Positions 1-64,000 of a stretch of DNA of 64,000 bases are shown here, one piece after another. The stretch is from Parcubacteria group bacterium (lineage in GTDB: Bacteria > Patescibacteriota > Microgenomatia > UBA1400 > PJMF01). The notes below the pieces were generated by a model. The model searched no databases, was not told the DNA's origin, and was given only the letters and a program-made list of their open reading frames with translations. How positions within the stretch are numbered: the first letter of the stretch is position 1; each line of letters starts with the position of its first letter. The position numbers and the translations under genes are program-made. The stretch is taken from positions 21,818-85,817 of the forward strand of contig CALQZX010000001.1 in NCBI GenBank assembly GCA_943350175.1. Direction: 5' to 3'.

Positions 1-5
1 GGCGA

Positions 6-845
6 GTGATTTGGGAGCCACTTTTTACTTCCAAGTTTGGCCGTTTTAGAGATCGAGTTAATCTGTCTTGGTTCTGGGCGAGAGTGAACCCACGCACTGC
101 AGCGCTTGGTTATTTTAATGGTGGTTTTAAAAGGTTGGCTGATTTAATTGTTCAGAAACTAAAAGACGTAGGAGTTAAAGTTTTCTTTTCAACCAAAGTG
201 CAATCAATTGTTAAGGAAGGAAACCGCTTGGTTTTGACCACGGTTGATAAAAGTGGCAAGCAAAATATTGAGAATTACGATTTGGTAATTTCCACTTTGG
301 CATCACCAATCTTTTCTAAGATAATTGATTTACCAGAGCTAAAGCAAGAGAACTTGGCTGGTCTTGGTGCCATGACTATGTTACTGCGTTTGAAAAAGAA
401 GCTGCTTAAGGATGGAACTTATTGGCTCAATATTAATGAAAAAGGTTGGCCATTTGTAGCGATTGTGGAGCATGATAATTATATTTCTAGTGAACACTAC
501 GGCGGTGAAAGCTTGGTTTATTTGGGTCGCTATTTGGAGGTCTCTGATCCGGCTTACCAGAAGACAACTACAGAATTATTAGCCGACTACAAGCCATTTT
601 TGAAGAAGCTGGATCCTCATTTTGAGCAAAATTTAATTGAGGCTAAGCTTTTTAAAGCTCCTTTTGCGCAGCCAATTAGCTTCGTCAATCAAAGTCGTTT
701 CTTGCCTAAATTTAAAACAAGCGAGAAGAATTTATATTGGGTTTGCATGCAGCACGTCTACCCTTTTGATCGAGGCATTAATCATGCTATCAAAAGCGCT
801 AGGAAGCTGGCGAAGTATGTTAGAATGGAAAATTCTAAGCTATGA
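6..845 (+). CDS. FAD-dependent oxidoreductase (amine oxidase / protoporphyrinogen oxidase-like), 5' partial at window edge
   Basis: ORF runs from the window start. The C-terminal region (YWVCMQHVYPFDRGINHAIKSARKLA) resembles the conserved C-terminal FAD-contact segment of amine-oxidase-fold enzymes. Recognised by eye only. Confidence 0.4.
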   Translation: MIWEPLFTSKFGRFRDRVNLSWFWARVNPRTAALGYFNGGFKRLADLIVQKLKDVGVKVFFSTKVQSIVKEGNRLVLTTVDKSGKQNIENYDLVISTLASPIFSKIIDLPELKQENLAGLGAMTMLLRLKKKLLKDGTYWLNINEKGWPFVAIVEHDNYISSEHYGGESLVYLGRYLEVSDPAYQKTTTELLADYKPFLKKLDPHFEQNLIEAKLFKAPFAQPISFVNQSRFLPKFKTSEKNLYWVCMQHVYPFDRGINHAIKSARKLAKYVRMENSKL

Positions 846-1426
846 CAGAGCAAAAAATCAAAATTGGTTTCGATATGGATGGAGTGATTCTCTACAATCC
901 AAGTCGCATTTTTCGTAGTTTAATTTCTCGTAGTAAAAAAGCTCATCTTTTCCCACGCAAAGAATTGGAGTTTTATCATCCAACTTCAAATTTGGAGAAA
1001 TTTCTATGGTTGATGGTTCATAAGAGTAGTTTTAAGTTAGCTGATGGCTTTGGAGATTTGGAGAAACTAGCTTTGACTGGAGATCTTGAGTTATACGTGG
1101 TTAGTGCACGTTTTGCTTGTTTGCAAAGTGATACTAAAAAATGGCAAAAGATTATTAATCGCAAAAATATTTTTAAAGAAATTTACTTTAATGATCATGA
1201 TGAGCAGCCTCACATGTTCAAAAAAAGAATGATTGAAAAATTACAATTAGATTATTTTGTGGAAGATAATTGGGACGTTGCTTCTTATTTGGCTAAAAAT
1301 CAAAAAAAAGTGCAAGTTTGGTGGTTGAGTAATTTTTTCGATCAAGCGATTAATTACCCACATAAGCTCTTTTTCTTCAAAGACGTGGTTTCAAAGATCA
1401 AAAGTCTTGTCTTCAAAAATGCATAA
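842..1426 (+). CDS. HAD-superfamily hydrolase-like protein
   Basis: N-terminal GFDMDGVI matches HAD motif I (DxDG). VVSAR and DYFVEDN are plausible motifs II and IV. Overlaps the upstream gene by 4 nt (ATGA), suggesting an operon. Confidence 0.45.
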   Translation: MTEQKIKIGFDMDGVILYNPSRIFRSLISRSKKAHLFPRKELEFYHPTSNLEKFLWLMVHKSSFKLADGFGDLEKLALTGDLELYVVSARFACLQSDTKKWQKIINRKNIFKEIYFNDHDEQPHMFKKRMIEKLQLDYFVEDNWDVASYLAKNQKKVQVWWLSNFFDQAINYPHKLFFFKDVVSKIKSLVFKNA

Positions 1427-1447
1427 ATATATGCGAAACTAACAGTC

Positions 1448-3628
1448 ATGTTAGTTCATGATCTCATTTTGTTGGTTTGGACATATTTTATTTTGTTTTT
1501 GTTGCAACTCATGGCTTTGCCAGTGATTTTCTATGTATCCAGAAAATTTGATTATCTAAAAGATGCTGCTTGGGGTTTTGCTAGAATTTTTTCTATTTTG
1601 CTTTTGTCGCTTTTGGTTTGGAATTTGGCTTTTTTCAAAATTCCAGTTAACACTGATCTGGGAGTTAGCATTTTATTTTTCTGTTTATCCTTGCTTTCCT
1701 TGTATCTTTCTTGGACTTTTTTCTTGAGCAAGCAAAATTTTCTCAAAGATTTTTTCAGGAAATTTGGCAAGATTATTTTGATTGAAGAAATTGTTTTTTT
1801 GTTGGCTTTTATTTTTTTATCCATCACTCGTAGTTTCCAACCAGAAATTCTGGGCTTGGAAAAATTCATGGATGCAGGTTTTATTCAGGCTTATCTGAAG
1901 TCGCCAACTTTGCCAGCACAAGATATCTGGTTTGCTGGATCAAGTATTAATTATTATAGCTTTGGCCATTTTTATAATTCAGTTTTGGTTAATTTGTGGC
2001 AGATAGATCTATCTTACGGCTATAATTTATTATTGATCAGTCTGTTTGCAATATTTTGTTTGCAATTATTTTCTTTGGCTTTTAATTTGCGAGCAAATTT
2101 GTTTGCTAATAAAAAAACACTTTTTAATCACTTCGCATATGATTTTAAAGCAGCTGTTTTTGCTGGTATTTTTGCTGTTTTTTTAGTGGCTTTGGGAGCG
2201 AATGGTCATACCCTGTGGTACTTTTTTAGTCACAATGGCTTTGAAGCTTATTGGTATCCAGATGCAACTAGATTTATTGAGAGAACTATTCATGAATTTC
2301 CATCTTATAGCTTTGTAGTTTGTGATTTACATGCTCATGTTTTGTCTCTGCCGGTTAGCTTGTTTTTATTGCTAACAATTTTTATGTGGCTAAAAGAATT
2401 ATTCACGCTTCGTAGCTTTGATAAATTAAAAACTCTGGTCAGAGAAAATTTCTTTTGGCTTTCCGTGCTAATGGGCGCTTTATTTGGTGTTCTGGTAATG
2501 ACTAATACTTGGGATGTTTTGATTTATGGAATTTTGGTGGCTGTCGTTTCTATTTTTTCGCTCCTACAAAACAAGAAACTTTTCTTGCCAATATTTTTGT
2601 CGGCTGCTTGTGTTTTCGTTGGCACAGCCATTTTTTCAGTTTTTTGGTTTTTAAACTTTGAACCTATTTCTAGCGGTTTGACGATTGCTAAAGAACATAC
2701 ACCTTTTTGGCAACTTTTAGCTCTGTATGGCCCACATTTATTTTGGGCAGTTTTGCTCTTATTCGCTACAAAATCTTTGTTATCAGTCAAGAAAAATGAC
2801 TCCGTGGTGCCAATTTTGATCTTCTCTCTTTTTATAATGGTTTCATTTCTAATCATTTTTCCAGAACTCTTTTACTTTAAAGATATTTACACCACATATC
2901 CAAGAGCTAACACGATGTTTAAATTAGTTTTTCAAGGATTTATGCTGCTTGGTTTCTTACTTAGTTTGTTTTTTAGTCTGGTACTCTTTGATAAGGATAA
3001 AGGAATTCGCTTGTTTTCTTGGCGCCTGATTGATTTGAGACACTTATTCTCAAATAGGAAAAAGAAAATCTTCTTGTTTAAGGCTCGTTTGCGTAAGTTT
3101 GTTTTTCTTATTTTGCCAATTGGTTTCTTTCTTTTTATATCCACTCTCATGTACCCATATTTAGCTTACAGAAGCTACTATAATGGCCTAAAAAACTACC
3201 AAGGCCTTGATGGCCTAGCTTGGTTTGCTCGTAAATATCCAGAAGATTTTGTCTTGATGAATTATTTAAAGAGAAATGAACTCGTGCAAGTCAACATAGT
3301 CGAGGCAGTCGGTGAATCTTACACTGAGTTTGCCAGGGTTTCTGCCTTCTCCGGGATGCCAACAATTCTTGGTTGGAGAGTTCATGAGTGGCTGTGGCGC
3401 GCTGGCTGGGATCAACCAGCTATGCGTAGTGGTCAGGTTGAGAAAATCTACAATAACCCGACTAGCCTAGAAGCAGCCTCTTATCTAAAGGAATATCAAA
3501 TTAAATACATAATCATTGGTGATAAAGAACATGAAGCTTATCCAAGCTTAAATGTGAGCGGGCTATTCTCTCTTGGAGAAGTAGTGGCTTCACAAGGAAA
3601 TAATTATTTGGTTAAATTGGATATATAA
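1448..3628 (+). CDS. Polytopic membrane protein, DUF2298 / YYY-domain family (putative glycosyltransferase-related)
   Basis: 726 aa with more than 12 predicted TM helices followed by a soluble C-terminal domain (YYNGLKNYQGLDGLAWF...GWRVHEWLWR). This is typical of Chlor_Arch_YYY/DUF2298 proteins, which are common in CPR genomes. Confidence 0.5.
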   Translation: MLVHDLILLVWTYFILFLLQLMALPVIFYVSRKFDYLKDAAWGFARIFSILLLSLLVWNLAFFKIPVNTDLGVSILFFCLSLLSLYLSWTFFLSKQNFLKDFFRKFGKIILIEEIVFLLAFIFLSITRSFQPEILGLEKFMDAGFIQAYLKSPTLPAQDIWFAGSSINYYSFGHFYNSVLVNLWQIDLSYGYNLLLISLFAIFCLQLFSLAFNLRANLFANKKTLFNHFAYDFKAAVFAGIFAVFLVALGANGHTLWYFFSHNGFEAYWYPDATRFIERTIHEFPSYSFVVCDLHAHVLSLPVSLFLLLTIFMWLKELFTLRSFDKLKTLVRENFFWLSVLMGALFGVLVMTNTWDVLIYGILVAVVSIFSLLQNKKLFLPIFLSAACVFVGTAIFSVFWFLNFEPISSGLTIAKEHTPFWQLLALYGPHLFWAVLLLFATKSLLSVKKNDSVVPILIFSLFIMVSFLIIFPELFYFKDIYTTYPRANTMFKLVFQGFMLLGFLLSLFFSLVLFDKDKGIRLFSWRLIDLRHLFSNRKKKIFLFKARLRKFVFLILPIGFFLFISTLMYPYLAYRSYYNGLKNYQGLDGLAWFARKYPEDFVLMNYLKRNELVQVNIVEAVGESYTEFARVSAFSGMPTILGWRVHEWLWRAGWDQPAMRSGQVEKIYNNPTSLEAASYLKEYQIKYIIIGDKEHEAYPSLNVSGLFSLGEVVASQGNNYLVKLDI

Positions 3629-3661
3629 TATAACCAGCATTTACAAAAATAAGGAAAACAT

Positions 3662-4120
3662 ATGATAGAATTTCCAAAACAAGGAGCTCCTAAAGATAGT
3701 GAGCCTACATTAAAAGTAGAAACTTTGTCTTGCTCAAGTTGTGGTGGAAAAATTGATGGTCCTGGAAAATGTCCATTTTGCGGACAATTTCTCATTGTGG
3801 TTGAAGGTGGAAATTATCTAAGAATTACACCGAAAGATATTGAAGGTATTGAGATAAAGAAACCATCTAATCCTGAAGGAAGTTGGAAATTCAAAATTAC
3901 TGGTAAGTTTCAAGATATTTTGTTATCTGAAGAAGATATTTGGATAATAGGTAATGGTAATATTGAATTTGGTGGATTATTAGTTGCTTTATTCTTCAAA
4001 AATAATTCAGACAAATATGGTATTCCCGGACAACTTAGACCTAAGGTTGAAGATATAAGAGCTTTTGCAATTAGAGCAGCTTTTAGACAATCTGCTGCTA
4101 GAAACAACCCAAGAAAATAA
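3662..4120 (+). CDS. Hypothetical protein with N-terminal zinc ribbon (CSSCGG...CPFCG)
   Basis: A Shine-Dalgarno-like AAGGAAAA sits upstream. There are two CxxC pairs 12 aa apart. No further homology recognised. Confidence 0.4.
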   Translation: MIEFPKQGAPKDSEPTLKVETLSCSSCGGKIDGPGKCPFCGQFLIVVEGGNYLRITPKDIEGIEIKKPSNPEGSWKFKITGKFQDILLSEEDIWIIGNGNIEFGGLLVALFFKNNSDKYGIPGQLRPKVEDIRAFAIRAAFRQSAARNNPRK

Positions 4121-4147
4121 CTGCTTCTGATCAGTACAAAATTTCTT

Positions 4148-5251
4148 TTAAGAAGAAATTGTATATCCGAGTTTCGCTAATTTTTCTCTATCTTGACTCA
4201 TTTTTCTCATATCATTTTCATCTCTAGGTGATAGGTTGCCTCCGCATTTAGAACATTGCTCTTCCCCGCTTTTTCTTTCTTTACCACAAAAAGCACAAAC
4301 AAAGTAACTCGCTACTTCTTTAAATCCTAAGGTGTTTGTTTCATGATTTATTGTAGTTGTTCTGTTCTCTTTGCCCTCGGCATCTTTGGCTACTTTTTCT
4401 ATCACAGACACTAGAGTTTTAGGTAATTTAGCAACATCAAATACTTCTTTTACTTTCGTAGCTCCGAGCATGGCCAGTCTAAGCATTTTTTGTAAATCAC
4501 CTCCTCTGCCAATTGCATCTACAATATCTTTCACTTCAAAAGCTGCTTGACCACCTTCTGCCAATAATTTTTCCATGTTGGAGCCAGTCATGCTTACCAA
4601 ACATCTGCCAACCATTCTGACTTCTGATTCGTTGTAAACGCGTTGTTTAATGTCAGCTTCAACTGCTGAATTAGCAACATTAATTCTCAATAGCTCTTCT
4701 TCAGAGTCACTATCAGTAAAAATAAAAGTACCGCTTTCTCCGTTATCTCTTTCAAGATCTATAGAAATTTTTGCATTTTGTAAAGAAATCTCAAAAGCTG
4801 CATGTAGATCTTCTACTGATAGATTAGCAAAATAAGTCTGCTCTGAACCATTCAGTAATTCTGTTATTCGTTGGGTAACTTCCGCTGCGCCAACAGCTCC
4901 AGCCAAACCAACAGCTCCGGCCGCTCCATCTAGACTACCTAAAAGATCCTCAAGAAAATTCCCCCCACCGCCAGCTGCTCTTTCTGCAGCTTTTCTATTT
5001 TCATAAGCTATTCCACCAAATTTTGCTTTTAAGAACGCAAAATCTGTGAAATTCAATTTCTTTTGCCATTTAAGACTTTCTTCTTCAGGCATTTGGCTAA
5101 GTTTAGCGATCATTCCATCTTCATTATCAACTTCTAATAGCGCATAAAACGCTGCTTTGGTTAATGATAAATCTTTAATTTTAGATAATGCGTCAACTTG
5201 TGTTACTTCAATCATAAAAATATTCCTTTTTGTTATTGTAAACCAAAGCAC
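4148..5251 (-). CDS. Hypothetical protein with Gly/Ala-rich segment and C-terminal zinc ribbon (CAFCG...CSKCGG)
   Basis: 367-aa ORF with acidic N-terminal half, a GGGG/AGAVGLAGAVGAA flexible stretch and a C-terminal CxxC...CxxC. No family recognised. Confidence 0.4.
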   Translation of the reverse strand: MLWFTITKRNIFMIEVTQVDALSKIKDLSLTKAAFYALLEVDNEDGMIAKLSQMPEEESLKWQKKLNFTDFAFLKAKFGGIAYENRKAAERAAGGGGNFLEDLLGSLDGAAGAVGLAGAVGAAEVTQRITELLNGSEQTYFANLSVEDLHAAFEISLQNAKISIDLERDNGESGTFIFTDSDSEEELLRINVANSAVEADIKQRVYNESEVRMVGRCLVSMTGSNMEKLLAEGGQAAFEVKDIVDAIGRGGDLQKMLRLAMLGATKVKEVFDVAKLPKTLVSVIEKVAKDAEGKENRTTTINHETNTLGFKEVASYFVCAFCGKERKSGEEQCSKCGGNLSPRDENDMRKMSQDREKLAKLGYTISS

Positions 5252-5272
5252 ATTAAAAATGATTGTTATTTT

Positions 5273-6850
5273 CTAATAATTATTATTTCCAAACCTTTTT
5301 CTAAAAAACTTTCCAATTCTTCTTTTGAAAGTTGCTACTTTTTTATTTTTGATTAAGTCTAAAAAATCTTTTCTTATTTTTTCATCATCCATTTTGTTTT
5401 CATAATAAATACTGCTGGTACCTTTAGATAATTTAAATATGCTGTTAAAAATAGCTTGTTTATTTAGCTGAACAAGAGTTGTTAAAAGCTCAAAAATGTT
5501 GTGTCCATATGTGTTTAGTTCTAGTTGTTTTGCTTCAAGTAATTTATCAATTAATCCATCTACTATAAGAATTTTTTTATCACTAATTTGATACTCTAAG
5601 TTTGAGTTTATTCTATCTGCAAACTCTTTTTCTTTTTCATTAACCCTCTCCAATGATTGAGGATGTTTTGATAGACAGAGTCTTTGGGTTTCTGCATTTT
5701 GATGCCACTTAATTCCGTTGAATTCTGTAAATAATTTTACAGCTAGAGCTCTATGAAAAGTTGTTTTATCAAGAGAAGAAAACAATGCAAATACTTTTGC
5801 TTCAGTTATGTTCAAATCTTTACCCAAAATTCCAGAGATAAATTCTTTAATATATTCTACGTAGTCATTAAAGTCATTATTATTCTGGCTTTTTTCAAAC
5901 AATCCGGGTTTATCTATTTCTGATAACTGTTCTGCCAAATATTCAATTAGATTTGATTCACTCACTCCACTTTCTAGAATGTTTGATATGAAACACATTT
6001 CAGAACTATCTGCGTGAGACATATTGCCACTGTCAAAAAAATTTTGTGCGTGAAATCCATCGTGGTAATAAATCATTCCTGTTTTTAATAGTTGTCTAAC
6101 GGTTTGAGATATTTGCTTGACTAGTTTTGGATTTAACAATTCATCTTCATTGGTAATTTGTTTTTTATGATCCACATGCAAATGGTTCGAAATTCTATTT
6201 TTTCCAGGTACTAGTAGAGAAATTGTTCCAATTCCACCCGTTTTCTTCCAGCTTAGGTTTTTGTAATTATTTTTGTGTAGGCGACTCTTATTCCACAAGC
6301 TTCTTAACTTTTCTGAAATTTCTTTAAAGGCGACTAAGCCTAAGGGGATGCTAATACCAAATCTAATAGCGGAATCAATATCAGTCCAATTATTCTCTTT
6401 TGCAGATTCAGAAAAAATAATGCAGGAATTTATGTATTCAGTGACATTCTCAACTGTGTCCGAAGCACCCATAATTCTATCGCTAAATTTATGGAAGAAT
6501 TCATTTTCATTTACTGGAAAGCCATTGTTTCCATTTTTGACCAAATCTTCATTTCCAGTTCCTTTGACATATATTGTATTTCCGTTTGAGTCTTCATGAT
6601 ACGTACCTCTTCCCTCTCCAACATGGTTGCCAACCAACATATCTCTTCTTGTCTTTTTTCCAAAAACAAGCCTGCCTAGCGGAGAAACAGTTTCTGAGAG
6701 ATTTTTAATTTCTTTTAGTAACTTATCATTTAATCCAAATCTTTTCCAGATAATTTCGTAAATTTCTTCAGCAATACTTAGTTCTTTTCCGTCAGTTAAC
6801 TCATAAATAGCATCAGATCCTACAGGTGGATTTTCTCTCATGTTAAACAA
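5273..6850 (-). CDS. Large hypothetical protein with possible protein-kinase-like motifs
   Basis: 525 aa. VGEGRGTY (Gly-rich loop-like), IYVKGTG (VAIK-like Lys) and YYHDGFHAQNFFDSGN (HxDxxxxN Brenner-like catalytic motif) occur in order. The spacing is atypical, so this is a weak call. Confidence 0.3.
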   Translation of the reverse strand: MFNMRENPPVGSDAIYELTDGKELSIAEEIYEIIWKRFGLNDKLLKEIKNLSETVSPLGRLVFGKKTRRDMLVGNHVGEGRGTYHEDSNGNTIYVKGTGNEDLVKNGNNGFPVNENEFFHKFSDRIMGASDTVENVTEYINSCIIFSESAKENNWTDIDSAIRFGISIPLGLVAFKEISEKLRSLWNKSRLHKNNYKNLSWKKTGGIGTISLLVPGKNRISNHLHVDHKKQITNEDELLNPKLVKQISQTVRQLLKTGMIYYHDGFHAQNFFDSGNMSHADSSEMCFISNILESGVSESNLIEYLAEQLSEIDKPGLFEKSQNNNDFNDYVEYIKEFISGILGKDLNITEAKVFALFSSLDKTTFHRALAVKLFTEFNGIKWHQNAETQRLCLSKHPQSLERVNEKEKEFADRINSNLEYQISDKKILIVDGLIDKLLEAKQLELNTYGHNIFELLTTLVQLNKQAIFNSIFKLSKGTSSIYYENKMDDEKIRKDFLDLIKNKKVATFKRRIGKFFRKRFGNNNY

Positions 6851-6876
6851 CTATTTAAATTTTATTTTTAGACTAA

Positions 6877-7689
6877 CTAATTCAGCTCAAAAGTCACAGT
6901 CACGCTCTTGCTGGTTTGGCTGGAGCCTGGCTCCAATTCAGCGCTGATGACTGATTTTTCTGCTCCAACTGCCATAGGCATGATGGAATCATAGCCGCGA
7001 TACATTGGGTAGGAACTTCCTCCTTCGGTAACAGAGATAATCTTGCCAACCTTTTGTTTATTGGCGGCAGCGATTTTTTCTGCTTTTTCTCTGGCATTAA
7101 CGACGGCGGCTGAAAGAAGTTCATCGCTTGCAGCATCGCTGTCATCAATACCGAAGTTTGGTCCATAAACATTGTTGGCGCCACTTTCGTTGAGGATGGA
7201 GAGAAGGGTTTTGGCTTTATCAACTTCTCTTAGTTTGATGCTGATGGAATTACTTGCTCTCCACTGACCTTTTTTGGCTTTAGTTGGTGGCTGTGGATAC
7301 ATCATGGTAGAAACACCAGAAGATTCCATTATTTCTGGGCCTTCATTAACATATTCTGTTTCTTGATAAACATTCACCGCTTGGGTTTGAATGTCTTTAT
7401 CATCTATGCCCATCTGTTTAACTTTATCAATTAATTGATTTATGGCCTCATTGGTTTTGTTTAAAGCTTCTTCCTTGGTGGCTTCAATGCTTTCCATTCC
7501 AGCGCCAAAATTGGCAATTTGATTGGCTTGGTCTTTTTTAGCCATGCCACTAACAGTAATAGTAGAGGTAGGACGCATTTCTAAGCTGCCCCAGTGCGGT
7601 TTTATATTGGTGAAGCGAGTGATGGCGATGAGACCAATCACTAGAATAAAAGCGAATAAGATGGTTCCTTCATTTTGTTTTGGGTTCAT
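6877..7689 (-). CDS. SIMPL-domain (DUF541) protein, membrane-anchored
   Basis: N-terminal TM helix. Two-lobed sequence with ITVSGMAKKDQANQIANFGAG...NQLIDKVKQMGIDDKDIQTQAVNVY is typical of SIMPL / 26-kDa periplasmic immunogenic protein family. Confidence 0.55.
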   Translation of the reverse strand: MNPKQNEGTILFAFILVIGLIAITRFTNIKPHWGSLEMRPTSTITVSGMAKKDQANQIANFGAGMESIEATKEEALNKTNEAINQLIDKVKQMGIDDKDIQTQAVNVYQETEYVNEGPEIMESSGVSTMMYPQPPTKAKKGQWRASNSISIKLREVDKAKTLLSILNESGANNVYGPNFGIDDSDAASDELLSAAVVNAREKAEKIAAANKQKVGKIISVTEGGSSYPMYRGYDSIMPMAVGAEKSVISAELEPGSSQTSKSVTVTFELN

Positions 7690-7704
7690 ATGAATACTAT
7701 CTTA

Positions 7705-8625
7705 CTATTTTGGCTCGTTCTCTTCAATGATTTTGGCAAAATCACTACTGATCCAGGCTGTAATTTTGTCTAATTGAATCTTCAGCCATTTGCCATCAGC
7801 ACTTTTTTCTCCAAGATACGGATAAAAAAAGCCAACTTTGGCAAAGCCAACTTCTTTGGCGGCACTATCGGAGGCTTCTCTAGCTTTTAGAACTTCTTGC
7901 TCTGCTTCAAAAAAGTCAGTTTTGAGAATTTGGACTTTTTTGCCCAAGATTCCTGAACTGCCAGATGCTTCTGGTGAGACTTTATTAAATTTGGCTTGAA
8001 TAACGCTAGCAGTAGCCTCATTAACTTTTTTTGGTGAAGCTTCTTCAATTTTAATATTTTTGGCCAGATTGATAGTGATTTTTGTCTCATAGCCATCTAA
8101 GACCAAAAAGCTATGATCTTGAGCTTCATAGGAAGGCAAGCTTACTGAAAAATGGTGTTCTCCAGGAGAAACTGAATCAATAGTGAGAGGAGAAAAAGTC
8201 ACCTCTTTATCATCAAAAGAAATAAAGGCATTTTCTGGGTACGTCTCAAAGCTGACGCTAGAGCTTTTGTCAGTTTTTTTGCGCAACTCAAAAACAGTAC
8301 TAGAGCTATTGCGCGGATTTTCTCCAGGATTATAAACAACAATGGTTAGAGTGCCTTTTTCCAAATAGATGGGCAAATTTAAATTGCTCAATTTATTGTC
8401 ATCTGGGGTAATTTTGAGAATGTACTCACCACTTTGCAATTTTTCTTCAAGCAAAGGTGCCTTGCCGAGGTAATTTTCGCCGAGGAAAACCGAGGCGCTA
8501 CCATTTGGATATTCAATCTGCAAGCCAGCTCGGGAATTTTTTTTGAGAGGATCAAGAAAAATAAAAACGAGAGATCCGCCAAGGAGTAATAAAGAAGCTA
8601 AAACAAGCAAGACTTTCTTCAACAT
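7705..8625 (-). CDS. PEGA-domain secreted protein
   Basis: Signal peptide. PEGA-like segment SASVFLGENYLGKAPLLEEKLQSGEYILKI. C-terminal SH3-like tail. Confidence 0.45.
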   Translation of the reverse strand: MLKKVLLVLASLLLLGGSLVFIFLDPLKKNSRAGLQIEYPNGSASVFLGENYLGKAPLLEEKLQSGEYILKITPDDNKLSNLNLPIYLEKGTLTIVVYNPGENPRNSSSTVFELRKKTDKSSSVSFETYPENAFISFDDKEVTFSPLTIDSVSPGEHHFSVSLPSYEAQDHSFLVLDGYETKITINLAKNIKIEEASPKKVNEATASVIQAKFNKVSPEASGSSGILGKKVQILKTDFFEAEQEVLKAREASDSAAKEVGFAKVGFFYPYLGEKSADGKWLKIQLDKITAWISSDFAKIIEENEPK

Positions 8626-8669
8626 AAGTTAAATCTAGTCTTAGTATAACAGCCATTTTGGCGACTAGC

Positions 8670-11057
8670 CTAGTCTTCTAGAGCAATCTTGATGACTTCG
8701 CTGACGTCACTAACCGGTTTGAAAGTAACCTTATCTTTGACTAGAGGTAGAATTTTTTCTAGATCGCGCTCATTTTCTTTTGGAATAATGATAATTTTGC
8801 TGCCTGCATTGTAGGCGGCAATTGCTTTTTCTTTGAGGCCGCCTATGCGTAGCACTCGACCGCGCAAAGTGACTTCTCCGGTCATGGCAACATCTCGGCG
8901 CACTGGTTTTTTGGTAAAAGCAGAGACCAGGGCTGTAGTAATAGTCACACCAGCAGAAGGACCATCTTTTGGCACTGCTCCCTCTGGAACATGGATGTGA
9001 ACATTGGATTTGTTGATTAGATCGATGTTAATGCCTAATTCTTTATGATGTGAGCTGACGTAAGTTAGAGCGGCTTGAGCTGATTCTTTCATGACTTCGC
9101 CGAGTTTGCCGGTTAGTCTGATCTGGCCTTTGCCGGGTGAAAGAGCAACCTCAATGAATAAAACATCGCCGCCAACGCTGGTCCAGGCTAAGCCAGTGGC
9201 CAAGCCAACCTGACTCTTCTCTTCAGTCAGACTCTCGTCAAAAACTTCAGGACCGAGATATTTCTTGAGTTTTTTCTGATCGATGACAACTTTTTTTTGC
9301 TTGGTTTCTAATAATTCACGAACGACCTTACGCATGATTTTATTGATTTGTCTTTCCAAATCTCTAACTCCAGCCTCTTTAACGTAGTTTTTGATAATTT
9401 TTTGGAGAATTTCATCATCAATTTCAACCTCGCTCTTTTTCAGAGCATTAGCAGTAATTGCCTTGGCCAAAAGATAGCGTTTGGCGATCTGGAATTTTTC
9501 TTGTGCGGTGTATCCGTAATATGGAATGATTTCTAAGCGGTCGAGCAAGGCATCTGGAATAGTCTCCAGAGTATTGGCGGTAGCGATGAACAGAACATTG
9601 GACAAATCAAAAGGAATATCCAAGTAATGATCTTCAAAAGCGTGGTTTTGCTCTGGATCTAGTACTTCCAGAAGAGCTGAGCTTGGATCGCCACGGAAGT
9701 CATTGCCTAATTTATCGATTTCATCGAGCATGAAAACAGGATTAACAGTCTTAGCATTGGAAATGGCTTTGATGATTCTGCCTGGCATAGCGCCGACATA
9801 AGTACGGCGGTGACCTCTGATCTCAGCTTCATCACGCACGCCACCTAGAGAAATCTTGGTGAAGTCGCGACCTAGAGCAGCAGCAATTGAATGGCCAATG
9901 CTAGTCTTACCAACTCCAGGAGGGCCGACGAAACATAAAATAGTGGGAATATTCTGACTTTTTTGTGGCTGAGTTTTGCCAGGAATTAGGGAGGCTTTTT
10001 GTTTTTGCTTGAGTTGCAGGACAGACATGTATTCCAAGACACGGTCTTTGACGTCATCGAGGCCATAATGGTCTTTGTCTAGAATTTCAGCAGCTTTTTT
10101 AATATCAATCTTTTTATTTTTGAATTTGCCAAAAGGTAATTCCAAAATTAAGTCCAGCCAATTGCGAATGTATGAACCCTCTGGATTATTGGGCGACATT
10201 TGTTCGAGTTTTTTGATTTCTTTCTTGACGCGTTTGGCAGTTTCGAGAGGTAACTTGGCTTTTTTTAGTTTGCCTTCATATTCGCTGATAATCTCTTCTT
10301 CGTCATCTAATTCACCAAGTTCTTTTTGGATGGTTTGCATGCGCTCGCGCAAAATGCTCTCGCGCATATGTTTGTCAAATTTGGCTTGGGTTTTTTTGGA
10401 GACGTCTTTTTCAATCTCCAAGACGTTAATTTCTTTGGATAAATAGAAAATGATTTTACTGATTCTTTTTTTGACTTCCGTCATTTCTAGAATTTCTTGT
10501 TTTTCTTTGGTGGAGAGAGTCAGGGTGCTGGCGACCTGGTCGGCCATTTCGCCTTCGTTAACGCCACTTAGGAGTTTGATGAAATTCAAAAATTCAATTT
10601 GTTTACCCATTTGGACGGTTTGCTTGAATAATTTTTGCAATTGATTACTAAGGGCGGTCAACTCAGCATCTTTTTTAAAAAGATCGTAGATTTTTTCTAC
10701 ACTAGCCATAATAAATGGTTTTTCTTGGACAAAGTTTTGCACTATTACTCTACCGACACCGCGCACTAAGGCACTAACGCTGTCACCAGTGGTGAGAGTT
10801 TTTTCGATGATAGCCAAGGTGCCAATTTGGTAAAGGTCGCTACTTTTGGGACGTTCTAGATTGGATTTCTTTTGAGTGAGAAGAACGACGTATTTGCCAT
10901 CGCCTTTGCCTTCATTAATTGCTGCTAGAGAAAGCTTGCGGCCGAAAGTAAGAACTGACTCCGTGGAAGGAAAAAGAACGCCTTCGCGAATGGGAATAAC
11001 TGGCAAAGTAAGTTGGCTGGTGGGTAGGGATTTAGGAGTTAAGATATCTTTTGACAT
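8670..11057 (-). CDS. lon: ATP-dependent protease La (Lon)
   Basis: N-terminal LON substrate-binding domain, AAA+ Walker A (GPPGVGKTS) and Walker B (MLDEIDK), C-terminal protease domain with DGPSAG catalytic serine motif. 795 aa. Confidence 0.92.
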
Positions 11058-11068
11058 GTTTCACTCTG

Positions 11069-11145
11069 TGGTGGGTGTGCTTGGAATCGAACCAAGGACC
11101 TCAGTCTTATCAGGACTGCGCTCTAACCATCTGAGCTACACACCC
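11069..11145 (-). tRNA. tRNA-Ile (anticodon GAT), CCA encoded
   Basis: Reverse complement GGGTGTGTAGCTCAGATGGTTAGAGCGCAGTCCTGATAAGACTGAGGTCCTTGGTTCGATTCCAAGCACACCCACCA folds as a canonical cloverleaf. Near-identical to bacterial tRNA-Ile(GAU). Confidence 0.85.
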
Positions 11146-11344
11146 TATTTATCGACAAGGGTATATTTTAGCACACCTGATATATTTTTTAAGACTTATT
11201 TTCTAGTTTTTTAATAAGTGTTTCTGTTGCTGAAATTTTAGCACTGTTTTTGAAAATTAGCAATCATGTGATTACTCTGCTAATTTGGTCTTGAAAATAG
11301 AAAAATTGATATATCAGGATATATTTTGATATGTTTTGATATAT

Positions 11345-12682
11345 TTAATTTATGATTTGCCAATCACTGTAATAAGAAGTACCTCCCTGAAGTGGCCAGT
11401 TAGCTAGCTCATTGACGGTGTTGTTGATCAAATCAACAAAAACTAAGTATCGTTTTAAATCTTCTTCTTTCCTATCCACTTTGGTTGTTGAAAAGTGATC
11501 TCTACAAACTGTAACAAAGTGATTCTCATCTAGCCACTGGGTTCCAAGTAAATATTCTCCGCAATCCCCTGAAAAAACAATTTGTTTATGTTTTGCCGAT
11601 CGGAAATTAAAAACAAATAAAGTATTTGGACCATCATTTATTGGCCTTCTTGAATAGAGAAATTTTGATTCATTTGGAGAAATAGAAAAGATCGAATCAA
11701 TCTCAAACTTCAGTGGTTTAATGAAATCAGGATCATTGCTATGATAAAGAATTTTTGTAATTCTGGTGTCAAGATCATATAAAAACAATGGCTCATCGAT
11801 CTTGGTATATCTGCTCATGATTATGGCATTGGATTTTGTCAAATAACTTCCGTAAACCCCATATTCAATGTTGTTTTGAATAACATTGTTAATAGTAGAG
11901 ATTTGTTTTGTATCCAAATTTAACATTTTAATTTTGTAGGTTAATGTTGGATTAAAACCTTGGTCATGAGTGACAAAATACAATTTATTAGTACTTGAGT
12001 TATATGTTGGATAAAATGACAGATCAGTTAGATAGGTATTGCTTCCATCATCTAAATCATACAGATAATATCCACTTCTAATGCCTTCTTCCTTGATTAC
12101 AGCGCAATTACCATAGGGACAATCACTGTAAAAACTAGCATAATAAATTATTTGAGAATCATCTGGAGAAATCCATGGATGTAGATCGAATCTTATATCT
12201 AAATTTATATCTGACTTGAGTTCTATGTTTATCATGTATTCTGCGACCAAGTTGTCGCTTAAGTTTTTGACAAAAAACCTTCTATCATCTGTGAGCTTAT
12301 TAGTAAAAAAAACCCTTTGACTGTATGGGCGTTTAGCCATTGATCCAAAATTGGAAAAAGACCCAGATGTAGTCAACTCAGTTATTGTTCCATCCAAAGA
12401 AACTAGATGCGCTTTTAGCACTTGGCCGTCAGATTCAAAATTGGTGATCAGAATTTGAGCTTCACCTAAATGTTTTTGATTGATTTTATTAGAAAAGATG
12501 AAAAAACATGCAACTATTATTACTAACAACAAAAACGAGAGTAAAATTACAAATTGCTTTTTCATAATGGTTTCAAGTTTACGATATTTATTAAAACATA
12601 AACCTAAAAAAGTCGCCATGATCGATGTGTTTTCTTGAGCAATAAAAAAACCGCTCAAAAAAGCGGCTTCACAGAAATTCAA
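11345..12682 (-). CDS. Membrane-anchored beta-propeller-like protein (TolB/PD40-like repeats), hypothetical
   Basis: Likely true start at internal MKKQFVILLSFLLLVIIV (about 12565). Single N-terminal TM, then repeated motifs (DDSQIIYYASF, ESKFLYSRR, NKLYFVT) reminiscent of PD40/WD40-like blades. Sits between the 16S gene and tRNA-Ile. Confidence 0.4.
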   Translation of the reverse strand: MNFCEAAFLSGFFIAQENTSIMATFLGLCFNKYRKLETIMKKQFVILLSFLLLVIIVACFFIFSNKINQKHLGEAQILITNFESDGQVLKAHLVSLDGTITELTTSGSFSNFGSMAKRPYSQRVFFTNKLTDDRRFFVKNLSDNLVAEYMINIELKSDINLDIRFDLHPWISPDDSQIIYYASFYSDCPYGNCAVIKEEGIRSGYYLYDLDDGSNTYLTDLSFYPTYNSSTNKLYFVTHDQGFNPTLTYKIKMLNLDTKQISTINNVIQNNIEYGVYGSYLTKSNAIIMSRYTKIDEPLFLYDLDTRITKILYHSNDPDFIKPLKFEIDSIFSISPNESKFLYSRRPINDGPNTLFVFNFRSAKHKQIVFSGDCGEYLLGTQWLDENHFVTVCRDHFSTTKVDRKEEDLKRYLVFVDLINNTVNELANWPLQGGTSYYSDWQIIN

Positions 12683-13012
12683 AAAAATCTCAAGAATAAA
12701 GATCGAAAGTAAACAGTAGACTTGTAACGAAATAAAATCATTGTTCCTTAACTTATCTTTTAGTTGTTTTATGATCTTTTCTTCTTCCTCAAGTAGACCA
12801 AGCTACTATCGTCATCAGAAAAAGACCAAAACATCCTAAAATCTAAGCTAATTAATCAATTATTTTATTTCGTTACAAGTCTTCAATTAGATATAAATAC
12901 GGTGACAGAAAGTGAGACCTAGACACAGGGTCATAGGATTTGTTTTTTATTTCATCTAGGTCACCCTAGATGGGAGAAGGAGGTCGTGAAAAAACCCCTA
13001 CCCATTCTCCTT

Positions 13013-14492
<1,480 letters not shown>

Positions 14493-14895
14493 AAGTTTGA
14501 TTAGCTCTAAAAAACTTTTAACTACTCATTAAATCCGAAGATCTTTTTGATAAGCAAAAGCAAAATTTACTAAAAAATTGACGGACTTTTCCCTTGCGAG
14601 AAAAATCCTTGCACACTTTCTATCACTATAATTATTTCCAATTGACTGTTTACTTTTTAAAGATCTTTTGACTCAACTTAGTTTGGCCGCAAACAAAAAA
14701 AAGGAGAGAAAAACTTGTTAGCTTTCCTTTTTTATCTAAGCGCTGAGTAATTTTATTCTTAGTCAGAACAAAATCGTTGAGTGGGAGTTATTCTAAGGGC
14801 AAGTTTATGAAAAGACAATAGTCAATCTAGGGCAATTTACAGATTGCTTTGCAAGCAGTTATTCTTATTTTGCTGCAACTCTATTATACTTTTGT

Positions 14896-15621
14896 TTGAG
14901 ACCTATGCCTGCCATTAAACATGCAGTTCTATTGACGATGAGTGTTCTTGGAGCGTACTTGTATCTGCAAGTGCCTTTTTTGAGATACTACTCTCTGCAG
15001 GTTTTTGCCCTGATTAGCATTTTTTATTTAATATTACAAAAAAAACAAAGAGGCAGTGTTCATTTGATTCTTCCTGAAAACTCTTCTGCCAATCTGGCTT
15101 TGATTAATTTTGCCTTTTTACTATTAACTGGTTCCAGCGGCTCGCTTGCCTCACCTTTTTTTGCCATCACTTTTATCGAGCTTTTTTTCTTGGCTTTGGC
15201 TGCTCCCACTAAGACTTCTCTATTAGTTGCTTTGGAAATTATGGTTTTTCATTTTAGTTTAAGTATTGCCGTGAGTAGTAATTTTGCTTTATCTACTGCT
15301 GAATTATCTAATTTATTGGCTTTACCACTAGTAATGATCTTTTATCTTTTTGCCAAAGACCAATATCAGAAGGCTTATCATAATTCCCTATTGATTGACG
15401 CTGAGGAGAGAGAATTGAATAGGGCTCAAAGTGATGATCAAGCAGTGGCAGAATTTATTTCTTCTCTCATTAACAGACGCTTGCCGATGCTGGAATTTTT
15501 ACTAAGTTTTCCAGACAAGAACAAGACAGCAATTGAAGGTGAAGTCAAAATTCTTAAAAGAGACTTGAGCACTTTGACTCGTCGTATTGATAAAAAAAAT
15601 CAAGAAGAAGATGAAATCTAA
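14896..15621 (+). CDS. Hypothetical polytopic membrane protein with C-terminal coiled-coil tail
   Basis: Six or so hydrophobic helices, then a charged C-terminus (AEERELNRAQSDD...EVKILKRDLSTLTRRIDKKNQEEDEI). Confidence 0.35.
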   Translation: MRPMPAIKHAVLLTMSVLGAYLYLQVPFLRYYSLQVFALISIFYLILQKKQRGSVHLILPENSSANLALINFAFLLLTGSSGSLASPFFAITFIELFFLALAAPTKTSLLVALEIMVFHFSLSIAVSSNFALSTAELSNLLALPLVMIFYLFAKDQYQKAYHNSLLIDAEERELNRAQSDDQAVAEFISSLINRRLPMLEFLLSFPDKNKTAIEGEVKILKRDLSTLTRRIDKKNQEEDEI

Positions 15622-16336
15622 AATTATATTTTTTCTATTTTTCTGCTTCATATTTTCTCCTCAAGTTTCGGCTGAAAATATGGAATCCAACTCCTATAAA
15701 ATTCAATTTGGAAATTTCAACATGTCTTCTGGTAAAAAAACCAGCGGAACTTATGCTCTATCCGATACCATGGGTGGCCTGGCAGTTGGGCCTTATGGTC
15801 AATATGGGAGCACTAATTATTTTATTGGTAGCGGTTTTCAATATGTTTACCAAATAGATTATTTCAATTTTAGTATTTCAAAACTCAATATTGAGCTGGG
15901 AGAGCTTTTTACAGGTAGTTTTGGAACAGACTCCCACACCATTTCCATCACAACAACAGGAGCTAGTGGCTATAACGTTTATGCCTTTGAGAATCATCCT
16001 CTAAAATTAAGCACCGGCACTGAAACTATTAATGACACCACTTGCGATTCTAATGACTGTGATGAAACCATCGCTGCTTCCTGGACAAATCCAGCGCAAG
16101 CTGGTTTTGGCTTTAATGTTAGTGGGACTGGAGCGGCCACTGATTTTATTAATGCTAATTATTTCCGTCAGTTTGCTAATAATGAAGCGAGTGAAAGTAT
16201 GCAGCAAATTATGGGTTCAGCCAATGTAGCTTTAAATAGTACGGCGACAGTTAATTACAAGGCCTCTATGCCAGGCAATCAAGCTAGTGGCAATTATCAA
16301 ACTAGCATCGTTTTTGTGGCGGTACCTGGGTATTAA
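15611..16336 (+). CDS. Small secreted protein (signal peptide), first gene of surface-protein cluster
   Basis: ORF track starts at 15587; the likely start is MKSKIIFFLFFCFIFSPQVSA at 15611. Gly/Ser/Asn/Tyr-rich beta-type sequence. Position and size are analogous to small WxL/CscB-like proteins, but no WxL motif was seen. Confidence 0.4.
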   Translation: MKSKIIFFLFFCFIFSPQVSAENMESNSYKIQFGNFNMSSGKKTSGTYALSDTMGGLAVGPYGQYGSTNYFIGSGFQYVYQIDYFNFSISKLNIELGELFTGSFGTDSHTISITTTGASGYNVYAFENHPLKLSTGTETINDTTCDSNDCDETIAASWTNPAQAGFGFNVSGTGAATDFINANYFRQFANNEASESMQQIMGSANVALNSTATVNYKASMPGNQASGNYQTSIVFVAVPGY

Positions 16337-16347
16337 AATAAATAATT

Positions 16348-17403
16348 ATGTTTTTAGAATTTTCAAATCAAGTCAAGCCTAGTAAATACCTTTTATTTGC
16401 TTTGTTTTTTTTGGCCATCAGCTCCAAGTTTGTCGCTGCCGCCTCAGCTCTTGATCTGAAAATTTATCCACCCACTGCCTATTTATCAGTTAAGCCTGGA
16501 GCCGGCATCAATCATCAAGTAAAATTGAAGAATGATGGTTTATACACATTGGAGATTACACCTGCCTTGGTAGACTTCCATAGTGACGACAAGTTTGGCC
16601 GAGTTGTTTTGGAGCAAAAAAGTGATTTCACTTCCCTAAATTTAGAGGGAGATAAGGATAACTGGGGCAAAAATTTTATTCTAAAGCCTGGTGAAGAAAG
16701 AATTCTTAATTTCGTTATTGCTCTGCCTTCTGATGCTAAATATGAAGAGCGCTATTTATCAATTTTATTTCAAGCCAAGCAGCTTTCTTTTGCCAGTGCC
16801 TCTTCAAAAGACACCTTGATCTCAGCTATTTTGGTCAGCAATGTGGTTGTTCTCATTGGTGGAGATGAGCAGAATCGAGGGGAACTCACAATTGAACAGT
16901 TCTATTTGCCAAAAATTGTGGACAGTTTTATCGGTTTTAGCTTTTCTGCTTTGGTTAAAAATATTGGCATTAACTCAACTCCGATCGATGGCTATATTAA
17001 AATTAGTCATTGGCCAGATCAGAACTCTGAGGTTTATGAGCTCTATCCAGATATGGTTTTGGCTGACAATACGAGATTAATCAGAGCAATGTCGGAAGAT
17101 GATCTTAAGACTCTTGAAAAGATGGAAGAAGGAAAGGGTGCTCAAATTGCTGCTGGGAATGATTATGCCAGTGTAAAAGAAAAGTTTATTAATGAAAAAT
17201 TGCGTTCTAAATTTTTTTATAAAAAGAGTTTTTTGATTGGTGCATACGATCTAGAATTGAAAGTTGGCGATGATGTTTTGCAAAAAAGAGTGATTGCTCT
17301 GCCTTTCTCTATTTTGTTAATCGTAATTCTTTTGCCGATCTTGTATTGGATTTTTGCAATGTTTGGCAGGTTTTTCAAAAAACTAGTTGACTTGAAGAGT
17401 TAA
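16348..17403 (+). CDS. Cell-surface protein, DUF916/DUF3324-like architecture (signal peptide ... C-terminal TM)
   Basis: Signal peptide; DLKIYPPTAYLSVKPGAGINHQVKLKNDGLYTLEI and FILKPGEERILNFVIALPSDAKYEERYLSILF resemble the DUF916 core pattern; C-terminal TM helix (LPFSILLIVILLPILYWIFAMF) plus basic tail. Confidence 0.4.
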   Translation: MFLEFSNQVKPSKYLLFALFFLAISSKFVAAASALDLKIYPPTAYLSVKPGAGINHQVKLKNDGLYTLEITPALVDFHSDDKFGRVVLEQKSDFTSLNLEGDKDNWGKNFILKPGEERILNFVIALPSDAKYEERYLSILFQAKQLSFASASSKDTLISAILVSNVVVLIGGDEQNRGELTIEQFYLPKIVDSFIGFSFSALVKNIGINSTPIDGYIKISHWPDQNSEVYELYPDMVLADNTRLIRAMSEDDLKTLEKMEEGKGAQIAAGNDYASVKEKFINEKLRSKFFYKKSFLIGAYDLELKVGDDVLQKRVIALPFSILLIVILLPILYWIFAMFGRFFKKLVDLKS

Positions 17404-18875
17404 TGAGGATTATTATTAAGACATATATGAATCTCAAAAAGTATTTCTTTGTCTTTTTTTTCCTTTTAGCTGGCTCTCTCGTAGCTAAAAAATATTTGAT
17501 TTCTGCTGGAGAATTTACAAGTACTTCTGCAACGCTCAATAATGCTCGTCTTTCTTTTCGAAGTGGGCTCCAGGGCACTCAGGTGACGGGTTCTTCTCTT
17601 GTGATAATCGATACCGCTAGCTATCCATCTGAATCAGTTTTGCAATTACAAAACCGCGACACGGTTTTGATTAATGATAGTGTTTACACCGTGGCAACAA
17701 CAATCGATGATGCCTCTGATGACACCTTCAATCTAACTACTGGCCTGGATGCTAGTGATGTAACCGATGATATGGGTATTTCTGCTAGTCAGTCTGCTTC
17801 GTTAACTGTCCGTCTAACCACGATTAGTGCTCTTACTGCTGGTTCGTTTCGTATCCTGGTTCCCGCTATTGGAGCCACAGCGGCTTCTCATGATGGTATT
17901 CCAGATTCTGGCGGTTTCGAGTTTGGAAATACAGATGGTACGCCAGCTTCTATTGCCTGTCCGGTGACCGCAAGTTATGGTACTTTTACCCCAACTTCCA
18001 CCAATGCTGAGTCTGCCTCCGTAACTATCGATGGAGTCAGCTATCACTCTTTTGTTTGTGCCTATAGCGGAGCGGGTGCCATTGGCACCCCATTTGATGG
18101 CAGTACGGAAGAAGCATTCATCATTTCAAATTTAATTAATCCATCGCCAAAAGTTGGCGCCTCCAATCACACCCTAGGCCAGGCTGACACTTATACTGTT
18201 ATTATTCAACAGAGAGATTCTTCTGATGCGATAATCGATCAAACAGTGACTAAAATTGGGGTAGTTGATGCGGTTAAGGTTTCTGCCTCCATTGCGCCAC
18301 AACTCACTTTTACTATTGCTGGGTTGGCTGCTAGTTCCACAGCTTGTGGAGTTTCCACTGATGTGACAACCACTGCTTTAACCGTGCCTTTTGGAGCTTT
18401 GACCATTGGCTCTTTTGTTGACGCTGCTCAAAGATTGACAGTGACAACCAATGCTATTGGTGGCTATTCAGTGACAGCAGCTGAAAATGATCAAGTAGGG
18501 CGCGAGGCGAATGCTTGTGCCACTGATGGATCTGCCAGCATTACTTGTATTATTGATAACAGTATGACTGGAGCTAGTCACACCACTTCAGCCGATTGGG
18601 TTGATGGGGCAACTTATCCTGGATTTGGTTACAGCTTGGATGCAGTTAGTGGAGGTCCTACTGTTGCCTTTTCTTTTGATGAGAGTAGTCGTGCTTTTTC
18701 AGCCAAGCAATTTGCTGATTTAGCGGCTGCAGAAGCTGTGCAAACCATTTTTACCAGAGCAACAGTGACGGCTAGTGACGTCGTAGATGTTTGCTATCGT
18801 ATCGCTCCAGCTGCCACCAACACTGCTGGAGATTATGAAAACTATCTGGTCTATACGGCCTCAGCTACTTTTTAG
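17403..18875 (+). CDS. Secreted Thr/Ser/Ala/Gly-rich beta-rich surface protein (possible WxL/CscC-like partner)
   Basis: Signal peptide, 490 aa, no TM anchor. Segments such as QLTFTIAGLAASS...LTVPFGALTIGSFVDAAQRLTVTTNAIGGYSVTAAEN resemble WxL-family N-terminal regions. Weak. Confidence 0.35.
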   Translation: MRIIIKTYMNLKKYFFVFFFLLAGSLVAKKYLISAGEFTSTSATLNNARLSFRSGLQGTQVTGSSLVIIDTASYPSESVLQLQNRDTVLINDSVYTVATTIDDASDDTFNLTTGLDASDVTDDMGISASQSASLTVRLTTISALTAGSFRILVPAIGATAASHDGIPDSGGFEFGNTDGTPASIACPVTASYGTFTPTSTNAESASVTIDGVSYHSFVCAYSGAGAIGTPFDGSTEEAFIISNLINPSPKVGASNHTLGQADTYTVIIQQRDSSDAIIDQTVTKIGVVDAVKVSASIAPQLTFTIAGLAASSTACGVSTDVTTTALTVPFGALTIGSFVDAAQRLTVTTNAIGGYSVTAAENDQVGREANACATDGSASITCIIDNSMTGASHTTSADWVDGATYPGFGYSLDAVSGGPTVAFSFDESSRAFSAKQFADLAAAEAVQTIFTRATVTASDVVDVCYRIAPAATNTAGDYENYLVYTASATF

Positions 18876-18886
18876 GTACAAAAAAT

Positions 18887-19924
18887 ATGATTAAAAACTG
18901 CCCAACCAAAAACAACAATCCAACCAAAAAAAGTAATTATTTATTTTTTATTCTTTTTTTCGCAATATCTTTTTTAAATAAGACTTTTGCCGCTGATACC
19001 ATGTCGCTCACTGCAACTCCAGTGCGCTTGGGAGATGATTTCAGCATTAGTCTTTCTCCTGGTGAAAAAAAACAAGTTCAAGTTAAAGTTCGCAATGGTT
19101 CTAGTGACACCGTGGTTTTGGAGAGTGCAGCTCTAGATTTTGTCGTGGCGAGTGATGGAGCTACTCCAGTAGTGGTTGATAAGTTGCAAGCTGACAACCG
19201 TTGGAGCTTGGCCTCTTGGTTAACTTTGGCTCCAGCAGAACATAAGTTGGCAAGTGAAGAAATCGCTGTCGTAAATGTTTTAATAGAGGTGCCAAAAGAT
19301 GCTTTGCCAGGTGGGCACTACGCAATGATTTTTCACAGACCGGTCAATTCGGCTTCTGAAGATGGTTCTGGCTCAGGAATTTCTCAGCGCGTGGGCACTT
19401 TACTTTACGTGATGGTTAAGGGAAATGTCATTGAAGAAGCTGCGATCAGCTCTTTTAATTGGCCTAAATTTCTTGAAAATGGTCCAGTCGATTTTTCTCT
19501 AAATATTGACAATCAATCGGACATTCACATTAATACGAAGCCTGTTCTCAAGGTTTACAACATCTTTGGCAAAGAAGTTGTAAATATCGAGACAGAAGCA
19601 AAAAATATTTTTCCAAAGAGTGAAAGAGCTTTTTCTGGAACCTGGAATAAAGTTTGGGGACTTGGTTATTACAAAGCTATAGTTGAAGCAACCTACGGCA
19701 ATCAGGGCAAAGTCATGACAGCTCAAGCAGGCATGTTCTTAATACCAGTCAAAATGATTTTATTAGTCCTAATCATTATCTTAATCAGCACTATTTTGTT
19801 TCTTTCGCTCAAAAAGCGTAAAGAGTCTGGGTTATTAGCTTCTACTTCTAATTCTGACTCAGATTTAGAAAAAAATCCTGAAACAAATAATGAAGAATCT
19901 GATCATCCAGAAAAAAACAATTAA
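18887..19924 (+). CDS. Cell-surface protein, DUF916/DUF3324-like (CscA-like) with C-terminal membrane anchor
   Basis: Signal peptide; SLSPGEKKQVQVKVRNGSSDTVVL and IEVPKDALPGGHYAMIFH match my memory of the DUF916 consensus (kPGqkqtlkvkv.N...; ...P..afdG...G..f); distal half fits DUF3324-like pattern; C-terminal TM MILLVLIIILISTILFLSL followed by KKRKESG charged tail. Confidence 0.45.
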   Translation: MIKNCPTKNNNPTKKSNYLFFILFFAISFLNKTFAADTMSLTATPVRLGDDFSISLSPGEKKQVQVKVRNGSSDTVVLESAALDFVVASDGATPVVVDKLQADNRWSLASWLTLAPAEHKLASEEIAVVNVLIEVPKDALPGGHYAMIFHRPVNSASEDGSGSGISQRVGTLLYVMVKGNVIEEAAISSFNWPKFLENGPVDFSLNIDNQSDIHINTKPVLKVYNIFGKEVVNIETEAKNIFPKSERAFSGTWNKVWGLGYYKAIVEATYGNQGKVMTAQAGMFLIPVKMILLVLIIILISTILFLSLKKRKESGLLASTSNSDSDLEKNPETNNEESDHPEKNN

Positions 19925-21929
19925 GTTCTTTTTAGTTTTTTTCTTTATATTTTTTACCTTTGCTTTTAACCAGCGATCTGCTTTTGCTGCTGACGTTAGC
20001 GTAAGTGCTACTGTTCCAGATTCAGTTCCTCCTTCAGTGCCAATTCTTATTGAACCTGCTGATGAATCTTCATTAGCGGACAACACCCCAACCTTTAGGT
20101 GGTATGAAGCGACTGACAATCTAGCTCTTTCAAATTATGTTTTTTATTTGAATGAGGCTGTTCTGTACGCTGGAATTCCTCTGATAAACACTGACAACAG
20201 CTATTACACTCTTGAGTATGACAGTTTAAATGGAATTTATTCTTTGACTCCCAAAGCCATTCTTGTTGATGCTTCCTATTCTTGGAAAATAGCCGCAGTT
20301 GACTATGCCAATCTAAGCTCCTCTTCAGACATTTGGAATTTTAGAATTGATACTTTGACGCCTAGCTTTGTGCTCAAAAAAATAGGTGACATTGATGTAA
20401 ATATATCTGCTGCTGATGTTGGGAGCGTTTCAACAAGTCCGATTATTATTTTTGGAAGTGATGCTACAGCGAATGAGCCAACTTTAGTGGCTCTTGGAGA
20501 AGCTAATAGTAGCGTTAAATTAACAGTAACTATTCCCGATGATCTGTCGCAAACTTTTACAACATCCATTGATGGCAATGGCAATTATTCTCTGAAACTA
20601 GGAATTCTTCCCAGAGACACTGACATCAGATTGGATTTTATCATTACTGATGGAGTTGGTCATGTTAGCGTCTTGGAAAAAGTATACATTCGCATTGCGC
20701 TCCAATATTGGCCGACAGCCACTTCCACAATTACTTTGACGCCTACCAGCATCTTGAGTCCATCTGTTAGCTCATCGCCGATTTTAACTAAGACTATTTC
20801 TCCGAGTTTAACGACCAAGCCAAGTCTAACTTCAACGCTTTCTCCCACTTTTACTCCTACAGCAACTCCCACATCAACTGGAATTATTCCCATCATTCCT
20901 CCAAGAGAAATTATTCATGAGGTAGGCGATGAATTAGTTGAAGCGATGCCTGAGGCAACAGCGAGCTATATTAGAGATTTTTTATCTTCTAAATTATGGC
21001 AGAATTTATCTTTGTTGTTTGCTCTTTTGCTAATCATTGCTTTTTATTTGTTGTCATTTTTGATTTTACTTAGTAAGTTTTTTTACATGATTTCTTGGCC
21101 GTTGATAAAAAAAATCGCAATTTTATTGTTTCCGTCCTTTTCTAAAGCTAGTAAAAATTTAGTTTTTGAATATAGAGATACTCTGGCTAGTCCTTTGACC
21201 AAAGTTGTCTTGTTGGGACAGGATGATCAGGTTATAGATTTTGCGATTACCAATTTGAATGGTAATTTTGACGATCTCTCCTACCCAGTTGATAAAAAAT
21301 GGAGATTGAAAGTTGAAGATGACAACTTCTATTATCCAATTGGTGATGAAAAACCAAGTCAACTAGAGTACTGGCAATTTTATCAGAACCAGTTGATTGG
21401 CGACGACTATTATGGTCAGGCTATCTTGATTCCGACTCTGAGAGCTGCTGGTCAGGATAAATTGCCATTTTTCGAACGCCTACGCATTTCTGTTCTCTAT
21501 TTGCTAGATTATCCTTTTTGGTTTTTGCTTATTTTTTGGCTATTTTCCTTAATTTTTGCCTTAAGATACCCAAGTATTTACAATGACATTGCTCTAATAT
21601 TTCATTCTTTCATGTTACTGTTTAAAATTTATCTTTTTCTTAAAAAGAAACTAAAATTAGTCTTAGTTGCTAATTTATTAGATGGACAGCAATTGTCCGA
21701 AAACTTAGTATTGTCTTTTTTTGATCAAGATAGTCAGCTGTCTCGTTCTATGGTCATTCCTTTTGATTTTTCAAAATCCAAGCAAATAGAACATTCTTTC
21801 AAAAAAATTACTCTCACCGCTTTCTCTAAAAATTTTGCTTTAGAAAAGGACAATCTTGTTGTCGGAAGTCAAGAAATTGTTCTCAATGAAAAAGAAGAAG
21901 TTCCTATACAAATAAAAAGAGCTTTGTAA
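19890..21929 (+). CDS. Large surface/membrane protein with Ig/FN3-like ectodomains and Thr/Pro/Ser-rich linker
   Basis: Signal peptide; PTFRWYEATD...YSWKIAAVD FN3-like strand pattern; TPTSILSPSVSSSPILTKTISPSLTTKPSLTSTLSPTFTPTATPTSTG linker; several TM helices in the C-terminal 300 aa. Confidence 0.4.
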   Translation: MKNLIIQKKTIKFFLVFFFIFFTFAFNQRSAFAADVSVSATVPDSVPPSVPILIEPADESSLADNTPTFRWYEATDNLALSNYVFYLNEAVLYAGIPLINTDNSYYTLEYDSLNGIYSLTPKAILVDASYSWKIAAVDYANLSSSSDIWNFRIDTLTPSFVLKKIGDIDVNISAADVGSVSTSPIIIFGSDATANEPTLVALGEANSSVKLTVTIPDDLSQTFTTSIDGNGNYSLKLGILPRDTDIRLDFIITDGVGHVSVLEKVYIRIALQYWPTATSTITLTPTSILSPSVSSSPILTKTISPSLTTKPSLTSTLSPTFTPTATPTSTGIIPIIPPREIIHEVGDELVEAMPEATASYIRDFLSSKLWQNLSLLFALLLIIAFYLLSFLILLSKFFYMISWPLIKKIAILLFPSFSKASKNLVFEYRDTLASPLTKVVLLGQDDQVIDFAITNLNGNFDDLSYPVDKKWRLKVEDDNFYYPIGDEKPSQLEYWQFYQNQLIGDDYYGQAILIPTLRAAGQDKLPFFERLRISVLYLLDYPFWFLLIFWLFSLIFALRYPSIYNDIALIFHSFMLLFKIYLFLKKKLKLVLVANLLDGQQLSENLVLSFFDQDSQLSRSMVIPFDFSKSKQIEHSFKKITLTAFSKNFALEKDNLVVGSQEIVLNEKEEVPIQIKRAL

Positions 21930-21968
21930 TAAAATATCTTTCCTAATATAAAAAAATAAAGTAAAAAT

Positions 21969-23222
21969 ATGAGTTTCCACTTTCTCACGATTGGTTTTTC
22001 TACAAAAAAAATGCATGTGCAGGCAGCCTTAAACGCAGGGTTTAAGGTTAGCTTGCTCACCACCTTCGATAAGTACGAAGATGAATTTAAAAATATTTTT
22101 CATAAAGTTTTGTTAGTTGAAAATATTTACAATTGGCAGCAAATAAAAGATGTTATCGATAAAACAGAAAAAATTGATGCTGTCGTAACAAGATATGAGG
22201 GTTATGTCAGTGTTATGGGGGCCATTAATCAATACCTGGGATTAAATGGCATTAATTATCAGACTGCTAGAAATTTTTGCAATAAATATTCAATGAAACA
22301 AAAGTGGTTGAAATCCGGAGTTCCTTGCGCGGACGGCGTTTGTCTGGACAATCTAGACAAACTTGATTCATTTTTAGAAAAACATTCTTTTCCAATGATT
22401 CTGAAAAAAACCTCAGCAGTTCATTCAAATTTTGTGATAAAAGTTGATTCAAAAAAAGATTTGTTTGAAAAATTAGAATTTTTTAAAACTCAGGTTAATG
22501 GTTATGTCGTTTCCAGGCCTGTTGACGGATATGGTGATAAGCTAAATGAATGCCATTTTTTACTAGAAGAAATGCTTAAAGGAAGAGAATTAACAGTTGA
22601 CACCTTTGTTTTAGATTCAAAATTCGTTCACACTCCAATTTGTGAGTACGTGTTGGCTCATGATTTAGGAATAAATGATTCATATTTGCCAATTAGAACA
22701 ATGCCAATTTCTCTAGATTCCGATCAAGAAAAGATGGTTATTGAAACGGTTGAAAAGGCTTTGGTTGCTCTCTCTGCCAAGAATTGCGTTTGTCACACGG
22801 AGTTGTTTTTTGATGAAAAAAATAATAGCTGCAGAATAATAGAGTCTACCCCCAGAAGTGGAGGAAATCGTGCTGAAATGACCAGGATGACAACGGAATA
22901 TGATTATAATCTGGCAGTCTTTAAAGCGGCTGCAAATCTAGATCTGCAGCCGCTTAAAAAACCAATCAAAGCTGTTTGCGTGGTTGAATATTTTGCTGAA
23001 AAAAGCGGGATGATTGATAAAATTGATTTAAAGTTTTTAAGTAAAAACAAAGCAGTAAGTTTGGTAAAGCTTAGGTATGGAGTTGGTGATTTAGTCAAGC
23101 AAGCCAAATTCGGTGGAAAAACAATTGCAAGCTTTTTTGTTGAGGCGGAAAATTCTTTTGAAAGTAAAAAAATCGCCATCGATTTATTTGAAAAAGTTAG
23201 GAAGTCAATTAAATTAAATTAA
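21969..23222 (+). CDS. ATP-grasp domain protein (carboxylate-amine/peptide ligase-like)
   Basis: pre-ATP-grasp Rossmann-like N-terminus, FPMILKKTSAVHSNFVIKVDSKKDL (ATP-binding lysine strand), GRELTVDTFV and HTELFF motifs typical of the ATP-grasp fold. Confidence 0.5.
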   Translation: MSFHFLTIGFSTKKMHVQAALNAGFKVSLLTTFDKYEDEFKNIFHKVLLVENIYNWQQIKDVIDKTEKIDAVVTRYEGYVSVMGAINQYLGLNGINYQTARNFCNKYSMKQKWLKSGVPCADGVCLDNLDKLDSFLEKHSFPMILKKTSAVHSNFVIKVDSKKDLFEKLEFFKTQVNGYVVSRPVDGYGDKLNECHFLLEEMLKGRELTVDTFVLDSKFVHTPICEYVLAHDLGINDSYLPIRTMPISLDSDQEKMVIETVEKALVALSAKNCVCHTELFFDEKNNSCRIIESTPRSGGNRAEMTRMTTEYDYNLAVFKAAANLDLQPLKKPIKAVCVVEYFAEKSGMIDKIDLKFLSKNKAVSLVKLRYGVGDLVKQAKFGGKTIASFFVEAENSFESKKIAIDLFEKVRKSIKLN

Positions 23223-24179
23223 ATTATTTCTAATGATTTCATTGACTGCTTTTTTATAACCACTTTGGTCTTCAGTAAAAACTTTGGGTAGAATTAAATT
23301 CTTGCTGATCCCAATTTTTTTAGCCTTATCGATGTCTTTCAAGTCTATTTTTCCATAATAAAGCTCGCTCGGATCATAATTGTTTTTTTTAAGATAGTTT
23401 AAGACTTCGACAAAGCCCTCAAAATAAACCAAATCTTTAGTGAAAGCGCCTTTTTTGCTAGTGTCGCAAATACCCCTCTTTTTTTTAAGGGTCCAAGTCC
23501 AAGCTCTTTCTGGATCTTGCCAAGTTTCATAAAAAAAGTTGAAAACGGTGGCAAAATCTTTTTTGAGGGCTAAGTTGACAGCTAAATAATTAGCCGCTGA
23601 TTTGTAGGCCAGCTTATGCTCGCTAATGATTAGTTCATTAATGGCAGCAAGACCCTCGTCTGTGCGCAGATATGGTCCAAAATCGTTCTCTTTTTTCTTT
23701 TTAAACCAAGACTGTGTTTCATAGTTTAGATGTCTAACAATGTGAGTATCAATCTCGTGATTAAGAATGGCTTCTATTTCACTTTTATCAATTGCCACTG
23801 GAAGTCGAACTTTTATAATTTTTTCGTTGTTGTTGACAGCAATACGACTGATAAAATTACTAGAAAAAACAATTCCATAATCGTTCTCCAAATTATAATA
23901 TTTTAATCTTTTTTCAATTAAGCTTTTAATCTCGTCTTGATTTAGAAAAACTTTACTTCTTTGGATTTGCTCTACCAGATTTTTTTCTTTTAGGTGTTTT
24001 TTCAGAATTCTCTTGGCTAGAAATAAATACCAAAATTTTGGCTTGCCGTGTTTACCGAGTTCGCTTTGTGGAGTATTTTTTTTGTAAATAAACTGCGGAT
24101 TGTATTTGAATGAGGAGGCAAAAAATTTTTCTTTTTCACTTTCCAAATTAAGGGGAATTAGGTCGCTTAGTTTAAGCAT
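23214..24179 (-). CDS. DUF1704 / QEGLA-motif protein (MATCAP-like metallocarboxypeptidase fold)
   Basis: TDEGLAAINE matches the QEGLA signature. HEIDTH matches the atypical HExxxH zinc motif of DUF1704/MATCAP tyrosine carboxypeptidases. In other genomes, members of this family sit next to RimK-like ligases. Confidence 0.55.
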   Translation of the reverse strand: MLKLSDLIPLNLESEKEKFFASSFKYNPQFIYKKNTPQSELGKHGKPKFWYLFLAKRILKKHLKEKNLVEQIQRSKVFLNQDEIKSLIEKRLKYYNLENDYGIVFSSNFISRIAVNNNEKIIKVRLPVAIDKSEIEAILNHEIDTHIVRHLNYETQSWFKKKKENDFGPYLRTDEGLAAINELIISEHKLAYKSAANYLAVNLALKKDFATVFNFFYETWQDPERAWTWTLKKKRGICDTSKKGAFTKDLVYFEGFVEVLNYLKKNNYDPSELYYGKIDLKDIDKAKKIGISKNLILPKVFTEDQSGYKKAVNEIIRNNLI

Positions 24180-24196
24180 AAAAACTTTCTGATCTT

Positions 24197-25483
24197 TTAT
24201 TCATCAAATCTAATGATGAAATTTTTAAGATCTTTGCGGCCAATTTCTATTTTATTTTGTTTGCTATTTAGTTTATTGCTGACGATCATGGTGGTTTTGA
24301 CAACTTGATCTTTAATTTTAAATTTGACCTCTACTACTGGCACTTTACCTTCTTCTTGCTCTGATTGGAACCAAAGCAGATCGTCGACATCAATTAAGCC
24401 AAGTTCTTGAGCTAATTTTTTGGAAATGGCACTGCTGAAGCGACCGGTATTTAAAAAGGCGCTGGTTTCAATTTTTTGCTTATGATCTCCCCAGACAATG
24501 ATGTCTTCGTAAAGTGAAACAACTGGAAATTCTGCCTTGTTTTTGATTTTGGCTGCAAAATCACTGGCAAAAAGAGCCTGAGCTACTTTGACGCCATGTT
24601 TGGGACCTTGAATGTTGAGATCCTCCACTCGTTCTAGTCTTCTGCGAAGTCCGGCGCGATTTGCAGCCTGTATGGAAAGTCCTGGAGCAGCATTGATTTC
24701 CACCACCATTGGACCCTTGTCTTTGTGAATAAAAAGATCGATGCCAGTGAATTGTAATCCGGCGACATTACTGGCTATAACTGCTGTTTCTAGAAGCTTC
24801 TCCCATTCAGGGATGATGATGCCATTGAGCTTTTTCTTGGTTCCTGGAAGATATCGAATTGGTTCGCTTTTATGAGCCAGAGCGAAGGTGGTAATGCCTG
24901 TGGCCAAATCAATGCCGACTGCCAAAGCTCCTTGAGCCAAATTGGCACGACCGCCAGATTCTTCCGTTGGCAAGCGCAGCATAGCCATAACAGGAACACT
25001 GTTGAAAACAATCACTCTAATGTCTGGAGTGCCTTTGTAAGAATACTTTAATAATTTTGGATGAATCGGAATTCTTTCCTCAATAATGACGTTGTGATTG
25101 GTGCCGTGGATGCTGTACTGTCCAGAAAGAATGTCACTGCAATGTAATTTGATGTCGTCTAGACCCCATTTGTTGCCAAGCATGTCTGTCCAGGAATCTT
25201 CTGAGGTTTTGCTTCGAAACGGAATAACTCCAGTTCCAGCATAACCATTAGTTGGTTTAATCACGAAATCTTTTTCCAAGTTTTGCCAGTCAAAATCAGC
25301 GATGTCTTCTTCGGTGGCAAGAATGCCGTAAATCTCTGCTGTAGCGATGTTGTTGTCACGCAAGAGGATTTTTGTGGCGTATTTGGAATGAACAATTGCC
25401 TTGGATTTATTTGAACTACGGCTCAAATAAATTGCATTGCGAGCATTGATTCCCAAAAGATCTTTGGCTTTGTGAATAAACAT
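24197..25483 (-). CDS. Alpha-L-glutamate ligase-related (RimK-like ATP-grasp) protein with C-terminal extension
   Basis: LLGINARNAIYL, KYATKILLRDNNIATAEIYG and DFVIKPTNGYAGTGV align with my recollection of the rimK_rel_E_lig consensus. About 120 extra C-terminal residues could be a degenerate retropepsin-like (DUF785-type) domain with NTG in place of DTG. Confidence 0.6.
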   Translation of the reverse strand: MFIHKAKDLLGINARNAIYLSRSSNKSKAIVHSKYATKILLRDNNIATAEIYGILATEEDIADFDWQNLEKDFVIKPTNGYAGTGVIPFRSKTSEDSWTDMLGNKWGLDDIKLHCSDILSGQYSIHGTNHNVIIEERIPIHPKLLKYSYKGTPDIRVIVFNSVPVMAMLRLPTEESGGRANLAQGALAVGIDLATGITTFALAHKSEPIRYLPGTKKKLNGIIIPEWEKLLETAVIASNVAGLQFTGIDLFIHKDKGPMVVEINAAPGLSIQAANRAGLRRRLERVEDLNIQGPKHGVKVAQALFASDFAAKIKNKAEFPVVSLYEDIIVWGDHKQKIETSAFLNTGRFSSAISKKLAQELGLIDVDDLLWFQSEQEEGKVPVVEVKFKIKDQVVKTTMIVSNKLNSKQNKIEIGRKDLKNFIIRFDE

Positions 25484-25485
25484 TT

Positions 25486-26502
25486 TTATTCCTCTTCTTG
25501 TGAGTCGCTTCCATTTGAGTTGTCTTTAAAACTGCTGAATTTGCCATTGCGATTAAACAGATCCTTAAATCTTAAGTACTCAAGAAGGCGTAAGCCAGTA
25601 TATTTACCAATGGCTAAATTAATGATAGCTACACCAATTAAAGTCATTTCCGGTCTTAAAATGACAAATTTTTGTAGTGCTTCTGAGCCAATAATCAGTG
25701 AACATAAAACGGCGATGAGCAGTGTTTCAAAAGTGATTTGTAAGGCTTCTTTTTGACTACTAAAAAGCTGAGTTTCCATAAAATTTTCAGTTAAAAGAAT
25801 AATGATTAATAAAGGAAAGATGCTGATGTTGATAATCAGATTGACGTTGTAGACAGAACCAATTAGTAATAAGGCTAGGATGGCTATGGAAACACTCATT
25901 AGCAGCATGGCCGTTCTTGGTAGCATTGGTAGCTTAAGTTTTTTTAAAACAGGCCTGGTCATTAGGGCGGTGAATAGGACAGCCGCAAAAACAACCACTC
26001 CAGTAGCAATGCCAGTGGAAACAAAAGCTACAGATAGAACCGCTGGGATGTAAATGCCGAAGCCTTTTAATCCGATGACGTGTCTAGAGAAAGCAACTAA
26101 AGAGGCAATGATTGGAAAAATTAATAAAATAACAATAATATTAGCAGGCATACCGCTGCCGATGGCTTTACGAATTGCCTTTTGAACGATGTTGTTCCAA
26201 CTTAGAGCACCGATGGGATGTTCATCAAGAAAAGCAGCAAGAACGCTTTTTTTCTGACCACTAGTCTCGGTAATGTCTTGGTCAGTTTTTTGTTGCAATT
26301 TTTCTACCACCTCAGCTGATGGTGAGGAAAGCTTGGCGCTGTCCGTTGTTATGGCAGTTGCGCTGGCATCTTGTGTAGGTGAGAGAAACACAGTTTCACC
26401 AGCTGGTTTGACTTGAGCCTCAGCAAGACTTGATCTAACCAAAGTAATAATAGAAATGTGAAACAGAAAAAATAGTATTAAAGCGAGTTTATAAATTTTC
26501 AT
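25486..26502 (-). CDS. Polytopic membrane protein (about 7 TM) partner of the RimK-like ligase
   Basis: N-terminal signal/anchor and Ser/Thr/Ala-rich linker, then 6-7 hydrophobic helices, acidic C-terminal tail. Immediately upstream of, and nearly abutting, the ligase gene (3-nt gap). Confidence 0.4.
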   Translation of the reverse strand: MKIYKLALILFFLFHISIITLVRSSLAEAQVKPAGETVFLSPTQDASATAITTDSAKLSSPSAEVVEKLQQKTDQDITETSGQKKSVLAAFLDEHPIGALSWNNIVQKAIRKAIGSGMPANIIVILLIFPIIASLVAFSRHVIGLKGFGIYIPAVLSVAFVSTGIATGVVVFAAVLFTALMTRPVLKKLKLPMLPRTAMLLMSVSIAILALLLIGSVYNVNLIINISIFPLLIIILLTENFMETQLFSSQKEALQITFETLLIAVLCSLIIGSEALQKFVILRPEMTLIGVAIINLAIGKYTGLRLLEYLRFKDLFNRNGKFSSFKDNSNGSDSQEEE

Positions 26503-26522
26503 TGTTTTTTATTATAACAATT

Positions 26523-26885
26523 TTACAAAATCAAAGCAAAAGCCCCTTGTAAAAAGCCGATCATGGCAGAGGCTAAAAGTAAGGAGAAAAATTGATTGAG
26601 GTGTATGCCAAGAACAATTACGTTGTTAATGACAAAACCTGGCACGAAATAAGTAGCGAGGTAAAGAATGAAAACATTTATAACTAAAGAGAAGAGGCCA
26701 AGAGTGACAACATTGATTGGCAAAAATAAAATTTTTAAGACTGGTCTCAGCAGTTTTTCCAGCAAGGTGAGAACGATTCCGGCAATAATCAAAGTAAGGG
26801 AATTGCTGTAATCAATATTTGGGAAAAACCAGGCTAAGATAGCGATGGTTAGAATTGAACTAAGGACGGCTTTGATAAATTTCAT
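26523..26885 (-). CDS. Small 4-TM membrane protein, phage-holin-4-like (DUF360-type)
   Basis: LLRPVLKILFLPINVVTLGLFSLVINVFILYLATYFVPGFVINN resembles the superfamily-IV holin/DUF360 pattern. Four hydrophobic segments. Confidence 0.4.
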   Translation of the reverse strand: MKFIKAVLSSILTIAILAWFFPNIDYSNSLTLIIAGIVLTLLEKLLRPVLKILFLPINVVTLGLFSLVINVFILYLATYFVPGFVINNVIVLGIHLNQFFSLLLASAMIGFLQGAFALIL

Positions 26886-27100
26886 ATTTTTTAATCTCCA
26901 AACCTAAAAAAAGTCACGTTCGATGAAAATTTGTGATTTGTTTTAGTTGACAATCTTCTTCTCACTCGGTGAAGTCGCTGTCTATTTGCACTTTGCTAAT
27001 TTAAGATTTTTAGTCAGCTTCTTCAACGCACTTATTTTAAGTTTGGAGATTGAATTGTCTAAATGTAAGTGTAGCACTTAAATTAAATTTAATGAATTAT

Positions 27101-28477
27101 TTAGTCAATTTTCAAGAATTCTCCAGACCTCAATCTCGTGTGGTGTTTTTTGGCGAAGCGATGCGCTTCATCGCGCAATCTTTGCAACATTTTAAGGGTT
27201 GGATGGTCTGCTTGCAGTGGGATTATTTTTGTTTCGATTCCATCTTTCTTGTTTTCATCTTTTATAGAGACAACGAGTCTGTCTGGATTTTTTACCAAGC
27301 CAATGATAGGAATTTCCAAATCCCAAACTTTGGCAACCGCTCTAACTTGGCCTCTTCCTCCGTCAATCATAATTAAATCAGCACTTCCCCATTCTGGGTG
27401 TTTTTGCCTGCGCGTAAGGGCTTCCTGAAGCATTCCATAGTCATTGGGAGTGTCTAGGGATTTAATTTTAAAAAATTTATATTCGTTATTATCAATTTCG
27501 CCATCAGCCAGCACCACCATCGAGACCGTAGCCTGCTGTCCCATGGTATTACTGACATCGTAACCTTCAATGCGTTCAAATTTTTGTTGGCTTCCAACAA
27601 TGCCTTCTTGATGAAGGATATGTCGCAAGTGAACTAAAGCTTCTTTGGCTTCTTCTTGCCTGAAATTTGGCAAAATAATGTCTGATTTTAGTTTATATTG
27701 ACTGCTAGTGATTTCTTTTATAAGAGTGATTTTGTTTTTATTGATAAGGGCTTTTTCATAGGCTTCTACTTTTGAAAAAACTAACATTTCTTTTTCTAGT
27801 TCTTTTAGTAAACTATTTTTTTGGCCTTTGAGAAAAGCTATTAGCTGCTTGATGTCTTTTTGATATTCTTCTTTGCTAATTTTTTGGCAGCAAGCTCCGG
27901 AGCAAAGATCTAGATGGTGATAGAGGCAGGCTTTGCTTTTGCTGTCATTTTTTTGATTGCACCATTTAAAAATTGGTCGAATAATTTTAAGTACTTCATT
28001 TAATCGGTTGGAACTGGAAAATGGGCCAAAGAGAGCGAGTTTTTCTTGATAGATTTTTTTGCTTAGATCAGTTTTTCTTACACGCAGTATTTTTGGAAAA
28101 TCTTCTTTGCTAATCAAAATATAGATGTTGGATTTATCATCTTTTAAACGGCTGTTGAAATATGGTTGGTGAGCTTTGATGAGCTCGGCCTCGATTAATA
28201 AGGCTTCAATTTCGCTATCAAGTACCTGATGCTCCACTCTGTGGGCCAGCTCCGTCATTTTCTTGATTTTCCTTGAGAGCAGTGGAGATCTCTTGTAGTT
28301 GGCGACTCTCTTCTTCAAGTTTTTGGCCTTTCCTACGTAGAGAATTTGCGAGTTTTCGTCCAAGAAGGAATAAACTCCCGGCAACGAGGGTAACGACAAT
28401 AAATCCGCCTCCCAAGAAAATGATTTTATTGGGGTCGGCGATTTTGACTTTGATGCTGGGGCTGACTTCGAATTCAT
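27101..28477 (-). CDS. uvrC: Excinuclease ABC subunit C (short form lacking C-terminal HhH)
   Basis: GIY-YIG motif (PGVYSFLDENSQILYVGKAKNLKKRVANY), Cys-rich UvrB-interaction region, C-terminal endonuclease motif LQRLRDEAHRFA. The N-terminal 30 aa of the ORF are probably not translated (overlap with the upstream gene). Confidence 0.75.
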   Translation of the reverse strand: MNSKSAPASKSKSPTPIKSFSWEADLLSLPSLPGVYSFLDENSQILYVGKAKNLKKRVANYKRSPLLSRKIKKMTELAHRVEHQVLDSEIEALLIEAELIKAHQPYFNSRLKDDKSNIYILISKEDFPKILRVRKTDLSKKIYQEKLALFGPFSSSNRLNEVLKIIRPIFKWCNQKNDSKSKACLYHHLDLCSGACCQKISKEEYQKDIKQLIAFLKGQKNSLLKELEKEMLVFSKVEAYEKALINKNKITLIKEITSSQYKLKSDIILPNFRQEEAKEALVHLRHILHQEGIVGSQQKFERIEGYDVSNTMGQQATVSMVVLADGEIDNNEYKFFKIKSLDTPNDYGMLQEALTRRQKHPEWGSADLIMIDGGRGQVRAVAKVWDLEIPIIGLVKNPDRLVVSIKDENKKDGIETKIIPLQADHPTLKMLQRLRDEAHRFAKKHHTRLRSGEFLKID

Positions 28478-30266
28478 TACTTACTGATTGGCCTTCTTTA
28501 AGAATACTAGTGACTTTGATTTTCAATTTTTGGCCAATACTTCCGCTATTATTATAAACGGTGATTGGTAAAACAATTTTGGAAAAAGGTAATATCTTCT
28601 GAATTTTGCTATTTCGATCGAATGAAATTTCACCCTCTTCGCTAGTTATTTGAATGTCCGAAAAATACCAAACTCGGCCAGTTTTATTGAAAATTTGCAG
28701 GTCATAATTGCCTGGAATTTCCAAGCCATAAACCTTTTTACTAATCAGGGTAATTTCTAAATCTGGATTAATTTGAGCGAAGTCCTCTTTTGAGAATTCC
28801 AAATAAACTTTTTTATTTTTTTCATCTTCTTTGCCGATATAAGATCCAGCTGGATAAGGTAGGGTGCTGGAAATTCCATTAGTGGCAAAAGCGATGTGAT
28901 TGAGGTCAAAATTGTTAAAATAATCTATACCACCAGTAGTATCTTCCCAGGTAGGATCTACTTGGGTCCAAGCTTTCTTTTCATCATCATAATACTCTGG
29001 CCAAGTATGCAAAATATCTGCAGCTAAATTACTTGGACGCAATTCTTCATTGTTGGAATAAGCCATGCCAACCACTCTACGAGCTGGTATGTTTTTTTCT
29101 CTAGCCAAGGCGATAAATAGGTCTGTAAATTCTTGACAGGTGGCATCATTTTTGTTTGTTTCTTTGAGTGCTTCTACTGCACCCAAGCGCTCAAAGTTTT
29201 GATTGAGCGGTTTCTTGGTGTAATTTAGTTCTTTGACTGTGAAGTCATAAATACTTTTGATACTGTTTAAGTTTTTTGCTGCGTTGGCGATTTCTGGACT
29301 TTTGCTTTCCCAGAATTTTTGCTCATTAAGTTGCTCAGGCAAAACTTGACTTGAAGGAATCAGCGGATCTGCTGAAAGAGTCAGCATGACTTGTGCCAAA
29401 AGCTCCACGTTAAATGAATTATTGGCGGGGATTTCATAGGTGGCAATAAAATTGCCATCTTTGTCCTCCTTAATATTATTTGGCATTGGATCTAGGTTGA
29501 TGTAATAAATTTTTTGATGAGGTGTTTCTGGAGGCAAAGTGATTTGAGTTAGAGCATTTTGGCTAGTTGGGTTGTCTAGGTAGTAATTGAGTTTGAGGTC
29601 AAAAACTTGCTTGTTTCCAAAAATTGCTGAGATTGATTGATCCTTGAGATCACTGTAGGTAATGACGTTGTAATCGCCATCTTGTTTGAGGGAGAAATTG
29701 CTTGGATTGATGCGACTAGGAGTATCAAAAATGCTTGGAATTCTTAGCTCCAATTGGTAGCTTTGATACTGATAATGATCGGAGAGTTTTGGAATATTTA
29801 CTTCCAGAACTTTGCCACTGATGAGAGCGATGTCTGAATCGGTATAGCGAATAATCAGCTCATTGGTTTTGCCTTCTCCGACAACTTTTTCATCAAAAGT
29901 GACGCCGATGCTGGTTTGCCCCTTTTGTTTGCTAATTAAGCTTTCAATAGTTTTGCCGTTATTGCTGACTTCAACATTAGTGATATTGGTTGAGCTAATT
30001 ACAATTCCATATTTACTAATAAATAATTCTGGATTTTTATTTTTGATGATAAATTTTTGTTCGACGATGGTTTTGCCATTGGCAGTTACGGTGTAGGTGC
30101 TATGCAGAGAAATAGAGAAATTTTTGGAGCCGTCTGTAGTTGTAACTTCAGTTGTGTTTGAAGATTGGGCAAAGATTGTTTTTGGAGAAAAAACTAAAAA
30201 CAGAAATAAAGACAAAAATGCTTGGAAAAAAAATAATGCTTTTTTGATTCTATTTGAAAACATCAA
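28218..30266 (-). CDS. Transglutaminase-like domain surface protein (signal peptide, C-terminal TM anchor)
   Basis: Signal peptide; ATCQEFTDLFIALAREKNIPARRVVGMAYS is the transglutaminase-like Cys-core motif; C-terminal hydrophobic helix IIFLGGGFIVVTLVAGSLFLLG plus basic tail. Confidence 0.6.
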   Translation of the reverse strand: MMFSNRIKKALFFFQAFLSLFLFLVFSPKTIFAQSSNTTEVTTTDGSKNFSISLHSTYTVTANGKTIVEQKFIIKNKNPELFISKYGIVISSTNITNVEVSNNGKTIESLISKQKGQTSIGVTFDEKVVGEGKTNELIIRYTDSDIALISGKVLEVNIPKLSDHYQYQSYQLELRIPSIFDTPSRINPSNFSLKQDGDYNVITYSDLKDQSISAIFGNKQVFDLKLNYYLDNPTSQNALTQITLPPETPHQKIYYINLDPMPNNIKEDKDGNFIATYEIPANNSFNVELLAQVMLTLSADPLIPSSQVLPEQLNEQKFWESKSPEIANAAKNLNSIKSIYDFTVKELNYTKKPLNQNFERLGAVEALKETNKNDATCQEFTDLFIALAREKNIPARRVVGMAYSNNEELRPSNLAADILHTWPEYYDDEKKAWTQVDPTWEDTTGGIDYFNNFDLNHIAFATNGISSTLPYPAGSYIGKEDEKNKKVYLEFSKEDFAQINPDLEITLISKKVYGLEIPGNYDLQIFNKTGRVWYFSDIQITSEEGEISFDRNSKIQKILPFSKIVLPITVYNNSGSIGQKLKIKVTSILKEGQSVSNEFEVSPSIKVKIADPNKIIFLGGGFIVVTLVAGSLFLLGRKLANSLRRKGQKLEEESRQLQEISTALKENQENDGAGPQSGASGT

Positions 30267-30274
30267 AATCTATT

Positions 30275-33259
30275 TTACACGGTTTTTTGATTCAATTCTT
30301 CCTTCAAATAACTCCCCGTAAACGACTTCTCATTTTCCGCCACTTCAGCTGGAGTGCCGTAGGCGACGACTTCGCCACCATATTCTCCACCCTCTGGACC
30401 TAGATCAATAATCCAGTCGGCGTTTTTGATTACATCGAGATTATGTTCAATCAGAATAACGGTGTTGTCTTGTTCTACTAGCTGATTGAGAACGTTGAGT
30501 AGCTTTTGAATGTCGGCAAAATGTAATCCAGTGGTTGGTTCATCTAGTAAATAAACGACATGATCGTGAGATCTAGCACTGAGCTCTTTGGCCAATTTAA
30601 CTCTTTGAGCCTCGCCTCCGCTAAGAGTTGGAGCGGGTTGACCAAGCTTTAAGTAACCAAGACCAACTTCTTTGAGGGTGGCCATTTTTTGGCGAATGTT
30701 ACTGTGATTTTTGAAAAATTCATGAGCCTCATCGATACTCATCTCCAAAACTTGGGCAATATTTTTATCTTGGTATAAAACTTGCAAAGTTTCTTCGTTG
30801 TAACGTTGACCGTGACAGACGTCACATTGGACGTATACATCTGGTAAAAATTGCATCTCAATCTTAATCTGACCTTCACCCTGACAAACTTCACAACGAC
30901 CGCCTTTAACGTTAAAACTAAAGCGACCAATTTTGTAACCGCGCATGGCAGCATCTTTACTGCGCGCAAAAATTTGACGGATGTAGTCAAAAGCTTTGGT
31001 ATAAGTGGCTGGATTGGAGCGTGGAGTTTTGCCGATTGGGCTTTGATCAATCATGCTCAATCTTTTGACTTGCGGCGGAATAGAAATGCTTTCAAGCTCA
31101 GCCAGTTTGCTGTCGTAGGAATAGCCGAGTTGTTTGGCTAAGTGATTGTGTAGAACATTGTGCAAGAGGGTTGATTTTCCAGAGCCAGAAATTCCGGTGA
31201 TGCAAGTAAGAGCGTTGAGGGGAATTTCTACATCAATGTTTTTGAGGTTGTTATGATGGGCGCCGTGGACGGCAATTTTGGCTTTTTTCTTAACGTCTTT
31301 TTCTTTGATGCTTTCTCTAGTTATATCTTTTTTTCTGGCTAAATAGCGGCCAGTCAGAGAATTTTTGGCTTGCAAAATTTCCGCATAAGAACCTTCGAAA
31401 ACTACTTCTCCACCAGCTTCACCTGCTTTGGGACCAAAGTCGACGATGTGATCAGCGGCCATCATTAGGTCGCGATCATGCTCGACGACGATGACAGTAT
31501 TGCCTTTTTTCTTGAGTTCTTGGAGGGTTTCAATCAGACGACGATTGTCCCTTTGATGAAGACCAATGGTTGGTTCATCAAGAATATAAAGCACACCCGT
31601 CAGACCAGTACCAATTTGTGAGGCCAGGCGAATTCTTTGAGCTTCTCCACCTGCTAGAGTGGCTGCTTCGCGGGCAATAGTTAGATAATTAAGTCCAACA
31701 GCGGAGAGAAATTGCAGGCGGGTTTTAATCTCTTTAAGAATTGAGGCGGCGATTTGAACTTCTTTGGCAGATAGAACACCCTGCTTTGGATCGGCAATTT
31801 TTTCTGCCCATTTCAAAGCACGATCAATGGTTAGTTTGCTAAATTGGGCGATGTTTAATTTATCAACAGTGACGGATAGAATTTCTGCTTTGAGACGATC
31901 GCCATTGCAAATTGGACAAGTTTCTTTGTGCATGAACTGGCCAATTTCACGACGAATAAATTCACTGTCAGTTTCAGAATAACGACGTTCTAAATTTTTA
32001 ATAAAACCTTCAAATTTACTTTGATAACTAGTCATATTGCCGAAGCGGTTTTCACCGACGACGTCATAAATTTTTTCACTGCCAAATAGCAAAACATCTT
32101 GTAACTCTTTAGACATGTCTTCCCATTTGGTAAGACGAAAATCACTGCCAAAATCTTCCAAAACAATTTTGACTAAACGGGCGAACCAGCCTTCATTGGT
32201 CATCATTCTGGCAAATGGGATCATAGCGCCCTCGCTCATGGTTAGAGTTGGCGCGATAATTTTGTCAGCATTAATTTTTAGAATTGAACCGAGACCATTA
32301 CAAGCGGCACAAGCCCCCTCAGGTGAGTTAAAAGAAAAAGAGCGTGGCTCTAATTCTTTGAGTGAAATTCCACAATCACTGCAGGCGAGATTTTCACTAA
32401 AGAGGAAATCTTCTATATCTTGAGGATTCTCTGGAAAAGTAAAGCTAGAATCATTAACCCAGGTGACAATAGCTAGGCCATTAGCAAGTTTGAGAGCTTC
32501 TTCAAGAGATTGGTTGAGACGACTTTTGAGTCTAGTTAATTCAGTTTGATCATCAATCTGTACTTTGCTGATGACCAGACGGTCAATGACGGCATCAATG
32601 CTATGTTTATTGGTTTTGATGAGATTCAATTCTTGATCTAGGTTGTAGATTTGGCCGTCAATTCTGGCTTTGCTATAGCCTTTTTTGACTAAGTTTTCCA
32701 ATAGTTTGTCAAATTCGCCTTTTTTTTCTTTGACGACTGGTGACATGATCATTATTTTTTGTGGTTCTTTTTTGGAGATGACAAATTTATCTTCAATCTG
32801 CTTAAAAATTTGGCTAATGATTTGATCAATGCTCTGGGTGCTAATTTCTTTGCCACAATTATGACAATGAGGGTGGCCTACTCTAGCAAAAAGCAAACGG
32901 CAGTAATCATAAATTTCTGTAATCGTGCCCACGGTAGAGCGTGGATTATGAGAAGTGGTTTTTTGATCAATGGAAATAGCTGGCGACAAGCCGTCGATTT
33001 GATCGACGTCTGGTTTGTTCATTACTCCAAGAAATTGGCGAGCATAAGAGCTAAGAGATTCGACGTAGCGACGTTGACCTTCGGCATATAAAGTATCGAA
33101 GGCTAGAGAGCTTTTACCACTACCAGAGAGACCAGTAAAAACAATTAATTTATTCTTTTCTAATTCTAAATTAATGTTTTTAAGATTGTGCTCGCGGGCA
33201 CCAGTGATTTTGATAATATTTCCCATTGACATGAGGGGAATATTATAGCCTAAAACCAA
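30275..33259 (-). CDS. uvrA: Excinuclease ABC subunit A
   Basis: Two ABC ATPase modules (GLSGSGKSS; GISGSGKST), LSGGE signatures, zinc-finger Cys clusters; typical UvrA N-terminus IKITGAREHNLKNI. Confidence 0.92.
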   Translation of the reverse strand: MVLGYNIPLMSMGNIIKITGAREHNLKNINLELEKNKLIVFTGLSGSGKSSLAFDTLYAEGQRRYVESLSSYARQFLGVMNKPDVDQIDGLSPAISIDQKTTSHNPRSTVGTITEIYDYCRLLFARVGHPHCHNCGKEISTQSIDQIISQIFKQIEDKFVISKKEPQKIMIMSPVVKEKKGEFDKLLENLVKKGYSKARIDGQIYNLDQELNLIKTNKHSIDAVIDRLVISKVQIDDQTELTRLKSRLNQSLEEALKLANGLAIVTWVNDSSFTFPENPQDIEDFLFSENLACSDCGISLKELEPRSFSFNSPEGACAACNGLGSILKINADKIIAPTLTMSEGAMIPFARMMTNEGWFARLVKIVLEDFGSDFRLTKWEDMSKELQDVLLFGSEKIYDVVGENRFGNMTSYQSKFEGFIKNLERRYSETDSEFIRREIGQFMHKETCPICNGDRLKAEILSVTVDKLNIAQFSKLTIDRALKWAEKIADPKQGVLSAKEVQIAASILKEIKTRLQFLSAVGLNYLTIAREAATLAGGEAQRIRLASQIGTGLTGVLYILDEPTIGLHQRDNRRLIETLQELKKKGNTVIVVEHDRDLMMAADHIVDFGPKAGEAGGEVVFEGSYAEILQAKNSLTGRYLARKKDITRESIKEKDVKKKAKIAVHGAHHNNLKNIDVEIPLNALTCITGISGSGKSTLLHNVLHNHLAKQLGYSYDSKLAELESISIPPQVKRLSMIDQSPIGKTPRSNPATYTKAFDYIRQIFARSKDAAMRGYKIGRFSFNVKGGRCEVCQGEGQIKIEMQFLPDVYVQCDVCHGQRYNEETLQVLYQDKNIAQVLEMSIDEAHEFFKNHSNIRQKMATLKEVGLGYLKLGQPAPTLSGGEAQRVKLAKELSARSHDHVVYLLDEPTTGLHFADIQKLLNVLNQLVEQDNTVILIEHNLDVIKNADWIIDLGPEGGEYGGEVVAYGTPAEVAENEKSFTGSYLKEELNQKTV

Positions 33260-33267
33260 GCAAATTT

Positions 33268-33981
33268 CTAGTTAAGAGGAAGCTTCGGTTCTGTTGGCTT
33301 GTCTTTCTTTTGATTTTTGAGAATATAGATCAAAAATAAAAGCGCAGCAACAAAAGAGCCAATCATTAAGCCAATTAATAAGTTATTATTTATTTTTTTA
33401 GGAACAGCTGCTTCCTCAACTTCTGCAGGGACTTGACTAATACTTGGAGTGGCTTCTTCCTCTGTTTGTTCTGTTATAGCTTCGACTGGAATGATTGTCC
33501 CGATTTTAACCATCAGGCTTTCTCCTATGGTTAATACATTTTGGTCGCTGTCGACTGATCCAGCCAGAGTTTCTTTTTTATCAAAACTCAACTTAACTTC
33601 GCCATCTCCAGCATGCTTGAAAGAAACCTTGAGCAATTCGATGTTTTCTTTGGTACTCCAGCCCTTGCCAAGCTCTAGGCTAGTTAGAGAAATAAAGATA
33701 CTGTTGCCCTCGACTTTTTTGGAAATTTCCTGAACTGGCATTTTGGAGCTAATTGCTACGCTGAGATCTTTTATTTCTCCAGTCACATCAATTTTAAGCT
33801 GTAACGAGTTGACTTCCAAGCCTTGAGTGTTTAAATAAACCGGTACAGCAACCAAGCTATCTTTTGGTAGTTGCTCTACTTTTTCAAAGTTTAGCATTGC
33901 TGCTGGCTCTGCCGCCATGATTGGGCTTTTCAGAGAAGTAAGACATAGTAAAGTAAATAGACCAATGAGAAGTTTTTTCAT
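33268..33981 (-). CDS. Membrane-anchored cohesin-like domain protein
   Basis: Signal peptide; AVPVYLNTQGLEVNSLQLKIDVTGEIKDL fits the cohesin beta-sandwich start pattern; C-terminal NNNLLIGLMIGSFVAALLFLIYIL TM plus KNQKKDK tail. Paralogue of 36251..37003. Confidence 0.45.
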   Translation of the reverse strand: MKKLLIGLFTLLCLTSLKSPIMAAEPAAMLNFEKVEQLPKDSLVAVPVYLNTQGLEVNSLQLKIDVTGEIKDLSVAISSKMPVQEISKKVEGNSIFISLTSLELGKGWSTKENIELLKVSFKHAGDGEVKLSFDKKETLAGSVDSDQNVLTIGESLMVKIGTIIPVEAITEQTEEEATPSISQVPAEVEEAAVPKKINNNLLIGLMIGSFVAALLFLIYILKNQKKDKPTEPKLPLN

Positions 33982-33988
33982 TTTTTCC

Positions 33989-36211
33989 TTAATATGCTCT
34001 AAATTCTATATTAATAAGGCTCTTAAGTACTAACGAATAGTCAGCGATATCAACTGTTTTGTCTTTGTTAACATCGGCTTTCGCATTGTTAGTGAAGAGA
34101 TTTTTAATAACAACTGATAGATCTAATACGTTAATAAATCCGTCTTCATTTAAGTCATAAGCCAATGGAGTTGTTTTGACGCTACAATAACCCAGGCTTA
34201 TGATTTTGACTCCTTCTTGGGCTGTTGTTTGAGGAGCTTGTTTTTTAATACAAACTTCTCCTGCAGAACAATTACTATCTGAAGAACATGGCTTGTCACA
34301 TGTTTGTTTAAGGATTGGAGCAGAGCAGCCAAGTTTGTCTGGGTTGGAAATACTTCTCGATTGAACTCCATAATTACATTCTGACCAGATTGAATAATCA
34401 TATTGGCAAGAAGTAATTTGTTCACAGACATAGGTTGGACAAAAAGTTTTGGAATTAGGGTCTGTTTTAACTGATTGAATTGTCCTTATAGTGCCATTTT
34501 TACAATCGGGCACTGCGCAACTGATTGGAGTTGGGGTTTTGGTAGGTACGCTTGGTGTTGGTGTAGGAGTTTTGGTTGGAGTTGTAGTGGCAATTTGGCA
34601 AGCACTCATGTTACTAGTCCAGGTGCCACCGGCTTTTGGACAGCAATAGGTAACGTCTCCGCAAGCCTCTACTCTTCCAGCTAGGTTACACAAGCTTTCT
34701 TGAGCGCTTCCGTTAGCTTCTGGAGGATTGCAGCTACGCAACACACCATCGGTTCCAGGACACTGTTCCTTACAGACGACAGGTGTTGGAGTTGATGAAA
34801 TTGGGGCAGCTTTGCAATATTTTGCCGGCATTACCTGAGGACAAAATTTTCCTTCAGGGCACGCTTTCATAGGAGGTTGATAACAGCTGTAGCCACTAAA
34901 ACAATCTGCATTTGTTGAACAATTGATGCCCTCAGCCTGTCTACAAAAAGGAGCTGATGCACAGGCCATCGGACGTCCATTGGCGTCTTTAGAACATCCT
35001 CCTGCTGGAGTGCTAGAGCAAACATAACCACTTTGACAGTTGGAGTTTGTTTTACAACTGGTTGCTGTTGGAGTGACATTATCGATTGGAGTTGGAGTAG
35101 CTGTAATTGGTTTTTCTTTACAATATTTAGCTGGTGCTTGTGCGGACATTTTGCACATTGCTCCCTCTGGGCAAGTTGGCATTGGAGGTTGATAACAGTA
35201 TTGACCAGTTGGACAAACATCGTCAGACTTGCATCCAAGTATTTCAGTCACAGCTTCCATCTTAATGGCGATAATTAGAGGTGAAGGGGTGTTTAGGCTA
35301 TCTTGACCAGTTTTGTATAAAGTAGCTTTTGAAAAAGATGGATCTAAGTTTACAACGACATTACCCGCTGGTTCTCCAGATTTAGAAGTTTGTTTAGCCA
35401 CAAATTCAATTTTACCGAGAAGATAATCACTATTGTTACTATTAAAAGGAACACTCGTGTTCGTTAGAGTCCAAGCGAGTAAAACCTCTTTACTTAGAGA
35501 TACTTCATTTTTTACCAAAGAAAGTATCGGTTTTGTTGCCATTCTGCTATTTTCCATTTTTTGGTTTTCTTCAAAGCTGATTCCACTGTTACCAGTCACA
35601 GAAACTGCAGTAGGAATATCCTTAGCATTGCTATTCGCGCAATATTTGGCAGGCATTACTTGAGAGCACATTGCTCCCTTTGGACAAGCGGGCATAGGAG
35701 GTTGGTAACAAATTTGGCCGTTAGTACAGTTGGTATTACTCTGGCAAGTTTTTCCAGTTGGAGTTGGTGTCGAAGGCGGTGTCGAAGTTGGGGTCGAAGT
35801 TGGGGTCGAAGTTGGAGGTGTTTGAGCATCTTGCGCTGGTTTAAAACTAATGCTGTCAACTGAACTAAGACTATTTTGATCAAAAACAATTTTAGCTTGC
35901 AAGGCGTCGATATTGCTAGAGCCGGTGTTAACCAAAACATCAACGTAACAAGTTTGGCCAGCCATACAGTCAATATTTTTTTGTAATCTGATGTTGATTA
36001 GTCCGTTGGCTACCGAAGCTTGATTGCGAGTATCTTGTTTTTGACCAAGCAATATAAAAGAACTAATTGCTCCAACAGCGAGAAGCATGATGAGCGCCAC
36101 AGCAGCTAAGATCTTATTCTTATTTTTTTTGCTTCTAAAGGTTGGAACTTGAGGTGAGCTGTTTTGTTCTAAGGTGTATTGATTAATTTGATTTTCTATG
36201 GAATCTGACAT
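33989..36211 (-). CDS. Cys-rich repeat surface protein with C-terminal type-I-like dockerin
   Basis: N-terminal TM; cohesin-like N-terminal segment; TPTS linker; 3-4 copies of about 40-aa Cys module (C..G..CYQPPMP.CP.GAMC....PAKYC); C-terminal DLNEDGFINVLDLSVVIKNL + DVNKDKTVDIADYSLVLKSL, i.e. two canonical dockerin Ca-binding segments. Confidence 0.6.
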   Translation of the reverse strand: MSDSIENQINQYTLEQNSSPQVPTFRSKKNKNKILAAVALIMLLAVGAISSFILLGQKQDTRNQASVANGLINIRLQKNIDCMAGQTCYVDVLVNTGSSNIDALQAKIVFDQNSLSSVDSISFKPAQDAQTPPTSTPTSTPTSTPPSTPTPTGKTCQSNTNCTNGQICYQPPMPACPKGAMCSQVMPAKYCANSNAKDIPTAVSVTGNSGISFEENQKMENSRMATKPILSLVKNEVSLSKEVLLAWTLTNTSVPFNSNNSDYLLGKIEFVAKQTSKSGEPAGNVVVNLDPSFSKATLYKTGQDSLNTPSPLIIAIKMEAVTEILGCKSDDVCPTGQYCYQPPMPTCPEGAMCKMSAQAPAKYCKEKPITATPTPIDNVTPTATSCKTNSNCQSGYVCSSTPAGGCSKDANGRPMACASAPFCRQAEGINCSTNADCFSGYSCYQPPMKACPEGKFCPQVMPAKYCKAAPISSTPTPVVCKEQCPGTDGVLRSCNPPEANGSAQESLCNLAGRVEACGDVTYCCPKAGGTWTSNMSACQIATTTPTKTPTPTPSVPTKTPTPISCAVPDCKNGTIRTIQSVKTDPNSKTFCPTYVCEQITSCQYDYSIWSECNYGVQSRSISNPDKLGCSAPILKQTCDKPCSSDSNCSAGEVCIKKQAPQTTAQEGVKIISLGYCSVKTTPLAYDLNEDGFINVLDLSVVIKNLFTNNAKADVNKDKTVDIADYSLVLKSLINIEFRAY

Positions 36212-36250
36212 TCTTTCATTTAATCATGAAAATAAGCTGAGAATCAAGGG

Positions 36251-37003
36251 TTAGTATGCGAGAGGTAACTCTTTCTTTTTTTTGCCTTTTAAAATATAAA
36301 GCATGGTCATAGCAACAGCGATAAATGAGCTAGTAATCGTGCCAACTAATAGGTTGTTATTTACTCTGTCAATTTTTTTATCATCATTAGCTATTATTTC
36401 TTTTTGAATTTGCTTTACTTCTGTTGGAACGATGGTTCCAACTTTTATTGAAACATCATCTCCGATAGTTATGACGTTTTCATCTGTTGCACTTGACTGC
36501 GCTGAAGTTTCTTTTTGATCGAAACTCAACCAAACTTCACCATCTTTTTCTTTGGTAAAAGTAACAGTTGCAAGTTCTGTATTCTGAGAGGTGCTCCATC
36601 CTGTATTTGCTTGCGAACTTGATAGAGATAGTAAAATATTTTTGTCGTCAATTTTCTCTGCTATTTTTTTAACTGGCATTTTTTGATTAATTTTTATGCC
36701 AAGATTACTGACTTCGCCAGTGACATTGATTTTTAAGTCTAGTGAATCTATCTCTATTTCTTGAGTATTTAAATAGATTGGCACAGAAACGAGGGTGTTT
36801 TTTGGGGCAGGAGCTATTTTTTTAAAACTAATGATGGCTCCACCGTTAAATGCTGCTTGCTGGCGATTGTCTTGTTTTTGATTGATTAAAATAAGAGAGC
36901 TGATTATTCCTAGGAGTAAAAAAAAGACCAGAATTACTCCAGCCAAAGCATTGTTTTTGTTTTTTCTATTTTTACTTTTCATAATGATTAAGTGTGTTAA
37001 CAT
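36251..37003 (-). CDS. Membrane-anchored cohesin-like domain protein (paralogue of 33268..33981)
   Basis: N-terminal TM; VSVPIYLNTQEIEIDSLDLKINVTGEVSNL; same overall layout and C-terminal NNNLLVGTITSSFIAVAMTMLYIL TM plus KGKKKKELPLAY tail. Confidence 0.45.
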   Translation of the reverse strand: MLTHLIIMKSKNRKNKNNALAGVILVFFLLLGIISSLILINQKQDNRQQAAFNGGAIISFKKIAPAPKNTLVSVPIYLNTQEIEIDSLDLKINVTGEVSNLGIKINQKMPVKKIAEKIDDKNILLSLSSSQANTGWSTSQNTELATVTFTKEKDGEVWLSFDQKETSAQSSATDENVITIGDDVSIKVGTIVPTEVKQIQKEIIANDDKKIDRVNNNLLVGTITSSFIAVAMTMLYILKGKKKKELPLAY

Positions 37004-37022
37004 TTAATCATATAAGAGGTTT

Positions 37023-39137
37023 CTAGACATCCTCAATCTCTTTAATTTTGTCTCTAATGATGACAGCTAGTTCAAAATCTTGATCGTTGGCAGCTTTTTT
37101 CATTTGTGTATTTAGTTTTTTAATCAAACCTTGCTTTTCACCTGGAGTCAACTCTTCTGGATTGATAGCCATGAGATTGAGTTGTTCTTTATTGGAGATT
37201 TTAAGAAGAATTCCTTTTCTATTTTCCTTATCTTGCTCGTCTTTGGTTTTGCGTTGCATTAATTTTTCACGAATTGGTTTGTTGATGCCAATTGGAGTAA
37301 TGCCGTTCTGCGAATTAAATTTTTCTTGAGTTTGACGGCGGCGCGTAGTTTCATTAATGGCAAAATCCATTGATTTCGTTATTCTGTCTGCATAAAGAAT
37401 GGCTAGACCTTCGACATGGCGCGCCGCTCTACCCATGGTCTGCACTAGAGAAGTTTTGGAGCGCAGAAAGCCTTCTTTATCAGCGTCAAGGATGGCAACT
37501 AAGCTAACTTCAGGTAGATCGAGACCTTCACGCAGCAAGTTAATGCCAACAAGAACATCATATTTACCATTACGGAGATCATCCAAAATGTCGCTACGAT
37601 CCAGAGTTTCCACATCTGAATGCAGATAAGCAACTGATGGATAACTCACTTCCTCTTTACTGAGAAATTTTTTGGCCAATTTCTCAATTTTTTCGCGATC
37701 ATTTAGATAGTCGCTCAGCGCCTCGGCCATTTTTTTGGTCAGTGTGGTGACCAAAACTCTTTGGCCGAGTTTTTTTCTTTTGATAATTTCTAGAGTAAGA
37801 TCTTCTACTTGGTTGCCGGTTGGACGAATTTCAATTTTTGGATCAAGTAGTCCAGTTGGACGAATTAGCTGCTCGACGACTCTATTTTTGCTTCTCTCCA
37901 ATTCCCATTCATTCGGAGTAGCGCTGACATATATAGATTGTTGCTTTCTTTGTAAAAACTCATGAAGTTGCAGTGGTCTGTTATCGATGGCACTTGGCAA
38001 ACGGAAACCATAATTGATCAAAGTTTCTTTGCGGGAGCGATCGCCAAAATACATACCTTTTATTTGAGGCAAACTGATGTGACTTTCATCAATGATGGTC
38101 AAAAATGAGTCGGCGCCGAATTTTTCTTGGTTATATTTGAAGTAGTCAAGCAAAGTATAAGGAGCTTCGCCTTCTTGGCGGCCATCGAAATAACGTGAAT
38201 AGTTTTCAATGCCATTAGTTGAGCCGAACTCTTCAATCATTTCCAGATCGTAATTAACTTTGTGTTCTAGACGATAGGCTTCAACGCTTTTGCCGGCCTT
38301 TTTGAGCTCTTCTACTCTCTCTGCCATGTCTTTGCGAATAGTGAGAATAGTATCTTTTTGACTTTTGGTTTCTACTACATAGTGTTTGGCTGGATAGATC
38401 AGGGCCATTTTATTCTTGTAGAATTTATTTTTTTCTTTTTCAACAACGGCACCTGAAACAGGATCAATATCTTTAATACTGATGATTTTATCTTCCAGAG
38501 TTTCAATACGAATCGCAGTATCCTGATAAGCTGGCCAGAGCTGTATAACATCGCCGCGCAGACGGTAGCTGCCGCGAAGCAGATCGGTATTACTTCTTTC
38601 GTACTGCAGATTACTAAGTTGTAGTAATAAGCTTTCGCGTTTAATTAGTTCACCCTCGACGATTTCTAGAACGAAACGGCTGTAATCAACCGGAGAACCG
38701 AGTGAATAGATACAGGAAACTGAGGCAACGATAATAACATCTTGGCGAGTCATCAGATGAGTGGTGGCGGCCAAACGCAACTTATCAATTTCTTCATTAA
38801 TAGTGGCTTCTTTTTCAATATAAGTGTCACTGCTTGGCAAATATGCTTCTGGCTGATAGTAATCGTAGTAAGAAACGAAGTAAGAAACAGCGTTTTCTGG
38901 AAAGAAATCGCGTAATTCTTGATAAAGTTGAGCGGCTAGGGTTTTGTTGTGAGCAATGACTAAAGTTGGTTTTTGAGTTCTTTCAATGACATTGGCGATA
39001 GTGAACGTTTTTCCAGAGCCGGTCACACCAAGCAAAACCTGATCTTCGACTTTTTCATTCAAGCCACTCACCAAAGCCTCAATGGCTTGAGGTTGGTCTC
39101 CGGTTGGCTGGTATTCTGAATGGAGTTTAAATTGCAT
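37023..39137 (-). CDS. uvrB: Excinuclease ABC subunit B
   Basis: Helicase motifs (GVTGSGKTFT; DESH), beta-hairpin region, C-terminal UVR domain (ELAVIIRDKIKEIE). Confidence 0.92.
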   Translation of the reverse strand: MQFKLHSEYQPTGDQPQAIEALVSGLNEKVEDQVLLGVTGSGKTFTIANVIERTQKPTLVIAHNKTLAAQLYQELRDFFPENAVSYFVSYYDYYQPEAYLPSSDTYIEKEATINEEIDKLRLAATTHLMTRQDVIIVASVSCIYSLGSPVDYSRFVLEIVEGELIKRESLLLQLSNLQYERSNTDLLRGSYRLRGDVIQLWPAYQDTAIRIETLEDKIISIKDIDPVSGAVVEKEKNKFYKNKMALIYPAKHYVVETKSQKDTILTIRKDMAERVEELKKAGKSVEAYRLEHKVNYDLEMIEEFGSTNGIENYSRYFDGRQEGEAPYTLLDYFKYNQEKFGADSFLTIIDESHISLPQIKGMYFGDRSRKETLINYGFRLPSAIDNRPLQLHEFLQRKQQSIYVSATPNEWELERSKNRVVEQLIRPTGLLDPKIEIRPTGNQVEDLTLEIIKRKKLGQRVLVTTLTKKMAEALSDYLNDREKIEKLAKKFLSKEEVSYPSVAYLHSDVETLDRSDILDDLRNGKYDVLVGINLLREGLDLPEVSLVAILDADKEGFLRSKTSLVQTMGRAARHVEGLAILYADRITKSMDFAINETTRRRQTQEKFNSQNGITPIGINKPIREKLMQRKTKDEQDKENRKGILLKISNKEQLNLMAINPEELTPGEKQGLIKKLNTQMKKAANDQDFELAVIIRDKIKEIEDV

Positions 39138-39257
39138 TTTGATGTTTTTAGTCTTTTTTGGACTACTTATTATACCTTGTTTTTACTCCTGTGCGCCCTA
39201 TATACACAAAGCCTGGACTTTTGGTCAAGATTTACATATAATTCGCGGTAGTTTCAA

Positions 39258-39331
39258 GTGCTGGTAGCTCAGCTGGATAGAGCAACTGCCTTCTAAGCAG
39301 TAGGTCGTGGGTCCGAGTCCCACCCAGCATA
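39258..39331 (+). tRNA. tRNA-Arg (anticodon TCT)
   Basis: GTGCTGGTAGCTCAGCTGGATAGAGCAACTGCCTTCTAAGCAGTAGGTCGTGGGTCCGAGTCCCACCCAGCATA; anticodon loop CTTCTAA. Confidence 0.8.
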
Positions 39332-39383
39332 CTTTTGATTGGAATGCCTGAGTCGATTCGATTGATGGGCAATTAAAAAAAAT

Positions 39384-39460
39384 GGTGGCCATAGCTCAGT
39401 TGGTTTAGAGCGCTGCTCTGTGAAAGCAGAGGTCGCGGGTCCGAGTCCCGTTGGCCACCC
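39384..39460 (+). tRNA. tRNA-His (anticodon GTG) with extra 5' G(-1)
   Basis: GGTGGCCATAGCTCAGTTGGTTTAGAGCGCTGCTCTGTGAAAGCAGAGGTCGCGGGTCCGAGTCCCGTTGGCCACCC; very similar to E. coli tRNA-His. Confidence 0.8.
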
Positions 39461-39494
39461 AAAAAGATTGATTTATCGATTAAAATAAGATTTT

Positions 39495-39890
39495 ATGGCA
39501 AGAATGGAAACTGCAGAAGAGATTAGTTCTAAGTTAGCTAAAGAAGCAGAGATTGCTGTAGCCACTGCAAATCAAAGAGCTTCTGATATTGAAAGAGAAG
39601 CTATATCTAAAAACCCAAGAGCTAATGAAGTTGGTCGTTACTATGCACAAATTCATAAACTTGTTTATAGTCTTTTAGCTCCAGATCCAAGGCATTTGGC
39701 CGTGATTTATGGAAAAGAATATACACCAACAGCAGAAGAAGTTGCGAAATATGAAAGAAACTACGTCGCTAATTTAGAAGCGGCTGTTGCTGAAGCTTTT
39801 CGCAGAATTCCTCCTCCAAATGATCTCGTAAATGAAGCACGCGTTGTAGAACTCCTGTTAGATGGAAATCATAGAATTATTGCTGAATAG
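39495..39890 (+). CDS. Hypothetical protein
   Basis: 131-aa ORF immediately downstream of the tRNA pair. No motif recognised. Confidence 0.3.
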   Translation: MARMETAEEISSKLAKEAEIAVATANQRASDIEREAISKNPRANEVGRYYAQIHKLVYSLLAPDPRHLAVIYGKEYTPTAEEVAKYERNYVANLEAAVAEAFRRIPPPNDLVNEARVVELLLDGNHRIIAE

Positions 39891-40344
39891 TTTTTATATG
39901 TCAGAAAATAAAAATTCTCATGAAGATGCAGAAAGAAGTCGGCTTGAACATTGGGCTAGGGAAAATAGACCATTTCATGAGGAAAAACAAAAGAATGTGA
40001 CTAGTTCGTTGAGAAATTGGTTCGCTTTTGACACCGGCGACGGAGTGATCACTCATGGTGTAAATACTTGCGTTGCCATTGTTGGAACAGAACCTGGTTT
40101 TATCGGTCACATTGCTGCTGATCGTAAGATTCCTGATGCAGAATTTCGTAGTGTTGTATTTGAGCTAATTAAATCAGGTGTTAAGACAGTTTATATTTTT
40201 GGTATGAATGATGACTTGTTTGCTGACGTCCATGATTATTTGAAAAAAAATGGCTTCATCATTGAAAGTCATCGTAATTATGATCAAAGTTCATCTTTCA
40301 CGGTTCAAGTCAAAAATGGCAAAATTAATTATTTTAATAAATAA
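39862..40344 (+). CDS. Hypothetical protein
   Basis: 160-aa ORF (probable start MSENKNSHE at about 39898). No motif recognised. Confidence 0.3.
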   Translation: MEIIELLLNSFYMSENKNSHEDAERSRLEHWARENRPFHEEKQKNVTSSLRNWFAFDTGDGVITHGVNTCVAIVGTEPGFIGHIAADRKIPDAEFRSVVFELIKSGVKTVYIFGMNDDLFADVHDYLKKNGFIIESHRNYDQSSSFTVQVKNGKINYFNK

Positions 40345-40356
40345 GATCCTGTTTAT

Positions 40357-41004
40357 ATGAAAAAATCCTACGATTATATTTTTTTTGATTGGGATGGTTG
40401 TTTAGCTAGAACATTAGATGTCATTCTTGAAATTTACCGCGATCTTTTTATAGACTTTGGTTTGCCAAAAACAGATCGAGAATTAATTTCAATCTGGGGT
40501 GATTGGCGCGGCCCACTTAAGCTTGGTATTTCTGAGGAAAATTTACCCAAATGGATAGAAAAATATAAGTTTAAGCTTAATCTAAAATCCCCTCAAGTTG
40601 ATATGTATGAGGGCGTGCGAGAAATGCTTTCACAGCTCAAAGAAAGTGGTAAAAAGCTAGCTTTGTTGTCAAGTTCAGAAAGATTTTCAATTGAGCCGGC
40701 ACTCGAGCGCAATAATTTAAGAGAGTTTTTTGAAGTTTTTCTTTATGCTGGCGATATAAAGGAACATAAGCCTGCTCCGGAAATTATTGAGAAAGCCCTG
40801 TCTTTAATTGGCGGGAACAAAGAAAAAGCCATTATCATCGGAGATTCCAAAAGTGATGTTGGTGCAGCTCATAATGCCGGCATTAACTGCATTCTTTTTT
40901 ATCCACAACATAACGAGCAATTCTATGACAGGGAATCACTAACTAAATTGAATCCAACCTACATTGTTGGTGATTTTAGTGAAGTTTTTAAAATTGTTGA
41001 GTAG
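40357..41004 (+). CDS. HAD-IA family hydrolase (phosphatase / beta-phosphoglucomutase-like)
   Basis: YIFFDWDGCLARTLD (motif I DxDG), LLSSSER (motif II), K...GDSKSDVGAAHNAG (motifs III/IV). Confidence 0.6.
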   Translation: MKKSYDYIFFDWDGCLARTLDVILEIYRDLFIDFGLPKTDRELISIWGDWRGPLKLGISEENLPKWIEKYKFKLNLKSPQVDMYEGVREMLSQLKESGKKLALLSSSERFSIEPALERNNLREFFEVFLYAGDIKEHKPAPEIIEKALSLIGGNKEKAIIIGDSKSDVGAAHNAGINCILFYPQHNEQFYDRESLTKLNPTYIVGDFSEVFKIVE

Positions 41005-41049
41005 CTGAGCAGAACAAGCTAATTTTACAGCAAATTTGACTGCTCTTCC

Positions 41050-42183
41050 TTAAAAAACTTTTAATTCTAGCAAAATATAATTTAGCAAATCTTTGCCTTT
41101 TTTGCTTAATTTTATTGAGTAATTATCTTGTTCAATCAGATTTTCCGTAACCAGCTTTTTTAGCTCAGCTCTTCTCTCTTTTTCCAGATCAAAAGCTAGT
41201 TTTTCCAGCAAATCATTTAAATTTAGCCCAGCATTGGTGCGCAGTGCCAGAGAAATATAGCCGGCAATCTGCTCTTCTCTGCTAAGTGTTTCTAGCTGAT
41301 CAGCGATCAGTTCTCCTTCATTAATTTTTTTGGTGTAAGCTTTGATGCTTTTTTTATTTTGCCAAGTTTTGTCTCCCATTCGCGACTCAGCGCCTGTGCC
41401 AATTCCCAAGTAATCTCTGTAGTGCCAAAAATCTGAGTTATGCTGACATTTAAATGAACCGCCGCGAGAAAAATTAGAAATTTCATATTGCTTGTAATCA
41501 GCTTTCTCCAACTCTTCACAGGCCATGGCGTACATTTCGCGATCTAGCTCATCAGTGCTGGCTTTAATTTTGCCACTGCGCAGATGATTGCCAAAAATTG
41601 AATTGTTATCCCATTCCAAACTGTAACAAGAAATATGCTCAGGTTGCAGTTTAATAACTTCGATTAGGCTTTCTAACCATTGTTTTTTATTTTGGTTTGG
41701 TAGGGCAAACATCAGATCCAAGCTAATGTTTTTAAAGCCAGCTTCTCTGGCTAATTTGTAGGATTTTTGAACGGTTTCTATCTGGTAGGTGCGGCCAATG
41801 AGTTCTAGTAAATCATTCTGCCAAGCCTGCACTCCCATACTCAGGCGATTAATGCCGATTTTCAGATAGCCTTTTAGCTTTTCTTTATCAATGGAATCTG
41901 GGTTGCTTTCAATACTAATTTCTGCACCGCTTTTTATCTGAAATGATTTTCGAATCGACTCAAAAACTTTGGTTAAATTTTCAAGATCAACTACCGAAGG
42001 AGTGCCTCCACCCAGGTAAATTGTTTCGATTGTTGGGTGACCTAATTTTTGGCCATAGAGCAAGATTTCTTTGGCCATGGTGTCGCAGTATTCGCCAATC
42101 AAATGCTCTTGGTTGTTGAGGGTGAAAAAATCACAATAAAAGCATCTCTGTTGGCAAAATGGAAAATGCAAGTAAAGATTCAT
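41050..42183 (-). CDS. hemW: Radical SAM heme chaperone HemW / oxygen-independent coproporphyrinogen-III oxidase-like protein
   Basis: N-terminal LYLHFPFCQQRCFYCDF radical-SAM CxxxCxxC cluster; HemN-like length and C-terminal HemN_C-type region. Confidence 0.7.
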   Translation of the reverse strand: MNLYLHFPFCQQRCFYCDFFTLNNQEHLIGEYCDTMAKEILLYGQKLGHPTIETIYLGGGTPSVVDLENLTKVFESIRKSFQIKSGAEISIESNPDSIDKEKLKGYLKIGINRLSMGVQAWQNDLLELIGRTYQIETVQKSYKLAREAGFKNISLDLMFALPNQNKKQWLESLIEVIKLQPEHISCYSLEWDNNSIFGNHLRSGKIKASTDELDREMYAMACEELEKADYKQYEISNFSRGGSFKCQHNSDFWHYRDYLGIGTGAESRMGDKTWQNKKSIKAYTKKINEGELIADQLETLSREEQIAGYISLALRTNAGLNLNDLLEKLAFDLEKERRAELKKLVTENLIEQDNYSIKLSKKGKDLLNYILLELKVF

Positions 42184-42273
42184 ATTTAATGACTGCGGAT
42201 AGTCTAGTATTATATCTCCTCAATCTTCAAATGCTTCTTTACAATGCTTTTCTCTTTAAAGTATGCTTAAGCC

Positions 42274-43095
42274 ATGTCAGAATTGCCAGGATTTAGTCCT
42301 TCTGGTGCTGCAAATCAAGCGGTTGGACCTGCTGTCTCAAATGAGAAGATAGTAAAGCTCCCTTCAGAAAAAGAAGACAATAAAAACAAAACCTACAAGA
42401 TTGCGGGCATTATTTTGGCAGTTCTAATTATTGGAGTCATTGCGACTTTAATTTTTTTCGAGAATAGCCAAGATACTAGAAAATCAGCAGCTGCTTGTGT
42501 TGAACAGTGTCCAGCTAGTGGCGGAAAGCTTTTACGTGATTGTAGTTCTCCAGAATCTCCAGGAAATTCATCCGACAGTCTTTGCAATGCTGTTGGCAGA
42601 ATAGAATCATGTGGAGGGGTAAATTTTTGCTGTCCAAAAGTTGGAGGTGTATGGACTAAAACTATGACTGCCTGTGCAATTGCTACACCAACAGCTACTC
42701 CTTCTGCATCTTTGAGCCCTTCAGTGACAGCCACTCCTTCTGCCACAATTACCCTTTCGCCAACAGCCACTCCTTCTGCCACAATTACCCTTTCGCCAAC
42801 AGCCACGGTTTCTCCAGTGGCAACCTCGACTCCTGCTCCGACCAACTGCAATAATGATTTGGATTGTGATGGGATTCCAAATGTGGAAGATCCTGATGAT
42901 GATAACGATGGAACTCTTGATGTAAACGAATCTACTCCTACTCCAACTAAAACTCCAACGCCAACCAAAACTCCTACCCCGACTATCTCAAGTAATACCC
43001 TGCCTGCATCTGGGTCAGTGGAAACAACCTTTGTGCTGATGATTGCCTCACTTTTTTCGATAACTCTCGGAGTGGCGATTAAATATAAAAATTAA
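42274..43095 (+). CDS. Surface protein with Cys-rich module shared with the 740-aa dockerin protein, TSP3-like Ca-binding motif and C-terminal anchor
   Basis: N-terminal TM; CVEQCPASGGKLLRDCSSPESPGNSSDSLCNAVGRIESCGGVNFCCPKVGGVWTKTMTACAIAT parallels CKEQCPGTDGVLRSCNPPEANGSAQESLCNLAGRVEACGDVTYCCPKAGGTWTSNMSACQIAT in 33989..36211. DCDGIPNVEDPDDDNDGTLD; C-terminal LPASG + hydrophobic helix + KYKN. Confidence 0.5.
   Translation: MSELPGFSPSGAANQAVGPAVSNEKIVKLPSEKEDNKNKTYKIAGIILAVLIIGVIATLIFFENSQDTRKSAAACVEQCPASGGKLLRDCSSPESPGNSSDSLCNAVGRIESCGGVNFCCPKVGGVWTKTMTACAIATPTATPSASLSPSVTATPSATITLSPTATPSATITLSPTATVSPVATSTPAPTNCNNDLDCDGIPNVEDPDDDNDGTLDVNESTPTPTKTPTPTKTPTPTISSNTLPASGSVETTFVLMIASLFSITLGVAIKYKN
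42728..42799 (+). repeat. Perfect 36-bp tandem duplication (x2) inside the surface-protein gene
   Basis: cagccactccttctgccacaattaccctttcgccaa occurs twice back-to-back (encodes ATPSATITLSPT x2). A third diverged unit follows. Confidence 0.85.
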
Positions 43096-44351
43096 TCTTT
43101 TTTGAATAGTTCTTTTGCTTTGACGCTGCGATCAATGATTGATCCTGGCATGGCGTTGGCTTTTTCGCCAATGGTGATGCCTGGCAAAATAGAACAATTG
43201 ATGCCAAGGAAAACACCTTTGGCCATAATAGCGCCAAGCTTTTCCTTACCTGTTTCGATTAATTGATCTTTTTCGCCATCTTTTGAAGATAGGCGCATTT
43301 TGACTTTGCTGCCGTCAAAACGCAGATTGGCAGTGCAGGTTCCGTAGCTTGGATTAACTTCTGCTTCGAGTACGCTATCGCCAATGAAGTTGTGGTGAAG
43401 ACTACAGTCTGGACCAACGTAACTGCGAGCTATTTCTGAGCCGAAACCAATGATGCAATCAGATTCAATGATCGAATCTCTAACTAGACAATGATTTCCA
43501 ATAATGGTGCTAGCACCGATGTAAGCTGGTCCCTTAATAACTGCTCCGGCTAAAATTTTTGCCCCCGCTTCAATTTGAACTAAGCCTTCAATTTTGACAC
43601 TTCTATCTATTTTGGCTGTTCTATCGATTTTATTTTTGATTTTATGTTTTAGGAATAGTTGCGTCATGTCTAAAACATGATGAGCTTGTTTGAGTTTCTG
43701 CCAATAGCCTTCATAAACCATAAAGCTTACTTGATTTTTTTGAATCAATTCATCAAGGGCTTTTTCATAAGCATCGTCTTCGCCATTTTGTCCAGCTATG
43801 AGCTCAAAAATTTCTCCAGGTTTGGAGAAATAATGGAAAAATAAATTGGCTATATTGCTTGGCTCTTCGCCCTTTTTTGGTTTTTCTATAATTCCTAGTA
43901 ATTTTTCACCATCTACTTTTAGGTAGCCGCCTAGAAAATATTCATTAACTTTCATACCAAGAATCGCAGCATAACTGCCAATAGCTTTTTTGACAAAACC
44001 CCGGAGTGCTAGCGGATCAATTAGATCAACTGCATTCATAATAATAATTGATTGATCGTCTTTAACGATCTTGGAAACTAGATTTAGTGCATTTGCTTGA
44101 CCAAGGGCTTCATCTTGGACAATGGTTTTAATCTTTAGCTTTTTATTACTCAGATTCTGAATAATTTGTTCATTTTCGCTATTACAAACAACAATCGCTT
44201 CTCTAGCTCCTGCAGCCTCGATCATTTCTAAAGTGTGAGCGATGAATGGTTTGCCTAAAAAAGGAAAAAGAGTTTTACTGGTAACTAGAGGAGCAAAATT
44301 TTTACCTATTCCTCCTGCTAGAACAACGAAAATTGGATTTTTCATGGTCAT
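43092..44351 (-). CDS. Sugar-phosphate nucleotidyltransferase with C-terminal left-handed beta-helix (GlmU/GMPP-like)
   Basis: FVVLAGGIGKNFAPL nucleotidyltransferase G-rich loop; C-terminal hexapeptide repeats (IGNHCLVRDSIIESDCIIGFGSEI...). Confidence 0.6.
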   Translation of the reverse strand: MTMKNPIFVVLAGGIGKNFAPLVTSKTLFPFLGKPFIAHTLEMIEAAGAREAIVVCNSENEQIIQNLSNKKLKIKTIVQDEALGQANALNLVSKIVKDDQSIIIMNAVDLIDPLALRGFVKKAIGSYAAILGMKVNEYFLGGYLKVDGEKLLGIIEKPKKGEEPSNIANLFFHYFSKPGEIFELIAGQNGEDDAYEKALDELIQKNQVSFMVYEGYWQKLKQAHHVLDMTQLFLKHKIKNKIDRTAKIDRSVKIEGLVQIEAGAKILAGAVIKGPAYIGASTIIGNHCLVRDSIIESDCIIGFGSEIARSYVGPDCSLHHNFIGDSVLEAEVNPSYGTCTANLRFDGSKVKMRLSSKDGEKDQLIETGKEKLGAIMAKGVFLGINCSILPGITIGEKANAMPGSIIDRSVKAKELFKKD

Positions 44352-44386
44352 ATATTTCCATTATAGCTATAATAATTAGCAAATTA

Positions 44387-45019
44387 CTAGCCAAGATGCG
44401 AATAGTCATTGATGCAAACAATTTGCCATTTTTGTTTTTCGCTGTCGTATGTAGCTTCACTAATGCCAGTGTTGGTTAGATCGAAATTATCATAGATGTC
44501 ATACAAATTCTGTAAATCACCATTGGGATTGAGAATCTTGGTAAAAATCATTCTCAGAATCAGGGCGTGGCAAACCACAACTAAATTTTCTTCTGGTCTT
44601 TGCTTTAAAAAATCAAGAGCATCTTCTGCTCTCTGTGCAAATTCTTTGGCATTTTCTTCATTACTATATCTCCATGTTCCATCTTGATCTAAGATGTGAG
44701 TATGGAGTTCGCCTCTGATTTGTTTTGATTGCTCACTTAATTGAGAAATGCCAATTAATTCACTCGGTCCTCTTCTTTCGGCAAAAAGCTCGTTAGTTTC
44801 AACTTCTAAATTATTTCGATCAGCAATGGCCTGGGCGGTTTGTTTGGCTCTTAAATAAGTGCTGGCGATAATTTTTGAGACTTGGATCTTAGAAAAACGC
44901 AGGGCAACTATTTTAGCCTGGGATTGTCCAACCTCTGAAAGTGGGGTATCTTTGGACTGATGGGTTCTTGCAGCGTTGCCTTCGCTTTCACCGTGGCGAA
45001 CAAAATAGATCTTATTCAT
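44387..45019 (-). CDS. Histidine phosphatase family protein (phosphoglycerate mutase-like)
   Basis: IYFVRHGESEGN RHG catalytic motif; about 210 aa. Confidence 0.65.
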   Translation of the reverse strand: MNKIYFVRHGESEGNAARTHQSKDTPLSEVGQSQAKIVALRFSKIQVSKIIASTYLRAKQTAQAIADRNNLEVETNELFAERRGPSELIGISQLSEQSKQIRGELHTHILDQDGTWRYSNEENAKEFAQRAEDALDFLKQRPEENLVVVCHALILRMIFTKILNPNGDLQNLYDIYDNFDLTNTGISEATYDSEKQKWQIVCINDYSHLG

Positions 45020-45111
45020 AATACTCTTGATTATAACTCACTGTTGTTGGATAATAAAATCTTCGAATTGGAATTATTTAAAAGAAATTTAAAAGAAAAA
45101 GGGAAAGAATT

Positions 45112-46515
45112 ATGCAAAAATTAACCAAAATCGTCGCCACGCTAGGTCCAGCCACAGAAACCGCAGAAGTTATGGAAGCTTTGATTAATGCTGGTATGAA
45201 CGTTGCTCGTTTTAATACCAAACATGGCACACCTGAATGGCATTTAGAGCGTATTCATCGCGTAAAAGCAGTTGCTAAGAAATTAGGAAAGTCTGTTGGT
45301 GTTTTGTTAGATTTGCAGGGTCCAGAAATTCGTATCAATACCAAAGATGGTGTTGCTTTTGAGCTCAAAGTTGGCGAACAGGCTAAATTCGTTTCTACAC
45401 CTCCAGGTGAAAGAGAAATGAACATTCCAGCTAATGTGATCGAAGCTCTACAAATTGGCGATACAGTTTCTACTGATGATGGTGCTTGTGAATATAAAGT
45501 TGTCAAAAAAGATGAAACCAGTGCTACTGTCGAATCTCCAACTGATGTCACTGTTAAACATCGTAAAACCATGAATACCCCAGGTATTTCTATCGACATG
45601 CCTTCTTTGATTGAAAACGACTTAATTCAATTGGACAATATGACTGATGCCGACATTGATTTTGTTGGTTTGTCTTTTGTCCGCGACACCAAAGATATCG
45701 CTATTTTAAGAGAAGAACTCAAGAAAAGAGGTCTCCACACTGATGTCGTTGCTAAGATTGAAAATCAATCTTCAATCGATAACTTAGATGAAATCATCGA
45801 GGCTTCTGACGCAGTCATGGTTGCTCGTGGTGATTTGGCTGTTGAAGTGCCTTTTGAACGCTTGGCTTATTACCAAAAAATGATCATTGAGAAATGTCGT
45901 ACTGCTGGCAAACCAGTTATTACTGCTACTCAAATGTTGAAGAGTATGACCTTTGAACCTCGTCCAACCAGAGCTGAGGTCAGTGATGTTGCCAATGCTA
46001 TCTATGATGGTACTGATGCTGTTATGCTTTCTGAAGAAACCACCATTGGTAAGTATCCTGTTCAATGTATTGAAACTCAGGCTAAAATTGCTGCTTTCAA
46101 TGAACCTTTAACCGAGAATTCTCTTTGGGATTTTGATGATTTAGGCGACACTTCGGCTATTACTTACGCTGCTTCCTCTCTACTCGATTTTAGTCAAGAA
46201 GAAATCGATTTGATAGTCTGCTTTAGTGCCAGTGGTGCTACTGCTCGTCAACTTTCTCGCTTTAGACCAAATGTCAAAATTAAGGCTGTAACCTGCGATA
46301 GCTCTGCCTACAACAAATTAGCAGTGGTTTATGGTGTTGAGCCAGTTTTAGTTGATGAATCAGTCTTTAAATATTCAAGTGAAGCAGACATTATTGACAA
46401 CCTTAAAGCTAGTAAGATCGTTGAAGTTGGCCAAAAAGTTCTAATCACCATAGGTCTTAGTGAAAAGATTGCTGGTCGTAAAACTGATAGCTTAATGTTA
46501 GTAGACATTAAATAG
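45112..46515 (+). CDS. pyk: Pyruvate kinase
   Basis: TKIVATLGPAT, MNVARFNTKHG, K+-binding and catalytic segments MVARGDLAVE, C-terminal regulatory domain; 467 aa. SD-like GGGAAAGAA upstream. Confidence 0.88.
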   Translation: MQKLTKIVATLGPATETAEVMEALINAGMNVARFNTKHGTPEWHLERIHRVKAVAKKLGKSVGVLLDLQGPEIRINTKDGVAFELKVGEQAKFVSTPPGEREMNIPANVIEALQIGDTVSTDDGACEYKVVKKDETSATVESPTDVTVKHRKTMNTPGISIDMPSLIENDLIQLDNMTDADIDFVGLSFVRDTKDIAILREELKKRGLHTDVVAKIENQSSIDNLDEIIEASDAVMVARGDLAVEVPFERLAYYQKMIIEKCRTAGKPVITATQMLKSMTFEPRPTRAEVSDVANAIYDGTDAVMLSEETTIGKYPVQCIETQAKIAAFNEPLTENSLWDFDDLGDTSAITYAASSLLDFSQEEIDLIVCFSASGATARQLSRFRPNVKIKAVTCDSSAYNKLAVVYGVEPVLVDESVFKYSSEADIIDNLKASKIVEVGQKVLITIGLSEKIAGRKTDSLMLVDIK

Positions 46516-46569
46516 ACTCGTCTTAGACCTAAACTATCTTTTTGTTTAGTTTTTTGCTATTCTTGAAGC

Positions 46570-46824
46570 ATGTCCAATAAAAAAGCTGGTCTTTTTCCAA
46601 TGTTAGTAGGTGTAGTTGCTGGTGCAGCAGCTGTCTTTTTCTCTGATAAGAAAAATCAAGAAAAAGCCAAGAAAGCTCTTGTCAAAGGCAAGGCCTCACT
46701 CAAGAAGCTTTCTGCTGAAGTCAAGAAAAATCCAGAGGCTTTCGCCAAGAAAATGGTCAAAAGAGTCTCTTCAGAGGTTAAGAAAATTGATAAAAAGATT
46801 GTTGCTAAGTCAAAAAAATCCTAA
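46570..46824 (+). CDS. Small Lys-rich membrane-anchored hypothetical protein
   Basis: 84 aa; one N-terminal hydrophobic helix then a KKxxK-rich tail. Confidence 0.25.
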   Translation: MSNKKAGLFPMLVGVVAGAAAVFFSDKKNQEKAKKALVKGKASLKKLSAEVKKNPEAFAKKMVKRVSSEVKKIDKKIVAKSKKS

Positions 46825-46839
46825 GCTTTTTTTGTAATT

Positions 46840-47298
46840 TTAGTCGATCAGCTCAGCTAATTTTTCTACCCAGTTCTTGATGATTGCTTGATTTTCTTCC
46901 ATGTCTGGATAGCCATCAATGTGTAGGGTTTCGATGATTTTTGCTCCGTTCATCTCAGTCACAAAAGTTTTTTCCATGATTGTTGTTGCGCCGCAGAAAT
47001 GGACGTAGTTGCTGTCTCCAAGGCCAAAGATGGCGATTTTTTTGCCAGCTAGATTCGGTTTGGCAGTATTAATTCTTTCAATAAAATCATTAAAATCTGA
47101 AGCTGGTAGACCATCGTCCCAAGTGGAACAGCCAAAAATAAAGCCACTATAAGATCCAGTCAAGTCGCTCAAATCTGCATCAATGGCATTTTTGACGTCG
47201 ATTTCTTTACTTTTGCTACGTAGAAGCTCTTGAATTTTATATGCAACTCCTTCGGTATTACCTGTTAAGCTGCCGTAGATGAGTAAAGTGTTCGCCAT
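46840..47298 (-). CDS. Flavodoxin
   Basis: Probable start MANTLLIYGSLTGNTEG (FMN-binding T/SxTGxT loop); ORF track extends to 47337 via an upstream Met. Confidence 0.7.
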   Translation of the reverse strand: MANTLLIYGSLTGNTEGVAYKIQELLRSKSKEIDVKNAIDADLSDLTGSYSGFIFGCSTWDDGLPASDFNDFIERINTAKPNLAGKKIAIFGLGDSNYVHFCGATTIMEKTFVTEMNGAKIIETLHIDGYPDMEENQAIIKNWVEKLAELID

Positions 47299-47374
47299 AA
47301 TAAATTGATTGTAACAAAGACATAGGTAATTGACCATTCGTAAGTCAGGATCATCATTAGTAAAAGACTAAAAT

Positions 47375-49162
47375 ATGCTAAAATCTATATCTATGGACTT
47401 GGAATCACTCAACTGGAAAATTGCAGCAAAGGCTGGTGAAGGCGTAATGTCGAGTGCCAAGCTTTTTGCTAAAGCTTGTAAGAGACAAGGTTTATCAGTT
47501 TTTAATTATTACGAATATCCTTCTTTGATTAAGGGTGGTTTGCAAAGCGGTTTGGTTAGCGCTGCATTGCAGGGTGCCACTTGTCAGCGCAGACATTTAG
47601 ATCTGTTAATTATTTTTCATGAAAAATTTATCAATGACCATCTGGCAGAATTAGATGAGAATTCTTTGGTAATTATTAATGCCAATGCTTTTGATGCCAG
47701 TAAATATCCAGAGCTTAAAACTAAAGTTGTGGCGATAAATTTAACCAAAATTGCTAGAGATCAAGGTGCTAATCCTCTAGCTTCTAATATTGCAGCCATA
47801 GGTTTGAGTGCTTGCTTGTTTGGCATGGATTTGGGAATCATGGGCAGAGTGGCTGTTGAGGAGTTTGCCAAGAATAAAGAAGCTGCAGAAAAAAATCTTT
47901 TAGTCTTGCAAGCCGCTTTTAAATTGGCTCAACAGATGGTTGATGACAGTTCTCTGACGCCTTTTGGAAATTTGATAAATACCGGAGTTGATGAGCAGAT
48001 TCTCGTAAGTGGTAACGAGGCAATTGGCCTGGGAGCTTTGGCAGCAGGACTACAGTTCTACTCTGCTTACCCAATGACCCCAGCCACTGGTTTGCTCCAC
48101 TTTTTAGCGGAGCAGCAAAATGATTATCCAATTGTAGTCAAACATGCTGAAGATGAAATTGCTGCCATTAACCATGCTCTTGGCGCTTCTTTTGCTGGAG
48201 TGCGTGCCATGACTGGTAGTTCTGGCGGTGGCTTTGCCTTGATGGTAGAAGCTTTGTCTTTTGCTGGAGTGGCGGAGATACCACTGGTCGTTCTAGAAGC
48301 AGTTCGTCAGGGTCCGGCAACTGGCTTACCAACCTGGACTTCCCAGGGAGATCTGAATTTTATTCTAGGAGCTGGTCACGGAGACTTTCTAAGAGTGATT
48401 TTGACTCCAGGAGACGTGCAGGAGCATTTTGTTTTGTCCAAATTAGCAGTTGAGTTGGCAGAAAAATATCAATTGCCAGTTCTGATTATGTCTGACAAAT
48501 ATATTTTAGAGACCAATCAAACCATGCCTAAAATGCTTTTGAAACAAGAAAATAAGCGCTTCTCAATGCTCAATGATGGACAATTGGGAGAAACAGGTTT
48601 GACTGAAGGTGAATATTTGCGTTATAAATACAGTGAAAATGGCATTTCTCCCCGCTCTATTCCAGGTCAGGTCAATGCTTTGCAATTGAGTAATTCCTAT
48701 GAACATGACGAATATGGTTTCGCTATTGAAGATGCCATTACCACTAAAAAAATGGTAGATAAAAGAGCAGCTAAGCTAGAGGCTCTGCAAAAAGATTTGC
48801 CAAAACCTCTCTACTTAGGCTCCAAAAATCCAGAAAAAATCCTGATTTCTTTTGGTTCGACCATTAATGTCCTGAGAGACTTGTTGTTAGATGAGGCTGC
48901 CGCTAAGACAGCCGTCATTCATTTGCCTTGTGTCTGTCCTTTTCCAGCTCTCGAGTTAGAAGGACTACTTGAAGGCAAAAACGCTGAGGTTTTTGTTTTG
49001 GAAGGCAATGCGACTGGTCAGCTAGCAGCCTTGATTAAGCGAGAGACCAATTTGCCAAAATTACGTTCGATCTTACGTTATGATGGCAGACCTTTTTACA
49101 GTGAAGAATTGGTGGAATTTTTGAAAAATCAACAATTAAATGAACAATATCGATTAATATGA
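47375..49162 (+). CDS. 2-oxoacid:ferredoxin/flavodoxin oxidoreductase, fused gamma-alpha subunit
   Basis: N-terminal gamma-type domain then alpha core (GNEAIGLGALAAG..., YPITPAT-like YPMTPATG); 595 aa. Confidence 0.8.
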   Translation: MLKSISMDLESLNWKIAAKAGEGVMSSAKLFAKACKRQGLSVFNYYEYPSLIKGGLQSGLVSAALQGATCQRRHLDLLIIFHEKFINDHLAELDENSLVIINANAFDASKYPELKTKVVAINLTKIARDQGANPLASNIAAIGLSACLFGMDLGIMGRVAVEEFAKNKEAAEKNLLVLQAAFKLAQQMVDDSSLTPFGNLINTGVDEQILVSGNEAIGLGALAAGLQFYSAYPMTPATGLLHFLAEQQNDYPIVVKHAEDEIAAINHALGASFAGVRAMTGSSGGGFALMVEALSFAGVAEIPLVVLEAVRQGPATGLPTWTSQGDLNFILGAGHGDFLRVILTPGDVQEHFVLSKLAVELAEKYQLPVLIMSDKYILETNQTMPKMLLKQENKRFSMLNDGQLGETGLTEGEYLRYKYSENGISPRSIPGQVNALQLSNSYEHDEYGFAIEDAITTKKMVDKRAAKLEALQKDLPKPLYLGSKNPEKILISFGSTINVLRDLLLDEAAAKTAVIHLPCVCPFPALELEGLLEGKNAEVFVLEGNATGQLAALIKRETNLPKLRSILRYDGRPFYSEELVEFLKNQQLNEQYRLI

Positions 49163-50019
49163 CAGAAATTAATTTAGCCAACCTTATGTCGCCAGTTGCT
49201 CCAACGTGGTGCCCTGGTTGTGGCAATTTTAGTATCCTGACTGCCTTAAAACAGGCTTTGATTGAGCTCAAGCTAAACATGGAAGATGTGGTCATTGTTT
49301 TTGGAATTGGTTGTAGTGGAAATACTGCTGATTTCATCAAGTGTTATGGCTTGCATGGTCTGCACGGCCGAGGTATGGCTAATGCCATTGGAATTAAATT
49401 AGCCAATCACCGTCAAAAAGTAATTATGATTGGTGGCGATGGCGATGTTTATGGAGAGGGCCTCAATCATTTGGTGGCTGCTTGTAGAGGTAATCACGAT
49501 GTCACTGCCGTTGTTTTTAATAATCATCGTTATAGTTTAACCACTGGACAGTCTTCCCCAACTTCAAATAAGGGCACAATTAGCAAATCGACACCTCAGG
49601 GATTAATTGAAGATCCAATTGGAGTTTTAAGTATTGCCGTTAGTAATGGTGCTGGTTTTGTAGCCAGAGCTTACGCTGGTAAACTTAAGCAAATGGTTGA
49701 AATGATCAAGGCAGGCATTCTTTATGAAGGATTTTCTCTGATTGATGTGCAGCAGCCTTGTCCAACCTTTAATAAAGAACAAGATTACGCCTGGTATCAA
49801 CAAAATGTCTTTGACTTGCCAGTCGATTATGACCCCAGCAATCAAGGGCAAGCTTTAATGACACTTTTGGATAAAGACAAGCTTGGCCTGGGTATTTTAT
49901 ATCAAAACAATGCTCGCAAAGCATATCATGACGAAATTCCACAACTAAGTGAAAAGACTTTGATCGAGCAATTTCCAAAAGAAATCAATCTGAGCAAGGC
50001 AATCTCAGAGTTTATTTAG
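49159..50019 (+). CDS. 2-oxoacid:ferredoxin oxidoreductase beta subunit (TPP-binding)
   Basis: WCPGCGNFSIL, GIGCSG, GGDGD TPP/Mg motif. Start overlaps the alpha gene stop (ATGA). Confidence 0.8.
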   Translation: MTEINLANLMSPVAPTWCPGCGNFSILTALKQALIELKLNMEDVVIVFGIGCSGNTADFIKCYGLHGLHGRGMANAIGIKLANHRQKVIMIGGDGDVYGEGLNHLVAACRGNHDVTAVVFNNHRYSLTTGQSSPTSNKGTISKSTPQGLIEDPIGVLSIAVSNGAGFVARAYAGKLKQMVEMIKAGILYEGFSLIDVQQPCPTFNKEQDYAWYQQNVFDLPVDYDPSNQGQALMTLLDKDKLGLGILYQNNARKAYHDEIPQLSEKTLIEQFPKEINLSKAISEFI

Positions 50020-50047
50020 CCTCAAGCTTCTATTTAGCTCTAATCTT

Positions 50048-50740
50048 CTATTTAGCTTCGACTGTTATCGACTTGATGGAAACCGGATTAGCTGGTTTGG
50101 ACATTTCACCACTGAAACTGCTTGTGACCTTGGCGGTGGCGATTTTATCAACAACTTCAATGCCGGAAATAACTTTACCGAAAATAACGTAGTTTGGTTG
50201 TAAGCCATAGTCTTTATGCATGATAAAGAATTGACTCCCGTTGGTATTTGGACCGGCGTTGGCCATGGCGACTGTGCCACGAGAATACTCTCCTTGAAAT
50301 TCCTCATCATCAAATTGATAGCCAGGTCCGCCTGTGCCATCACCGCGAGGATCTCCGCCTTGAATCATAAAACCATCAATAGCTCTATGAAAGATAGTGT
50401 TGTCATAAAAGTTACTTTGAGCCAAGGAAATAAAGTTGTTGGCGGTGATTGGGGTTTCCTTGGTGTTCAAACTGATGATGATGTCGCCTTCACTGGTGTG
50501 TAAGGTGGCTTCATATTTTTTGTTTTGGTCGACGATCATTTCTGGTTTGTTCATTTTTTTGTTAGCTGACAGGGTGGCTGGCATGCTTTTATCCTCTTTG
50601 TTATTGTATTTGATATTAATGTTTTCTTGACCGATGGCTTCAAGGTTTTTATTGTTTTTGCTCATTTTTTTAATACTCAAGACGCTAACTAGTAAGAGAA
50701 AAATAACCAAAACAACCAATAAAATATTTTCTTTTGTCAT
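50048..50740 (-). CDS. Cyclophilin-type peptidyl-prolyl cis-trans isomerase, membrane-anchored
   Basis: FHRAIDGFMIQGGDP...GTVAMANAGPNTNGSQFFI; N-terminal TM. Confidence 0.85.
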   Translation of the reverse strand: MTKENILLVVLVIFLLLVSVLSIKKMSKNNKNLEAIGQENINIKYNNKEDKSMPATLSANKKMNKPEMIVDQNKKYEATLHTSEGDIIISLNTKETPITANNFISLAQSNFYDNTIFHRAIDGFMIQGGDPRGDGTGGPGYQFDDEEFQGEYSRGTVAMANAGPNTNGSQFFIMHKDYGLQPNYVIFGKVISGIEVVDKIATAKVTSSFSGEMSKPANPVSIKSITVEAK

Positions 50741-50752
50741 AAATATTTTTAA

Positions 50753-51412
50753 TTAATTTTTTAGAATATATTCGAGAATATCAGTAAATTTGTCTGCATA
50801 AAAGTCCACGTCAATGTTGACATTGGTGAAGGCTTGTTTGCTGATTAATTCACTTTCAAGAACAGCTACGAAATAAAGATTGGCTCCCTTAGCAGCGAAA
50901 CCATCTTTGAGGGCATTGCCAACGTAGACTGTCTCGGCAGGGGTAACGTCAAATTCATAGAGAGCTTTGTTAAAAACTCTTGGATCTGGCTTGAGGTGCT
51001 CAGAGTTGTCTCTGTGATAAAAAGCATCGATTCTGGTGCCAAGTGGATGATCTAGAGATATCATTGGCTTGACCTCGACATATGATCTGGAAGTGACGAA
51101 AGCAAGTTTTTTGCCTGCTTTTTTAAGCTCATCTAAAACAGCAAGATTTCTCTCAGGAATTGTATCCATTCTGCCATCTTTAATGGCCTCTGGGAACATT
51201 TTATCGAAACGTCTCATGAATTCACCAGCATTGATGCCTGGAATTCTCTCTTTGATGGCTTCCTTGAGGTTTTGACCCCAAGTTATGCGGTGAATGCTTC
51301 TGTCCATTGGCTTAAGGCCCATGGAAACGGCAATTTCGTTTTCGAAATTGAAGCAAGACTCTTCTGAAAGGCAAATGGTATCGTCAAAATCTAGTAAAAC
51401 TAATTTGATCAT
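50753..51412 (-). CDS. HAD-like hydrolase
   Basis: LVLLDFDDTI motif I; FVTSRS motif II. Confidence 0.5.
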   Translation of the reverse strand: MIKLVLLDFDDTICLSEESCFNFENEIAVSMGLKPMDRSIHRITWGQNLKEAIKERIPGINAGEFMRRFDKMFPEAIKDGRMDTIPERNLAVLDELKKAGKKLAFVTSRSYVEVKPMISLDHPLGTRIDAFYHRDNSEHLKPDPRVFNKALYEFDVTPAETVYVGNALKDGFAAKGANLYFVAVLESELISKQAFTNVNIDVDFYADKFTDILEYILKN

Positions 51413-51485
51413 GTTTATATTCTACCAAAAAATATGGAAAATGTTACGGAAAATTCTATTCACCAATAATAGCTTTGATCTTGGG

Positions 51486-52340
51486 TTAGATTTTCAGTTT
51501 TTCAGCAGCTATTCCAGCCGAGATAATTAGCACCCCACCCAGCATTTGGATTGGAGTAATCATGGCTTCACCCAAAAGAGAAACGGCCATAATAGAAACA
51601 AAAACTGGTGTGAATGAATAGACCATGGTGATGTAGGTGGCAGAGGCATTTTGATAAGCTTTAAATCTAGTAATTGTTCCAAGCAGATAGCTTAAAGTCA
51701 AAAGCATGATGAAAAAAAATGATTGTGGAATGACGATGGCTTGATTCATTAAGGCGATAATAATAATTGGAATGACTCCGATCAGAAAACTGCCGGAAGA
51801 ACTAAGACTGGTGCTCATTCTATTTGTAGCCATTTTGCCTAGAACGTTGTTGCCAAAAGCGACTAAGGCGGCTTCAGCTAAAGTAAAAAGATCTCCAGCT
51901 CCCAAAGAAATAGCTTGCCCCTTGGTAGTTAGCAAGTAAGCGCCGGCTAAAATTAGGGCTGCCAAAACAATCTTTTTTAAAGTTAATTTTTCACCCAAAA
52001 AAAGATAAGCAAAAACTATAGTAAAAAGAATCACGCTGCGCATCAAAAATGCATAATTTATCGCTGGACTGTATTTGATGGCAAAAGCTTCGAGGATGGT
52101 GGTGCCGACAGTACTGATGAGACCCATGCCCAGCAGAATGAGATAGTCTTTTTTGGTGGCTTGTTTAATTTCTGTTTTCCTTTTGGACAGAACAAAGATC
52201 CAATATGGAGTGGCTAGAATGGTTGTCCAAAAAGCAATGTTGTAAGCATTCTCCCCTGCTTTCAGTACAAATCTGGCGATAATAATGCTGATGGCCCAGA
52301 AAATAGAAGCTAAGAAAGTGAAGATGAAACCTTTACTCAT
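51486..52340 (-). CDS. DMT-superfamily (EamA-like) transporter
   Basis: 10 TM helices in two 5-TM halves; 284 aa. Confidence 0.6.
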   Translation of the reverse strand: MSKGFIFTFLASIFWAISIIIARFVLKAGENAYNIAFWTTILATPYWIFVLSKRKTEIKQATKKDYLILLGMGLISTVGTTILEAFAIKYSPAINYAFLMRSVILFTIVFAYLFLGEKLTLKKIVLAALILAGAYLLTTKGQAISLGAGDLFTLAEAALVAFGNNVLGKMATNRMSTSLSSSGSFLIGVIPIIIIALMNQAIVIPQSFFFIMLLTLSYLLGTITRFKAYQNASATYITMVYSFTPVFVSIMAVSLLGEAMITPIQMLGGVLIISAGIAAEKLKI

Positions 52341-52341
52341 A

Positions 52342-52659
52342 TTATTTCTTTGAATTTTTTATTTTTACGCCTTTTAAGCCAATGACGATCATTAATAATA
52401 AAGCTGTTTTTATTAAATAGTTACCTGGGCGGAGCAGCATTTCATTTAGGGCTGTTTGCTGTCCCACTAATAAATGTGTTAGCACTCCAATTGGCAGGGT
52501 TAGCCATAGCCACTGTGTTCTGCCAATATTTAAGCCAATTTTTCTTGTCATTTTTGACAAAAGTGGTGCGAGTAAATATATGCCGATGTAAGAAACAGCC
52601 AGATCAAAAATTGCTATTCCGCCAAATCTAAATTGTCTGAGATATGTGATCAAGTTCAT
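52342..52659 (-). CDS. Small membrane protein, hypothetical
   Basis: 105 aa, 3 hydrophobic helices; 1-nt gap to the downstream DMT gene. Confidence 0.3.
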   Translation of the reverse strand: MNLITYLRQFRFGGIAIFDLAVSYIGIYLLAPLLSKMTRKIGLNIGRTQWLWLTLPIGVLTHLLVGQQTALNEMLLRPGNYLIKTALLLMIVIGLKGVKIKNSKK

Positions 52660-52775
52660 TTTTTAGGTGCTCTATTGTCTAGCAAGTGTATTCCAAATCC
52701 TTTAATAAAGATAAATCATATCAGAGCAAACAGAGCTTTGCTATCTGCTCATAGCCTATATGAAAACTTTTTTTC

Positions 52776-53927
52776 TTGCTAATATATATGCATATGGAAA
52801 ATGAAATAAATATTGAATCTCAGAATCAATCAGATAGCAGTAATTTAATAAATCATGACTTATCAGTAAATTTTTCAAAAAAGAGTCGGTCTTTAAATAC
52901 TGTCTTCTTTGCTGTTCTGCTAATTATTACTGGCGTGGCTGTATTTTTTGGGTACAAATATTATCAGCTGCTCAATCAAACAAAAACTCTTAAAGAATTT
53001 AAAGACGCAGCTTTGAAAGTGAATGAAGTAATCACTTCGACTTTGACCCCAGCTGTGACTTCTGTTTTAGATTCTAGCTCGATTGCAGATTGGGAGACAT
53101 ATGAAAATTCATCACTTGGTTTTAAGATAAAATATCCGCCATCGATTGAAGTAGAAAAAGAATTTGACGATGCGAATAATAGAGCAACTTCTTTTTCTGG
53201 AGAAAATCTTAAATTTGAAGTAATGCTGCGTTCAAAAAACAGTGGCATTTCTTTGGACAGCTACTTCTACATGGATTCTCCAGTGTCTAGAAAAATTAAT
53301 TTATTGGGAAAATCAGCCAGTGTCTATGAGTTGGCTGATGGATATTGCGATGGTCCTGGATGTAGTGAACCATCAATAACTGTGGTTACAGAAAACGACT
53401 TAGAATTGTTTCACATTAGTTTTTTTGGAGATGCGGAGCTATCAAAATTAGAACAACAAGTGTTGGGAACTTTTGAATTTATTGATAAAACAAGTATGAC
53501 TATTGATAAGCAACCAAATCCACCAGCTGGCTGGATTGCCCATAATTTTCCTCTTAAAAGTTTAATAATTTATACTCCAGCAAAGTGGCAATCTAGTGCT
53601 GAAAATTTTGCAGACATTCCATCGACTTTACTTCGTTTCTGGGAAGCTGGCGATGAGAAAAATTCCACCATACAACTGAACATTACAAATAACTGGGATA
53701 ATATGGGAATTGGATCAAATTACACCTATTTCACTGTTGCTGGTGACATTCAAGCTTATAGAATTGACCCTCCTAAAATGGAAGAAAAAACTCTAGATAG
53801 ATACCAGACCAACTTTTATTTTGAAAGAAAAGGGCAAGTCTATTCACTACTTTGCGTGCACAATTGGATGAAAGCAAATATTGAGACTTGTGAAAAGATG
53901 CTGCAAACAATGAAGTTCACTGATTAA
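52776..53927 (+). CDS. Hypothetical membrane-anchored protein
   Basis: N-terminal TM (VFFAVLLIITGVAVFFGY), large extracytoplasmic region, no motif recognised. Confidence 0.3.
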   Translation: MLIYMHMENEINIESQNQSDSSNLINHDLSVNFSKKSRSLNTVFFAVLLIITGVAVFFGYKYYQLLNQTKTLKEFKDAALKVNEVITSTLTPAVTSVLDSSSIADWETYENSSLGFKIKYPPSIEVEKEFDDANNRATSFSGENLKFEVMLRSKNSGISLDSYFYMDSPVSRKINLLGKSASVYELADGYCDGPGCSEPSITVVTENDLELFHISFFGDAELSKLEQQVLGTFEFIDKTSMTIDKQPNPPAGWIAHNFPLKSLIIYTPAKWQSSAENFADIPSTLLRFWEAGDEKNSTIQLNITNNWDNMGIGSNYTYFTVAGDIQAYRIDPPKMEEKTLDRYQTNFYFERKGQVYSLLCVHNWMKANIETCEKMLQTMKFTD

Positions 53928-54000
53928 AAGTGATGGCACAAGTGGACTATGTGAGAACTTTCTATCAAATATCTATAATTCAAAATGATGTTAAAATTAA

Positions 54001-54717
54001 TTGTGTATGACTTCAGAATTACCAGGAAAAGAAAAAGAATTGCAGGGTTATAAATTGTCGGAGATTTTTGATATCTCAAAAATGGTCAGCTTTTATAATG
54101 AAAAAATATGGCCAATAATTTCATTTTCATATCTCAAAAAGATTAATTATTGGGTGCTTGGAAGAAAATTGCAAATAAAAGAAGGCGAAAAAATTTTAGA
54201 GGTTGGATCTGGTAGCGAAATAAATTACAGTGCTGTAGCTAAAAAGGTGGGAAAAGATGGTTTGTACGTTGCTCTCGATGTAGACGAAAAAGTTCAAGCA
54301 CGTGCAAAAAAATCATATTTATTTTTTCTTAAAGGAAACAAAGGTGAAGAAAAAGGAAAAGCAGAGCATGCGGTTGGAGATGGCGTAAATTCTTTGCCAT
54401 TTGCTGCCGACACTTTTGATAGCATTGTTGCGAGTAATTTTACTGGAATGAATAAAAATGAAAATATTTTTTCTACAAAAGGGTGGGATTTATTTTTGAA
54501 AGAAGCTTTGAGAGTGCTGAAACCAGGGGGAAAAATTGCTTCTTCTTATTTTGAGTTCCAAATTCCACTCGCATCTATTCTTTATTTTCATAAGTTCAAA
54601 AAAGCTGGATTTGAGAATGTTTCCCTTAGTCCAGGAAACCCATCTTTTATGTTAATAGGTATGCATTGGATAATTAGTGGTGTAAAACCAAACCAAGATT
54701 CAGGACAAGAATCATAA
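54001..54717 (+). CDS. Class I SAM-dependent methyltransferase
   Basis: ILEVGSGSE motif I, VALDVDE acidic motif II, LKPGGKI motif post-II. Confidence 0.55.
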   Translation: MCMTSELPGKEKELQGYKLSEIFDISKMVSFYNEKIWPIISFSYLKKINYWVLGRKLQIKEGEKILEVGSGSEINYSAVAKKVGKDGLYVALDVDEKVQARAKKSYLFFLKGNKGEEKGKAEHAVGDGVNSLPFAADTFDSIVASNFTGMNKNENIFSTKGWDLFLKEALRVLKPGGKIASSYFEFQIPLASILYFHKFKKAGFENVSLSPGNPSFMLIGMHWIISGVKPNQDSGQES

Positions 54718-54776
54718 AAAATTAACTTAATGCATATTGAAGATAACATTTAATTTATCTAAAAATTCTTTGCCAG

Positions 54777-54839
54777 TTCGAATCCAACTGTGGGTAACGC
54801 TGTTATAGTGACGCTGTCTTGAGGAGAAAAAATGGATGG
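54777..54839. repeat. 63-bp direct repeat copy A (tRNA-Gln downstream flank-like)
   Basis: ttcgaatccaactgtgggtaacgctgttatagtgacgctgtcttgaggagaaaaaatggatgg is about 95% identical to 55272..55334. Followed by a degenerate tRNA-3'-end-like 30 bp that is also present at 53927..53963. Confidence 0.8.
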
Positions 54840-54876
54840 CACAAGTGGACTATGTCAGAACTTTTTTTATGAATTC

Positions 54877-55236
54877 TTACTCTCGTTTAAATTTCTCATA
54901 AGCATTTTGTACAGATCTTCTATTTTGCTCATGAAAGTCTTTGAAAATATTAGATATTGGAACTCCACTGGTTAATCTTCTCATAAATGAATCAGCTATC
55001 TCTTGCAAATCTTCCAAATTTCCATCTATTGCTAAACTATCCTTAATTCTAGAAAAATCTGGTTTGCCATTATTGTTTTCAGTAAAAAAGACATGAAATC
55101 CAGTCCCTCCATGTGGAGTTGGGATAATGACTAAGTGAGTTTCATTATAAAACCCATGCGCTTGAGATCCCTTAAATTGAATTTCTCCATTTTTAATTTC
55201 TCCAGTATCCACAGCGCTTTCAGATGATTGAATCAT
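54877..55236 (-). CDS. Hypothetical protein (between the direct repeats)
   Basis: 119-aa ORF, no motif recognised. Confidence 0.3.
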   Translation of the reverse strand: MIQSSESAVDTGEIKNGEIQFKGSQAHGFYNETHLVIIPTPHGGTGFHVFFTENNNGKPDFSRIKDSLAIDGNLEDLQEIADSFMRRLTSGVPISNIFKDFHEQNRRSVQNAYEKFKRE

Positions 55237-55271
55237 ATTAAGTCTAAATTATATAAGAAAAAGGTATTTCG

Positions 55272-55334
55272 TTCTAATCCAACTGTGGGTACTGCTGTTA
55301 TAGTGACGCTGTCTTGAGGAGAAAAAATGGATGC
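55272..55334. repeat. 63-bp direct repeat copy B abutting the tRNA-Gln 3' end
   Basis: ttctaatccaactgtgggtactgctgttatagtgacgctgtcttgaggagaaaaaatggatgc. Its last 7 nt are the CCA/discriminator/acceptor of tRNA-Gln on the minus strand. Confidence 0.8.
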
Positions 55335-55401
55335 CCGACGTGGATTCGAACCACGATTGAAGGCTTCAAAGGCCTCTGTCCTGCCATTAGACGATCGGGC
55401 A
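55328..55401 (-). tRNA. tRNA-Gln (anticodon TTG), CCA encoded
   Basis: Reverse complement TGCCCGATCGTCTAATGGCAGGACAGAGGCCTTTGAAGCCTTCAATCGTGGTTCGAATCCACGTCGGGCATCCA. 3-bp D stem, anticodon loop CTTTGAA, T loop TTCGAAT. Confidence 0.8.
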
Positions 55402-55434
55402 ATCTGTTAAGAGGGCTCTATTATATTTCGGACC

Positions 55435-55471
55435 CTGTCTTTTTGCAATGCAACGTATTGCAAAAAGACAG
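55435..55471. other. Perfect 15-bp-stem hairpin (ctgtctttttgcaat-gcaacgt-attgcaaaaagacag) flanked by a 12-bp direct repeat
   Basis: Stem arms are exact reverse complements. atttcggaccct occurs at 55425 and again at 55496, the latter followed by a T9 run. Confidence 0.7.
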
Positions 55472-55519
55472 CAGGTACGAAAGATACCTTGCGTGAATTT
55501 CGGACCCTCCCTTTTTTTT

Positions 55520-56308
55520 TCAAAGGGCAGCAAGGACAAAATATTGATTTAGTCTATTTGACTTGCCATCAGCAAAAAAGCTATCAACTACTTTTAAACC
55601 ACTTCCTTTTGCGATTTCGATCATTTCTTCTTCATTGATTTGATGACAATAGCGAAATACTTGATTGGCTTTTTCGCCTTTTCGCCAATCCAGTAAAAAA
55701 TCATTTTTTTCTAAATTTATTGAGAGGAAAATCAACTTAATTTTTTGCCAAATATTTATTTTTGAATTTTTCAGAATTTTTTTTAAGTTTAAAATATTTT
55801 TTTCAAAGCGATCTTGCTCTTTAGCAAATTGCCAATTGCTTACTATTATCAAGCCTCCTTTACTCAAACTACTTTTCACACTTTCAAAAAGCGACCTTCT
55901 CAATTTAAAAGAAGCTAAATGATGAGTGAGTCCAAAAATCGTGATTAAGTTAAATTTTTCCTTAGTTTCTAAAATTATTTTTTGATTTTTCAAGTAATTA
56001 TCTACCAGATCAAAATATTTGAATTCTTGCTTCACATGCTTGTTTTTGGCAATTCTCAATAATTCTTTTGAATTATCTAAGCCCAAATAAGTGAAATCGC
56101 CGCATATATTTTTTTCTAGAAACTCAGAGAACCTACCGTTACCGCAAGCAATATCTAAAACATTTAAATTTTGTTTTTTTGGTGAAACTTCTAAGATCTT
56201 TTCCCATCCAGACCAAAAAAAGTTGCGACTGTCGCTAAAGTCTTCACTAATTTGTGCGTAGAAATCCTGATTAAGCTGATTAAAAGCTTTGATTAAATAA
56301 TTCTTCAT
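55520..56308 (-). CDS. Class I SAM-dependent methyltransferase
   Basis: VLDIACGNGRFS motif I, YLGLDNS motif II; 262 aa. Confidence 0.6.
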   Translation of the reverse strand: MKNYLIKAFNQLNQDFYAQISEDFSDSRNFFWSGWEKILEVSPKKQNLNVLDIACGNGRFSEFLEKNICGDFTYLGLDNSKELLRIAKNKHVKQEFKYFDLVDNYLKNQKIILETKEKFNLITIFGLTHHLASFKLRRSLFESVKSSLSKGGLIIVSNWQFAKEQDRFEKNILNLKKILKNSKINIWQKIKLIFLSINLEKNDFLLDWRKGEKANQVFRYCHQINEEEMIEIAKGSGLKVVDSFFADGKSNRLNQYFVLAAL

Positions 56309-56348
56309 CAGGGCTATTTTATGTCAGATCTGCGATATAATAAACACC

Positions 56349-58163
56349 TTGATGCCAAACGACATGATTTCGCTACTGCTAGATTTGGAGAGTAACCTCG
56401 ATAAGCCAATCGAGGATATTTTGCGTTTGATTAAGAAATATCAAAAAGCTGACGGTTCGCATTGGAATTACGCGAGCATTATCGAGCAATATAAAAATCT
56501 GGCAGGCACGCAGGGTCTAAAAGAATTCAATCCAAAACTCGTTGAAAAAATTTTAATGAAACCGGTGCGCACTCTCTCAGGTGTTGCTCCGGTGACTGTT
56601 TTGACCAAACCTTATCCATGTCCAGGCAAATGTATTTTTTGTCCAAATGATTTGCGCATGCCAAAAAGTTATTTGGCAGATGAGCCAGGAGCGCAAAGAG
56701 CTGAGAAAAACTATTTCGATCCATATTTACAAACTACAAACCGTTTGGAAGCCCTCCACTCTATGGGGCATCAGGTGGATAAAGTAGAGTTAATCATTCT
56801 AGGTGGGACTTGGACTGCTTATCCTGAGTCATATCAAATCTGGTTTGTCAAAGAATGCTTTAGAGCGATGAATGATTTTCAAAGCAAAAATGACACAGAA
56901 AAAATTACCAAAAAATACCAAGATTTTCAAAAAAAATTCCAGGAAACTGAAAAAAAATGGCAGACCAATACTTTTTTAAATACCAATCCGCTGGAAAATA
57001 AAGAAAATTTTTCTAAGCTACAAATCAAAGGTGAAGATATTTCTGAAACCTACAATCAATTGGTGAAGAAATATTATTTAGAACCAGAAAATGCTTTGGG
57101 AGTGGTGCAATACCAAAAAGCAACTTGGACGGAGCTGGAAAAAGAACAAGTTAAAAACGAAACAGCCTTGCAGCGTTGTGTTGGATTGGTGATCGAGACT
57201 AGACCAGATGAAATTACCCCTGCAAGTGTCAAGAAAATCCGCCATTTAGGAGCAACTAAAGTTCAGTTGGGAATTCAATCTCTGGATGATGAGATTTTGC
57301 GTAAAAATAAAAGAGGCCACGATGTGAAGACGATCAGAACAGCTTTTTCTTTACTTAGACAAGCTGGTTTTAAATTGCACATTCATTTTATGGCCAATCT
57401 CTATGGCGGCAGTGTGGCCAAAGATAAAAGAGACTTTGCCAAACTTTTTAGAGATCGGGATTTTCGTCCAGATGAATTGAAAATTTATCCTTGCTCGCTA
57501 ATTGAAACAGCGGAATTAATGAGATATTACAAGAAAGGCTTATGGAAGCCGTATTCTCATGAAGAACTATTGGAAATTACTTCTTTTACCCTAACTCACA
57601 CTCCAGCCTATTGTCGCATCACCAGAATGATCCGCGATATTCCTTCTCAAGATATCGTGGTCGGCAATACTAAGAGTAATTTTAGACAAATTGCTGAGCA
57701 ACATGCCATAAAAACTAATCAAAAAATGCAGGATATTCGTTCAAGAGAAATTCGTTCATCTAACTTTGAGATAGATGGAGTGCAATTAAAGATTAAAAAT
57801 TACCAAACCAGTATTAGTAATGAAAAATTCTTGCAATTTGTTTATCAGGACAAGATTCTAGCCTTCTTGCGTTTGAGTTTGCCTCTGTCACCAACTAATG
57901 AAGTCAGCGATGAATTAAACGGAGCCGCCATGATCAGGGAAATTCATGTTTATGGCCGTAGTTTGGCAATTGGTCAAAAAGATCATGATGACAAGGCTCA
58001 ACATTTCGGTTTTGGCAAAAAATTGATTGCCAAAGCAGCCGCAATAAGCAAAAAAGCCGGCTTTTCTAAATTAGCGGTAATTTCAGCAATCGGAACGAAA
58101 GAATATTACAGAAAAAGAGGTTTTAGCGATGGCGAACTCTATCAGTTTCTCCATCTTAGTTAA
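56349..58163 (+). CDS. Elp3-family radical SAM / GNAT acetyltransferase (tRNA U34 carboxymethyl-uridine synthase homologue)
   Basis: Radical SAM cluster PYPCPGKCIFCPN, Elp3 central region, C-terminal GNAT (REIHVYGRSLAIGQ...FGFGKKLIAKAAAISKKAGFSKLAVISAIGTKEYYRKRGF). Confidence 0.75.
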   Translation: MMPNDMISLLLDLESNLDKPIEDILRLIKKYQKADGSHWNYASIIEQYKNLAGTQGLKEFNPKLVEKILMKPVRTLSGVAPVTVLTKPYPCPGKCIFCPNDLRMPKSYLADEPGAQRAEKNYFDPYLQTTNRLEALHSMGHQVDKVELIILGGTWTAYPESYQIWFVKECFRAMNDFQSKNDTEKITKKYQDFQKKFQETEKKWQTNTFLNTNPLENKENFSKLQIKGEDISETYNQLVKKYYLEPENALGVVQYQKATWTELEKEQVKNETALQRCVGLVIETRPDEITPASVKKIRHLGATKVQLGIQSLDDEILRKNKRGHDVKTIRTAFSLLRQAGFKLHIHFMANLYGGSVAKDKRDFAKLFRDRDFRPDELKIYPCSLIETAELMRYYKKGLWKPYSHEELLEITSFTLTHTPAYCRITRMIRDIPSQDIVVGNTKSNFRQIAEQHAIKTNQKMQDIRSREIRSSNFEIDGVQLKIKNYQTSISNEKFLQFVYQDKILAFLRLSLPLSPTNEVSDELNGAAMIREIHVYGRSLAIGQKDHDDKAQHFGFGKKLIAKAAAISKKAGFSKLAVISAIGTKEYYRKRGFSDGELYQFLHLS

Positions 58164-58441
58164 ATAAAATCAATTTTCAATTTTTTATCCATGGCTTCTG
58201 CCAACATCATGAGACTACCGATTGTGGCGTTTCTGGTGCCAGATTCAATTTTGGCGATAATGCTGCGATCAATATTTGCTTTCTTAGCAATTGCTTCTTG
58301 AGTTAAACCAAGTTCCTTGCGAGTTTTTTTGAATTCAGCAATTACCTCATAGTAATCATTGCTTTTTTTTGCAAGAGATTTCTGAGTTTGATCAAATTGC
58401 TCTCCCCACTCTTTTAGTGATAAGTCTTTATTTTTTTTCAT
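58160..58441 (-). CDS. XRE-family HTH antitoxin (HigA-like)
   Basis: LGLTQEAIAKKANIDRSIIAKIESGTRNATIGSLMMLAEAM is a Cro/C1-type HTH; 93 aa. Overlaps the upstream toxin-like gene by 14 nt. Confidence 0.6.
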   Translation of the reverse strand: MKKNKDLSLKEWGEQFDQTQKSLAKKSNDYYEVIAEFKKTRKELGLTQEAIAKKANIDRSIIAKIESGTRNATIGSLMMLAEAMDKKLKIDFI

Positions 58442-58772
58442 AGTTTTTTAACCTTTTCAAAGCTTTAGTTAATTCTTTTTTTGGTGTTTTCTGTGTTTTT
58501 TTAAGAAAGGCAGATAGCACAACTATCTCATTTTTTAGTACGTAAGCGTAAATTGCTCGCCATTGTCCATTTTGTTTTATTCTTATTTCAAATAAAACAG
58601 AGTCTATTTTTTTGGCAAAAGGCATTTCTAGTTTGCCTTTCTCTTCTAGTATTTGAAACAAGTCGTTAAATCTGGCTCTAATTTTTAGTGGGAAAGAATC
58701 AAGCTCTTTTATTGCGGAATAATTGATTGCTACTTGTTTCTTCACTGAGCTAAATTGTGACATAAAAGTCAC
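58428..58772 (-). CDS. RelE/ParE-superfamily toxin (phage gp49/HigB-like)
   Basis: 114 aa, basic C-terminus. Pattern KIRARFNDLFQILEEKG...AKKIDSVLFEIRIKQNGQWRAIYAYV..EIVVLSAF resembles gp49-like HigB toxins. Toxin-first gene order with an XRE partner. Confidence 0.5.
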   Translation of the reverse strand: MTFMSQFSSVKKQVAINYSAIKELDSFPLKIRARFNDLFQILEEKGKLEMPFAKKIDSVLFEIRIKQNGQWRAIYAYVLKNEIVVLSAFLKKTQKTPKKELTKALKRLKNYEKK

Positions 58773-58788
58773 ATATTGTCAATGTTGA

Positions 58789-59124
58789 TTAGTTCTTTTT
58801 ATCCATCTCAAAACGTTCTCTAGTAAACTTGATTTTTCTAGAGATAACTTTTTCTACATCAATGTCTAATTCGCAGCTAAGTAATATTAGTGATCCTAAA
58901 ACGTCTGCAAATTCGTCTTCCAAGTTTTCTCTGGAGAATTTGGCAATTTTTGAATCGCGCTGTAAGTTCATGCTGGTTAGAATCTCATCTGAGAGTTCGC
59001 CTAGTTCTTCCACCACCTTCATGGTACGGGCGAAGATTCTTTGATTTTTATCTTTAAGCGGCCAATGATTATTGAGAAAATCTCCAATTTCTTTATATTT
59101 AGCTACTAACTGTTTGATTTGCAT
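58789..59124 (-). CDS. MazG-like nucleotide pyrophosphohydrolase domain protein
   Basis: VVEELGELSDEIL and EDEFADVLGSLILLSCELDIDVE are the two EExxE/D metal-binding helices of the MazG/all-alpha NTP-PPase fold. Confidence 0.6.
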   Translation of the reverse strand: MQIKQLVAKYKEIGDFLNNHWPLKDKNQRIFARTMKVVEELGELSDEILTSMNLQRDSKIAKFSRENLEDEFADVLGSLILLSCELDIDVEKVISRKIKFTRERFEMDKKN

Positions 59125-60574
59125 AGAAGGATATTATATCACTGCCAATTCCTGGAATTTTCTGCAAATCACTAAGGGTTCTTGGTTTTAAGATAGCCAT
59201 CAGCTCCATTTGCTTAATAGTAAAAAGATTTGGGATTTGTTTGTAGTCAATTTTTTCTAAATACTGTTGATTAATTTTTTCTAATTTTTGAATAAAGTTA
59301 CGCTCTTCATCACTCAATTCAATTTTTATTTTTAGACAGCTGTAACAATTTTTACAAGTATTTTGATTATTTTTTTGGCCAAAATATTTAATTATTTTTT
59401 CTTGCAAACAGCTTTTGCTAGTGGCATATTTTTTGATTGTTTCTAATTTCTCAATTTCGATTATTCGCCTTTGGTTTTCAAAATCTTGATAGCTGCTATT
59501 AATCATCTGAGCTTGGATTAACAGATCTTTTTCAGAGTAAAGTAGATAGACATAACTTTCTTGGCCATCGCGCCCGGCTCTGCCTGCTTCTTGATAATAA
59601 TTTTCTAAATTGGCAGAAATTTGATAATGAATAACCACTCTGACGTCGCTTTTATCAACGCCCATGCCAAAGGCATTGGTCGCAATCATGATTTTTATTT
59701 TGCCAAGTAAAAAATCATTTTGGCTTTGTTCTCTTTTGGTTTTTTCTAAGCCACCATGATAAATTCCAATAGAATAATTATTTCTAAAATCATAATATTT
59801 AATTAAATCCAAAAGTCGCTCACATTCAATTCTAGTACAACAATAAATAATGATATTTTCACTGCTGTGAATTTTGAGTAGCTTAAATAAATAGACATTT
59901 TTAGTCCAATTGTCTTCACAAATTAAATTATGGAAAATGAGGTTTTTACGTAAAAAACCACCACTAAAAACAACGGGTTCCGCTAAAGCCAAAAATTTCT
60001 TAATTTCTTCGCTAACTAAATTTGTAGCTGTGGCGGTGAAAGCGGCTATGGCAATTTTTTTATTGTTTCTTTGAATTTTTTCAATGAATTCTGGAATTTT
60101 TTGATAACTAGGACGGAACTGGTGTCCCCACAAACTAATGCAGTGCGCCTCGTCTATAACTAGATAAGAAATTTTAATTTGTCGACAAACTTCAATGATT
60201 CTTTTATTTTCTAAGCGCTCAGGAGCGAGATAAAATAATTTGTATTTTCCGGCTAATAAATTTGATAGGCGTTTGTTGATTTCTGCTTGCTCCAAATTGC
60301 TGCTTAAATAAGTCGCAGCAATGCCTGCTTTTTCCAGATGATCGACCTGATCTTTCATCAGTGAAATTAAAGGGGAAATAACCAAAGTGGTACCAGGAAA
60401 AATTAAAGCTGGAACCTGAAAACATAGAGACTTACCTCCACCAGTTGGTAAGATTGCCAAGACATCTTTTTGTTCCAAAATAGCTAGGACAATTTCTAAC
60501 TGTCCAGGTCTAAACTCTGCAAAACCAAAAAAATTTTGTAAAGTTTGAATAGCTAATTCTTGATTATTTGCCAC
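59099..60574 (-). CDS. recQ: ATP-dependent DNA helicase RecQ (short form)
   Basis: FRPGQLEIV, LPTGGGKSLCFQ, DEAHCISLWGHQFRPSY, helicase C motifs, Zn-binding Cys cluster (CKNCYSC); no obvious HRDC. Confidence 0.85.
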   Translation of the reverse strand: MANNQELAIQTLQNFFGFAEFRPGQLEIVLAILEQKDVLAILPTGGGKSLCFQVPALIFPGTTLVISPLISLMKDQVDHLEKAGIAATYLSSNLEQAEINKRLSNLLAGKYKLFYLAPERLENKRIIEVCRQIKISYLVIDEAHCISLWGHQFRPSYQKIPEFIEKIQRNNKKIAIAAFTATATNLVSEEIKKFLALAEPVVFSGGFLRKNLIFHNLICEDNWTKNVYLFKLLKIHSSENIIIYCCTRIECERLLDLIKYYDFRNNYSIGIYHGGLEKTKREQSQNDFLLGKIKIMIATNAFGMGVDKSDVRVVIHYQISANLENYYQEAGRAGRDGQESYVYLLYSEKDLLIQAQMINSSYQDFENQRRIIEIEKLETIKKYATSKSCLQEKIIKYFGQKNNQNTCKNCYSCLKIKIELSDEERNFIQKLEKINQQYLEKIDYKQIPNLFTIKQMELMAILKPRTLSDLQKIPGIGSDIISFYANQTVSS

Positions 60575-60609
60575 TGCTCTTTTATAGCAGAGCTAGGTTG
60601 CAAGAAAGC

Positions 60610-61392
60610 TTACTTTACCAGTTTGGCGAACATTTTTTCCATAAATTTTGGAAAAAGGCGGAAAGCTTCGGCGGCCACTGATAAAGAAGGTGGGCAAAAA
60701 ATTCTTTTTTTATCAGTGTAAGCGATTCCATAAATTGCTGCTGAAACATCGCCGACAGGAATAGCTGGCATGCTTTTTTCTGAAGCGCTTAGATCAACAT
60801 TGGCTTTGTTGCTATCAAAAAATTCAGTTTTAACTGGACCTGGGTGAACGGTGGTGACTTTGACCCCAAACTTCAGCACTTCTTGGCGCAAAACATTGGC
60901 AAAAGCGGTGATTCCCCATTTGCTAGCGCAGTAAACCGACCACTTTGGCAAAAGCACGTAACCAGCTAAGGAAGAGGTGAAAATGATATGACCATGGCCT
61001 TGCTTGACCATTATTGCGGCGGCTTTCTTTCCAACGAGAATCATGCCTTTGACGTTGACATCAATGATTTGTTCAACTTCATCGTCGCCTAGCATGTAAG
61101 ACTCTTTGACAAAGCCAAGGCCGGCATTATTGAAAACCAAATCTAAGGTTGGAAAGTTTTTTTCCAAAGCTGTAAAAACTTTGGCGATTTCAGCAGTTTT
61201 ACCAAGATCGGCAGTCAAAGTAGTGACTTCAGCGCCCAACTTTCTGGCTTCTTCTGCCACAAGTTCGAGCTTGGTTTGATTGCGAGCCACCAAAATTAAA
61301 TGATTTTTGGAACCATCGCGTTTGGCAAATTCCAAAGCGACGGCTTTACCGATGCCACTTGAGGCGCCGGTGATGAGGAGATTTTTAGACAT
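60610..61392 (-). CDS. SDR-family oxidoreductase
   Basis: ITGASSGIGKA cofactor motif, NNAG, catalytic YxxxK (YCASK). Confidence 0.75.
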   Translation of the reverse strand: MSKNLLITGASSGIGKAVALEFAKRDGSKNHLILVARNQTKLELVAEEARKLGAEVTTLTADLGKTAEIAKVFTALEKNFPTLDLVFNNAGLGFVKESYMLGDDEVEQIIDVNVKGMILVGKKAAAIMVKQGHGHIIFTSSLAGYVLLPKWSVYCASKWGITAFANVLRQEVLKFGVKVTTVHPGPVKTEFFDSNKANVDLSASEKSMPAIPVGDVSAAIYGIAYTDKKRIFCPPSLSVAAEAFRLFPKFMEKMFAKLVK

Positions 61393-61522
61393 AATTCGTC
61401 GCGGATTCTATTTTTCTCCCCAGAGGCCATTTGAAAGTTATTCCTTCTTGCAGCCTAATGCGTCGAAAAATGAATTCGCTCCTTTCTATAAATAATATAC
61501 GTATCTTTTACTATAACTTAAT

Positions 61523-63286
61523 TTAGTTTTCCTCGCTCTCGCCATCCCCAATAAATCCATTTCTCTGTAATGACCAGAGTCTTTGGTAGATGCCGTCGTC
61601 TTTTTCAATCAATTCTTCATGAGTGCCAATTTCGGCGATGCTGCCTTCATTCATAACTACGATGCGATCAGCCTGCATAATCGTTGAGAGGCGGTGAGCA
61701 ATGATGATACTAGTTCGAGGGTTTTTTTGGTCTCTAACTAGATTCCAGAAGGCTTGTTGAATGATTTGCTCGGAAGCACTGTCCAGAGAGCTAGTAGCTT
61801 CATCCATGATGATAATTTTTGGTTTTTCTAGGAGCATGCGGGCAATGGCTAAACGCTGTCTTTGGCCACCAGATAATTTAATACCGCGCTCGCCGACTAC
61901 AGTTTCGTAACCATTTGGTAAGTCCTTAATAAAAACATCGACCTGAGCTGCCTTAGCTGCCTCCAGAACATCTTCTTTACTAGCTTTTTGGTTGGCATAG
62001 GCAATGTTGAAATAGACGGTGTTATTAAAGAGTAATGGGTCTTGTGGTACGACACCAACCATTTTACGCAAATCTGATTTGAGTATTTCATTGATTGGCA
62101 CGCCATCGATCAAAACTTTACCCTTTGTCGGGTCATACATGCGCATTAGCAATTTGGCGACGGTAGTTTTGCCAGCTCCAGAAAAACCAACTAGAGCAAT
62201 GGCTTCTCCACTCTCAATTTTGAGAGAAAAATCTTTCAAAACAGTTTGCTTATTTTCATAGGCAAAACTAACTTCGTCAAAAACGATTTCACCTTGAGGA
62301 TTTTTTATTTTTTGTGGCGCAGTTGGGTCTTGGACGGTGATTTTTTCATCGAGTAGATCAAGATAAGTGCTAATATCTGTATTTTTCTTGGCTAGCTCGC
62401 GCAAGCTAAAAAGCAGCTGCATCATTTTTGGAAACAGAGTCATGGAAAAAGTGGTGACGAGTAAAAAATCTGCCAGAACAATTTGGCCATTTTGCAAATC
62501 TCTGACGGCTAAAAACATAATACCAACGAGAGCGAAATTAATGAGATTGCCGACAATGCCATCGAAATAACGGAAAGTGAAGAAATAGGCTTGGAGGCGT
62601 TGATTCCAGATTTTTAAAAGTCCAGCAAAACGAGATTGCTCAAACTTTTCATTGGCGAAATATTTAACGGTGTCGAAGTTAACTAAATTGTCTACTCTAG
62701 CTCCTGAGACATCATCATCGGCGTCGTTAAAAGCCTTGCGTCTTTTGATATTAAATTTGATCAAGAAATAGGCCACAAAAACGGTGATGGCGATGAGCAG
62801 TAAGACAAAAAATAAATAGTCCATGCGGAGGCGAGCAAAAGCAAGGAACATGACAGCGAAGCTTATGGTGAGGTTTAAAAATTGGCGGTTAATAATGTCG
62901 TAGTAAGCAAAGAAGGCGTCGTCGCCTCTTTTCATTAGACTGATTAATTTGCCGGAACTTTTGTTGGTGTGATAAGCGAAGTCTAGGTTGTGGATGTGAG
63001 TCAGGACTGCTTTGGCAATGTCGTTGGAGGTGCCGACCATGTTTTTATCGGTAATGTAGTAGCCGATGTTTTCTAAGATGTTGCTGATGAAAAGGATTAG
63101 GCCAAAAATGAGAACTAATTGGAAGGCATGCTCCATGAGGCCGTCTTGGACGGATTGGGTGAGCCATTTGACAAAAAATGGGGCGAGGTTGTTAAGACAC
63201 ATGGCTAGAGCCATCGGGATGGTGCCGATGATGAAAGGCCATTTACGTTGCCAGATGAAATGGTAGAGGCGGAGAAAGACGGACAT
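61523..63286 (-). CDS. ABC transporter, fused permease/ATP-binding (MsbA-like exporter)
   Basis: 6-TM domain then NBD with GFSGAGKTT, LSGGQRQRLAIAR, IIIMDEATSSLD, H-loop IIIAHRLST. Confidence 0.85.
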   Translation of the reverse strand: MSVFLRLYHFIWQRKWPFIIGTIPMALAMCLNNLAPFFVKWLTQSVQDGLMEHAFQLVLIFGLILFISNILENIGYYITDKNMVGTSNDIAKAVLTHIHNLDFAYHTNKSSGKLISLMKRGDDAFFAYYDIINRQFLNLTISFAVMFLAFARLRMDYLFFVLLLIAITVFVAYFLIKFNIKRRKAFNDADDDVSGARVDNLVNFDTVKYFANEKFEQSRFAGLLKIWNQRLQAYFFTFRYFDGIVGNLINFALVGIMFLAVRDLQNGQIVLADFLLVTTFSMTLFPKMMQLLFSLRELAKKNTDISTYLDLLDEKITVQDPTAPQKIKNPQGEIVFDEVSFAYENKQTVLKDFSLKIESGEAIALVGFSGAGKTTVAKLLMRMYDPTKGKVLIDGVPINEILKSDLRKMVGVVPQDPLLFNNTVYFNIAYANQKASKEDVLEAAKAAQVDVFIKDLPNGYETVVGERGIKLSGGQRQRLAIARMLLEKPKIIIMDEATSSLDSASEQIIQQAFWNLVRDQKNPRTSIIIAHRLSTIMQADRIVVMNEGSIAEIGTHEELIEKDDGIYQRLWSLQRNGFIGDGESEEN

Positions 63287-63313
63287 AATTTAATAACAAC
63301 ATTCTAGCATTTT

Positions 63314-63757
63314 ATGAATTGGCATTGTGTGTCATTTATGTTGTATAAAAGACAGAAAAGCATGACTAAGAAAAGTGAGCCAAATAAAAAACCAATTTCG
63401 CAAAAACAAAAAGACAAAATTAAAAATGGCAAGAAATTATATGATTCGATAAAGGGTAAATCTATCTTTTGTCCACTTCTAAACGCTGAGGTCAGATTTA
63501 CTAATCAGGGTTGGCGACACCTCAATAACAACAAGCGAAATATTTACGATATTTTAAGGAGAATCGATTTGTTTCCTTTTGTGGATAGCGTAATTAAAAA
63601 GCCAACAGGTATGAACCCAAGCAAGACATTAGATGGCTGTTTCATTCTTTATGGCCAAAGAAAAGTTTTTAAAAATGGCAAAAACACAAGGGTTTTAATT
63701 AAGGTAAATGTCATTAAAGATAGGGCTGGAAATTATTTTTTTCTTTCGATTTGTTAA
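63314..63757 (+). CDS. Hypothetical basic protein
   Basis: 147-aa ORF; no motif recognised. Confidence 0.25.
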   Translation: MNWHCVSFMLYKRQKSMTKKSEPNKKPISQKQKDKIKNGKKLYDSIKGKSIFCPLLNAEVRFTNQGWRHLNNNKRNIYDILRRIDLFPFVDSVIKKPTGMNPSKTLDGCFILYGQRKVFKNGKNTRVLIKVNVIKDRAGNYFFLSIC

Positions 63758-64000
63758 TAAAAAACCCCAAGAATGGGGATTTTTATTAGTACAGAGAGTC
63801 TCACATCTAATCTAGCTCGATGTCATCGATGGTGAAAACCATCTCTCTCTATACTAAGGATTTATTATACACTTTGTGTCAAATTTGGAGAAATTGGGAT
63901 TTGATCGTATGTTTTAGCCAATCGAGACAGAATAACCAAAGCTTTTTACTAATTTAGTGACAGTACTGAGTTTGGGATCACCTTGTTCAGTTAGAGAGTC

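Follow-up and report, generated by a model that had tools for sequence, protein, structure and literature searches.

A predicted compact Pam-type pilus operon in a Microgenomatia-like CPR bacterium, with chaperone candidates related to the WxLIP proteins of Firmicutes

Pam pili are a recent discovery, made in 2026 in a single Saccharimonadia parasite grown in culture (bioRxiv 10.64898/2026.03.03.709456). In Candidatus Mycosynbacter amalyticus the system comprises the pilins PamA, PamB and PamE, the tip subunit PamT, the chaperones PamC and PamD and the anchor PamR. The pilins are composed of an N-terminal domain (NTD), a linker that provides a donor strand and a C-terminal domain (CTD) with a truncated Ig fold, and PamT carries the CTD only. 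Cryo-EM showed that proteins with this C-domain form filaments in M. amalyticus, and cysteine pairs were reported in PamA and PamB. PamC and PamD are FimC/PapD-like with a C-terminal TM helix, their chaperone function being a prediction in this reference organism too. PamR combines Ig/FnIII domains with an N-terminal strand and is held in the membrane by a TM anchor. The system operates without an usher, and homologues were reported in Saccharimonadia and Microgenomatia (bioRxiv 10.64898/2026.03.03.709456).

The WxL or Csc clusters of Lactobacillales, Listeria and Bacillus constitute the second system of reference. CscA is the WxLIP (DUF916-DUF3324-TM), CscB and CscC are WxL proteins and CscD is a small LPXTG protein. 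The definition of a WxL cluster requires at least two WxL-domain proteins (PMC10599100). In Firmicutes, WxLIP has been interpreted as a lasting partner at the cell surface, not as a chaperone that binds transiently.

The locus studied here lies in a window of 64,000 nucleotides, which is the whole stretch of DNA that was analysed. The list of open reading frames agrees with the coordinates first given for five consecutive plus-strand genes (g1 to g5), and each product starts with a hydrophobic, signal-peptide-like segment, as an earlier note on this DNA had claimed. These five genes stand, but the unit is larger: the gene upstream of g1 (up) overlaps it and is co-conserved, so we extended the cluster to six genes, positions 14896-21929 of the plus strand (Table 1). 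The junctions between the cluster genes are tight, with overlaps or gaps of 11 nt, which is consistent with a single operon. Of the 59 related CPR loci that have enough flanking sequence, 54 carry the complete set of six genes in the same order, and 55 do so once the g2 homologue of locus L019, found by HMM, is counted; the other neighbour counts given below refer to 80 loci. The co-conservation that the earlier note had proposed to look for is therefore present, and the cluster is not a chance arrangement. The loci with a named CPR lineage belong to Pacebacteria, Microgenomates, Woesebacteria, Paceibacterota or Patescibacteria. The cluster is thus widespread and syntenic in CPR bacteria, contrary to the expectation that a csc/WxL-type complex would be unusual in such a genome. 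A promoter/terminator scan was uninformative: terminator-like sites were at background level, none of them after g5, and 29 promoter-like sites were counted for 20.8±3.7 expected.

Table 1. Positions in the window of the cluster genes and of the two occurrences of the linker motif.
Feature	Position	Strand	Assignment
up	14896..15621	+	conserved polytopic membrane protein; first gene of the operon
g1	15611..16336 (ORF 15587-16336)	+	PamT-like tip subunit candidate; NF058581/NF058579 matches
g2	16348..17403	+	membrane-anchored two-domain chaperone-like protein, WxLIP/CscA-like, PamC/D-like
g3	17403..18875	+	major pilin candidate, PamA-like; AF2 model and family NF058581 matches
g3 linker, putative donor strand	18270..18299	+	A-V-[KR]-V-[ST]-A-[TS]-[VI]-x-P, residues 290-299
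g4	18887..19924	+	membrane-anchored two-domain chaperone-like protein, WxLIP/CscA-like, PamC/D-like
g5	19890..21929	+	candidate terminator and membrane anchor; layout similar to that of PamR
g5 mature N-terminus	19995..20021	+	V-[ST]-V-[ST]-A-[TS]-[VM]-P-D, residues 36-44

The families of g2 and g4 are paralogous (hhalign 99.5%, E 2e-22, 264 columns including the TM segment). A hydrophobicity scan placed a signal peptide, a C-terminal TM segment (309-344) and then a basic tail in g2, and a single C-terminal TM segment followed by basic residues in g4. In the AF2 model of g4 (pLDDT 80.7), a signal helix precedes two beta-sandwich domains, and a long TM helix follows them. Scan and, for g4, model thus bear out the layout of signal, beta-rich ectodomain, C-terminal TM and basic tail first recognised by eye. 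The resemblance to DUF916/DUF3324 (CscA-like) proteins noted at the same time was also well founded. In Pfam it is carried by PF06030 (DUF916), which is matched by 33 of the 37 members of the g4 family (best E 1.8e-8) and, below the threshold of 27.3 bits, by the window g4 itself (E 0.0038, 17.7 bits). PF11797 (DUF3324) was matched by no member of the g4 or g2 family, whereas the profile alignment of the g4 family with WxLIP extends through both domains. Against a profile built for hhalign from nine genuine Firmicutes WxLIPs, the g4 family aligned over both domains (96.5%, E 9e-10, 235 columns, 26-279); for the g2 family the alignment covered the DUF916 domain (96.4%, E 1.2e-9). The motifs quoted in support of the first reading (PGEKKQVQVKVRNGS, PKDALPGGHYAMIF, YVMVKG and GYYKAIVEATYG) are all found in g4 and fall on the corresponding WxLIP positions in the profile-profile alignment.

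The structure comparison gave the same answer. The top Foldseek matches of the g4 model were the crystal structures of E. faecium WxLIP, 9i25_C and 9i1y (E 4e-13), the alignment with 9i25_C extending over 268 columns for a chain of 251 residues. RbmA followed, and then the chaperones CfaA, DraB, CsuC, Caf1M and FimC of chaperone-usher systems, at E values of 7e-10 to 7e-8. EfmWxLIP1 was also the sole informative match in sequence and profile searches of the PDB (g4 profile, E 0.06); those with g1, g3 and g5 returned nothing informative from a set that does not contain PamA or PamB. Judged by profile alignments and predicted fold, g4 and its paralogue g2 are true homologues of the Firmicutes DUF916/DUF3324 (WxLIP/CscA) proteins. 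A link in sequence between the Pam chaperone-like proteins and WxLIP was found neither in the Pam preprint nor elsewhere in the searchable literature, and is what the present analysis adds. The likeness of g2 and g4 to PamC and PamD is one of description, and an NCBIfam scan of the g4 and g5 families gave no match to a Pam chaperone or PamR model.

The putative subunits g1 and g3 share a C-terminal domain (hhalign 99.4%). For g1, the ATG at 15611 is a more likely start than 15587 and yields a protein beginning MKSKIIFFLFF..., which comprises a signal peptide, a conserved Gly/aromatic N-segment of ~65 aa and one pilin C-terminal domain. The model NF058581 (CPR_Pam_pilin_C) matches residues 93-241 of g1 (E 1.3e-4) and 27 of 29 members of its family, and NF058579 (CPR_pilus_PamT) matches 17 of the 29 (best E 4e-11). 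The g1 homologue of locus L022 aligns to positions 6-240 of the 241 in the PamT model, the length being similar (241 aa); the PamT scores of the family reach only 20-32 bits, against an equivalog cutoff of 240 bits. The third gene encodes a signal peptide, a large beta-sandwich N-domain (~39-288), a linker (289-300) and a C-terminal pilin domain (301-490). In its AF2 monomer model (pLDDT 87.6) two beta domains are separated by the linker, which is unstructured and of lower confidence. NF058581 is matched by 11 of 38 members of the g3 family (best E 6.9e-7), and the window g3 itself gives no Pam model match at E<=1. The NF058581 alignments of both families run end to end (5-148 of 148) at 20-29 bits, below the 55-bit cutoff though with E values down to 1e-8. 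As far as profile matches can tell, the relation of g1 and g3 to the CPR Pam pilin models is therefore one of remote homology, below the curated threshold. Fold matches of g3 were weak and fell on donor-strand pilins and fibres (CfaB, CfaE, Saf and TasA), in a PDB set without PamA and PamB. The g3 family numbers 1,377 representative clusters at E<=1e-3, and six cysteines (C186, C219, C315, C372, C382 and C464) are invariant in it, comparable to the Cys pairs of PamA and PamB. The two proteins end in ...VAVPGY (g1) and ...TASATF (g3), without TM segment or LPXTG.

These two proteins, of 249 and 490 aa, had been suggested to occupy the places of the small and large WxL partners. The small/large layout and the common CTD agree with this, but their identity as WxL proteins was rejected. 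Pfam WxL matched neither the window proteins at E<=1 nor any of the 29 g1-family members. The dual W-x-L motif occurred in 0/29 sequences of the g1 family and 0/38 of the g3 family, compared with 10/14 of a control WxL set. A profile of 14 genuine WxL domains from annotated plasmids gave hhalign probabilities of 0.3-0.5%; at values below 1%, the by-eye likeness of 'GY.V' and 'Y...VY.A..P' to WxL motifs is not supported.

The linker of g3 is more conserved (0.73) than the two domains that flank it (0.64-0.66), and A290, V291 and A295 are invariant across the 38 sequences of the family. A similar motif directly follows an AFA signal-peptidase-like site in g5, at what would be the mature N-terminus; V38 is conserved in 25 of 30 family members, A40 in 26 and D44 in all 30. 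The common core V[ST]A[ST][VIM] occurs at these two places only among the six-frame ORFs of the window (31,651 aa), and a motif scan did not find the linker donor motif in g1. That g3 and the g5 N-terminus have this conserved motif in common suggests that a strand of one subunit is inserted in trans into another. Behind its donor-like strand, g5 carries two Big_13 Ig domains, a T/P-rich stalk, TM segments (~367-406, 533-561 and 566-585 in the hydrophobicity scan) and CarboxypepD_reg-like domains. All 30 family members contain Big_13 (best 4e-21) and 23 of the 30 also CarboxypepD_reg, and g5 lies directly 3' of g4 in 75 of 80 loci.

We propose, with a probability of roughly 70%, that positions 14896-21929 are a compact Pam-type pilus operon of a Microgenomatia or 'Pacebacteria'-like CPR bacterium and encode a thin surface filament. 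Sec would export all the ectodomain proteins, and g2 and g4 would be retained in the cytoplasmic membrane by their C-terminal helix. Their two Ig-like domains, folded like PapD/FimC and WxLIP, would cover the incomplete C-terminal domain of subunits that have just been exported. The PamT-like g1, which has an acceptor domain only, would start the filament and stand at its tip. The shaft would grow by addition of g3 copies through donor-strand exchange without an usher, the linker strand of each entering the C-terminal domain of the preceding subunit. Growth would stop, and the filament would be fixed to the membrane, when the linker-like mature N-terminal strand of g5 enters the last g3 subunit. 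Next to these five, the operon has the conserved upstream membrane protein as its sixth component.

This anatomy shares with the Pam pilus a CPR host, Sec-exported parts, paired cysteines, the lack of an usher and, to judge by sub-threshold matches of the g1 and g3 families to the NCBIfam Pam models, a C-terminal pilin domain. It also shares a two-domain pilin with an inter-domain linker (g3), a paralogous pair of predicted PapD-like chaperones, each ending in a TM helix (g2 and g4), and probably a single-CTD tip subunit (g1) and, in layout, an Ig-domain membrane protein with an N-terminal strand (g5). The differences are also clear. Sequence similarity is remote (20-32 bits, under the NCBIfam cutoffs for pilin_C and PamT), there is one major pilin instead of PamA, PamB and PamE, and a conserved polytopic membrane protein is added upstream. 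The likeness of g5 to PamR is one of layout and description: g5 is a multi-TM protein of 679 aa with Big_13 domains and extra CarboxypepD_reg domains, whereas PamR is smaller, RbmA-like and has a single TM. No ATP synthase genes were noted adjoining the cluster, the annotation here covering the cluster only. Read as a Pam system, this locus is a minimal Microgenomatia version of six genes, in which g1 to g5 keep a simple and strict order of subunit, chaperone, subunit, chaperone and anchor.

The same proteins might instead form a non-filamentous surface complex of the Csc/WxL kind, in which g2 and g4 are permanent anchors that hold g1 and g3 by beta-strand complementation without polymerisation. 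We consider this unlikely. That mode was proposed for WxLIP and WxL proteins, the crystal structure 9i25 has a WxLIP in complex with a long WxL protein, and the homology of g2 and g4 to WxLIP/CscA is seen in sequence, fold and layout. Each partner gene is followed by its anchor gene (g1 by g2, g3 by g4), isolated g3-g4 pairs exist in some genomes (L044, L058), and the small and large partners parallel CscB and CscC in a cluster that encodes secreted or anchored proteins only. On the other side, WxL domains and motifs are missing from g1 and g3, whose client domain remotely matches the Pam pilin C-domain that forms filaments in M. amalyticus, and the six proteins contain no LPXTG-type C-terminal signal and the operon no extra small ORF that could be CscD. 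Two WxLIP-like genes are present per cluster instead of one, next to an Ig-domain multi-TM protein and a polytopic membrane protein that the Csc clusters do not have. The return of the g3 linker motif at the g5 N-terminus favours insertion in trans.

Far less probable is a set of diverged secreted adhesins or Ig-domain surface proteins that act independently, without a common assembly mechanism, which had been the earlier note's fallback. Most proteins of the cluster lack an above-threshold family assignment and g5 has generic adhesin-type Ig domains; however, gene order is strictly kept in 54 of 59 loci despite a protein identity of only 25-50%, and the paralogous pairs, the common motif and the specific Pam and WxLIP homologies make such a description too weak for this Pam-type anatomy. 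Least probable of all is a pilus of the classical chaperone-usher type or one assembled by sortase as in Gram-positive bacteria. Chaperone-usher pili (Pap/Fim, CFA/I, Csu, Caf1) do have the two-Ig-domain chaperone fold, and the donor-strand complementation followed by exchange proposed here is theirs. Here, however, there is no outer membrane, a TM helix keeps the chaperone-like proteins in the cytoplasmic membrane, the subunits have two domains and the putative donor strand is an internal linker, not an N-terminal extension. The cluster contains no usher-like protein or Pfam usher match, and, outside the Ig and CarboxypepD_reg domains, the six proteins leave no unassigned stretch large enough for a beta-barrel. 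A sortase pilus is opposed by the lack of LPXTG in the six proteins and of TLxTC in the window ORFs of at least 100 aa.

A Pam-type pilus would yield simple and directly testable predictions for strand exchange and anchoring, through the linker motif repeated at the g5 N-terminus. The assignment of the chaperone-like proteins of a Pam-like cluster to the DUF916/WxLIP superfamily ties a presumed host-contact filament of CPR bacteria to the abundant and poorly understood WxL clusters of Firmicutes from gut and food. By extension, WxLIP itself may be a membrane-tethered chaperone. More speculatively, and on balance doubtful, CPR Pam pili and Firmicutes WxL/Csc clusters could both descend from a single ancient system of monoderm bacteria. 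At its centre would stand a PapD-like protein with two Ig domains and a membrane anchor (WxLIP/CscA, PamC/D-like), which supplies by strand complementation what the C-terminal domain of its clients lacks. Homology is established for the chaperone-like component only; between the WxL domain and the g1/g3 domain none was detected by sequence profiles. If the idea is true, the WxL domain would correspond to the Pam pilin C-domain but bind the cell wall, and a mechanism of the chaperone type would handle, and perhaps polymerise, the WxL proteins, the function of which has been unclear since 2006.

The product of the upstream gene has neither a Pfam domain nor named relatives, and a PDB search gave no significant relative, its match to KwaA being non-significant. 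It represents a small family whose matches are among CPR-type sequences only, and is found 5' of g1 in 60 of 80 loci. The hydrophobicity scan revealed 5-6 hydrophobic segments followed by a cytoplasmic helical tail, and the protein is possibly an assembly or regulatory factor.

All five plus-strand open reading frames that the earlier note had grouped as a cluster of secreted or anchored proteins (g1 to g5) were found, with identical coordinates. Each opens, as claimed, with a hydrophobic segment resembling a signal peptide, and g2 and g4 each carry the described C-terminal layout, a single strongly hydrophobic segment with basic residues behind it. The start of g1 is probably the ATG at 15611. 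In the public annotation of this contig, g1 is called from an internal Met (204 aa), at the cost of the signal peptide. Another open reading frame, up, lies directly 5' of g1, overlaps it and belongs to the same unit; its product has a polar helical tail besides its 5 or 6 hydrophobic segments. Since every junction from up to g5 is either an overlap or an 11-nt gap, the six genes form a single operon, which starts about 400 nt past a 16S rRNA gene.

Coordinates of the operon and its neighbours
Feature	Position	Strand	Remark
16S rRNA gene	13015-14493	-	complete, bacterial; directly upstream of the operon
Operon, up to g5	14896-21929	+	six genes
up	14896-15621	+	polytopic membrane protein
g1		+	249 aa, tip-like
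g1, N-terminal part	15611-15880	+	precedes the C-terminal domain
g2	16348-17403	+	chaperone-like, membrane-anchored
g3		+	490 aa, pilin-like
g4	18887-19924	+	chaperone-like, membrane-anchored
g5		+	putative anchor
ATP-grasp_4	21969-23222	+	Pfam match
MATCAP-family (PF08014) tyrosine-carboxypeptidase-like protein	23214-24179	-	E 1e-29
'Sugar-transfer associated' ATP-grasp	24197-25483	-	E 2e-60

The sequence patterns quoted in the earlier note as CscA-like (DUF916/DUF3324) are all located in g4, and this recognition proved correct, apart from a caveat on DUF3324. The g4 protein itself matches PF06030 (WxLIP_PGBD, DUF916) below threshold (E 0.0038), and 33 of 37 members of its family match it, with a best E of 1.8e-8. 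The AF2 model of g4 (pLDDT 80.7) runs from a signal helix through two beta-sandwich domains into a long TM helix. In Foldseek, it scores best against crystal structures of E. faecium WxLIP, 9i25_C ('bound to long WxL') and 9i1y (E 4e-13), followed by RbmA and then by the chaperone-usher chaperones CfaA, DraB, CsuC, Caf1M and FimC. Nine genuine WxLIPs from annotated plasmids of Enterococcus, Listeria, Lactococcus and lactobacillus were combined in a profile, which matched the g4 family across its two domains (96.5%, E 9e-10) and the g2 family across the first one (96.4%); g2 and g4 are paralogues over their full length (99.5%, E 2e-22). These PF06030, fold and profile matches identify the chaperone-like g2 and g4 as members of the WxLIP superfamily, with the caveat that PF11797 (DUF3324) was never matched in either family.

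The 249-aa and 490-aa proteins, g1 and g3, had been placed in the positions of the WxL partners by the earlier note, which saw no WxL motifs in them. They do share a C-terminal domain (g1 91-238 aligned with g3 325-487; 99.4%, E 8e-22), but this domain is not WxL. The Pfam WxL model matched neither window protein nor the g1 family, a control profile of 14 real WxL domains gave a probability below 1% for each family, and the dual W-x-L motif occurs in none of 67 g1- and g3-family members versus 10 of the 14 controls. Instead, the domain aligns end-to-end with the NCBIfam model NF058581 'CPR_Pam_pilin_C', in the g1 family for 27 of 29 members (best E 1e-8) and in the g3 family for 11 of 38 (best E 7e-7). 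NF058579 'CPR_pilus_PamT' is matched by 17 of the 29 g1-family members (best E 4e-11), one of which aligns over its full length (6-240 of 241). The scores for the two models reach only 20-32 bits, against cutoffs of 55 and 240. The g1/g3 domain appears to be a remote branch of the Pam pilins that automatic annotation leaves unnamed. In g1 this domain is preceded by a very conserved Gly/aromatic-rich segment of about 65 aa (S.SY.IQFGNFNM.SG...GPYG.YG...YF.GSGFQY.YQI), so that g1 is not a bare C-domain; the segment could serve for groove self-complementation or as a tip adhesin.

Cryo-EM structures have been reported for the PamA and PamB filaments of Ca. Mycosynbacter amalyticus, in which the pilins combine an N-domain and paired cysteines with a linker strand that goes to the truncated-Ig C-domain of the neighbour (bioRxiv 10.64898/2026.03.03.709456). 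From predicted structures, PamT was proposed as a tip subunit with a C-domain only, PamC and PamD (WP_260763277.1, WP_260763284.1) as FimC/PapD-like chaperones with a C-terminal helix in the membrane, and PamR (WP_260763282.1) as an RbmA-like, TM-anchored protein that fills the last pilin with its N-terminal strand; assembly is proposed to proceed without an usher. Homologues were reported in CPR only, chiefly Saccharimonadia and Microgenomatia, the latter at about 21% identity and detectable for the most part with language models. WxL, DUF916 and DUF3324 are not mentioned in that preprint (bioRxiv 10.64898/2026.03.03.709456).

In the AF2 model of g3 (pLDDT 87.6), a large N-domain and a C-domain, both of beta structure, are joined by a linker (289-300) that is unstructured and of lower confidence; six cysteines are invariant in the g3 family. 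Fold searches with g3 gave only weak matches, including donor-strand pilins or fibres and generic sandwiches, among structures that did not comprise PamA or PamB. The linker carries the motif A-V-[KR]-V-[ST]-A-[TS]-[VI]-x-P, of which 3 positions are invariant across 38 sequences. Directly past an AFA site, mature g5 begins with V-[ST]-V-[ST]-A-[TS]-[VM]-P-D, which is kept in 25-30 of 30 sequences. The core V[ST]A[ST][VIM] turns up once at each of these two places and nowhere else among the six-frame ORFs of at least 60 aa in the window (31,651 aa). Its absence from g1 agrees with what is expected of a tip subunit. Past its N-terminus, g5 has a pair of Big_13 Ig domains, present in 30 of 30 family members, together with a stalk rich in T and P, TM segments and CarboxypepD_reg-like domains. 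Such a build would be expected of a PamR-like terminator and anchor.

We conclude that the cluster is probably a remote homologue of the Pam pilus and would work like it. After export of the proteins by Sec, g1 and g3 would be capped by g2 and g4; g1 would start the filament, g3 would extend it as a polymer through exchange of its linker strand, and g5 would end growth and anchor the filament. The strongest alternative is a WxL-like complex that forms no filament, with g1 and g3 held permanently by g2 and g4. The WxLIP homology of g2 and g4 and the WxLIP-long WxL complex in 9i25 speak for it, whereas the Pam pilin homology of g1 and g3 and the motif common to the g3 linker and the g5 anchor argue against it. 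The evidence disfavours readings of the cluster as independent adhesins, as a classical chaperone-usher pilus or as a sortase pilus.

The WxLIP component is common to this cluster and WxL/Csc clusters, but the defining WxL proteins are absent, so it is not a WxL/Csc cluster. Compared with the M. amalyticus Pam operon, the cluster encodes only one predicted major pilin, its genes follow a strictly pairwise order, its putative anchor is larger and has several TM segments, and it contains one more membrane protein. Some CPR proteins, among them several g4 relatives ('DUF916 domain-containing protein'), already bear a DUF916 label in NCBI annotation; in the searchable literature, we found no paper tying DUF916/WxL to CPR bacteria or to donor-strand pili. 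The membership of the chaperone-like proteins in the WxLIP superfamily bears on both the origin of the Pam pilus and the function of WxL clusters.

The g4 family gave 568 matches, whose named relatives are Patescibacteria, Pacebacteria or Microgenomates. For g3, a word-indexed search gave 243 matches and an exhaustive one 1,377 representative clusters at E<=1e-3. Across 80 genome loci fetched with the g4 profile, many of them truncated, the gene order is up-g1-g2-g3-g4-g5, and tblastn detected g3 in 75, g5 in 75, g1 in 69, g2 in 66 and up in 60. Co-conservation is borne out by the 59 loci with enough flank, 54 of which hold the complete colinear six-gene set; among the five exceptions, one has a g2 found by HMM and two are isolated g3-g4 pairs. 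These pairs (L044 8372-10957 and L058 2067-4867) lack tip, anchor and up genes, and some genomes have two loci (L070/L075, L041/L077), which suggests satellite pilin cassettes. Loci L003, L022, L026 and L072 and many 'uncultured Pseudomonadales' records carry the cluster at 40-75% protein identity under the titles TM6 (CP011212.1), Methylococcaceae, Limisphaerales, Vitreimonas or Pseudomonadales; the records are most likely mislabelled or mis-binned rather than true occurrences beyond CPR.

The up protein, a conserved extra factor of the operon, contains no Cys or Trp and has invariant Q35, S86, F97 and Q156. Its family comprises about 90 clusters, CPR-derived by appearance throughout, with no Pfam domain and no detectable family; the best PDB match, Kiwa KwaA, is non-significant (E 0.02). 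In the control WxL clusters on Firmicutes plasmids (L082-L091), several 'hypothetical' neighbours occupy the places expected of WxL or LPXTG proteins (for example L082 5174-5782, L090 5279-5839 and L086 3412-5223), and in L091 a class A sortase lies directly 3' of the WxLIP gene. No 23S or 5S rRNA gene was detected across the 64-kb window that holds the 16S gene, so the rRNA genes are unlinked. The ATP-grasp/MATCAP module (21969-25483) adjoins the pilus cluster in 12-13 of the 80 loci; as this linkage is kept in close relatives only, the module lies outside the unit. It may be a peptide ligase/carboxypeptidase system.

Follow-up and report, generated by a model that had tools for sequence, protein, structure and literature searches.

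The window, by which we mean the whole 64-kb stretch of DNA that was analysed, carries four ORFs exactly where the sequence-only reading had placed them, and each matches a named family. Three of these lie on the minus strand: a gene for a seven-transmembrane (7TM) protein (25486..26502, 338 aa; PF14402 7TM_transglut, E 2e-28), an ATP-grasp ligase gene (24197..25483, 428 aa; PF14397 ATPgrasp_ST, E 2e-60, aa 18-287) and a gene for a MATCAP-like protein (23214..24179, 321 aa; PF08014 MATCAP/DUF1704, E 1e-29). Their packing is operon-like, with a gap of 2 nt between the 7TM and ligase genes and of 17 nt between the ligase and MATCAP-like genes. The fourth ORF is a second ATP-grasp gene on the plus strand (21969..23222, 417 aa; PF13535 ATP-grasp_4, E 1e-10). 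It had been described as divergent, which is wrong: it converges with the MATCAP-like gene and the two 3' ends overlap by 9 nt (23214..23222). At the level of profile comparison, all four assignments are strong HMM matches and chance motifs are excluded. We also observed a small gene 20 nt upstream of the 7TM gene (26523..26885, minus strand; PF04020/DUF360, 'holin superfamily IV', E 2e-21), which encodes a 4-TM membrane protein and is probably the first gene of the operon. Upstream of it lies a gap of 215 nt with promoter-like sites at 27034..27061.

The MATCAP-like protein matched PF08014 over aa 54-302 with 104 bits (threshold 27 bits). It contains an HExxxH motif, HEIDTH (23742..23759, minus strand), and, within TDEGLAAINE, an EGLA motif (23646..23657, minus strand). 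Against the TIGR02421 QEGLA model it scored 96 bits, far under the cutoff of 338.65, with DEGLA as its motif; judged by this score, it is a relative of the equivalog that stands outside its membership. A phmmer comparison with human MATCAP (7z5g) extended over the full length (E 5e-34). HEIDTH aligned to HEIGTH and TDEGLA to TEEGLA, residue for residue, and the position of the E-to-Q catalytic mutant in 7z6s aligned to E142. The AF2 model of the protein (pLDDT 92.8) matched 7z5g in Foldseek with E 2e-20, TM 0.89/0.86 and an rmsd of 2.6 A over 322 columns; the next-best PDB fold was already not significant (E 0.06). The HExxxH motif and the EGLA glutamate, previously taken as hallmarks of DUF1704, are therefore placed as in the MATCAP structure. 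HExxxH and [EDQ]EG[LM]A were kept in 114/114 homologs. The window peptidase falls into a 'short' subfamily of ~320 aa with DEGLA or EEGLA, which in an exploratory tree is nearer to animal KIAA0895 proteins than to the QEGLA or fused type. By homology and model, the protein is a cytoplasmic zinc carboxypeptidase of the MATCAP/DUF1704 type with predicted activity; like the ligase, it has no signal peptide.

The ligase protein contains LLGINARNAIYL, KYATKILL and DFVIKPTNGYAGTGV. Its RloC/RimK-like ATP-grasp peptide-ligase domain (24617..25471, minus strand; aa 5-289 of 428) scored 204.9 bits with PF14397 (cutoff 31.4 bits) and 256.2 bits with TIGR02291 rimK_rel_E_lig, the latter under the cutoff of 314.2 and covering model positions 8-293 of 317. 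The family scans thus returned the expected kinships, PF14397 and (under cutoff) TIGR02291 for the ligase, PF08014 and (under cutoff) TIGR02421 for the peptidase. The ATP-grasp catalytic residues, among them the ATP-binding Lys, the Gly-rich loop and the Mg-binding D...E-x-N, are intact in the conserved motifs FVIKP, GYAGTGV, GGRANL and GIDLF...VVEINAAPG, and the last of these aligns with GVDI...VMEVNSSPG of Pseudomonas RimK (7qys). Specificity for glutamate is assumed from relatives and context.

The C-terminal ~130-135 residues of the ligase protein lie outside both the PF14397 and the TIGR02291 match. A degenerate retropepsin had been suggested for this extension, rightly as it turned out: aa ~320-428 (24200..24526, minus strand) form a fused retropepsin-like domain of the RloA/RimB/DUF785 type. 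Its AF2 model (pLDDT 83.5) found DUF785 2pma and RloA 9g58/9g59 as top PDB matches in Foldseek (E about 7e-6), followed by Ddi1 and retroviral proteases. By hhalign, the domain matched canonical DTGA domains and stand-alone RloA with a probability of 99.7%, and a distant ortholog (L062) passed PF05618 (E 6e-9, 36 bits vs 27). The window domain itself gave no PF05618 match at E<=10, just gag-asp_proteas at E 0.076, and a profile search of PDB sequences returned nothing significant. The motif N345-T-G-R (24440..24451, minus strand) stands in place of D-T-G-A, and Asn occupies the catalytic position in 111/121 homologs. Since the catalytic Asp-Thr/Ser-Gly-Ala is replaced, the domain is regarded as a pseudo-protease; RloA D48N has been used as a catalytically inactive control (PMC12239564). 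We found no separate DUF785 gene in the locus, where the cytoplasmic ligase carries the retropepsin domain at its C-terminal end. The alignments show an ancestral RloA/RimB-type retropepsin that was fused to the ligase and lost its catalytic aspartate.

The third protein was correctly recognised before as a polytopic membrane partner. It scored 100.2 bits with PF14402 (cutoff 25 bits) and runs from a signal/anchor helix (aa 3-21) through an ectodomain of low complexity without a Pfam match (aa 22-119) and seven TM helices (aa ~120-298) to a tail (aa 299-338). Hydropathy delineates the seven helices after the signal/anchor helix and, with the positive-inside rule, predicts an N-out/C-in orientation. 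NF052267 RloB scored 72.9 bits against a cutoff of 900 and aligned at model positions 314-506 of 508 only, which is the 7TM half; a full-length match, including the periplasmic inactive-transglutaminase domain, was not obtained. Legionella RloB shares 30% identity with the protein over 191 aa (E 4e-21). On this homology, the 7TM protein is RloB-like without the inactive-transglutaminase domain, and the profile matches identify the module as an RloB/RloC system (7TM + RimK-like ATP-grasp) in a Patescibacterial variant.

The predicted cytoplasmic C-terminal tail of the 7TM protein (25489..25608, minus strand; GKYTGLRLLEYLRFKDLFNRNGKFSSFKDNSNGSDSQEEE) ends in ...SDSQEEE, with the terminal EEE at 25489..25497. 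No other ORF of at least 60 aa in the window ends in EE. An acceptor of the RimK/S6 type has an encoded C-terminal Glu-Glu, and the 7TM protein presents one (...QEEE) on the predicted cytoplasmic side. The sequence-only reading had named no substrate and advised looking nearby for a conserved small ORF or a protein with a Glu-rich C-terminus. The small ORF was not found; the Glu-rich protein is the 7TM partner itself, and we infer from its sequence that its tail is a candidate substrate.

We examined the module in related genomes and found the 7TM and ligase genes side by side in 78/79 loci. The MATCAP-like gene lies directly downstream in 42/79 genome loci and in most metagenome loci. A separate clade carries a Rosetta-stone fusion, ATPgrasp_ST-(retropepsin-like)-MATCAP, of ~800 aa, whose 7TM partner (PKD-7TM architecture) likewise ends in EE. 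The PF04020 gene keeps its upstream position in nearly all loci of the adjacent-MATCAP type and is absent from fused-type loci. The anticipated synteny is thus present, and neither it nor the family assignments nor the position of HExxxH spoke against the proposed ligase/carboxypeptidase pair, which sequence and model support.

Across about 100 non-redundant loci, the MATCAP-like gene, a degenerate retropepsin motif and an EE to EEEEE terminus of the 7TM protein co-vary, which on NJ trees with moderate support (66-73%) represents few independent evolutionary events (about three). The 7TM tail ends in EE in 63/75 loci with MATCAP vs 0/28 without; the background for such endings was 1.9% of ORFs of at least 200 aa in the same loci. 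Among the 12/75 MATCAP-containing loci without an EE end, eight end in DDQ[AS]E and the other four in IINNK, ILER, IISE and LLKD. All 42 adjacent-MATCAP genome loci have a non-canonical retropepsin catalytic motif, DTG[ALV] is retained in distant MATCAP-less loci, and RloB of two gammaproteobacteria has a basic C-terminal tail. A MATCAP-less subclade nested inside the adjacent clade has no EE, and the fused and adjacent clades were grouped in 0/100 NJ bootstraps. The residues preceding the Glu run differ by clade (SQEEE, GLEE, IIEEE, LMEEE, HIEE) and the terminal run persists; close relatives differ freely in how many terminal Glu they carry (2 to 5), but not in the residue used or in its place at the very end.

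RimK can extend the C-terminus of S6 by up to 15 Glu (PMC4431377), RimB and RloA cleave poly-Glu (PMC12239564), and TMCP1/2, which belong to the MATCAP family, trim polyglutamate chains and cleave off C-terminal Glu (PMC10499314). Polyglutamylation (RimK/RimB, Rlo, TTLL/TMCP) is a nearer precedent than tyrosination, which had been offered as the analogy. From the folds and motifs, the gene linkage, the co-variation and these precedents, we see about an even chance that the ligase lengthens the encoded glutamate tail of the 7TM protein and that the MATCAP-like carboxypeptidase shortens it. The 7TM protein would sit in the membrane with its C-terminal tail and encoded oligo-glutamate (...SDSQEEE) in the cytoplasm. 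The cytoplasmic ATP-grasp ligase would use ATP to extend this C-terminus with further alpha-linked glutamates, in the way that RimK extends the ...EE end of S6, and the MATCAP-like exopeptidase would take them off singly, as TMCP1/2 do on tubulin polyglutamate chains. The membrane protein would then have, in the length of its tail, a reversible signal or property. The dead retropepsin domain, in which the change from DTGA to NTGR gained an arginine, would most likely be kept for dimerisation and/or binding of the acidic tail. This scheme is presumptive on three points: which amino acid is added, which molecule is the substrate and what the physiological output is. Together, these observations suggest a bacterial system, in a member of the candidate phyla radiation, that would both lengthen and shorten the glutamate tail of a membrane protein.

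Several points count against the tail as substrate. A Glu tail is missing from canonical systems (DTGA retropepsin, no MATCAP), Pseudomonas-type RloB homologs among them; the substrate role of the 7TM tail would then not extend to the whole family, or else the ligase can do without an acidic primer. The 12/75 MATCAP-containing loci without an EE end, the small number of independent events behind the co-variation and the moderate support of the NJ trees weigh on the same side. In addition, Pseudomonas RloA is periplasmic and RloC cytoplasmic, which an exported product fits better than a cytoplasmic tail. It is accordingly possible, although we hold it to be rather unlikely, that the ligase turns free amino acids into poly-alpha-glutamate or some other peptide, or builds such a chain on a non-protein acceptor, with the 7TM protein as exporter or scaffold and the peptidases limiting or recycling the polymer. 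Instead of being a substrate, the EE tail would then recruit or regulate the ligase and the MATCAP-like enzyme at the membrane, as a docking element, a primer mimic or an autoinhibitory pseudo-substrate. Besides the secretion of RloA, deletion of rloB or rloC suppresses the rloA1-3 triple mutant, which fits a toxic, membrane-crossing product, and RimK can polymerise free Glu (Kino 2011, as cited in PMC4431377). The Pfam label of the ligase family is 'sugar-transfer associated', and extra RimK-like ligases and a PBP1 gene lie downstream in some loci. However, the ligase-fused retropepsin and the MATCAP-like enzyme could not reach an exported product, because both peptidase modules are cytoplasmic in this lineage. 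A role in docking only does not obviously account for a Glu count that is free while identity and position are fixed, and a family of protein-C-terminus carboxypeptidases specifically co-occurs with a protein whose last residue is the one that the family prefers. For Rlo-type systems, or at least their MATCAP-type variants, the 7TM tail offers a substrate candidate that can be tested.

The second ATP-grasp protein scored 41.9 bits with PF13535 (cutoff 27) and has weak similarity to BacD/PRK07206; it fell far under the cutoffs of all NCBIfam equivalogs, including characterised L-amino-acid ligases such as BacD and DdaF (BacD, 47 vs 850 bits). In 22 loci, an ATP-grasp_4 gene neighbours the MATCAP-like gene, usually as the next gene downstream and in convergent orientation; eight of these are close orthologs and the other 14 score about 55 bits only. 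Such a gene is found in about a fifth of MATCAP-type loci and is therefore no core part; the L-amino-acid-ligase-like (LAL-type) protein of the window is a possible accessory. In literal analogy to tubulin tyrosination, this protein could be the second ligase of a single-residue cycle on a separate protein and attach a distinct end residue, which the MATCAP-like enzyme would take off again. We consider this improbable. MATCAP was indeed first found as a detyrosinase (7z5g/7z6s), and one to three extra RimK-like ligases adjoin the core in other lineages, but the LAL-type gene is missing from about 80% of MATCAP-type loci, is encoded on the other strand and comes from ligase families that form dipeptides. 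Neither a conserved small ORF nor a second acidic-tailed protein is present, the 7TM protein alone ending in EE within the window. Least credible of all is a lineage-specific compositional quirk that hitch-hikes with MATCAP-carrying clades and leaves tail and enzymes functionally unlinked: CPR proteins are rich in Lys/Glu, one large clade holds most MATCAP-containing loci and four of these loci lack an acidic terminus, but the low background of EE ends, the recurrence in a fused clade with a different 7TM architecture, the loss of EE in the nested MATCAP-less subclade and the maintenance of the Glu run behind wholly different residues all argue against it.

The operon closest to the window module is rloABC of Pseudomonas aeruginosa (Lormand et al., mBio 2025, PMC12239564). 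Both have neighbouring genes in one orientation and include a retropepsin with the RloA/DUF785 fold; by homology, the window 7TM protein corresponds to the 7TM half of RloB (PF14402) and the ATP-grasp protein to RloC (TIGR02291/PF14397). In contrast to RloB, the window 7TM protein has no inactive-transglutaminase ectodomain, and its gene encodes a C-terminal oligo-Glu that is missing from both gammaproteobacterial RloB proteins examined. The window retropepsin is dead (NTGR) and fused to a cytoplasmic ligase, whereas RloA is secreted by a signal peptide and encoded by a separate gene; the window also adds a MATCAP-type metallocarboxypeptidase, and its host belongs to the Patescibacteria rather than the Proteobacteria.

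RimK/RimB/S6 (RpsF), the mechanistic template of our model, likewise combines a RimK-family ligase, a poly-Glu-directed peptidase and a protein ending in Glu-Glu, all cytoplasmic. In the window, however, a polytopic membrane protein from the adjacent gene takes the place of S6 as candidate substrate, the peptidase predicted to be active is a zinc exopeptidase where RimB is an aspartic endopeptidase, and the ligase belongs to the RloC/TIGR02291 branch, matching RimK around the Mg site only (E 0.003). To the tubulin-tail enzymes MATCAP/TMCP1-2 (KIAA0895L/KIAA0895), the window peptidase is a true homolog with 26% identity and the same zinc site; its partner ligase shares the ATP-grasp fold of TTL/TTLL, and the proposed substrate is again an acidic, Glu-rich C-terminal tail. 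Unlike in eukaryotes, tubulin and a microtubule-binding N-terminal region are both missing, the ligase is of the RimK/RloC instead of the TTL type, the modification would be at the main-chain C-terminus rather than on a side-chain branch, and all components are in one operon.

Neighbourhoods of ATP-grasp, peptidase and 7TM-transglutaminase genes were reportedly described by Iyer et al. in 2009 (Mol Biosyst 5:1636), with the general prediction of a peptide ligase and a peptidase, as here. The TIGR02421/TIGR02291 pair of Proteobacteria represents the same two protein families, although the window proteins score under both equivalog cutoffs (96 vs 339 bits and 256 vs 314 bits).

Each of the four ORFs proposed in the sequence-only reading was found exactly where it had been placed: a 7TM protein (25486..26502, minus strand; 338 aa), an ATP-grasp ligase that bears the quoted N-terminal strings (24197..25483, minus strand; 428 aa), a MATCAP-like peptidase with HEIDTH and TDEGLA motifs (23214..24179, minus strand; 321 aa) and a second, ATP-grasp_4/L-amino-acid-ligase-like (LAL-type) enzyme (21969..23222, plus strand; 417 aa). 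The minus-strand genes form a tight operon that begins with a small PF04020 membrane protein (26523..26885, minus strand) and continues, 5' to 3', with the 7TM gene after 20 nt, the ligase gene after 2 nt and the MATCAP-like gene after 17 nt. A gap of 215 nt with promoter-like sites lies upstream. The second ATP-grasp gene, described earlier as divergent, is instead convergent with the MATCAP-like gene, and their 3' ends overlap by 9 nt. The closest relatives are labelled Pacebacteria or Patescibacteria.

Rlo-type systems in Pseudomonas are linked to osmotic tolerance, biofilm and antibiotic tolerance, and the 7TM and ATP-grasp proteins of the window correspond to the RloB/RloC pair of the Pseudomonas rloABC operon. 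The 7TM protein matched PF14402 (7TM_transglut, E 2e-28); of the NCBIfam RloB model, it matched the C-terminal 7TM half alone. The ligase matched PF14397 (ATPgrasp_ST, E 2e-60), and on TIGR02291 ('alpha-L-glutamate ligase-like') it reached 256 bits, short of the equivalog cutoff of 314 bits. All catalytic motifs of its ATP-grasp part are intact and the Mg site aligns with that of Pseudomonas RimK. We compared the module with classical rloABC loci from a Legionella plasmid and Aeromonas. These encode a separate DTGA retropepsin, whereas the window has a fused NTGR domain; classical RloB is ~510 aa long with an ectodomain, and classical RloC is ~320 aa long without any extension. Pseudomonas RloA, a secreted retropepsin, cuts stretches of at least 8 Glu, and deletion of rloB or rloC relieves the defects of cells that lack the protease (PMC12239564). 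Genome searches in that 2025 study gave no poly-Glu substrate, and the roles of RloB and RloC were left unknown (PMC12239564).

PF14397 and TIGR02291 cover only residues 5-289 of the ligase. The extra C-terminal residues had been suspected to be a degenerate retropepsin, and the AF2 fold, a distant ortholog and hhalign all concur. Among PDB entries, the AF2 model of residues 300-428 (pLDDT 83.5) matched DUF785 (2pma) and the crystal structures of Pseudomonas RloA/RloA2 (9g58, 9g59) best, followed by Ddi1 and retroviral proteases. Across the equivalent region, L062, a distant ortholog of 471 aa, scores above threshold for Pfam PF05618 'Zn_protease' (= DUF785). By hhalign, a profile of window-type domains aligned with canonical domains and stand-alone RloA at a probability of 99.7%, a value partly inflated by the linker common to orthologous fusions, and placed N-T-G-R on D-T-G-A. 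Sequence searches with the isolated C-terminus returned just generic aspartyl-protease models from Pfam (E 0.08-0.14). The catalytic Asp is replaced by Asn in 111 of 121 close homologs, and the following Ala is an invariant Arg. Since the RloA D48N mutant is catalytically inactive (PMC12239564), the extension is a dead retropepsin, conserved as a pseudo-protease. A 32-sequence profile of the same region (24200..24526) found only chance homeodomain and argonaute matches among PDB sequences (E>=0.06, LWFQ-driven). The weak Engrailed/CDX homeodomain match (E 0.06) runs through a conserved ...LA.ELGL....LLWFQ... stretch, and we judged this likeness a chance resemblance.

The 321-aa peptidase is a true MATCAP homolog. 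It matched PF08014 (MATCAP/DUF1704, E 1e-29) and scored only 96 bits on TIGR02421 (QEGLA) against a 339-bit cutoff. A single-sequence phmmer search of all PDB chains found only human MATCAP (KIAA0895L; 7z5g, 7z6s) at E 5e-34, in an end-to-end alignment that pairs HEIDTH with HEIGTH and TDEGLA with TEEGLA; the glutamate changed in the E-to-Q structure 7z6s lies within the first of these motifs. The AF2 model (pLDDT 92.8) superposed on 7z5g with a TM score of 0.89 and an rmsd of 2.6 A over 322 columns, and no fold besides MATCAP was significant when the model was searched against the PDB. HExxxH and [E/D/Q]EG[L/M]A are present in 114/114 homologs collected, and the family comprises 1,647 representatives of 50% identity clusters at E<=1e-3.

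A genome scan with one genome per species yielded 79 loci. The 7TM gene lies directly upstream of the ligase gene in 78 of these, the exception being a contig end, and 42 of the 79 have a MATCAP-like gene directly downstream; four loci stop too soon to show whether they do, and one Dojkabacteria locus has the MATCAP-like gene ~4 kb away. Every adjacent-MATCAP locus carries a non-canonical motif (NTGR, NTSR, KTGR, HTGR, STSR or DTKR) in the fused domain. Distant loci from Moranbacteria, Kerfeldbacteria and others are without MATCAP, and their fused domain has a canonical D-T-G-[A/L/V]. Kerfeldbacteria-type loci (L067) have an additional stand-alone DUF785 gene, and the distant loci L059, L062 and L063 have one to three additional RimK-like ligases.

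A nearby small ORF or protein with a Glu-rich C-terminus had been suggested as a candidate substrate. The Glu-rich C-terminus is that of the 7TM protein itself, which ends ...SDSQEEE (...FKDNSNGSDSQEEE) and is the only one of the window's 140 ORFs to end in EE; neither a small ORF nor another acidic-tailed substrate was found in the window. Hydropathy and the positive-inside rule predict an N-out, C-in protein with seven helices and two Lys/Arg-rich segments (loop 177-198 and tail 299-338), so the tail should face the cytoplasm, where both the ligase and the MATCAP-like enzyme, neither with a signal peptide, are located.

We next set these tails against the presence of MATCAP, using non-redundant 7TM sequences from the genome loci and from 80 further loci found in a metagenome scan with a MATCAP alignment. 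Where MATCAP is adjacent or fused (75 loci), 63 tails end in EE (2-5 Glu), 8 in DDQ[A/S]E and 4 otherwise. Where MATCAP is absent (28 loci), no tail has either ending, and the ends are mostly basic (for example ...RFRKLLKANPKP). For the remaining ORFs of these loci with >=200 aa, the share ending in EE is only 1.9%. What precedes the Glu run varies by clade (SQEEE, GLEE, IIEEE, LMEEE, HIEE), and the Glu count differs even among close relatives. One close relative was left out of these statistics (L009:5016-5621), its 7TM ORF being shortened by an ambiguous base or assembly gap (X in translation).

The metagenome scan also revealed a second lineage, in which ATPgrasp_ST (aa 14-285), a retropepsin-like middle (DTGR, DTGL or DTSK) and MATCAP (aa 475-799, QEG[L/M]A) are joined in one protein of ~800 aa. 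This protein is encoded at L136:3621-6023 and at L130, L131, L137-L142, L146, L148, L149, L151 and L159. The preceding PKD-7TM protein ends in ...RHIEE, HIEEEE, KHTEE or HIGEEE, and the neighbours QueA, SpoIIE phosphatase and STAS point to a host from a lineage other than that of the window. When NJ trees of the ligase domain are rooted with gammaproteobacterial RloC, lineages that lack MATCAP and have basic tails fall between the fused clade and the adjacent-MATCAP clade. The two clades were recovered individually in 73% and 66% of bootstraps and formed an exclusive group in 0/100. A nested subclade of the adjacent clade (L022, L024, L027, L029, L078) and L020 are without MATCAP, and their tails end in KKE, KED, KKK, KDK or DKE. 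Given the separation of the clades and this MATCAP-less subclade without EE, the association between MATCAP and the EE tail rests on at least three evolutionary events, still few and drawn from trees that are distance-based only.

RimK lengthens the ...EE C-terminus of S6 by up to ~15 Glu (PMC4431377), RimB and RloA cut poly-Glu (PMC12239564), and the MATCAP-family enzymes TMCP1/2 strip Glu from C-termini and cut back the polyglutamate chains of tubulin (PMC10499314). In the MATCAP-type variants, the last residue of the invariant 7TM partner is the one preferred by both associated peptidase families, and this protein is a candidate substrate. In the mechanism we propose, whose chances we consider evenly balanced, the ligase would elongate the encoded Glu tail of the 7TM partner and the MATCAP-like exopeptidase would trim it. 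Recruitment of the exopeptidase would have left the endopeptidase domain dispensable as a catalyst, and the dead domain would be retained as a dimerisation or acidic-tail-binding module, a role consistent with the Arg gained in the old active site. In the main rival, the product of the ligase would be a free or exported polymer and the EE tail a docking or regulatory pseudo-substrate. It fits the periplasmic RloA of Pseudomonas and the absence of Glu tails in canonical systems, and we regard it as rather unlikely.

Extending the tail-modification mechanism, we tentatively put forward a bacterial 'tail code', possible though on the doubtful side, in which an operon-encoded RimK/RloC-type ligase and a MATCAP-type carboxypeptidase would reversibly polyglutamylate the cytoplasmic C-terminus of a polytopic membrane protein. 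If true, the system would be the prokaryotic forerunner of the MATCAP/TTLL machinery, whose later targets were tubulin tails, and the missing substrate of Rlo-type systems would be the RloB-type 7TM protein or pass through it. The Rlo substrate question is now testable, as the genomes of MATCAP-type variants point to a candidate. Bacterial MATCAP homologs are tied to ATP-grasp ligases by adjacency, fusion and a co-varying acidic tail; the data suggest that the ligase/carboxypeptidase logic of the tubulin code is older than tubulin. The module would also represent a natural non-orthologous replacement, with an aspartic endopeptidase domain kept as a pseudo-enzyme and a zinc exopeptidase recruited. 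Patescibacteria have reduced genomes with few regulatory systems kept, and the module is widespread among them, so a system conserved there for modifying a membrane-protein tail probably matters to their physiology.

Every component family is already known. That RimK-like ligases generally pair with peptidases and with 7TM-transglutaminase proteins was reportedly predicted by Iyer et al. in 2009 from comparative genomics, and the pairing was partly characterised in 2025. In the literature searched, we found no account of the function of bacterial MATCAP/DUF1704 homologs. As far as that literature shows, four things are new: a retropepsin that is both fused and inactivated, a MATCAP-type carboxypeptidase that appears to have taken over its function, proteins in which ligase and MATCAP are fused, and the encoded oligo-Glu tail of the 7TM partner as candidate substrate.

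Other roles for the module and its neighbours fared less well. The second ATP-grasp was rejected as a core component because it is convergent and ~80% of MATCAP-type loci are without one. It recurs near MATCAP in only 22 loci (8 close orthologs, 14 at only ~55 bits) and may serve as an accessory ligase. Throughout the adjacent-MATCAP lineage, down to ~36% identity, the operon is directly preceded by genes for a transglutaminase-core protein that is secreted or membrane-anchored (28218..30266, minus strand; PF01841, E 3e-14), with Cys/His/Asp retained as judged by eye, and for UvrC (27101..28477, minus strand). As listed, these ORFs share 260 nt, and the true uvrC start is therefore likely to be an internal ATG. 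The idea that the transglutaminase-core protein is a split-off RloB ectodomain is unsupported (BLASTP against Legionella RloB, E 2.2), and its position beside uvrC looks like lineage synteny. A plasmid or phage origin finds no sign of mobility in searches of plasmids: tblastn of the MATCAP-like protein against 72,556 plasmids gave no match, and the ligase matched only three records, all classical rloABC loci. An anti-phage defence role was also rejected: PADLOC returned zero defence-system matches for the five proteins.

Several further observations concern the relatives. Many contigs, among them L002-L007 (L005 is CP011212.1), L012 and L052, have Patescibacteria-type gene content and 50-89% identity to the window, and bear titles such as 'uncultured Pseudomonadales/Gammaproteobacteria/Bdellovibrionales' or 'candidate division TM6'; the taxonomic assignments of these records look unreliable. 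Dojkabacteria-type loci (L059:5307-12262; L150, L153, L158) are a multi-ligase variant with a 7TM gene, a ligase whose retropepsin domain has DTGV, three more ATP-grasp genes and a convergent MATCAP-like gene (387 aa); their 7TM tail (...GRDDDK) is Asp-rich rather than Glu. In the canonical (DTGA) Patescibacterial loci L062:7404-11906 and L063:7262-11052, one or two additional RimK-like ligases lie downstream, one with a weak TTL-family match (PF03133, E 2e-8). An ORF of ~850 aa follows in each, and Pfam identifies that of L062 as a class A penicillin-binding protein. The window peptidase is matched at E ~1e-33 to 1e-35 by animal KIAA0895/KIAA0895L proteins (Holothuria, Acanthaster; P0296, P0315). 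An exploratory NJ tree built from the top 150 representatives places them beside a ~320-aa bacterial 'short' subfamily, with the QEGLA and fused types as outgroup, which hints at the source of eukaryotic MATCAP. At L156:3869-6059 a MATCAP-like gene lies immediately 3' of mreB (bacterial actin), a single case that may be coincidence and is curious given the cytoskeletal role of eukaryotic MATCAP. Finally, L154:1502-5702 is an operon in which a tandem pair of MATCAP-like paralogs comes after two ATP-grasp genes of RimK-like type, with the 7TM gene absent; MATCAP-like peptidases thus pair with RimK-type ligases in more than one architecture.

Follow-up and report, generated by a model that had tools for sequence, protein, structure and literature searches.

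Gene organization between uvrA and uvrB

The window, i.e. the whole 64-kb stretch of DNA that was analysed, contains three genes between uvrA and uvrB (Table 1). The middle one codes for a 740-aa protein with a C-terminal dockerin. The gene of a 237-aa protein (flankA) starts 7 nt past its stop, and the gene of a 250-aa protein (flankB) lies on its upstream side. The same three genes are called in the ENA source record as in the ORF list, and the two neighbours were recognized from the Pfam families of these gene calls, which confirms the arrangement described in the initial annotation. The proposed paralogy of the two flanking proteins was borne out by their comparison (42% identity, E 7e-60), and the motifs that had been pointed out, VPVYLNTQGLEVNSLQLKIDV, VPIYLNTQEIEIDSLDLKINV and NNNLL(I/V)G with a hydrophobic helix and a basic tail after it, were all found in them. 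No other cohesin or dockerin ORF was detected in the window. Since the dockerin scores above the Pfam gathering cutoff and the genes are kept in more than 10 independent contigs, the features of the locus are far beyond chance. Relatives were found in three species genomes, two of them named (Ca. Pacebacteria and Ca. Microgenomatus) and the third an uncultured bin, in agreement with the earlier assignment to a CPR-like lineage.

Table 1. Positions of genes and protein features in the window
Feature	Residues	Coordinates	Strand	Basis
uvrA		30275..33259	(-)	Pfam families on same gene calls
flankA gene, 237 aa		33268..33981	(-)	ORF
flankA, putative signal peptide	1-24	33910..33981	(-)	hydrophobic segment 4-23
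flankA, cohesin-fold nine-stranded beta-sandwich	28-165	33487..33900	(-)	
flankA, linker, TM helix and tail	166-237	33271..33486	(-)	model, conservation, hydropathy
Dockerin-protein gene, 740 aa		33989..36211	(-)	ORF
740-aa protein, N-tail and anchor	1-58	36038..36211	(-)	hydropathy scan, invariant columns
740-aa protein, post-TM motif QKQDTRNQASVA	57-68	36008..36043	(-)	family alignment
740-aa protein, cohesin fold, first half (strands 1-4)	69-127	35831..36007	(-)	
740-aa protein, hypervariable insert in the beta4-beta5 loop	128-228	35528..35830	(-)	alignment, AF2
740-aa protein, cohesin fold, second half (strands 5-9)	229-318	35258..35527	(-)	
740-aa protein, disulfide-rich stalk	319-683	34163..35257	(-)	Cys map, Pfam, BLASTP
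740-aa protein, dockerin	684-735	34007..34162	(-)	Pfam PF00404, invariant Ca-ligand positions
flankB gene, 250 aa		36251..37003	(-)	ORF
flankB, cohesin-fold domain	53-195	36419-36847	(-)	
uvrB		37023..39137	(-)	Pfam families on same gene calls

The dockerin

The 740-aa protein ends with ...DLNEDGFINVLDLSVVIKNLFTNNAKADVNKDKTVDIADYSLVLKSLINIEFRAY, which comprises the dockerin segments. Pfam PF00404 (Dockerin_1) matched residues 685-732 over profile positions 2-56 of 57, with 31.8 bits as against a gathering cutoff of 22.9 (E 1.6e-7), so the C-terminal module is a dockerin as first supposed. The segments quoted at that time, said to be of 22 residues, count 20. Homologs P0017-P0026 bear precomputed PF00404 matches. 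Calcium-binding loops were defined as 12-residue EF-hand-like loops with D or N at positions 1, 3, 5, 9 and 12. There are two of these, D686-D697 and D713-D724; a helix follows each, and the connector between them is short (7 residues). Their ligands (D686, N688, D690, N694 and D697; D713, N715, D717, D721 and D724) are invariant in all 11 sequences of the family alignment (A2), every one of which begins with MSD. Of thirteen regions scored, only the post-TM motif surpassed the dockerin, whose mean identity is 76%, compared to 52% for the whole protein. The AF2 model of the complete protein, computed from a shallow alignment and without calcium, has the dockerin helices (698-706 and 723-739) where expected, with pLDDT below 50 for residues 679-725. 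The best sequence match of the dockerin in the PDB was that of C. perfringens (2jnk/2ozn, E 0.006).

Anchor, split cohesin fold and stalk of the 740-aa protein

Upstream of the dockerin the protein consists of an N-terminal membrane anchor, a split cohesin-fold domain and a stalk rich in Cys and in Pro/Thr. The hydrophilic N-tail, with its invariant M-S-D and the Lys-rich RSKKNKNK, precedes a single transmembrane (TM) helix (residues 31-58); by the positive-inside rule this is probably a type II signal anchor with a cytoplasmic N-terminus. The post-TM motif is the best-conserved stretch of the protein (92% mean identity) and occurs also in flankB, in the protein of the unrelated gene 42274-43095 and in distant relatives. 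It is a candidate processing or sorting site.

The second half of the cohesin fold includes the invariant FSKATLYKTGQDSLNTP. The insert that separates the halves consists of a Pro/Thr linker and one 6-Cys CYQPPM module; its mean identity is 10%, with many indels, and its pLDDT is below 50. In three shorter distant relatives (L056, L059 and L061) the flank-cohesin HMM aligned without a break across the insert point, thus leaving no space there for an insert of about 100 aa.

Three CYQPPM 6-Cys modules were mapped in the protein, that of the insert (156-191) and two in the stalk (327-364 and 431-466). The stalk also contains Pro/Thr linkers, an 8-Cys module (480-541) shared with the product of gene 42274-43095 (BLASTP E 2e-22), and a conserved W-S-x-C...G-x-Q-x-R module (602-642). 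The total number of cysteines, 46, is even. No Pfam domain was found at threshold in the stalk and passenger, searched whole or in pieces, and no glycoside hydrolase or CBM. The initial annotation was thus right in describing Cys-rich CYQPPM modules in place of a glycoside hydrolase; to call the dockerin protein simply a cargo, however, overlooked its own cohesin-fold domain and its anchor.

The flanking proteins

flankA and flankB are single cohesin-fold modules, held to the membrane by a flexible linker and a C-terminal TM helix. In flankA the linker is acidic, variable and disordered (about 30 aa) and is followed by an invariant NNLL, the TM helix (197-224) and the basic tail KNQKKDKPTEPKLPLN; in the predicted model pLDDT is below 50 at 172-198 and a helix spans 199-222. 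The C-terminus of flankB, with its NNNLL motif, TM helix and basic tail, resembles that of flankA. An N-terminal signal or anchor had been ascribed to both proteins. In flankA, reading by eye points to a Sec-type signal peptide with cleavage at about IMA/AE, but flankB does not have a signal of the same kind: the first of its two TM segments is an uncleaved-looking signal anchor which, together with the QKQDNRQQA motif, resembles that of the 740-aa protein. All three proteins bear export or anchor signals that are predicted to place the folded modules outside the membrane.

The three cohesin-fold modules are mutually homologous. When superposed, the nine-stranded beta-sandwich fitted solved cohesins more closely than other folds, and the best 29 Foldseek matches were all cohesins. 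Of the two Pfam searches that had been suggested as a check, the one with the dockerin model succeeded; Pfam Cohesin (PF00963) gave no match at E up to 10 in the three window proteins, 16 family members and 10 distant members. When a 26-sequence profile was compared to all PDB sequences, cohesin 3 of R. flavefaciens ScaB took the top two places with weak E values (0.047 and 0.064), the alignment being in register over strands 1-3, and a narrower profile returned nothing relevant. Taking into account the missing Pfam match and a best profile E of only 0.047, the cohesin identity is based on the fold. The sheet by which canonical cohesins bind dockerin is only slightly more conserved (0.77 vs 0.69).

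A conserved gene pair

A dockerin gene lies directly upstream of a gene for a TM-anchored cohesin in the window and in L001, L005, L006, L007 and L009. The pair is also kept in L056, L057, L059, L060 and L061, whose cohesin proteins are only 17-28% identical to flankA, which makes 10 loci besides the window. The intergenic gaps of the pair in the relatives are 3-21 nt. Of the five distant loci, four show two complete calcium loops; in L060 one is visible, its upstream gene ending at the contig end. Four of these five loci have differing neighbours (TPR/Obg, ABC/uvrA, PRTase/ProRS and HTH/YceI-MutL). The flankB paralog occurs in a subset only (L005, P0016, P0036 and P0041) and is missing from L001, L006, L007 and L056-L061. 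The unit that is conserved comprises two genes, [TM-cohesin-Cys-rich-dockerin] followed by [signal-cohesin-TM], and flankB is optional. Of the three-gene block proposed at first, it is the dockerin gene and the 237-aa cohesin gene downstream of it that stay together, and the upstream 250-aa paralog is absent in most relatives.

Comparison with known systems

Cohesin and dockerin are familiar from cellulosomes, where they fit together like socket and plug. In A. fulgidus the dockerin of ORF2375 (residues 432-506) and the cohesin of the adjacent ORF2376 (29-162; structure 2XDH) bind each other strongly and specifically (PMC9705933). The cassette is similar in that adjacent genes of a non-cellulolytic organism code for a C-terminal dockerin and a neighbouring single cohesin, with no enzyme module. 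It differs in having the cohesin on a C-terminal TM helix, an N-terminal anchor on the dockerin protein, a long Cys-rich stalk, cohesins that lack a Pfam match, and a CPR host; moreover, binding in the cassette is predicted. ORF2375 also bears a cohesin.

In Amy4 of R. bromii a single chain carries both a cohesin and a dockerin; the cohesin recognises the protein's own dockerin, so that multimers are possible (PMC4611034). The same combination on one polypeptide is found in adaptor scaffoldins (R. flavefaciens ScaA/ScaB, A. cellulolyticus ScaB), and in these systems, as predicted for the cassette, a separate cell-anchored cohesin takes the dockerin. In contrast to the cassette, they carry or recruit carbohydrate-active enzymes and are anchored by sortase or SLH. 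In the three cassette proteins there is no SLH or LPXTG, the anchors are TM helices, and one cohesin is split by an insert of about 100 aa. Of the cellulosome-like assembly envisaged earlier the modules are present, but there is one cohesin per protein, there are no enzymes, and anchoring is not of the SLH or sortase type.

The modules of the C. perfringens toxin complexes (NagH/NagJ; 2OZN, 2JNK, 2VO8, 2JH2) are likewise non-cellulosomal and have a compact dockerin with a short connector, which aligns to the cassette dockerin with one gap. They join secreted glycoside hydrolases, whereas the cassette has no catalytic domain and both of its partners are membrane-tethered. Dockerins on non-cellulolytic surface proteins are also known from host-dependent nanobacteria: SEML1_0315 of the Saccharibacterium Southlakia epibionticum is an essential dockerin protein proposed to target host glycans (PMC10633639), and giant Omnitrophota ORFs with nine dockerins were proposed to serve adhesion (PMC10066038). 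No cohesin partner has been reported for these, whereas in the cassette the adjoining gene encodes a cohesin-fold protein, and this pairing is kept in relatives. The closest precedents of the cassette are ORF2375/2376 of A. fulgidus and Amy4 of R. bromii.

Possible functions of the cassette

Taken together, the locus probably encodes a self-contained, non-enzymatic cohesin-dockerin surface cassette in which the dockerin binds the cohesins of the same locus. Since the pair recurs in distant relatives, it probably forms a surface structure that assembles itself. Among 241 million metagenome records scanned by pattern, this type of dockerin turned up only in the cassette protein, which suggests a dedicated pair. 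The topology cues are the TM and signal segments, the positive-inside tails, the 46 cysteines and the Pro/Thr linkers. The dockerin would plug, in a calcium-dependent manner, into the cohesin of membrane-anchored flankA; flankB and the N-terminal cohesin carried by another 740-aa molecule may be bound as well. In this way the distal end of the stalk would be fastened back to the cell surface, or stalks would be linked together. The outcome would be a non-covalent, calcium-stabilised surface scaffold that displays variable Cys-rich modules and whose most plausible use would be to make contact with other cells or with surfaces. The role in host attachment suggested in the initial annotation is putative. 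Both partners appear to be anchored in one membrane, which counts against a simple geometry and purpose of an interaction in cis.

We consider it unlikely that the 740-aa protein is instead cut from its anchor at the invariant QDTRNQA/S and polymerises into a pilus-like head-to-tail fibre, the dockerin of each subunit entering the N-terminal cohesin of the next and flankA serving as basal socket. Such a fibre would account for the N-terminal cohesin-fold domain retained in every dockerin protein of the family, the distant ones included, and for the conservation of the post-TM motif, which fits a processing site; in Amy4, too, cohesin and dockerin of one protein type bind each other. A basal anchor combined with a repeating subunit resembles sortase pili. 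Nevertheless, there is no evidence of cleavage, and by eye the motif, which has N at -3 and lies some 10 residues beyond the helix, does not look like a canonical signal peptidase I site; the stalk may also simply loop back. Slightly less likely still is a novel appendage in which subunits freed at the invariant Q-D-x-R-x-x-A are held head-to-tail by non-covalent, calcium-dependent cohesin-dockerin joints, with the cohesin of flankA as basal socket. If it existed, CPR cells would use a fibre with hypervariable Cys-rich modules for host contact, an analogue of the sortase pilus without an assembly enzyme.

The cohesin call, made from the fold, also leaves some room for the modules not being partners. 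The dockerin would then bind something encoded elsewhere (another cohesin, a glycan or a molecule of the host cell), and the anchored cohesin folds would be general beta-sandwich spacers or bind other ligands. Many non-cellulosomal dockerins lack a known cohesin partner, and SEML1_0315 was proposed for host glycans. This is about as doubtful as the fibre: unless they share a function, the two genes would hardly be expected to stay adjacent at such low identity and in four unrelated contexts, and among close subfamily members the dockerin has diverged less (67-92% identity to that of the window) than the cohesin domain of flankA (49-93%). A true mini-cellulosome, with anchored cohesins displaying several dockerin-bearing enzymes encoded elsewhere in the genome and the 740-aa protein as adaptor scaffoldin, is improbable. 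Its module grammar, an anchored cohesin plus an adaptor with cohesin and dockerin, is that of cellulosome and R. bromii amylosome scaffoldins, but the locus has no CAZyme or CBM and one cohesin per protein, the 64 kb hold no further dockerin ORF, and the metagenome scan placed this dockerin in the cassette protein only. Finally, the location inside a uvrB-uvrA-uvrC string could point to a role in nucleotide excision repair, given that all genes are co-directional with gaps of 7-39 nt, that no promoter or terminator signal above chance was found at the locus, and that the uvr position is conserved in the close subfamily. Export and TM signals, together with extracytoplasmic hallmarks, in all three proteins make this role extremely improbable. 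The module does lie wedged between uvrA and uvrB, as noted at the outset, but does not belong to the repair system: there are distant relatives in which the pair has no uvr gene near it, by which a repair role is effectively refuted.

Organization of the locus

It had been proposed in the initial annotation that the genes between uvrA and uvrB encode a dockerin-bearing cargo and two anchored, cohesin-like flanking proteins. Three ORFs were confirmed between these genes (see the table), with intergenic gaps of 19, 39, 7 and 8 nt across the block; the source record, a 168-kb metagenome contig in ENA, contains the identical three gene calls, with no annotation. The proteins encoded downstream and upstream of the 740-aa dockerin protein, flankA and flankB, are clear paralogs (42% identity, E 7e-60), as had been claimed, and the proteins do contain the quoted C-terminal sequence as well as the VP(V/I)YLNTQ strand and NNNLL, followed by the helix and basic tail. 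Recent mobile insertion between uvrA and uvrB was ruled out: the GC content is unremarkable and synteny is kept in relatives down to ~50% identity. In a promoter/terminator scan of positions 27000-39600 the counts were at the level of shuffled sequence, and are silent either way on a separate transcription unit.

Coordinates of the genes and features discussed in the text
Feature	Position	Strand	Remark
second ATP-grasp	21969-23222	plus	beyond uvrC
MATCAP-like peptidase	23214-24179	minus	beyond uvrC
sugar-transfer-associated ATP-grasp	24197-25483	minus	beyond uvrC
7TM_transglut protein	25486-26502	minus	beyond uvrC
uvrC	27101-28477	minus	mechanical ORF, 458 aa
transglutaminase-core protein	28218-30266	minus	682 aa
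uvrA	30275-33259	minus	mechanical ORF, TTG start, 994 aa; one side of the three-ORF block
flankA gene	33268-33981	minus	ORF, 237 aa
740-aa protein gene	33989-36211	minus	ORF, 740 aa
module of residues 602-642	34283-34405	minus	740-aa protein
Q-D-x-R-x-x-A motif	36008-36043	minus
flankB gene	36251-37003	minus	ORF, 250 aa
Q-D-x-R-x-x-A motif	36848-36876	minus
uvrB	37023-39137		other side of the three-ORF block
small ORF	39495-39890	plus	131 aa
small ORF	39862-40344	plus	160 aa
273-aa protein gene	42274-43095	plus	273 aa
Q-D-x-R-x-x-A motif	42469-42495	plus

Dockerin and cohesin-fold modules

The dockerin assignment was borne out by the Pfam model Dockerin_1, which matched residues 685-732 of the 740-aa protein with 31.8 bits (curated cutoff 22.9). 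Positions 1, 3, 5, 9 and 12 of the two 12-residue loops are occupied by D686, N688, D690, N694 and D697 and by D713, N715, D717, D721 and D724, respectively, and all ten D/N positions are invariant across the family. Among solved structures, the C. perfringens dockerin 2jnk/2ozn, a compact non-cellulosomal type, is closest in sequence (E 0.006). We infer the fold from the sequence, because the AlphaFold model of the dockerin was of low confidence. In a metagenome pattern scan, the cassette protein alone showed this type of dockerin, and the 64-kb window contained no other cohesin or dockerin ORFs; both observations would weakly favour a dedicated dockerin/cohesin pair. A homology search with the 65-aa dockerin alone yielded two candidates; the query falls short of what the word index needs, which makes the search uninformative on other clients.

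The cohesin-like character of the flanking proteins held at the level of fold, whereas the sequence profiles were silent or marginal. The Pfam Cohesin model matched none of the three proteins and no member of the flank family, NCBIfam gave no match, and in a comparison of a 26-sequence profile with PDB sequences the best matches, the R. flavefaciens ScaB cohesins, had E values of only 0.047-0.064. Support from structure is strong: the AlphaFold model of flankA (16-sequence alignment) displays a beta-sandwich core in residues 28-165 with a pLDDT of about 90 and, independently, the top 29 Foldseek matches of this fold were cohesins. The modules are thus cohesins by predicted fold, with marginal sequence homology. 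Conservation of the canonical dockerin-binding sheet (8-3-6-5) was 0.77 versus 0.69 for the other sheet, a gap too small to argue from.

The 740-aa protein is more than a simple cargo: it also has a cohesin-fold domain of its own and an N-terminal TM helix, both of which had been missed. The flank family aligned with its residues 44-322 with a large gap (hhalign probability 86.6%, E 4.5e-6), and an HMM built from this N-terminal cohesin region matched flankB (E 3e-6). A hypervariable insert of ~100 residues interrupts the domain in its beta4-beta5 loop. This brings the total at the locus to three cohesin-fold modules beside the one dockerin. The cohesin-fold sockets have diverged to the point that routine annotation lists them as hypothetical proteins, and the cassette shows that profile-based annotation under-counts cohesins in CPR genomes.

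Anchoring and the Cys-rich stalk

At its N-terminus the 740-aa protein carries a hydrophilic tail and a Lys-rich stretch, followed by a single TM helix (31-58). In flankA, a signal peptide is combined with a TM helix at the C-terminus; flankB has a TM helix at each end. A lipoprotein nature of flankA was ruled out, as its signal-peptide Cys lacks conservation. The positive-inside rule would place all cohesin-fold modules and the dockerin outside the membrane.

A Q-D-x-R-x-x-A motif is located about 1-5 residues past the N-terminal TM helix in exactly three proteins of the window and in distant relatives (proteins P0056, P0060 and P0066 and loci L056, L057 and L061). No other stretch of the 740-aa protein is as well conserved (92%). 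The motif does not resemble a canonical signal peptidase I site and may serve as a signal for processing or sorting that is specific to the lineage; we know of no description of such a motif.

The 740-aa protein contains 46 Cys residues in total. Three 6-Cys modules were found, in agreement with the CYQPPM modules noted before. Known Cys-rich families were set aside for these, since all matches (Dickkopf_N, Lustrin_cystein, carboxypeptidase inhibitor, Myxo_Cys_RPT) were sub-threshold. Residues 602-642 form another module, C-x-Y-x-Y-S-x-W-S-x-C-x-Y-G-x-Q-x-R...C, which is invariant in the family and recognizable in the L056 and L057 homologs (CEYQYSDWSDCKNGSQTRKV; CTYTYQEWGPCVNGLRTRIA). By eye it resembles a thrombospondin type-1 repeat; Pfam TSP_1 was undetected even with the isolated segment, and the sole family listed with what we take to be a TSR-like fold was PTN_MK_C (E 0.62).

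The 273-aa protein, for which Pfam gave no match, has the same N-terminal build as the 740-aa protein (Lys-rich stretch, TM helix, then SQDTRKSAA). Its 8-Cys module is 56% identical to residues 480-541 of the 740-aa protein (E 2e-22). Because in that family the module is carried only by the 740-aa protein of the window and its closest relative, recent module shuffling is suggested. After the module come Pro/Thr linkers and an acidic stretch, CNNDLDCDGIPNVEDPDDDNDG; the C-terminus consists of LPASG, a hydrophobic helix and KYKN and, to the eye, looks like an LPXTG-type sortase signal.

Conservation of the cassette

The flank family is very narrow: 16 proteins were found in the indexed search, and 32 when 1.84 billion cluster representatives were searched exhaustively with an HMM. 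In all, ~15 cassettes were recovered. Relatives were present in three of 185,579 species genomes (an uncultured bin, a Ca. Pacebacteria MAG and a Ca. Microgenomatus MAG), which supports the CPR-like lineage presumed initially. Mean identity to the window protein within the 740-aa family is highest in the post-TM motif (92%), followed by the dockerin (76%), the cohesin halves (56-61%), residues 480-560 (20%) and the insert (128-228; 10%).

Conservation of a three-gene block was observed in part. Close relatives keep the order uvrB - (flankB) - dockerin protein - flankA - uvrA - transglutaminase-like - uvrC, but only a subset has flankB. The distant relatives share 17-28% identity with flankA across the domain. 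In each of the four loci whose flanking sequence suffices (L056, L057, L059 and L061), and also on the short contig L060, a Dockerin_1 gene lies 3-21 nt ahead of the anchored cohesin gene. Apart from this, the neighbourhoods are unrelated (TPR/Obg; ABC transporter/uvrA; PRTase/ProRS; HTH/YceI-MutL), showing that the conserved unit is a two-gene cassette, and that its uvr location is incidental. With local HMMs, the four complete upstream proteins were all found to share the N-terminal TM helix, the cohesin-like N-domain (E 1e-10 to 1e-38), the Cys-rich middle and a dockerin with two complete Ca loops; three of the four have the Q-D-x-R-x-x-A motif. Of the L060 upstream protein the C-terminal 57 residues are on the contig, with a dockerin HMM match and one complete loop.

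Proposed assembly

Module identities, topology signals, tight context-independent gene linkage and the lack of enzyme domains, none of which were found in the cassette proteins, are directly supported. In the envisaged assembly, the dockerin would bind in the presence of Ca to the cohesin of its anchored neighbour flankA, and possibly also to flankB and the N-terminal cohesin of another 740-aa copy. The outcome would be a tethered or networked, disulfide-stabilized surface scaffold showing variable modules. We think it reasonably probable that, on the cell surface, one or more of the cohesins encoded at the locus are bound by the dockerin. Analogous cases are the adjacent A. fulgidus genes for the ORF2375 dockerin and the ORF2376 cohesin, which bind strongly (PMC9705933), and R. 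bromii Amy4, which carries both modules in one protein and binds itself through them (PMC4611034).

That the dockerin and cohesin modules are not partners is unlikely, and the conserved adjacency of their genes speaks against it. We regard as similarly unlikely a head-to-tail fibre, formed after cleavage at the conserved post-TM motif. True multi-enzyme display is less likely still, and a link to DNA repair, suggested by the uvr neighbours, is refuted by the relatives that do not have them.

Non-cellulosomal cohesin and dockerin modules are known across all three domains (Peer et al. 2009, as cited in PMC10066038), and because adjacent pairs and cohesin-plus-dockerin proteins have precedents, a system of this kind is already known. 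New are the single cohesin anchored through a C-terminal TM helix, its N-terminally anchored cohesin-stalk-dockerin partner, the cohesin split by a large insert, the evasion of profile annotation by the cohesins, the Cys-rich, non-enzymatic passenger and the occurrence of a conserved cassette in CPR bacteria; a literature search found no cohesin-dockerin pair described in CPR. A host-attachment role of the cassette is plausible. The epibiotic Saccharibacterium Southlakia has an essential dockerin protein (PMC10633639), and for the dockerins of Omnitrophota a function in adhesion has been suggested (PMC10066038).

The cassette represents a small testable protein-protein system with one dockerin, two or three cohesin-fold sockets and a variable disulfide-rich stalk. 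To our knowledge, almost nothing is known about surface organization and host attachment of CPR/Patescibacteria other than Saccharibacteria. If binding is confirmed, the CPR field gains a candidate adhesion or surface-scaffold module with parts expressible in E. coli, cohesin-dockerin biology reaches a membrane-tethered, enzyme-free architecture, and new orthogonal pairs become available for designer-scaffold work.

Neighbouring genes

The transglutaminase-core protein between uvrA and uvrC, which has a signal sequence and a C-terminal TM helix, is syntenic in relatives. Together with the genes beyond uvrC, for the 7TM_transglut protein, the two ATP-grasps and the MATCAP-like peptidase, it belongs to a separate conserved envelope-modification cluster; that the transglutaminase-like enzyme might act on the Gln-rich motif past the TM helix is purely speculative. 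The uvrC ORF overlaps the transglutaminase-like gene by 260 nt. The public gene calls are 983 aa for uvrA and ~385 aa for uvrC, and the real starts of both are probably further downstream than the mechanical ones. Immediately upstream of uvrB, two small overlapping ORFs on the other strand had no Pfam match; the ENA record contains similar genes of 128 and 160 aa.
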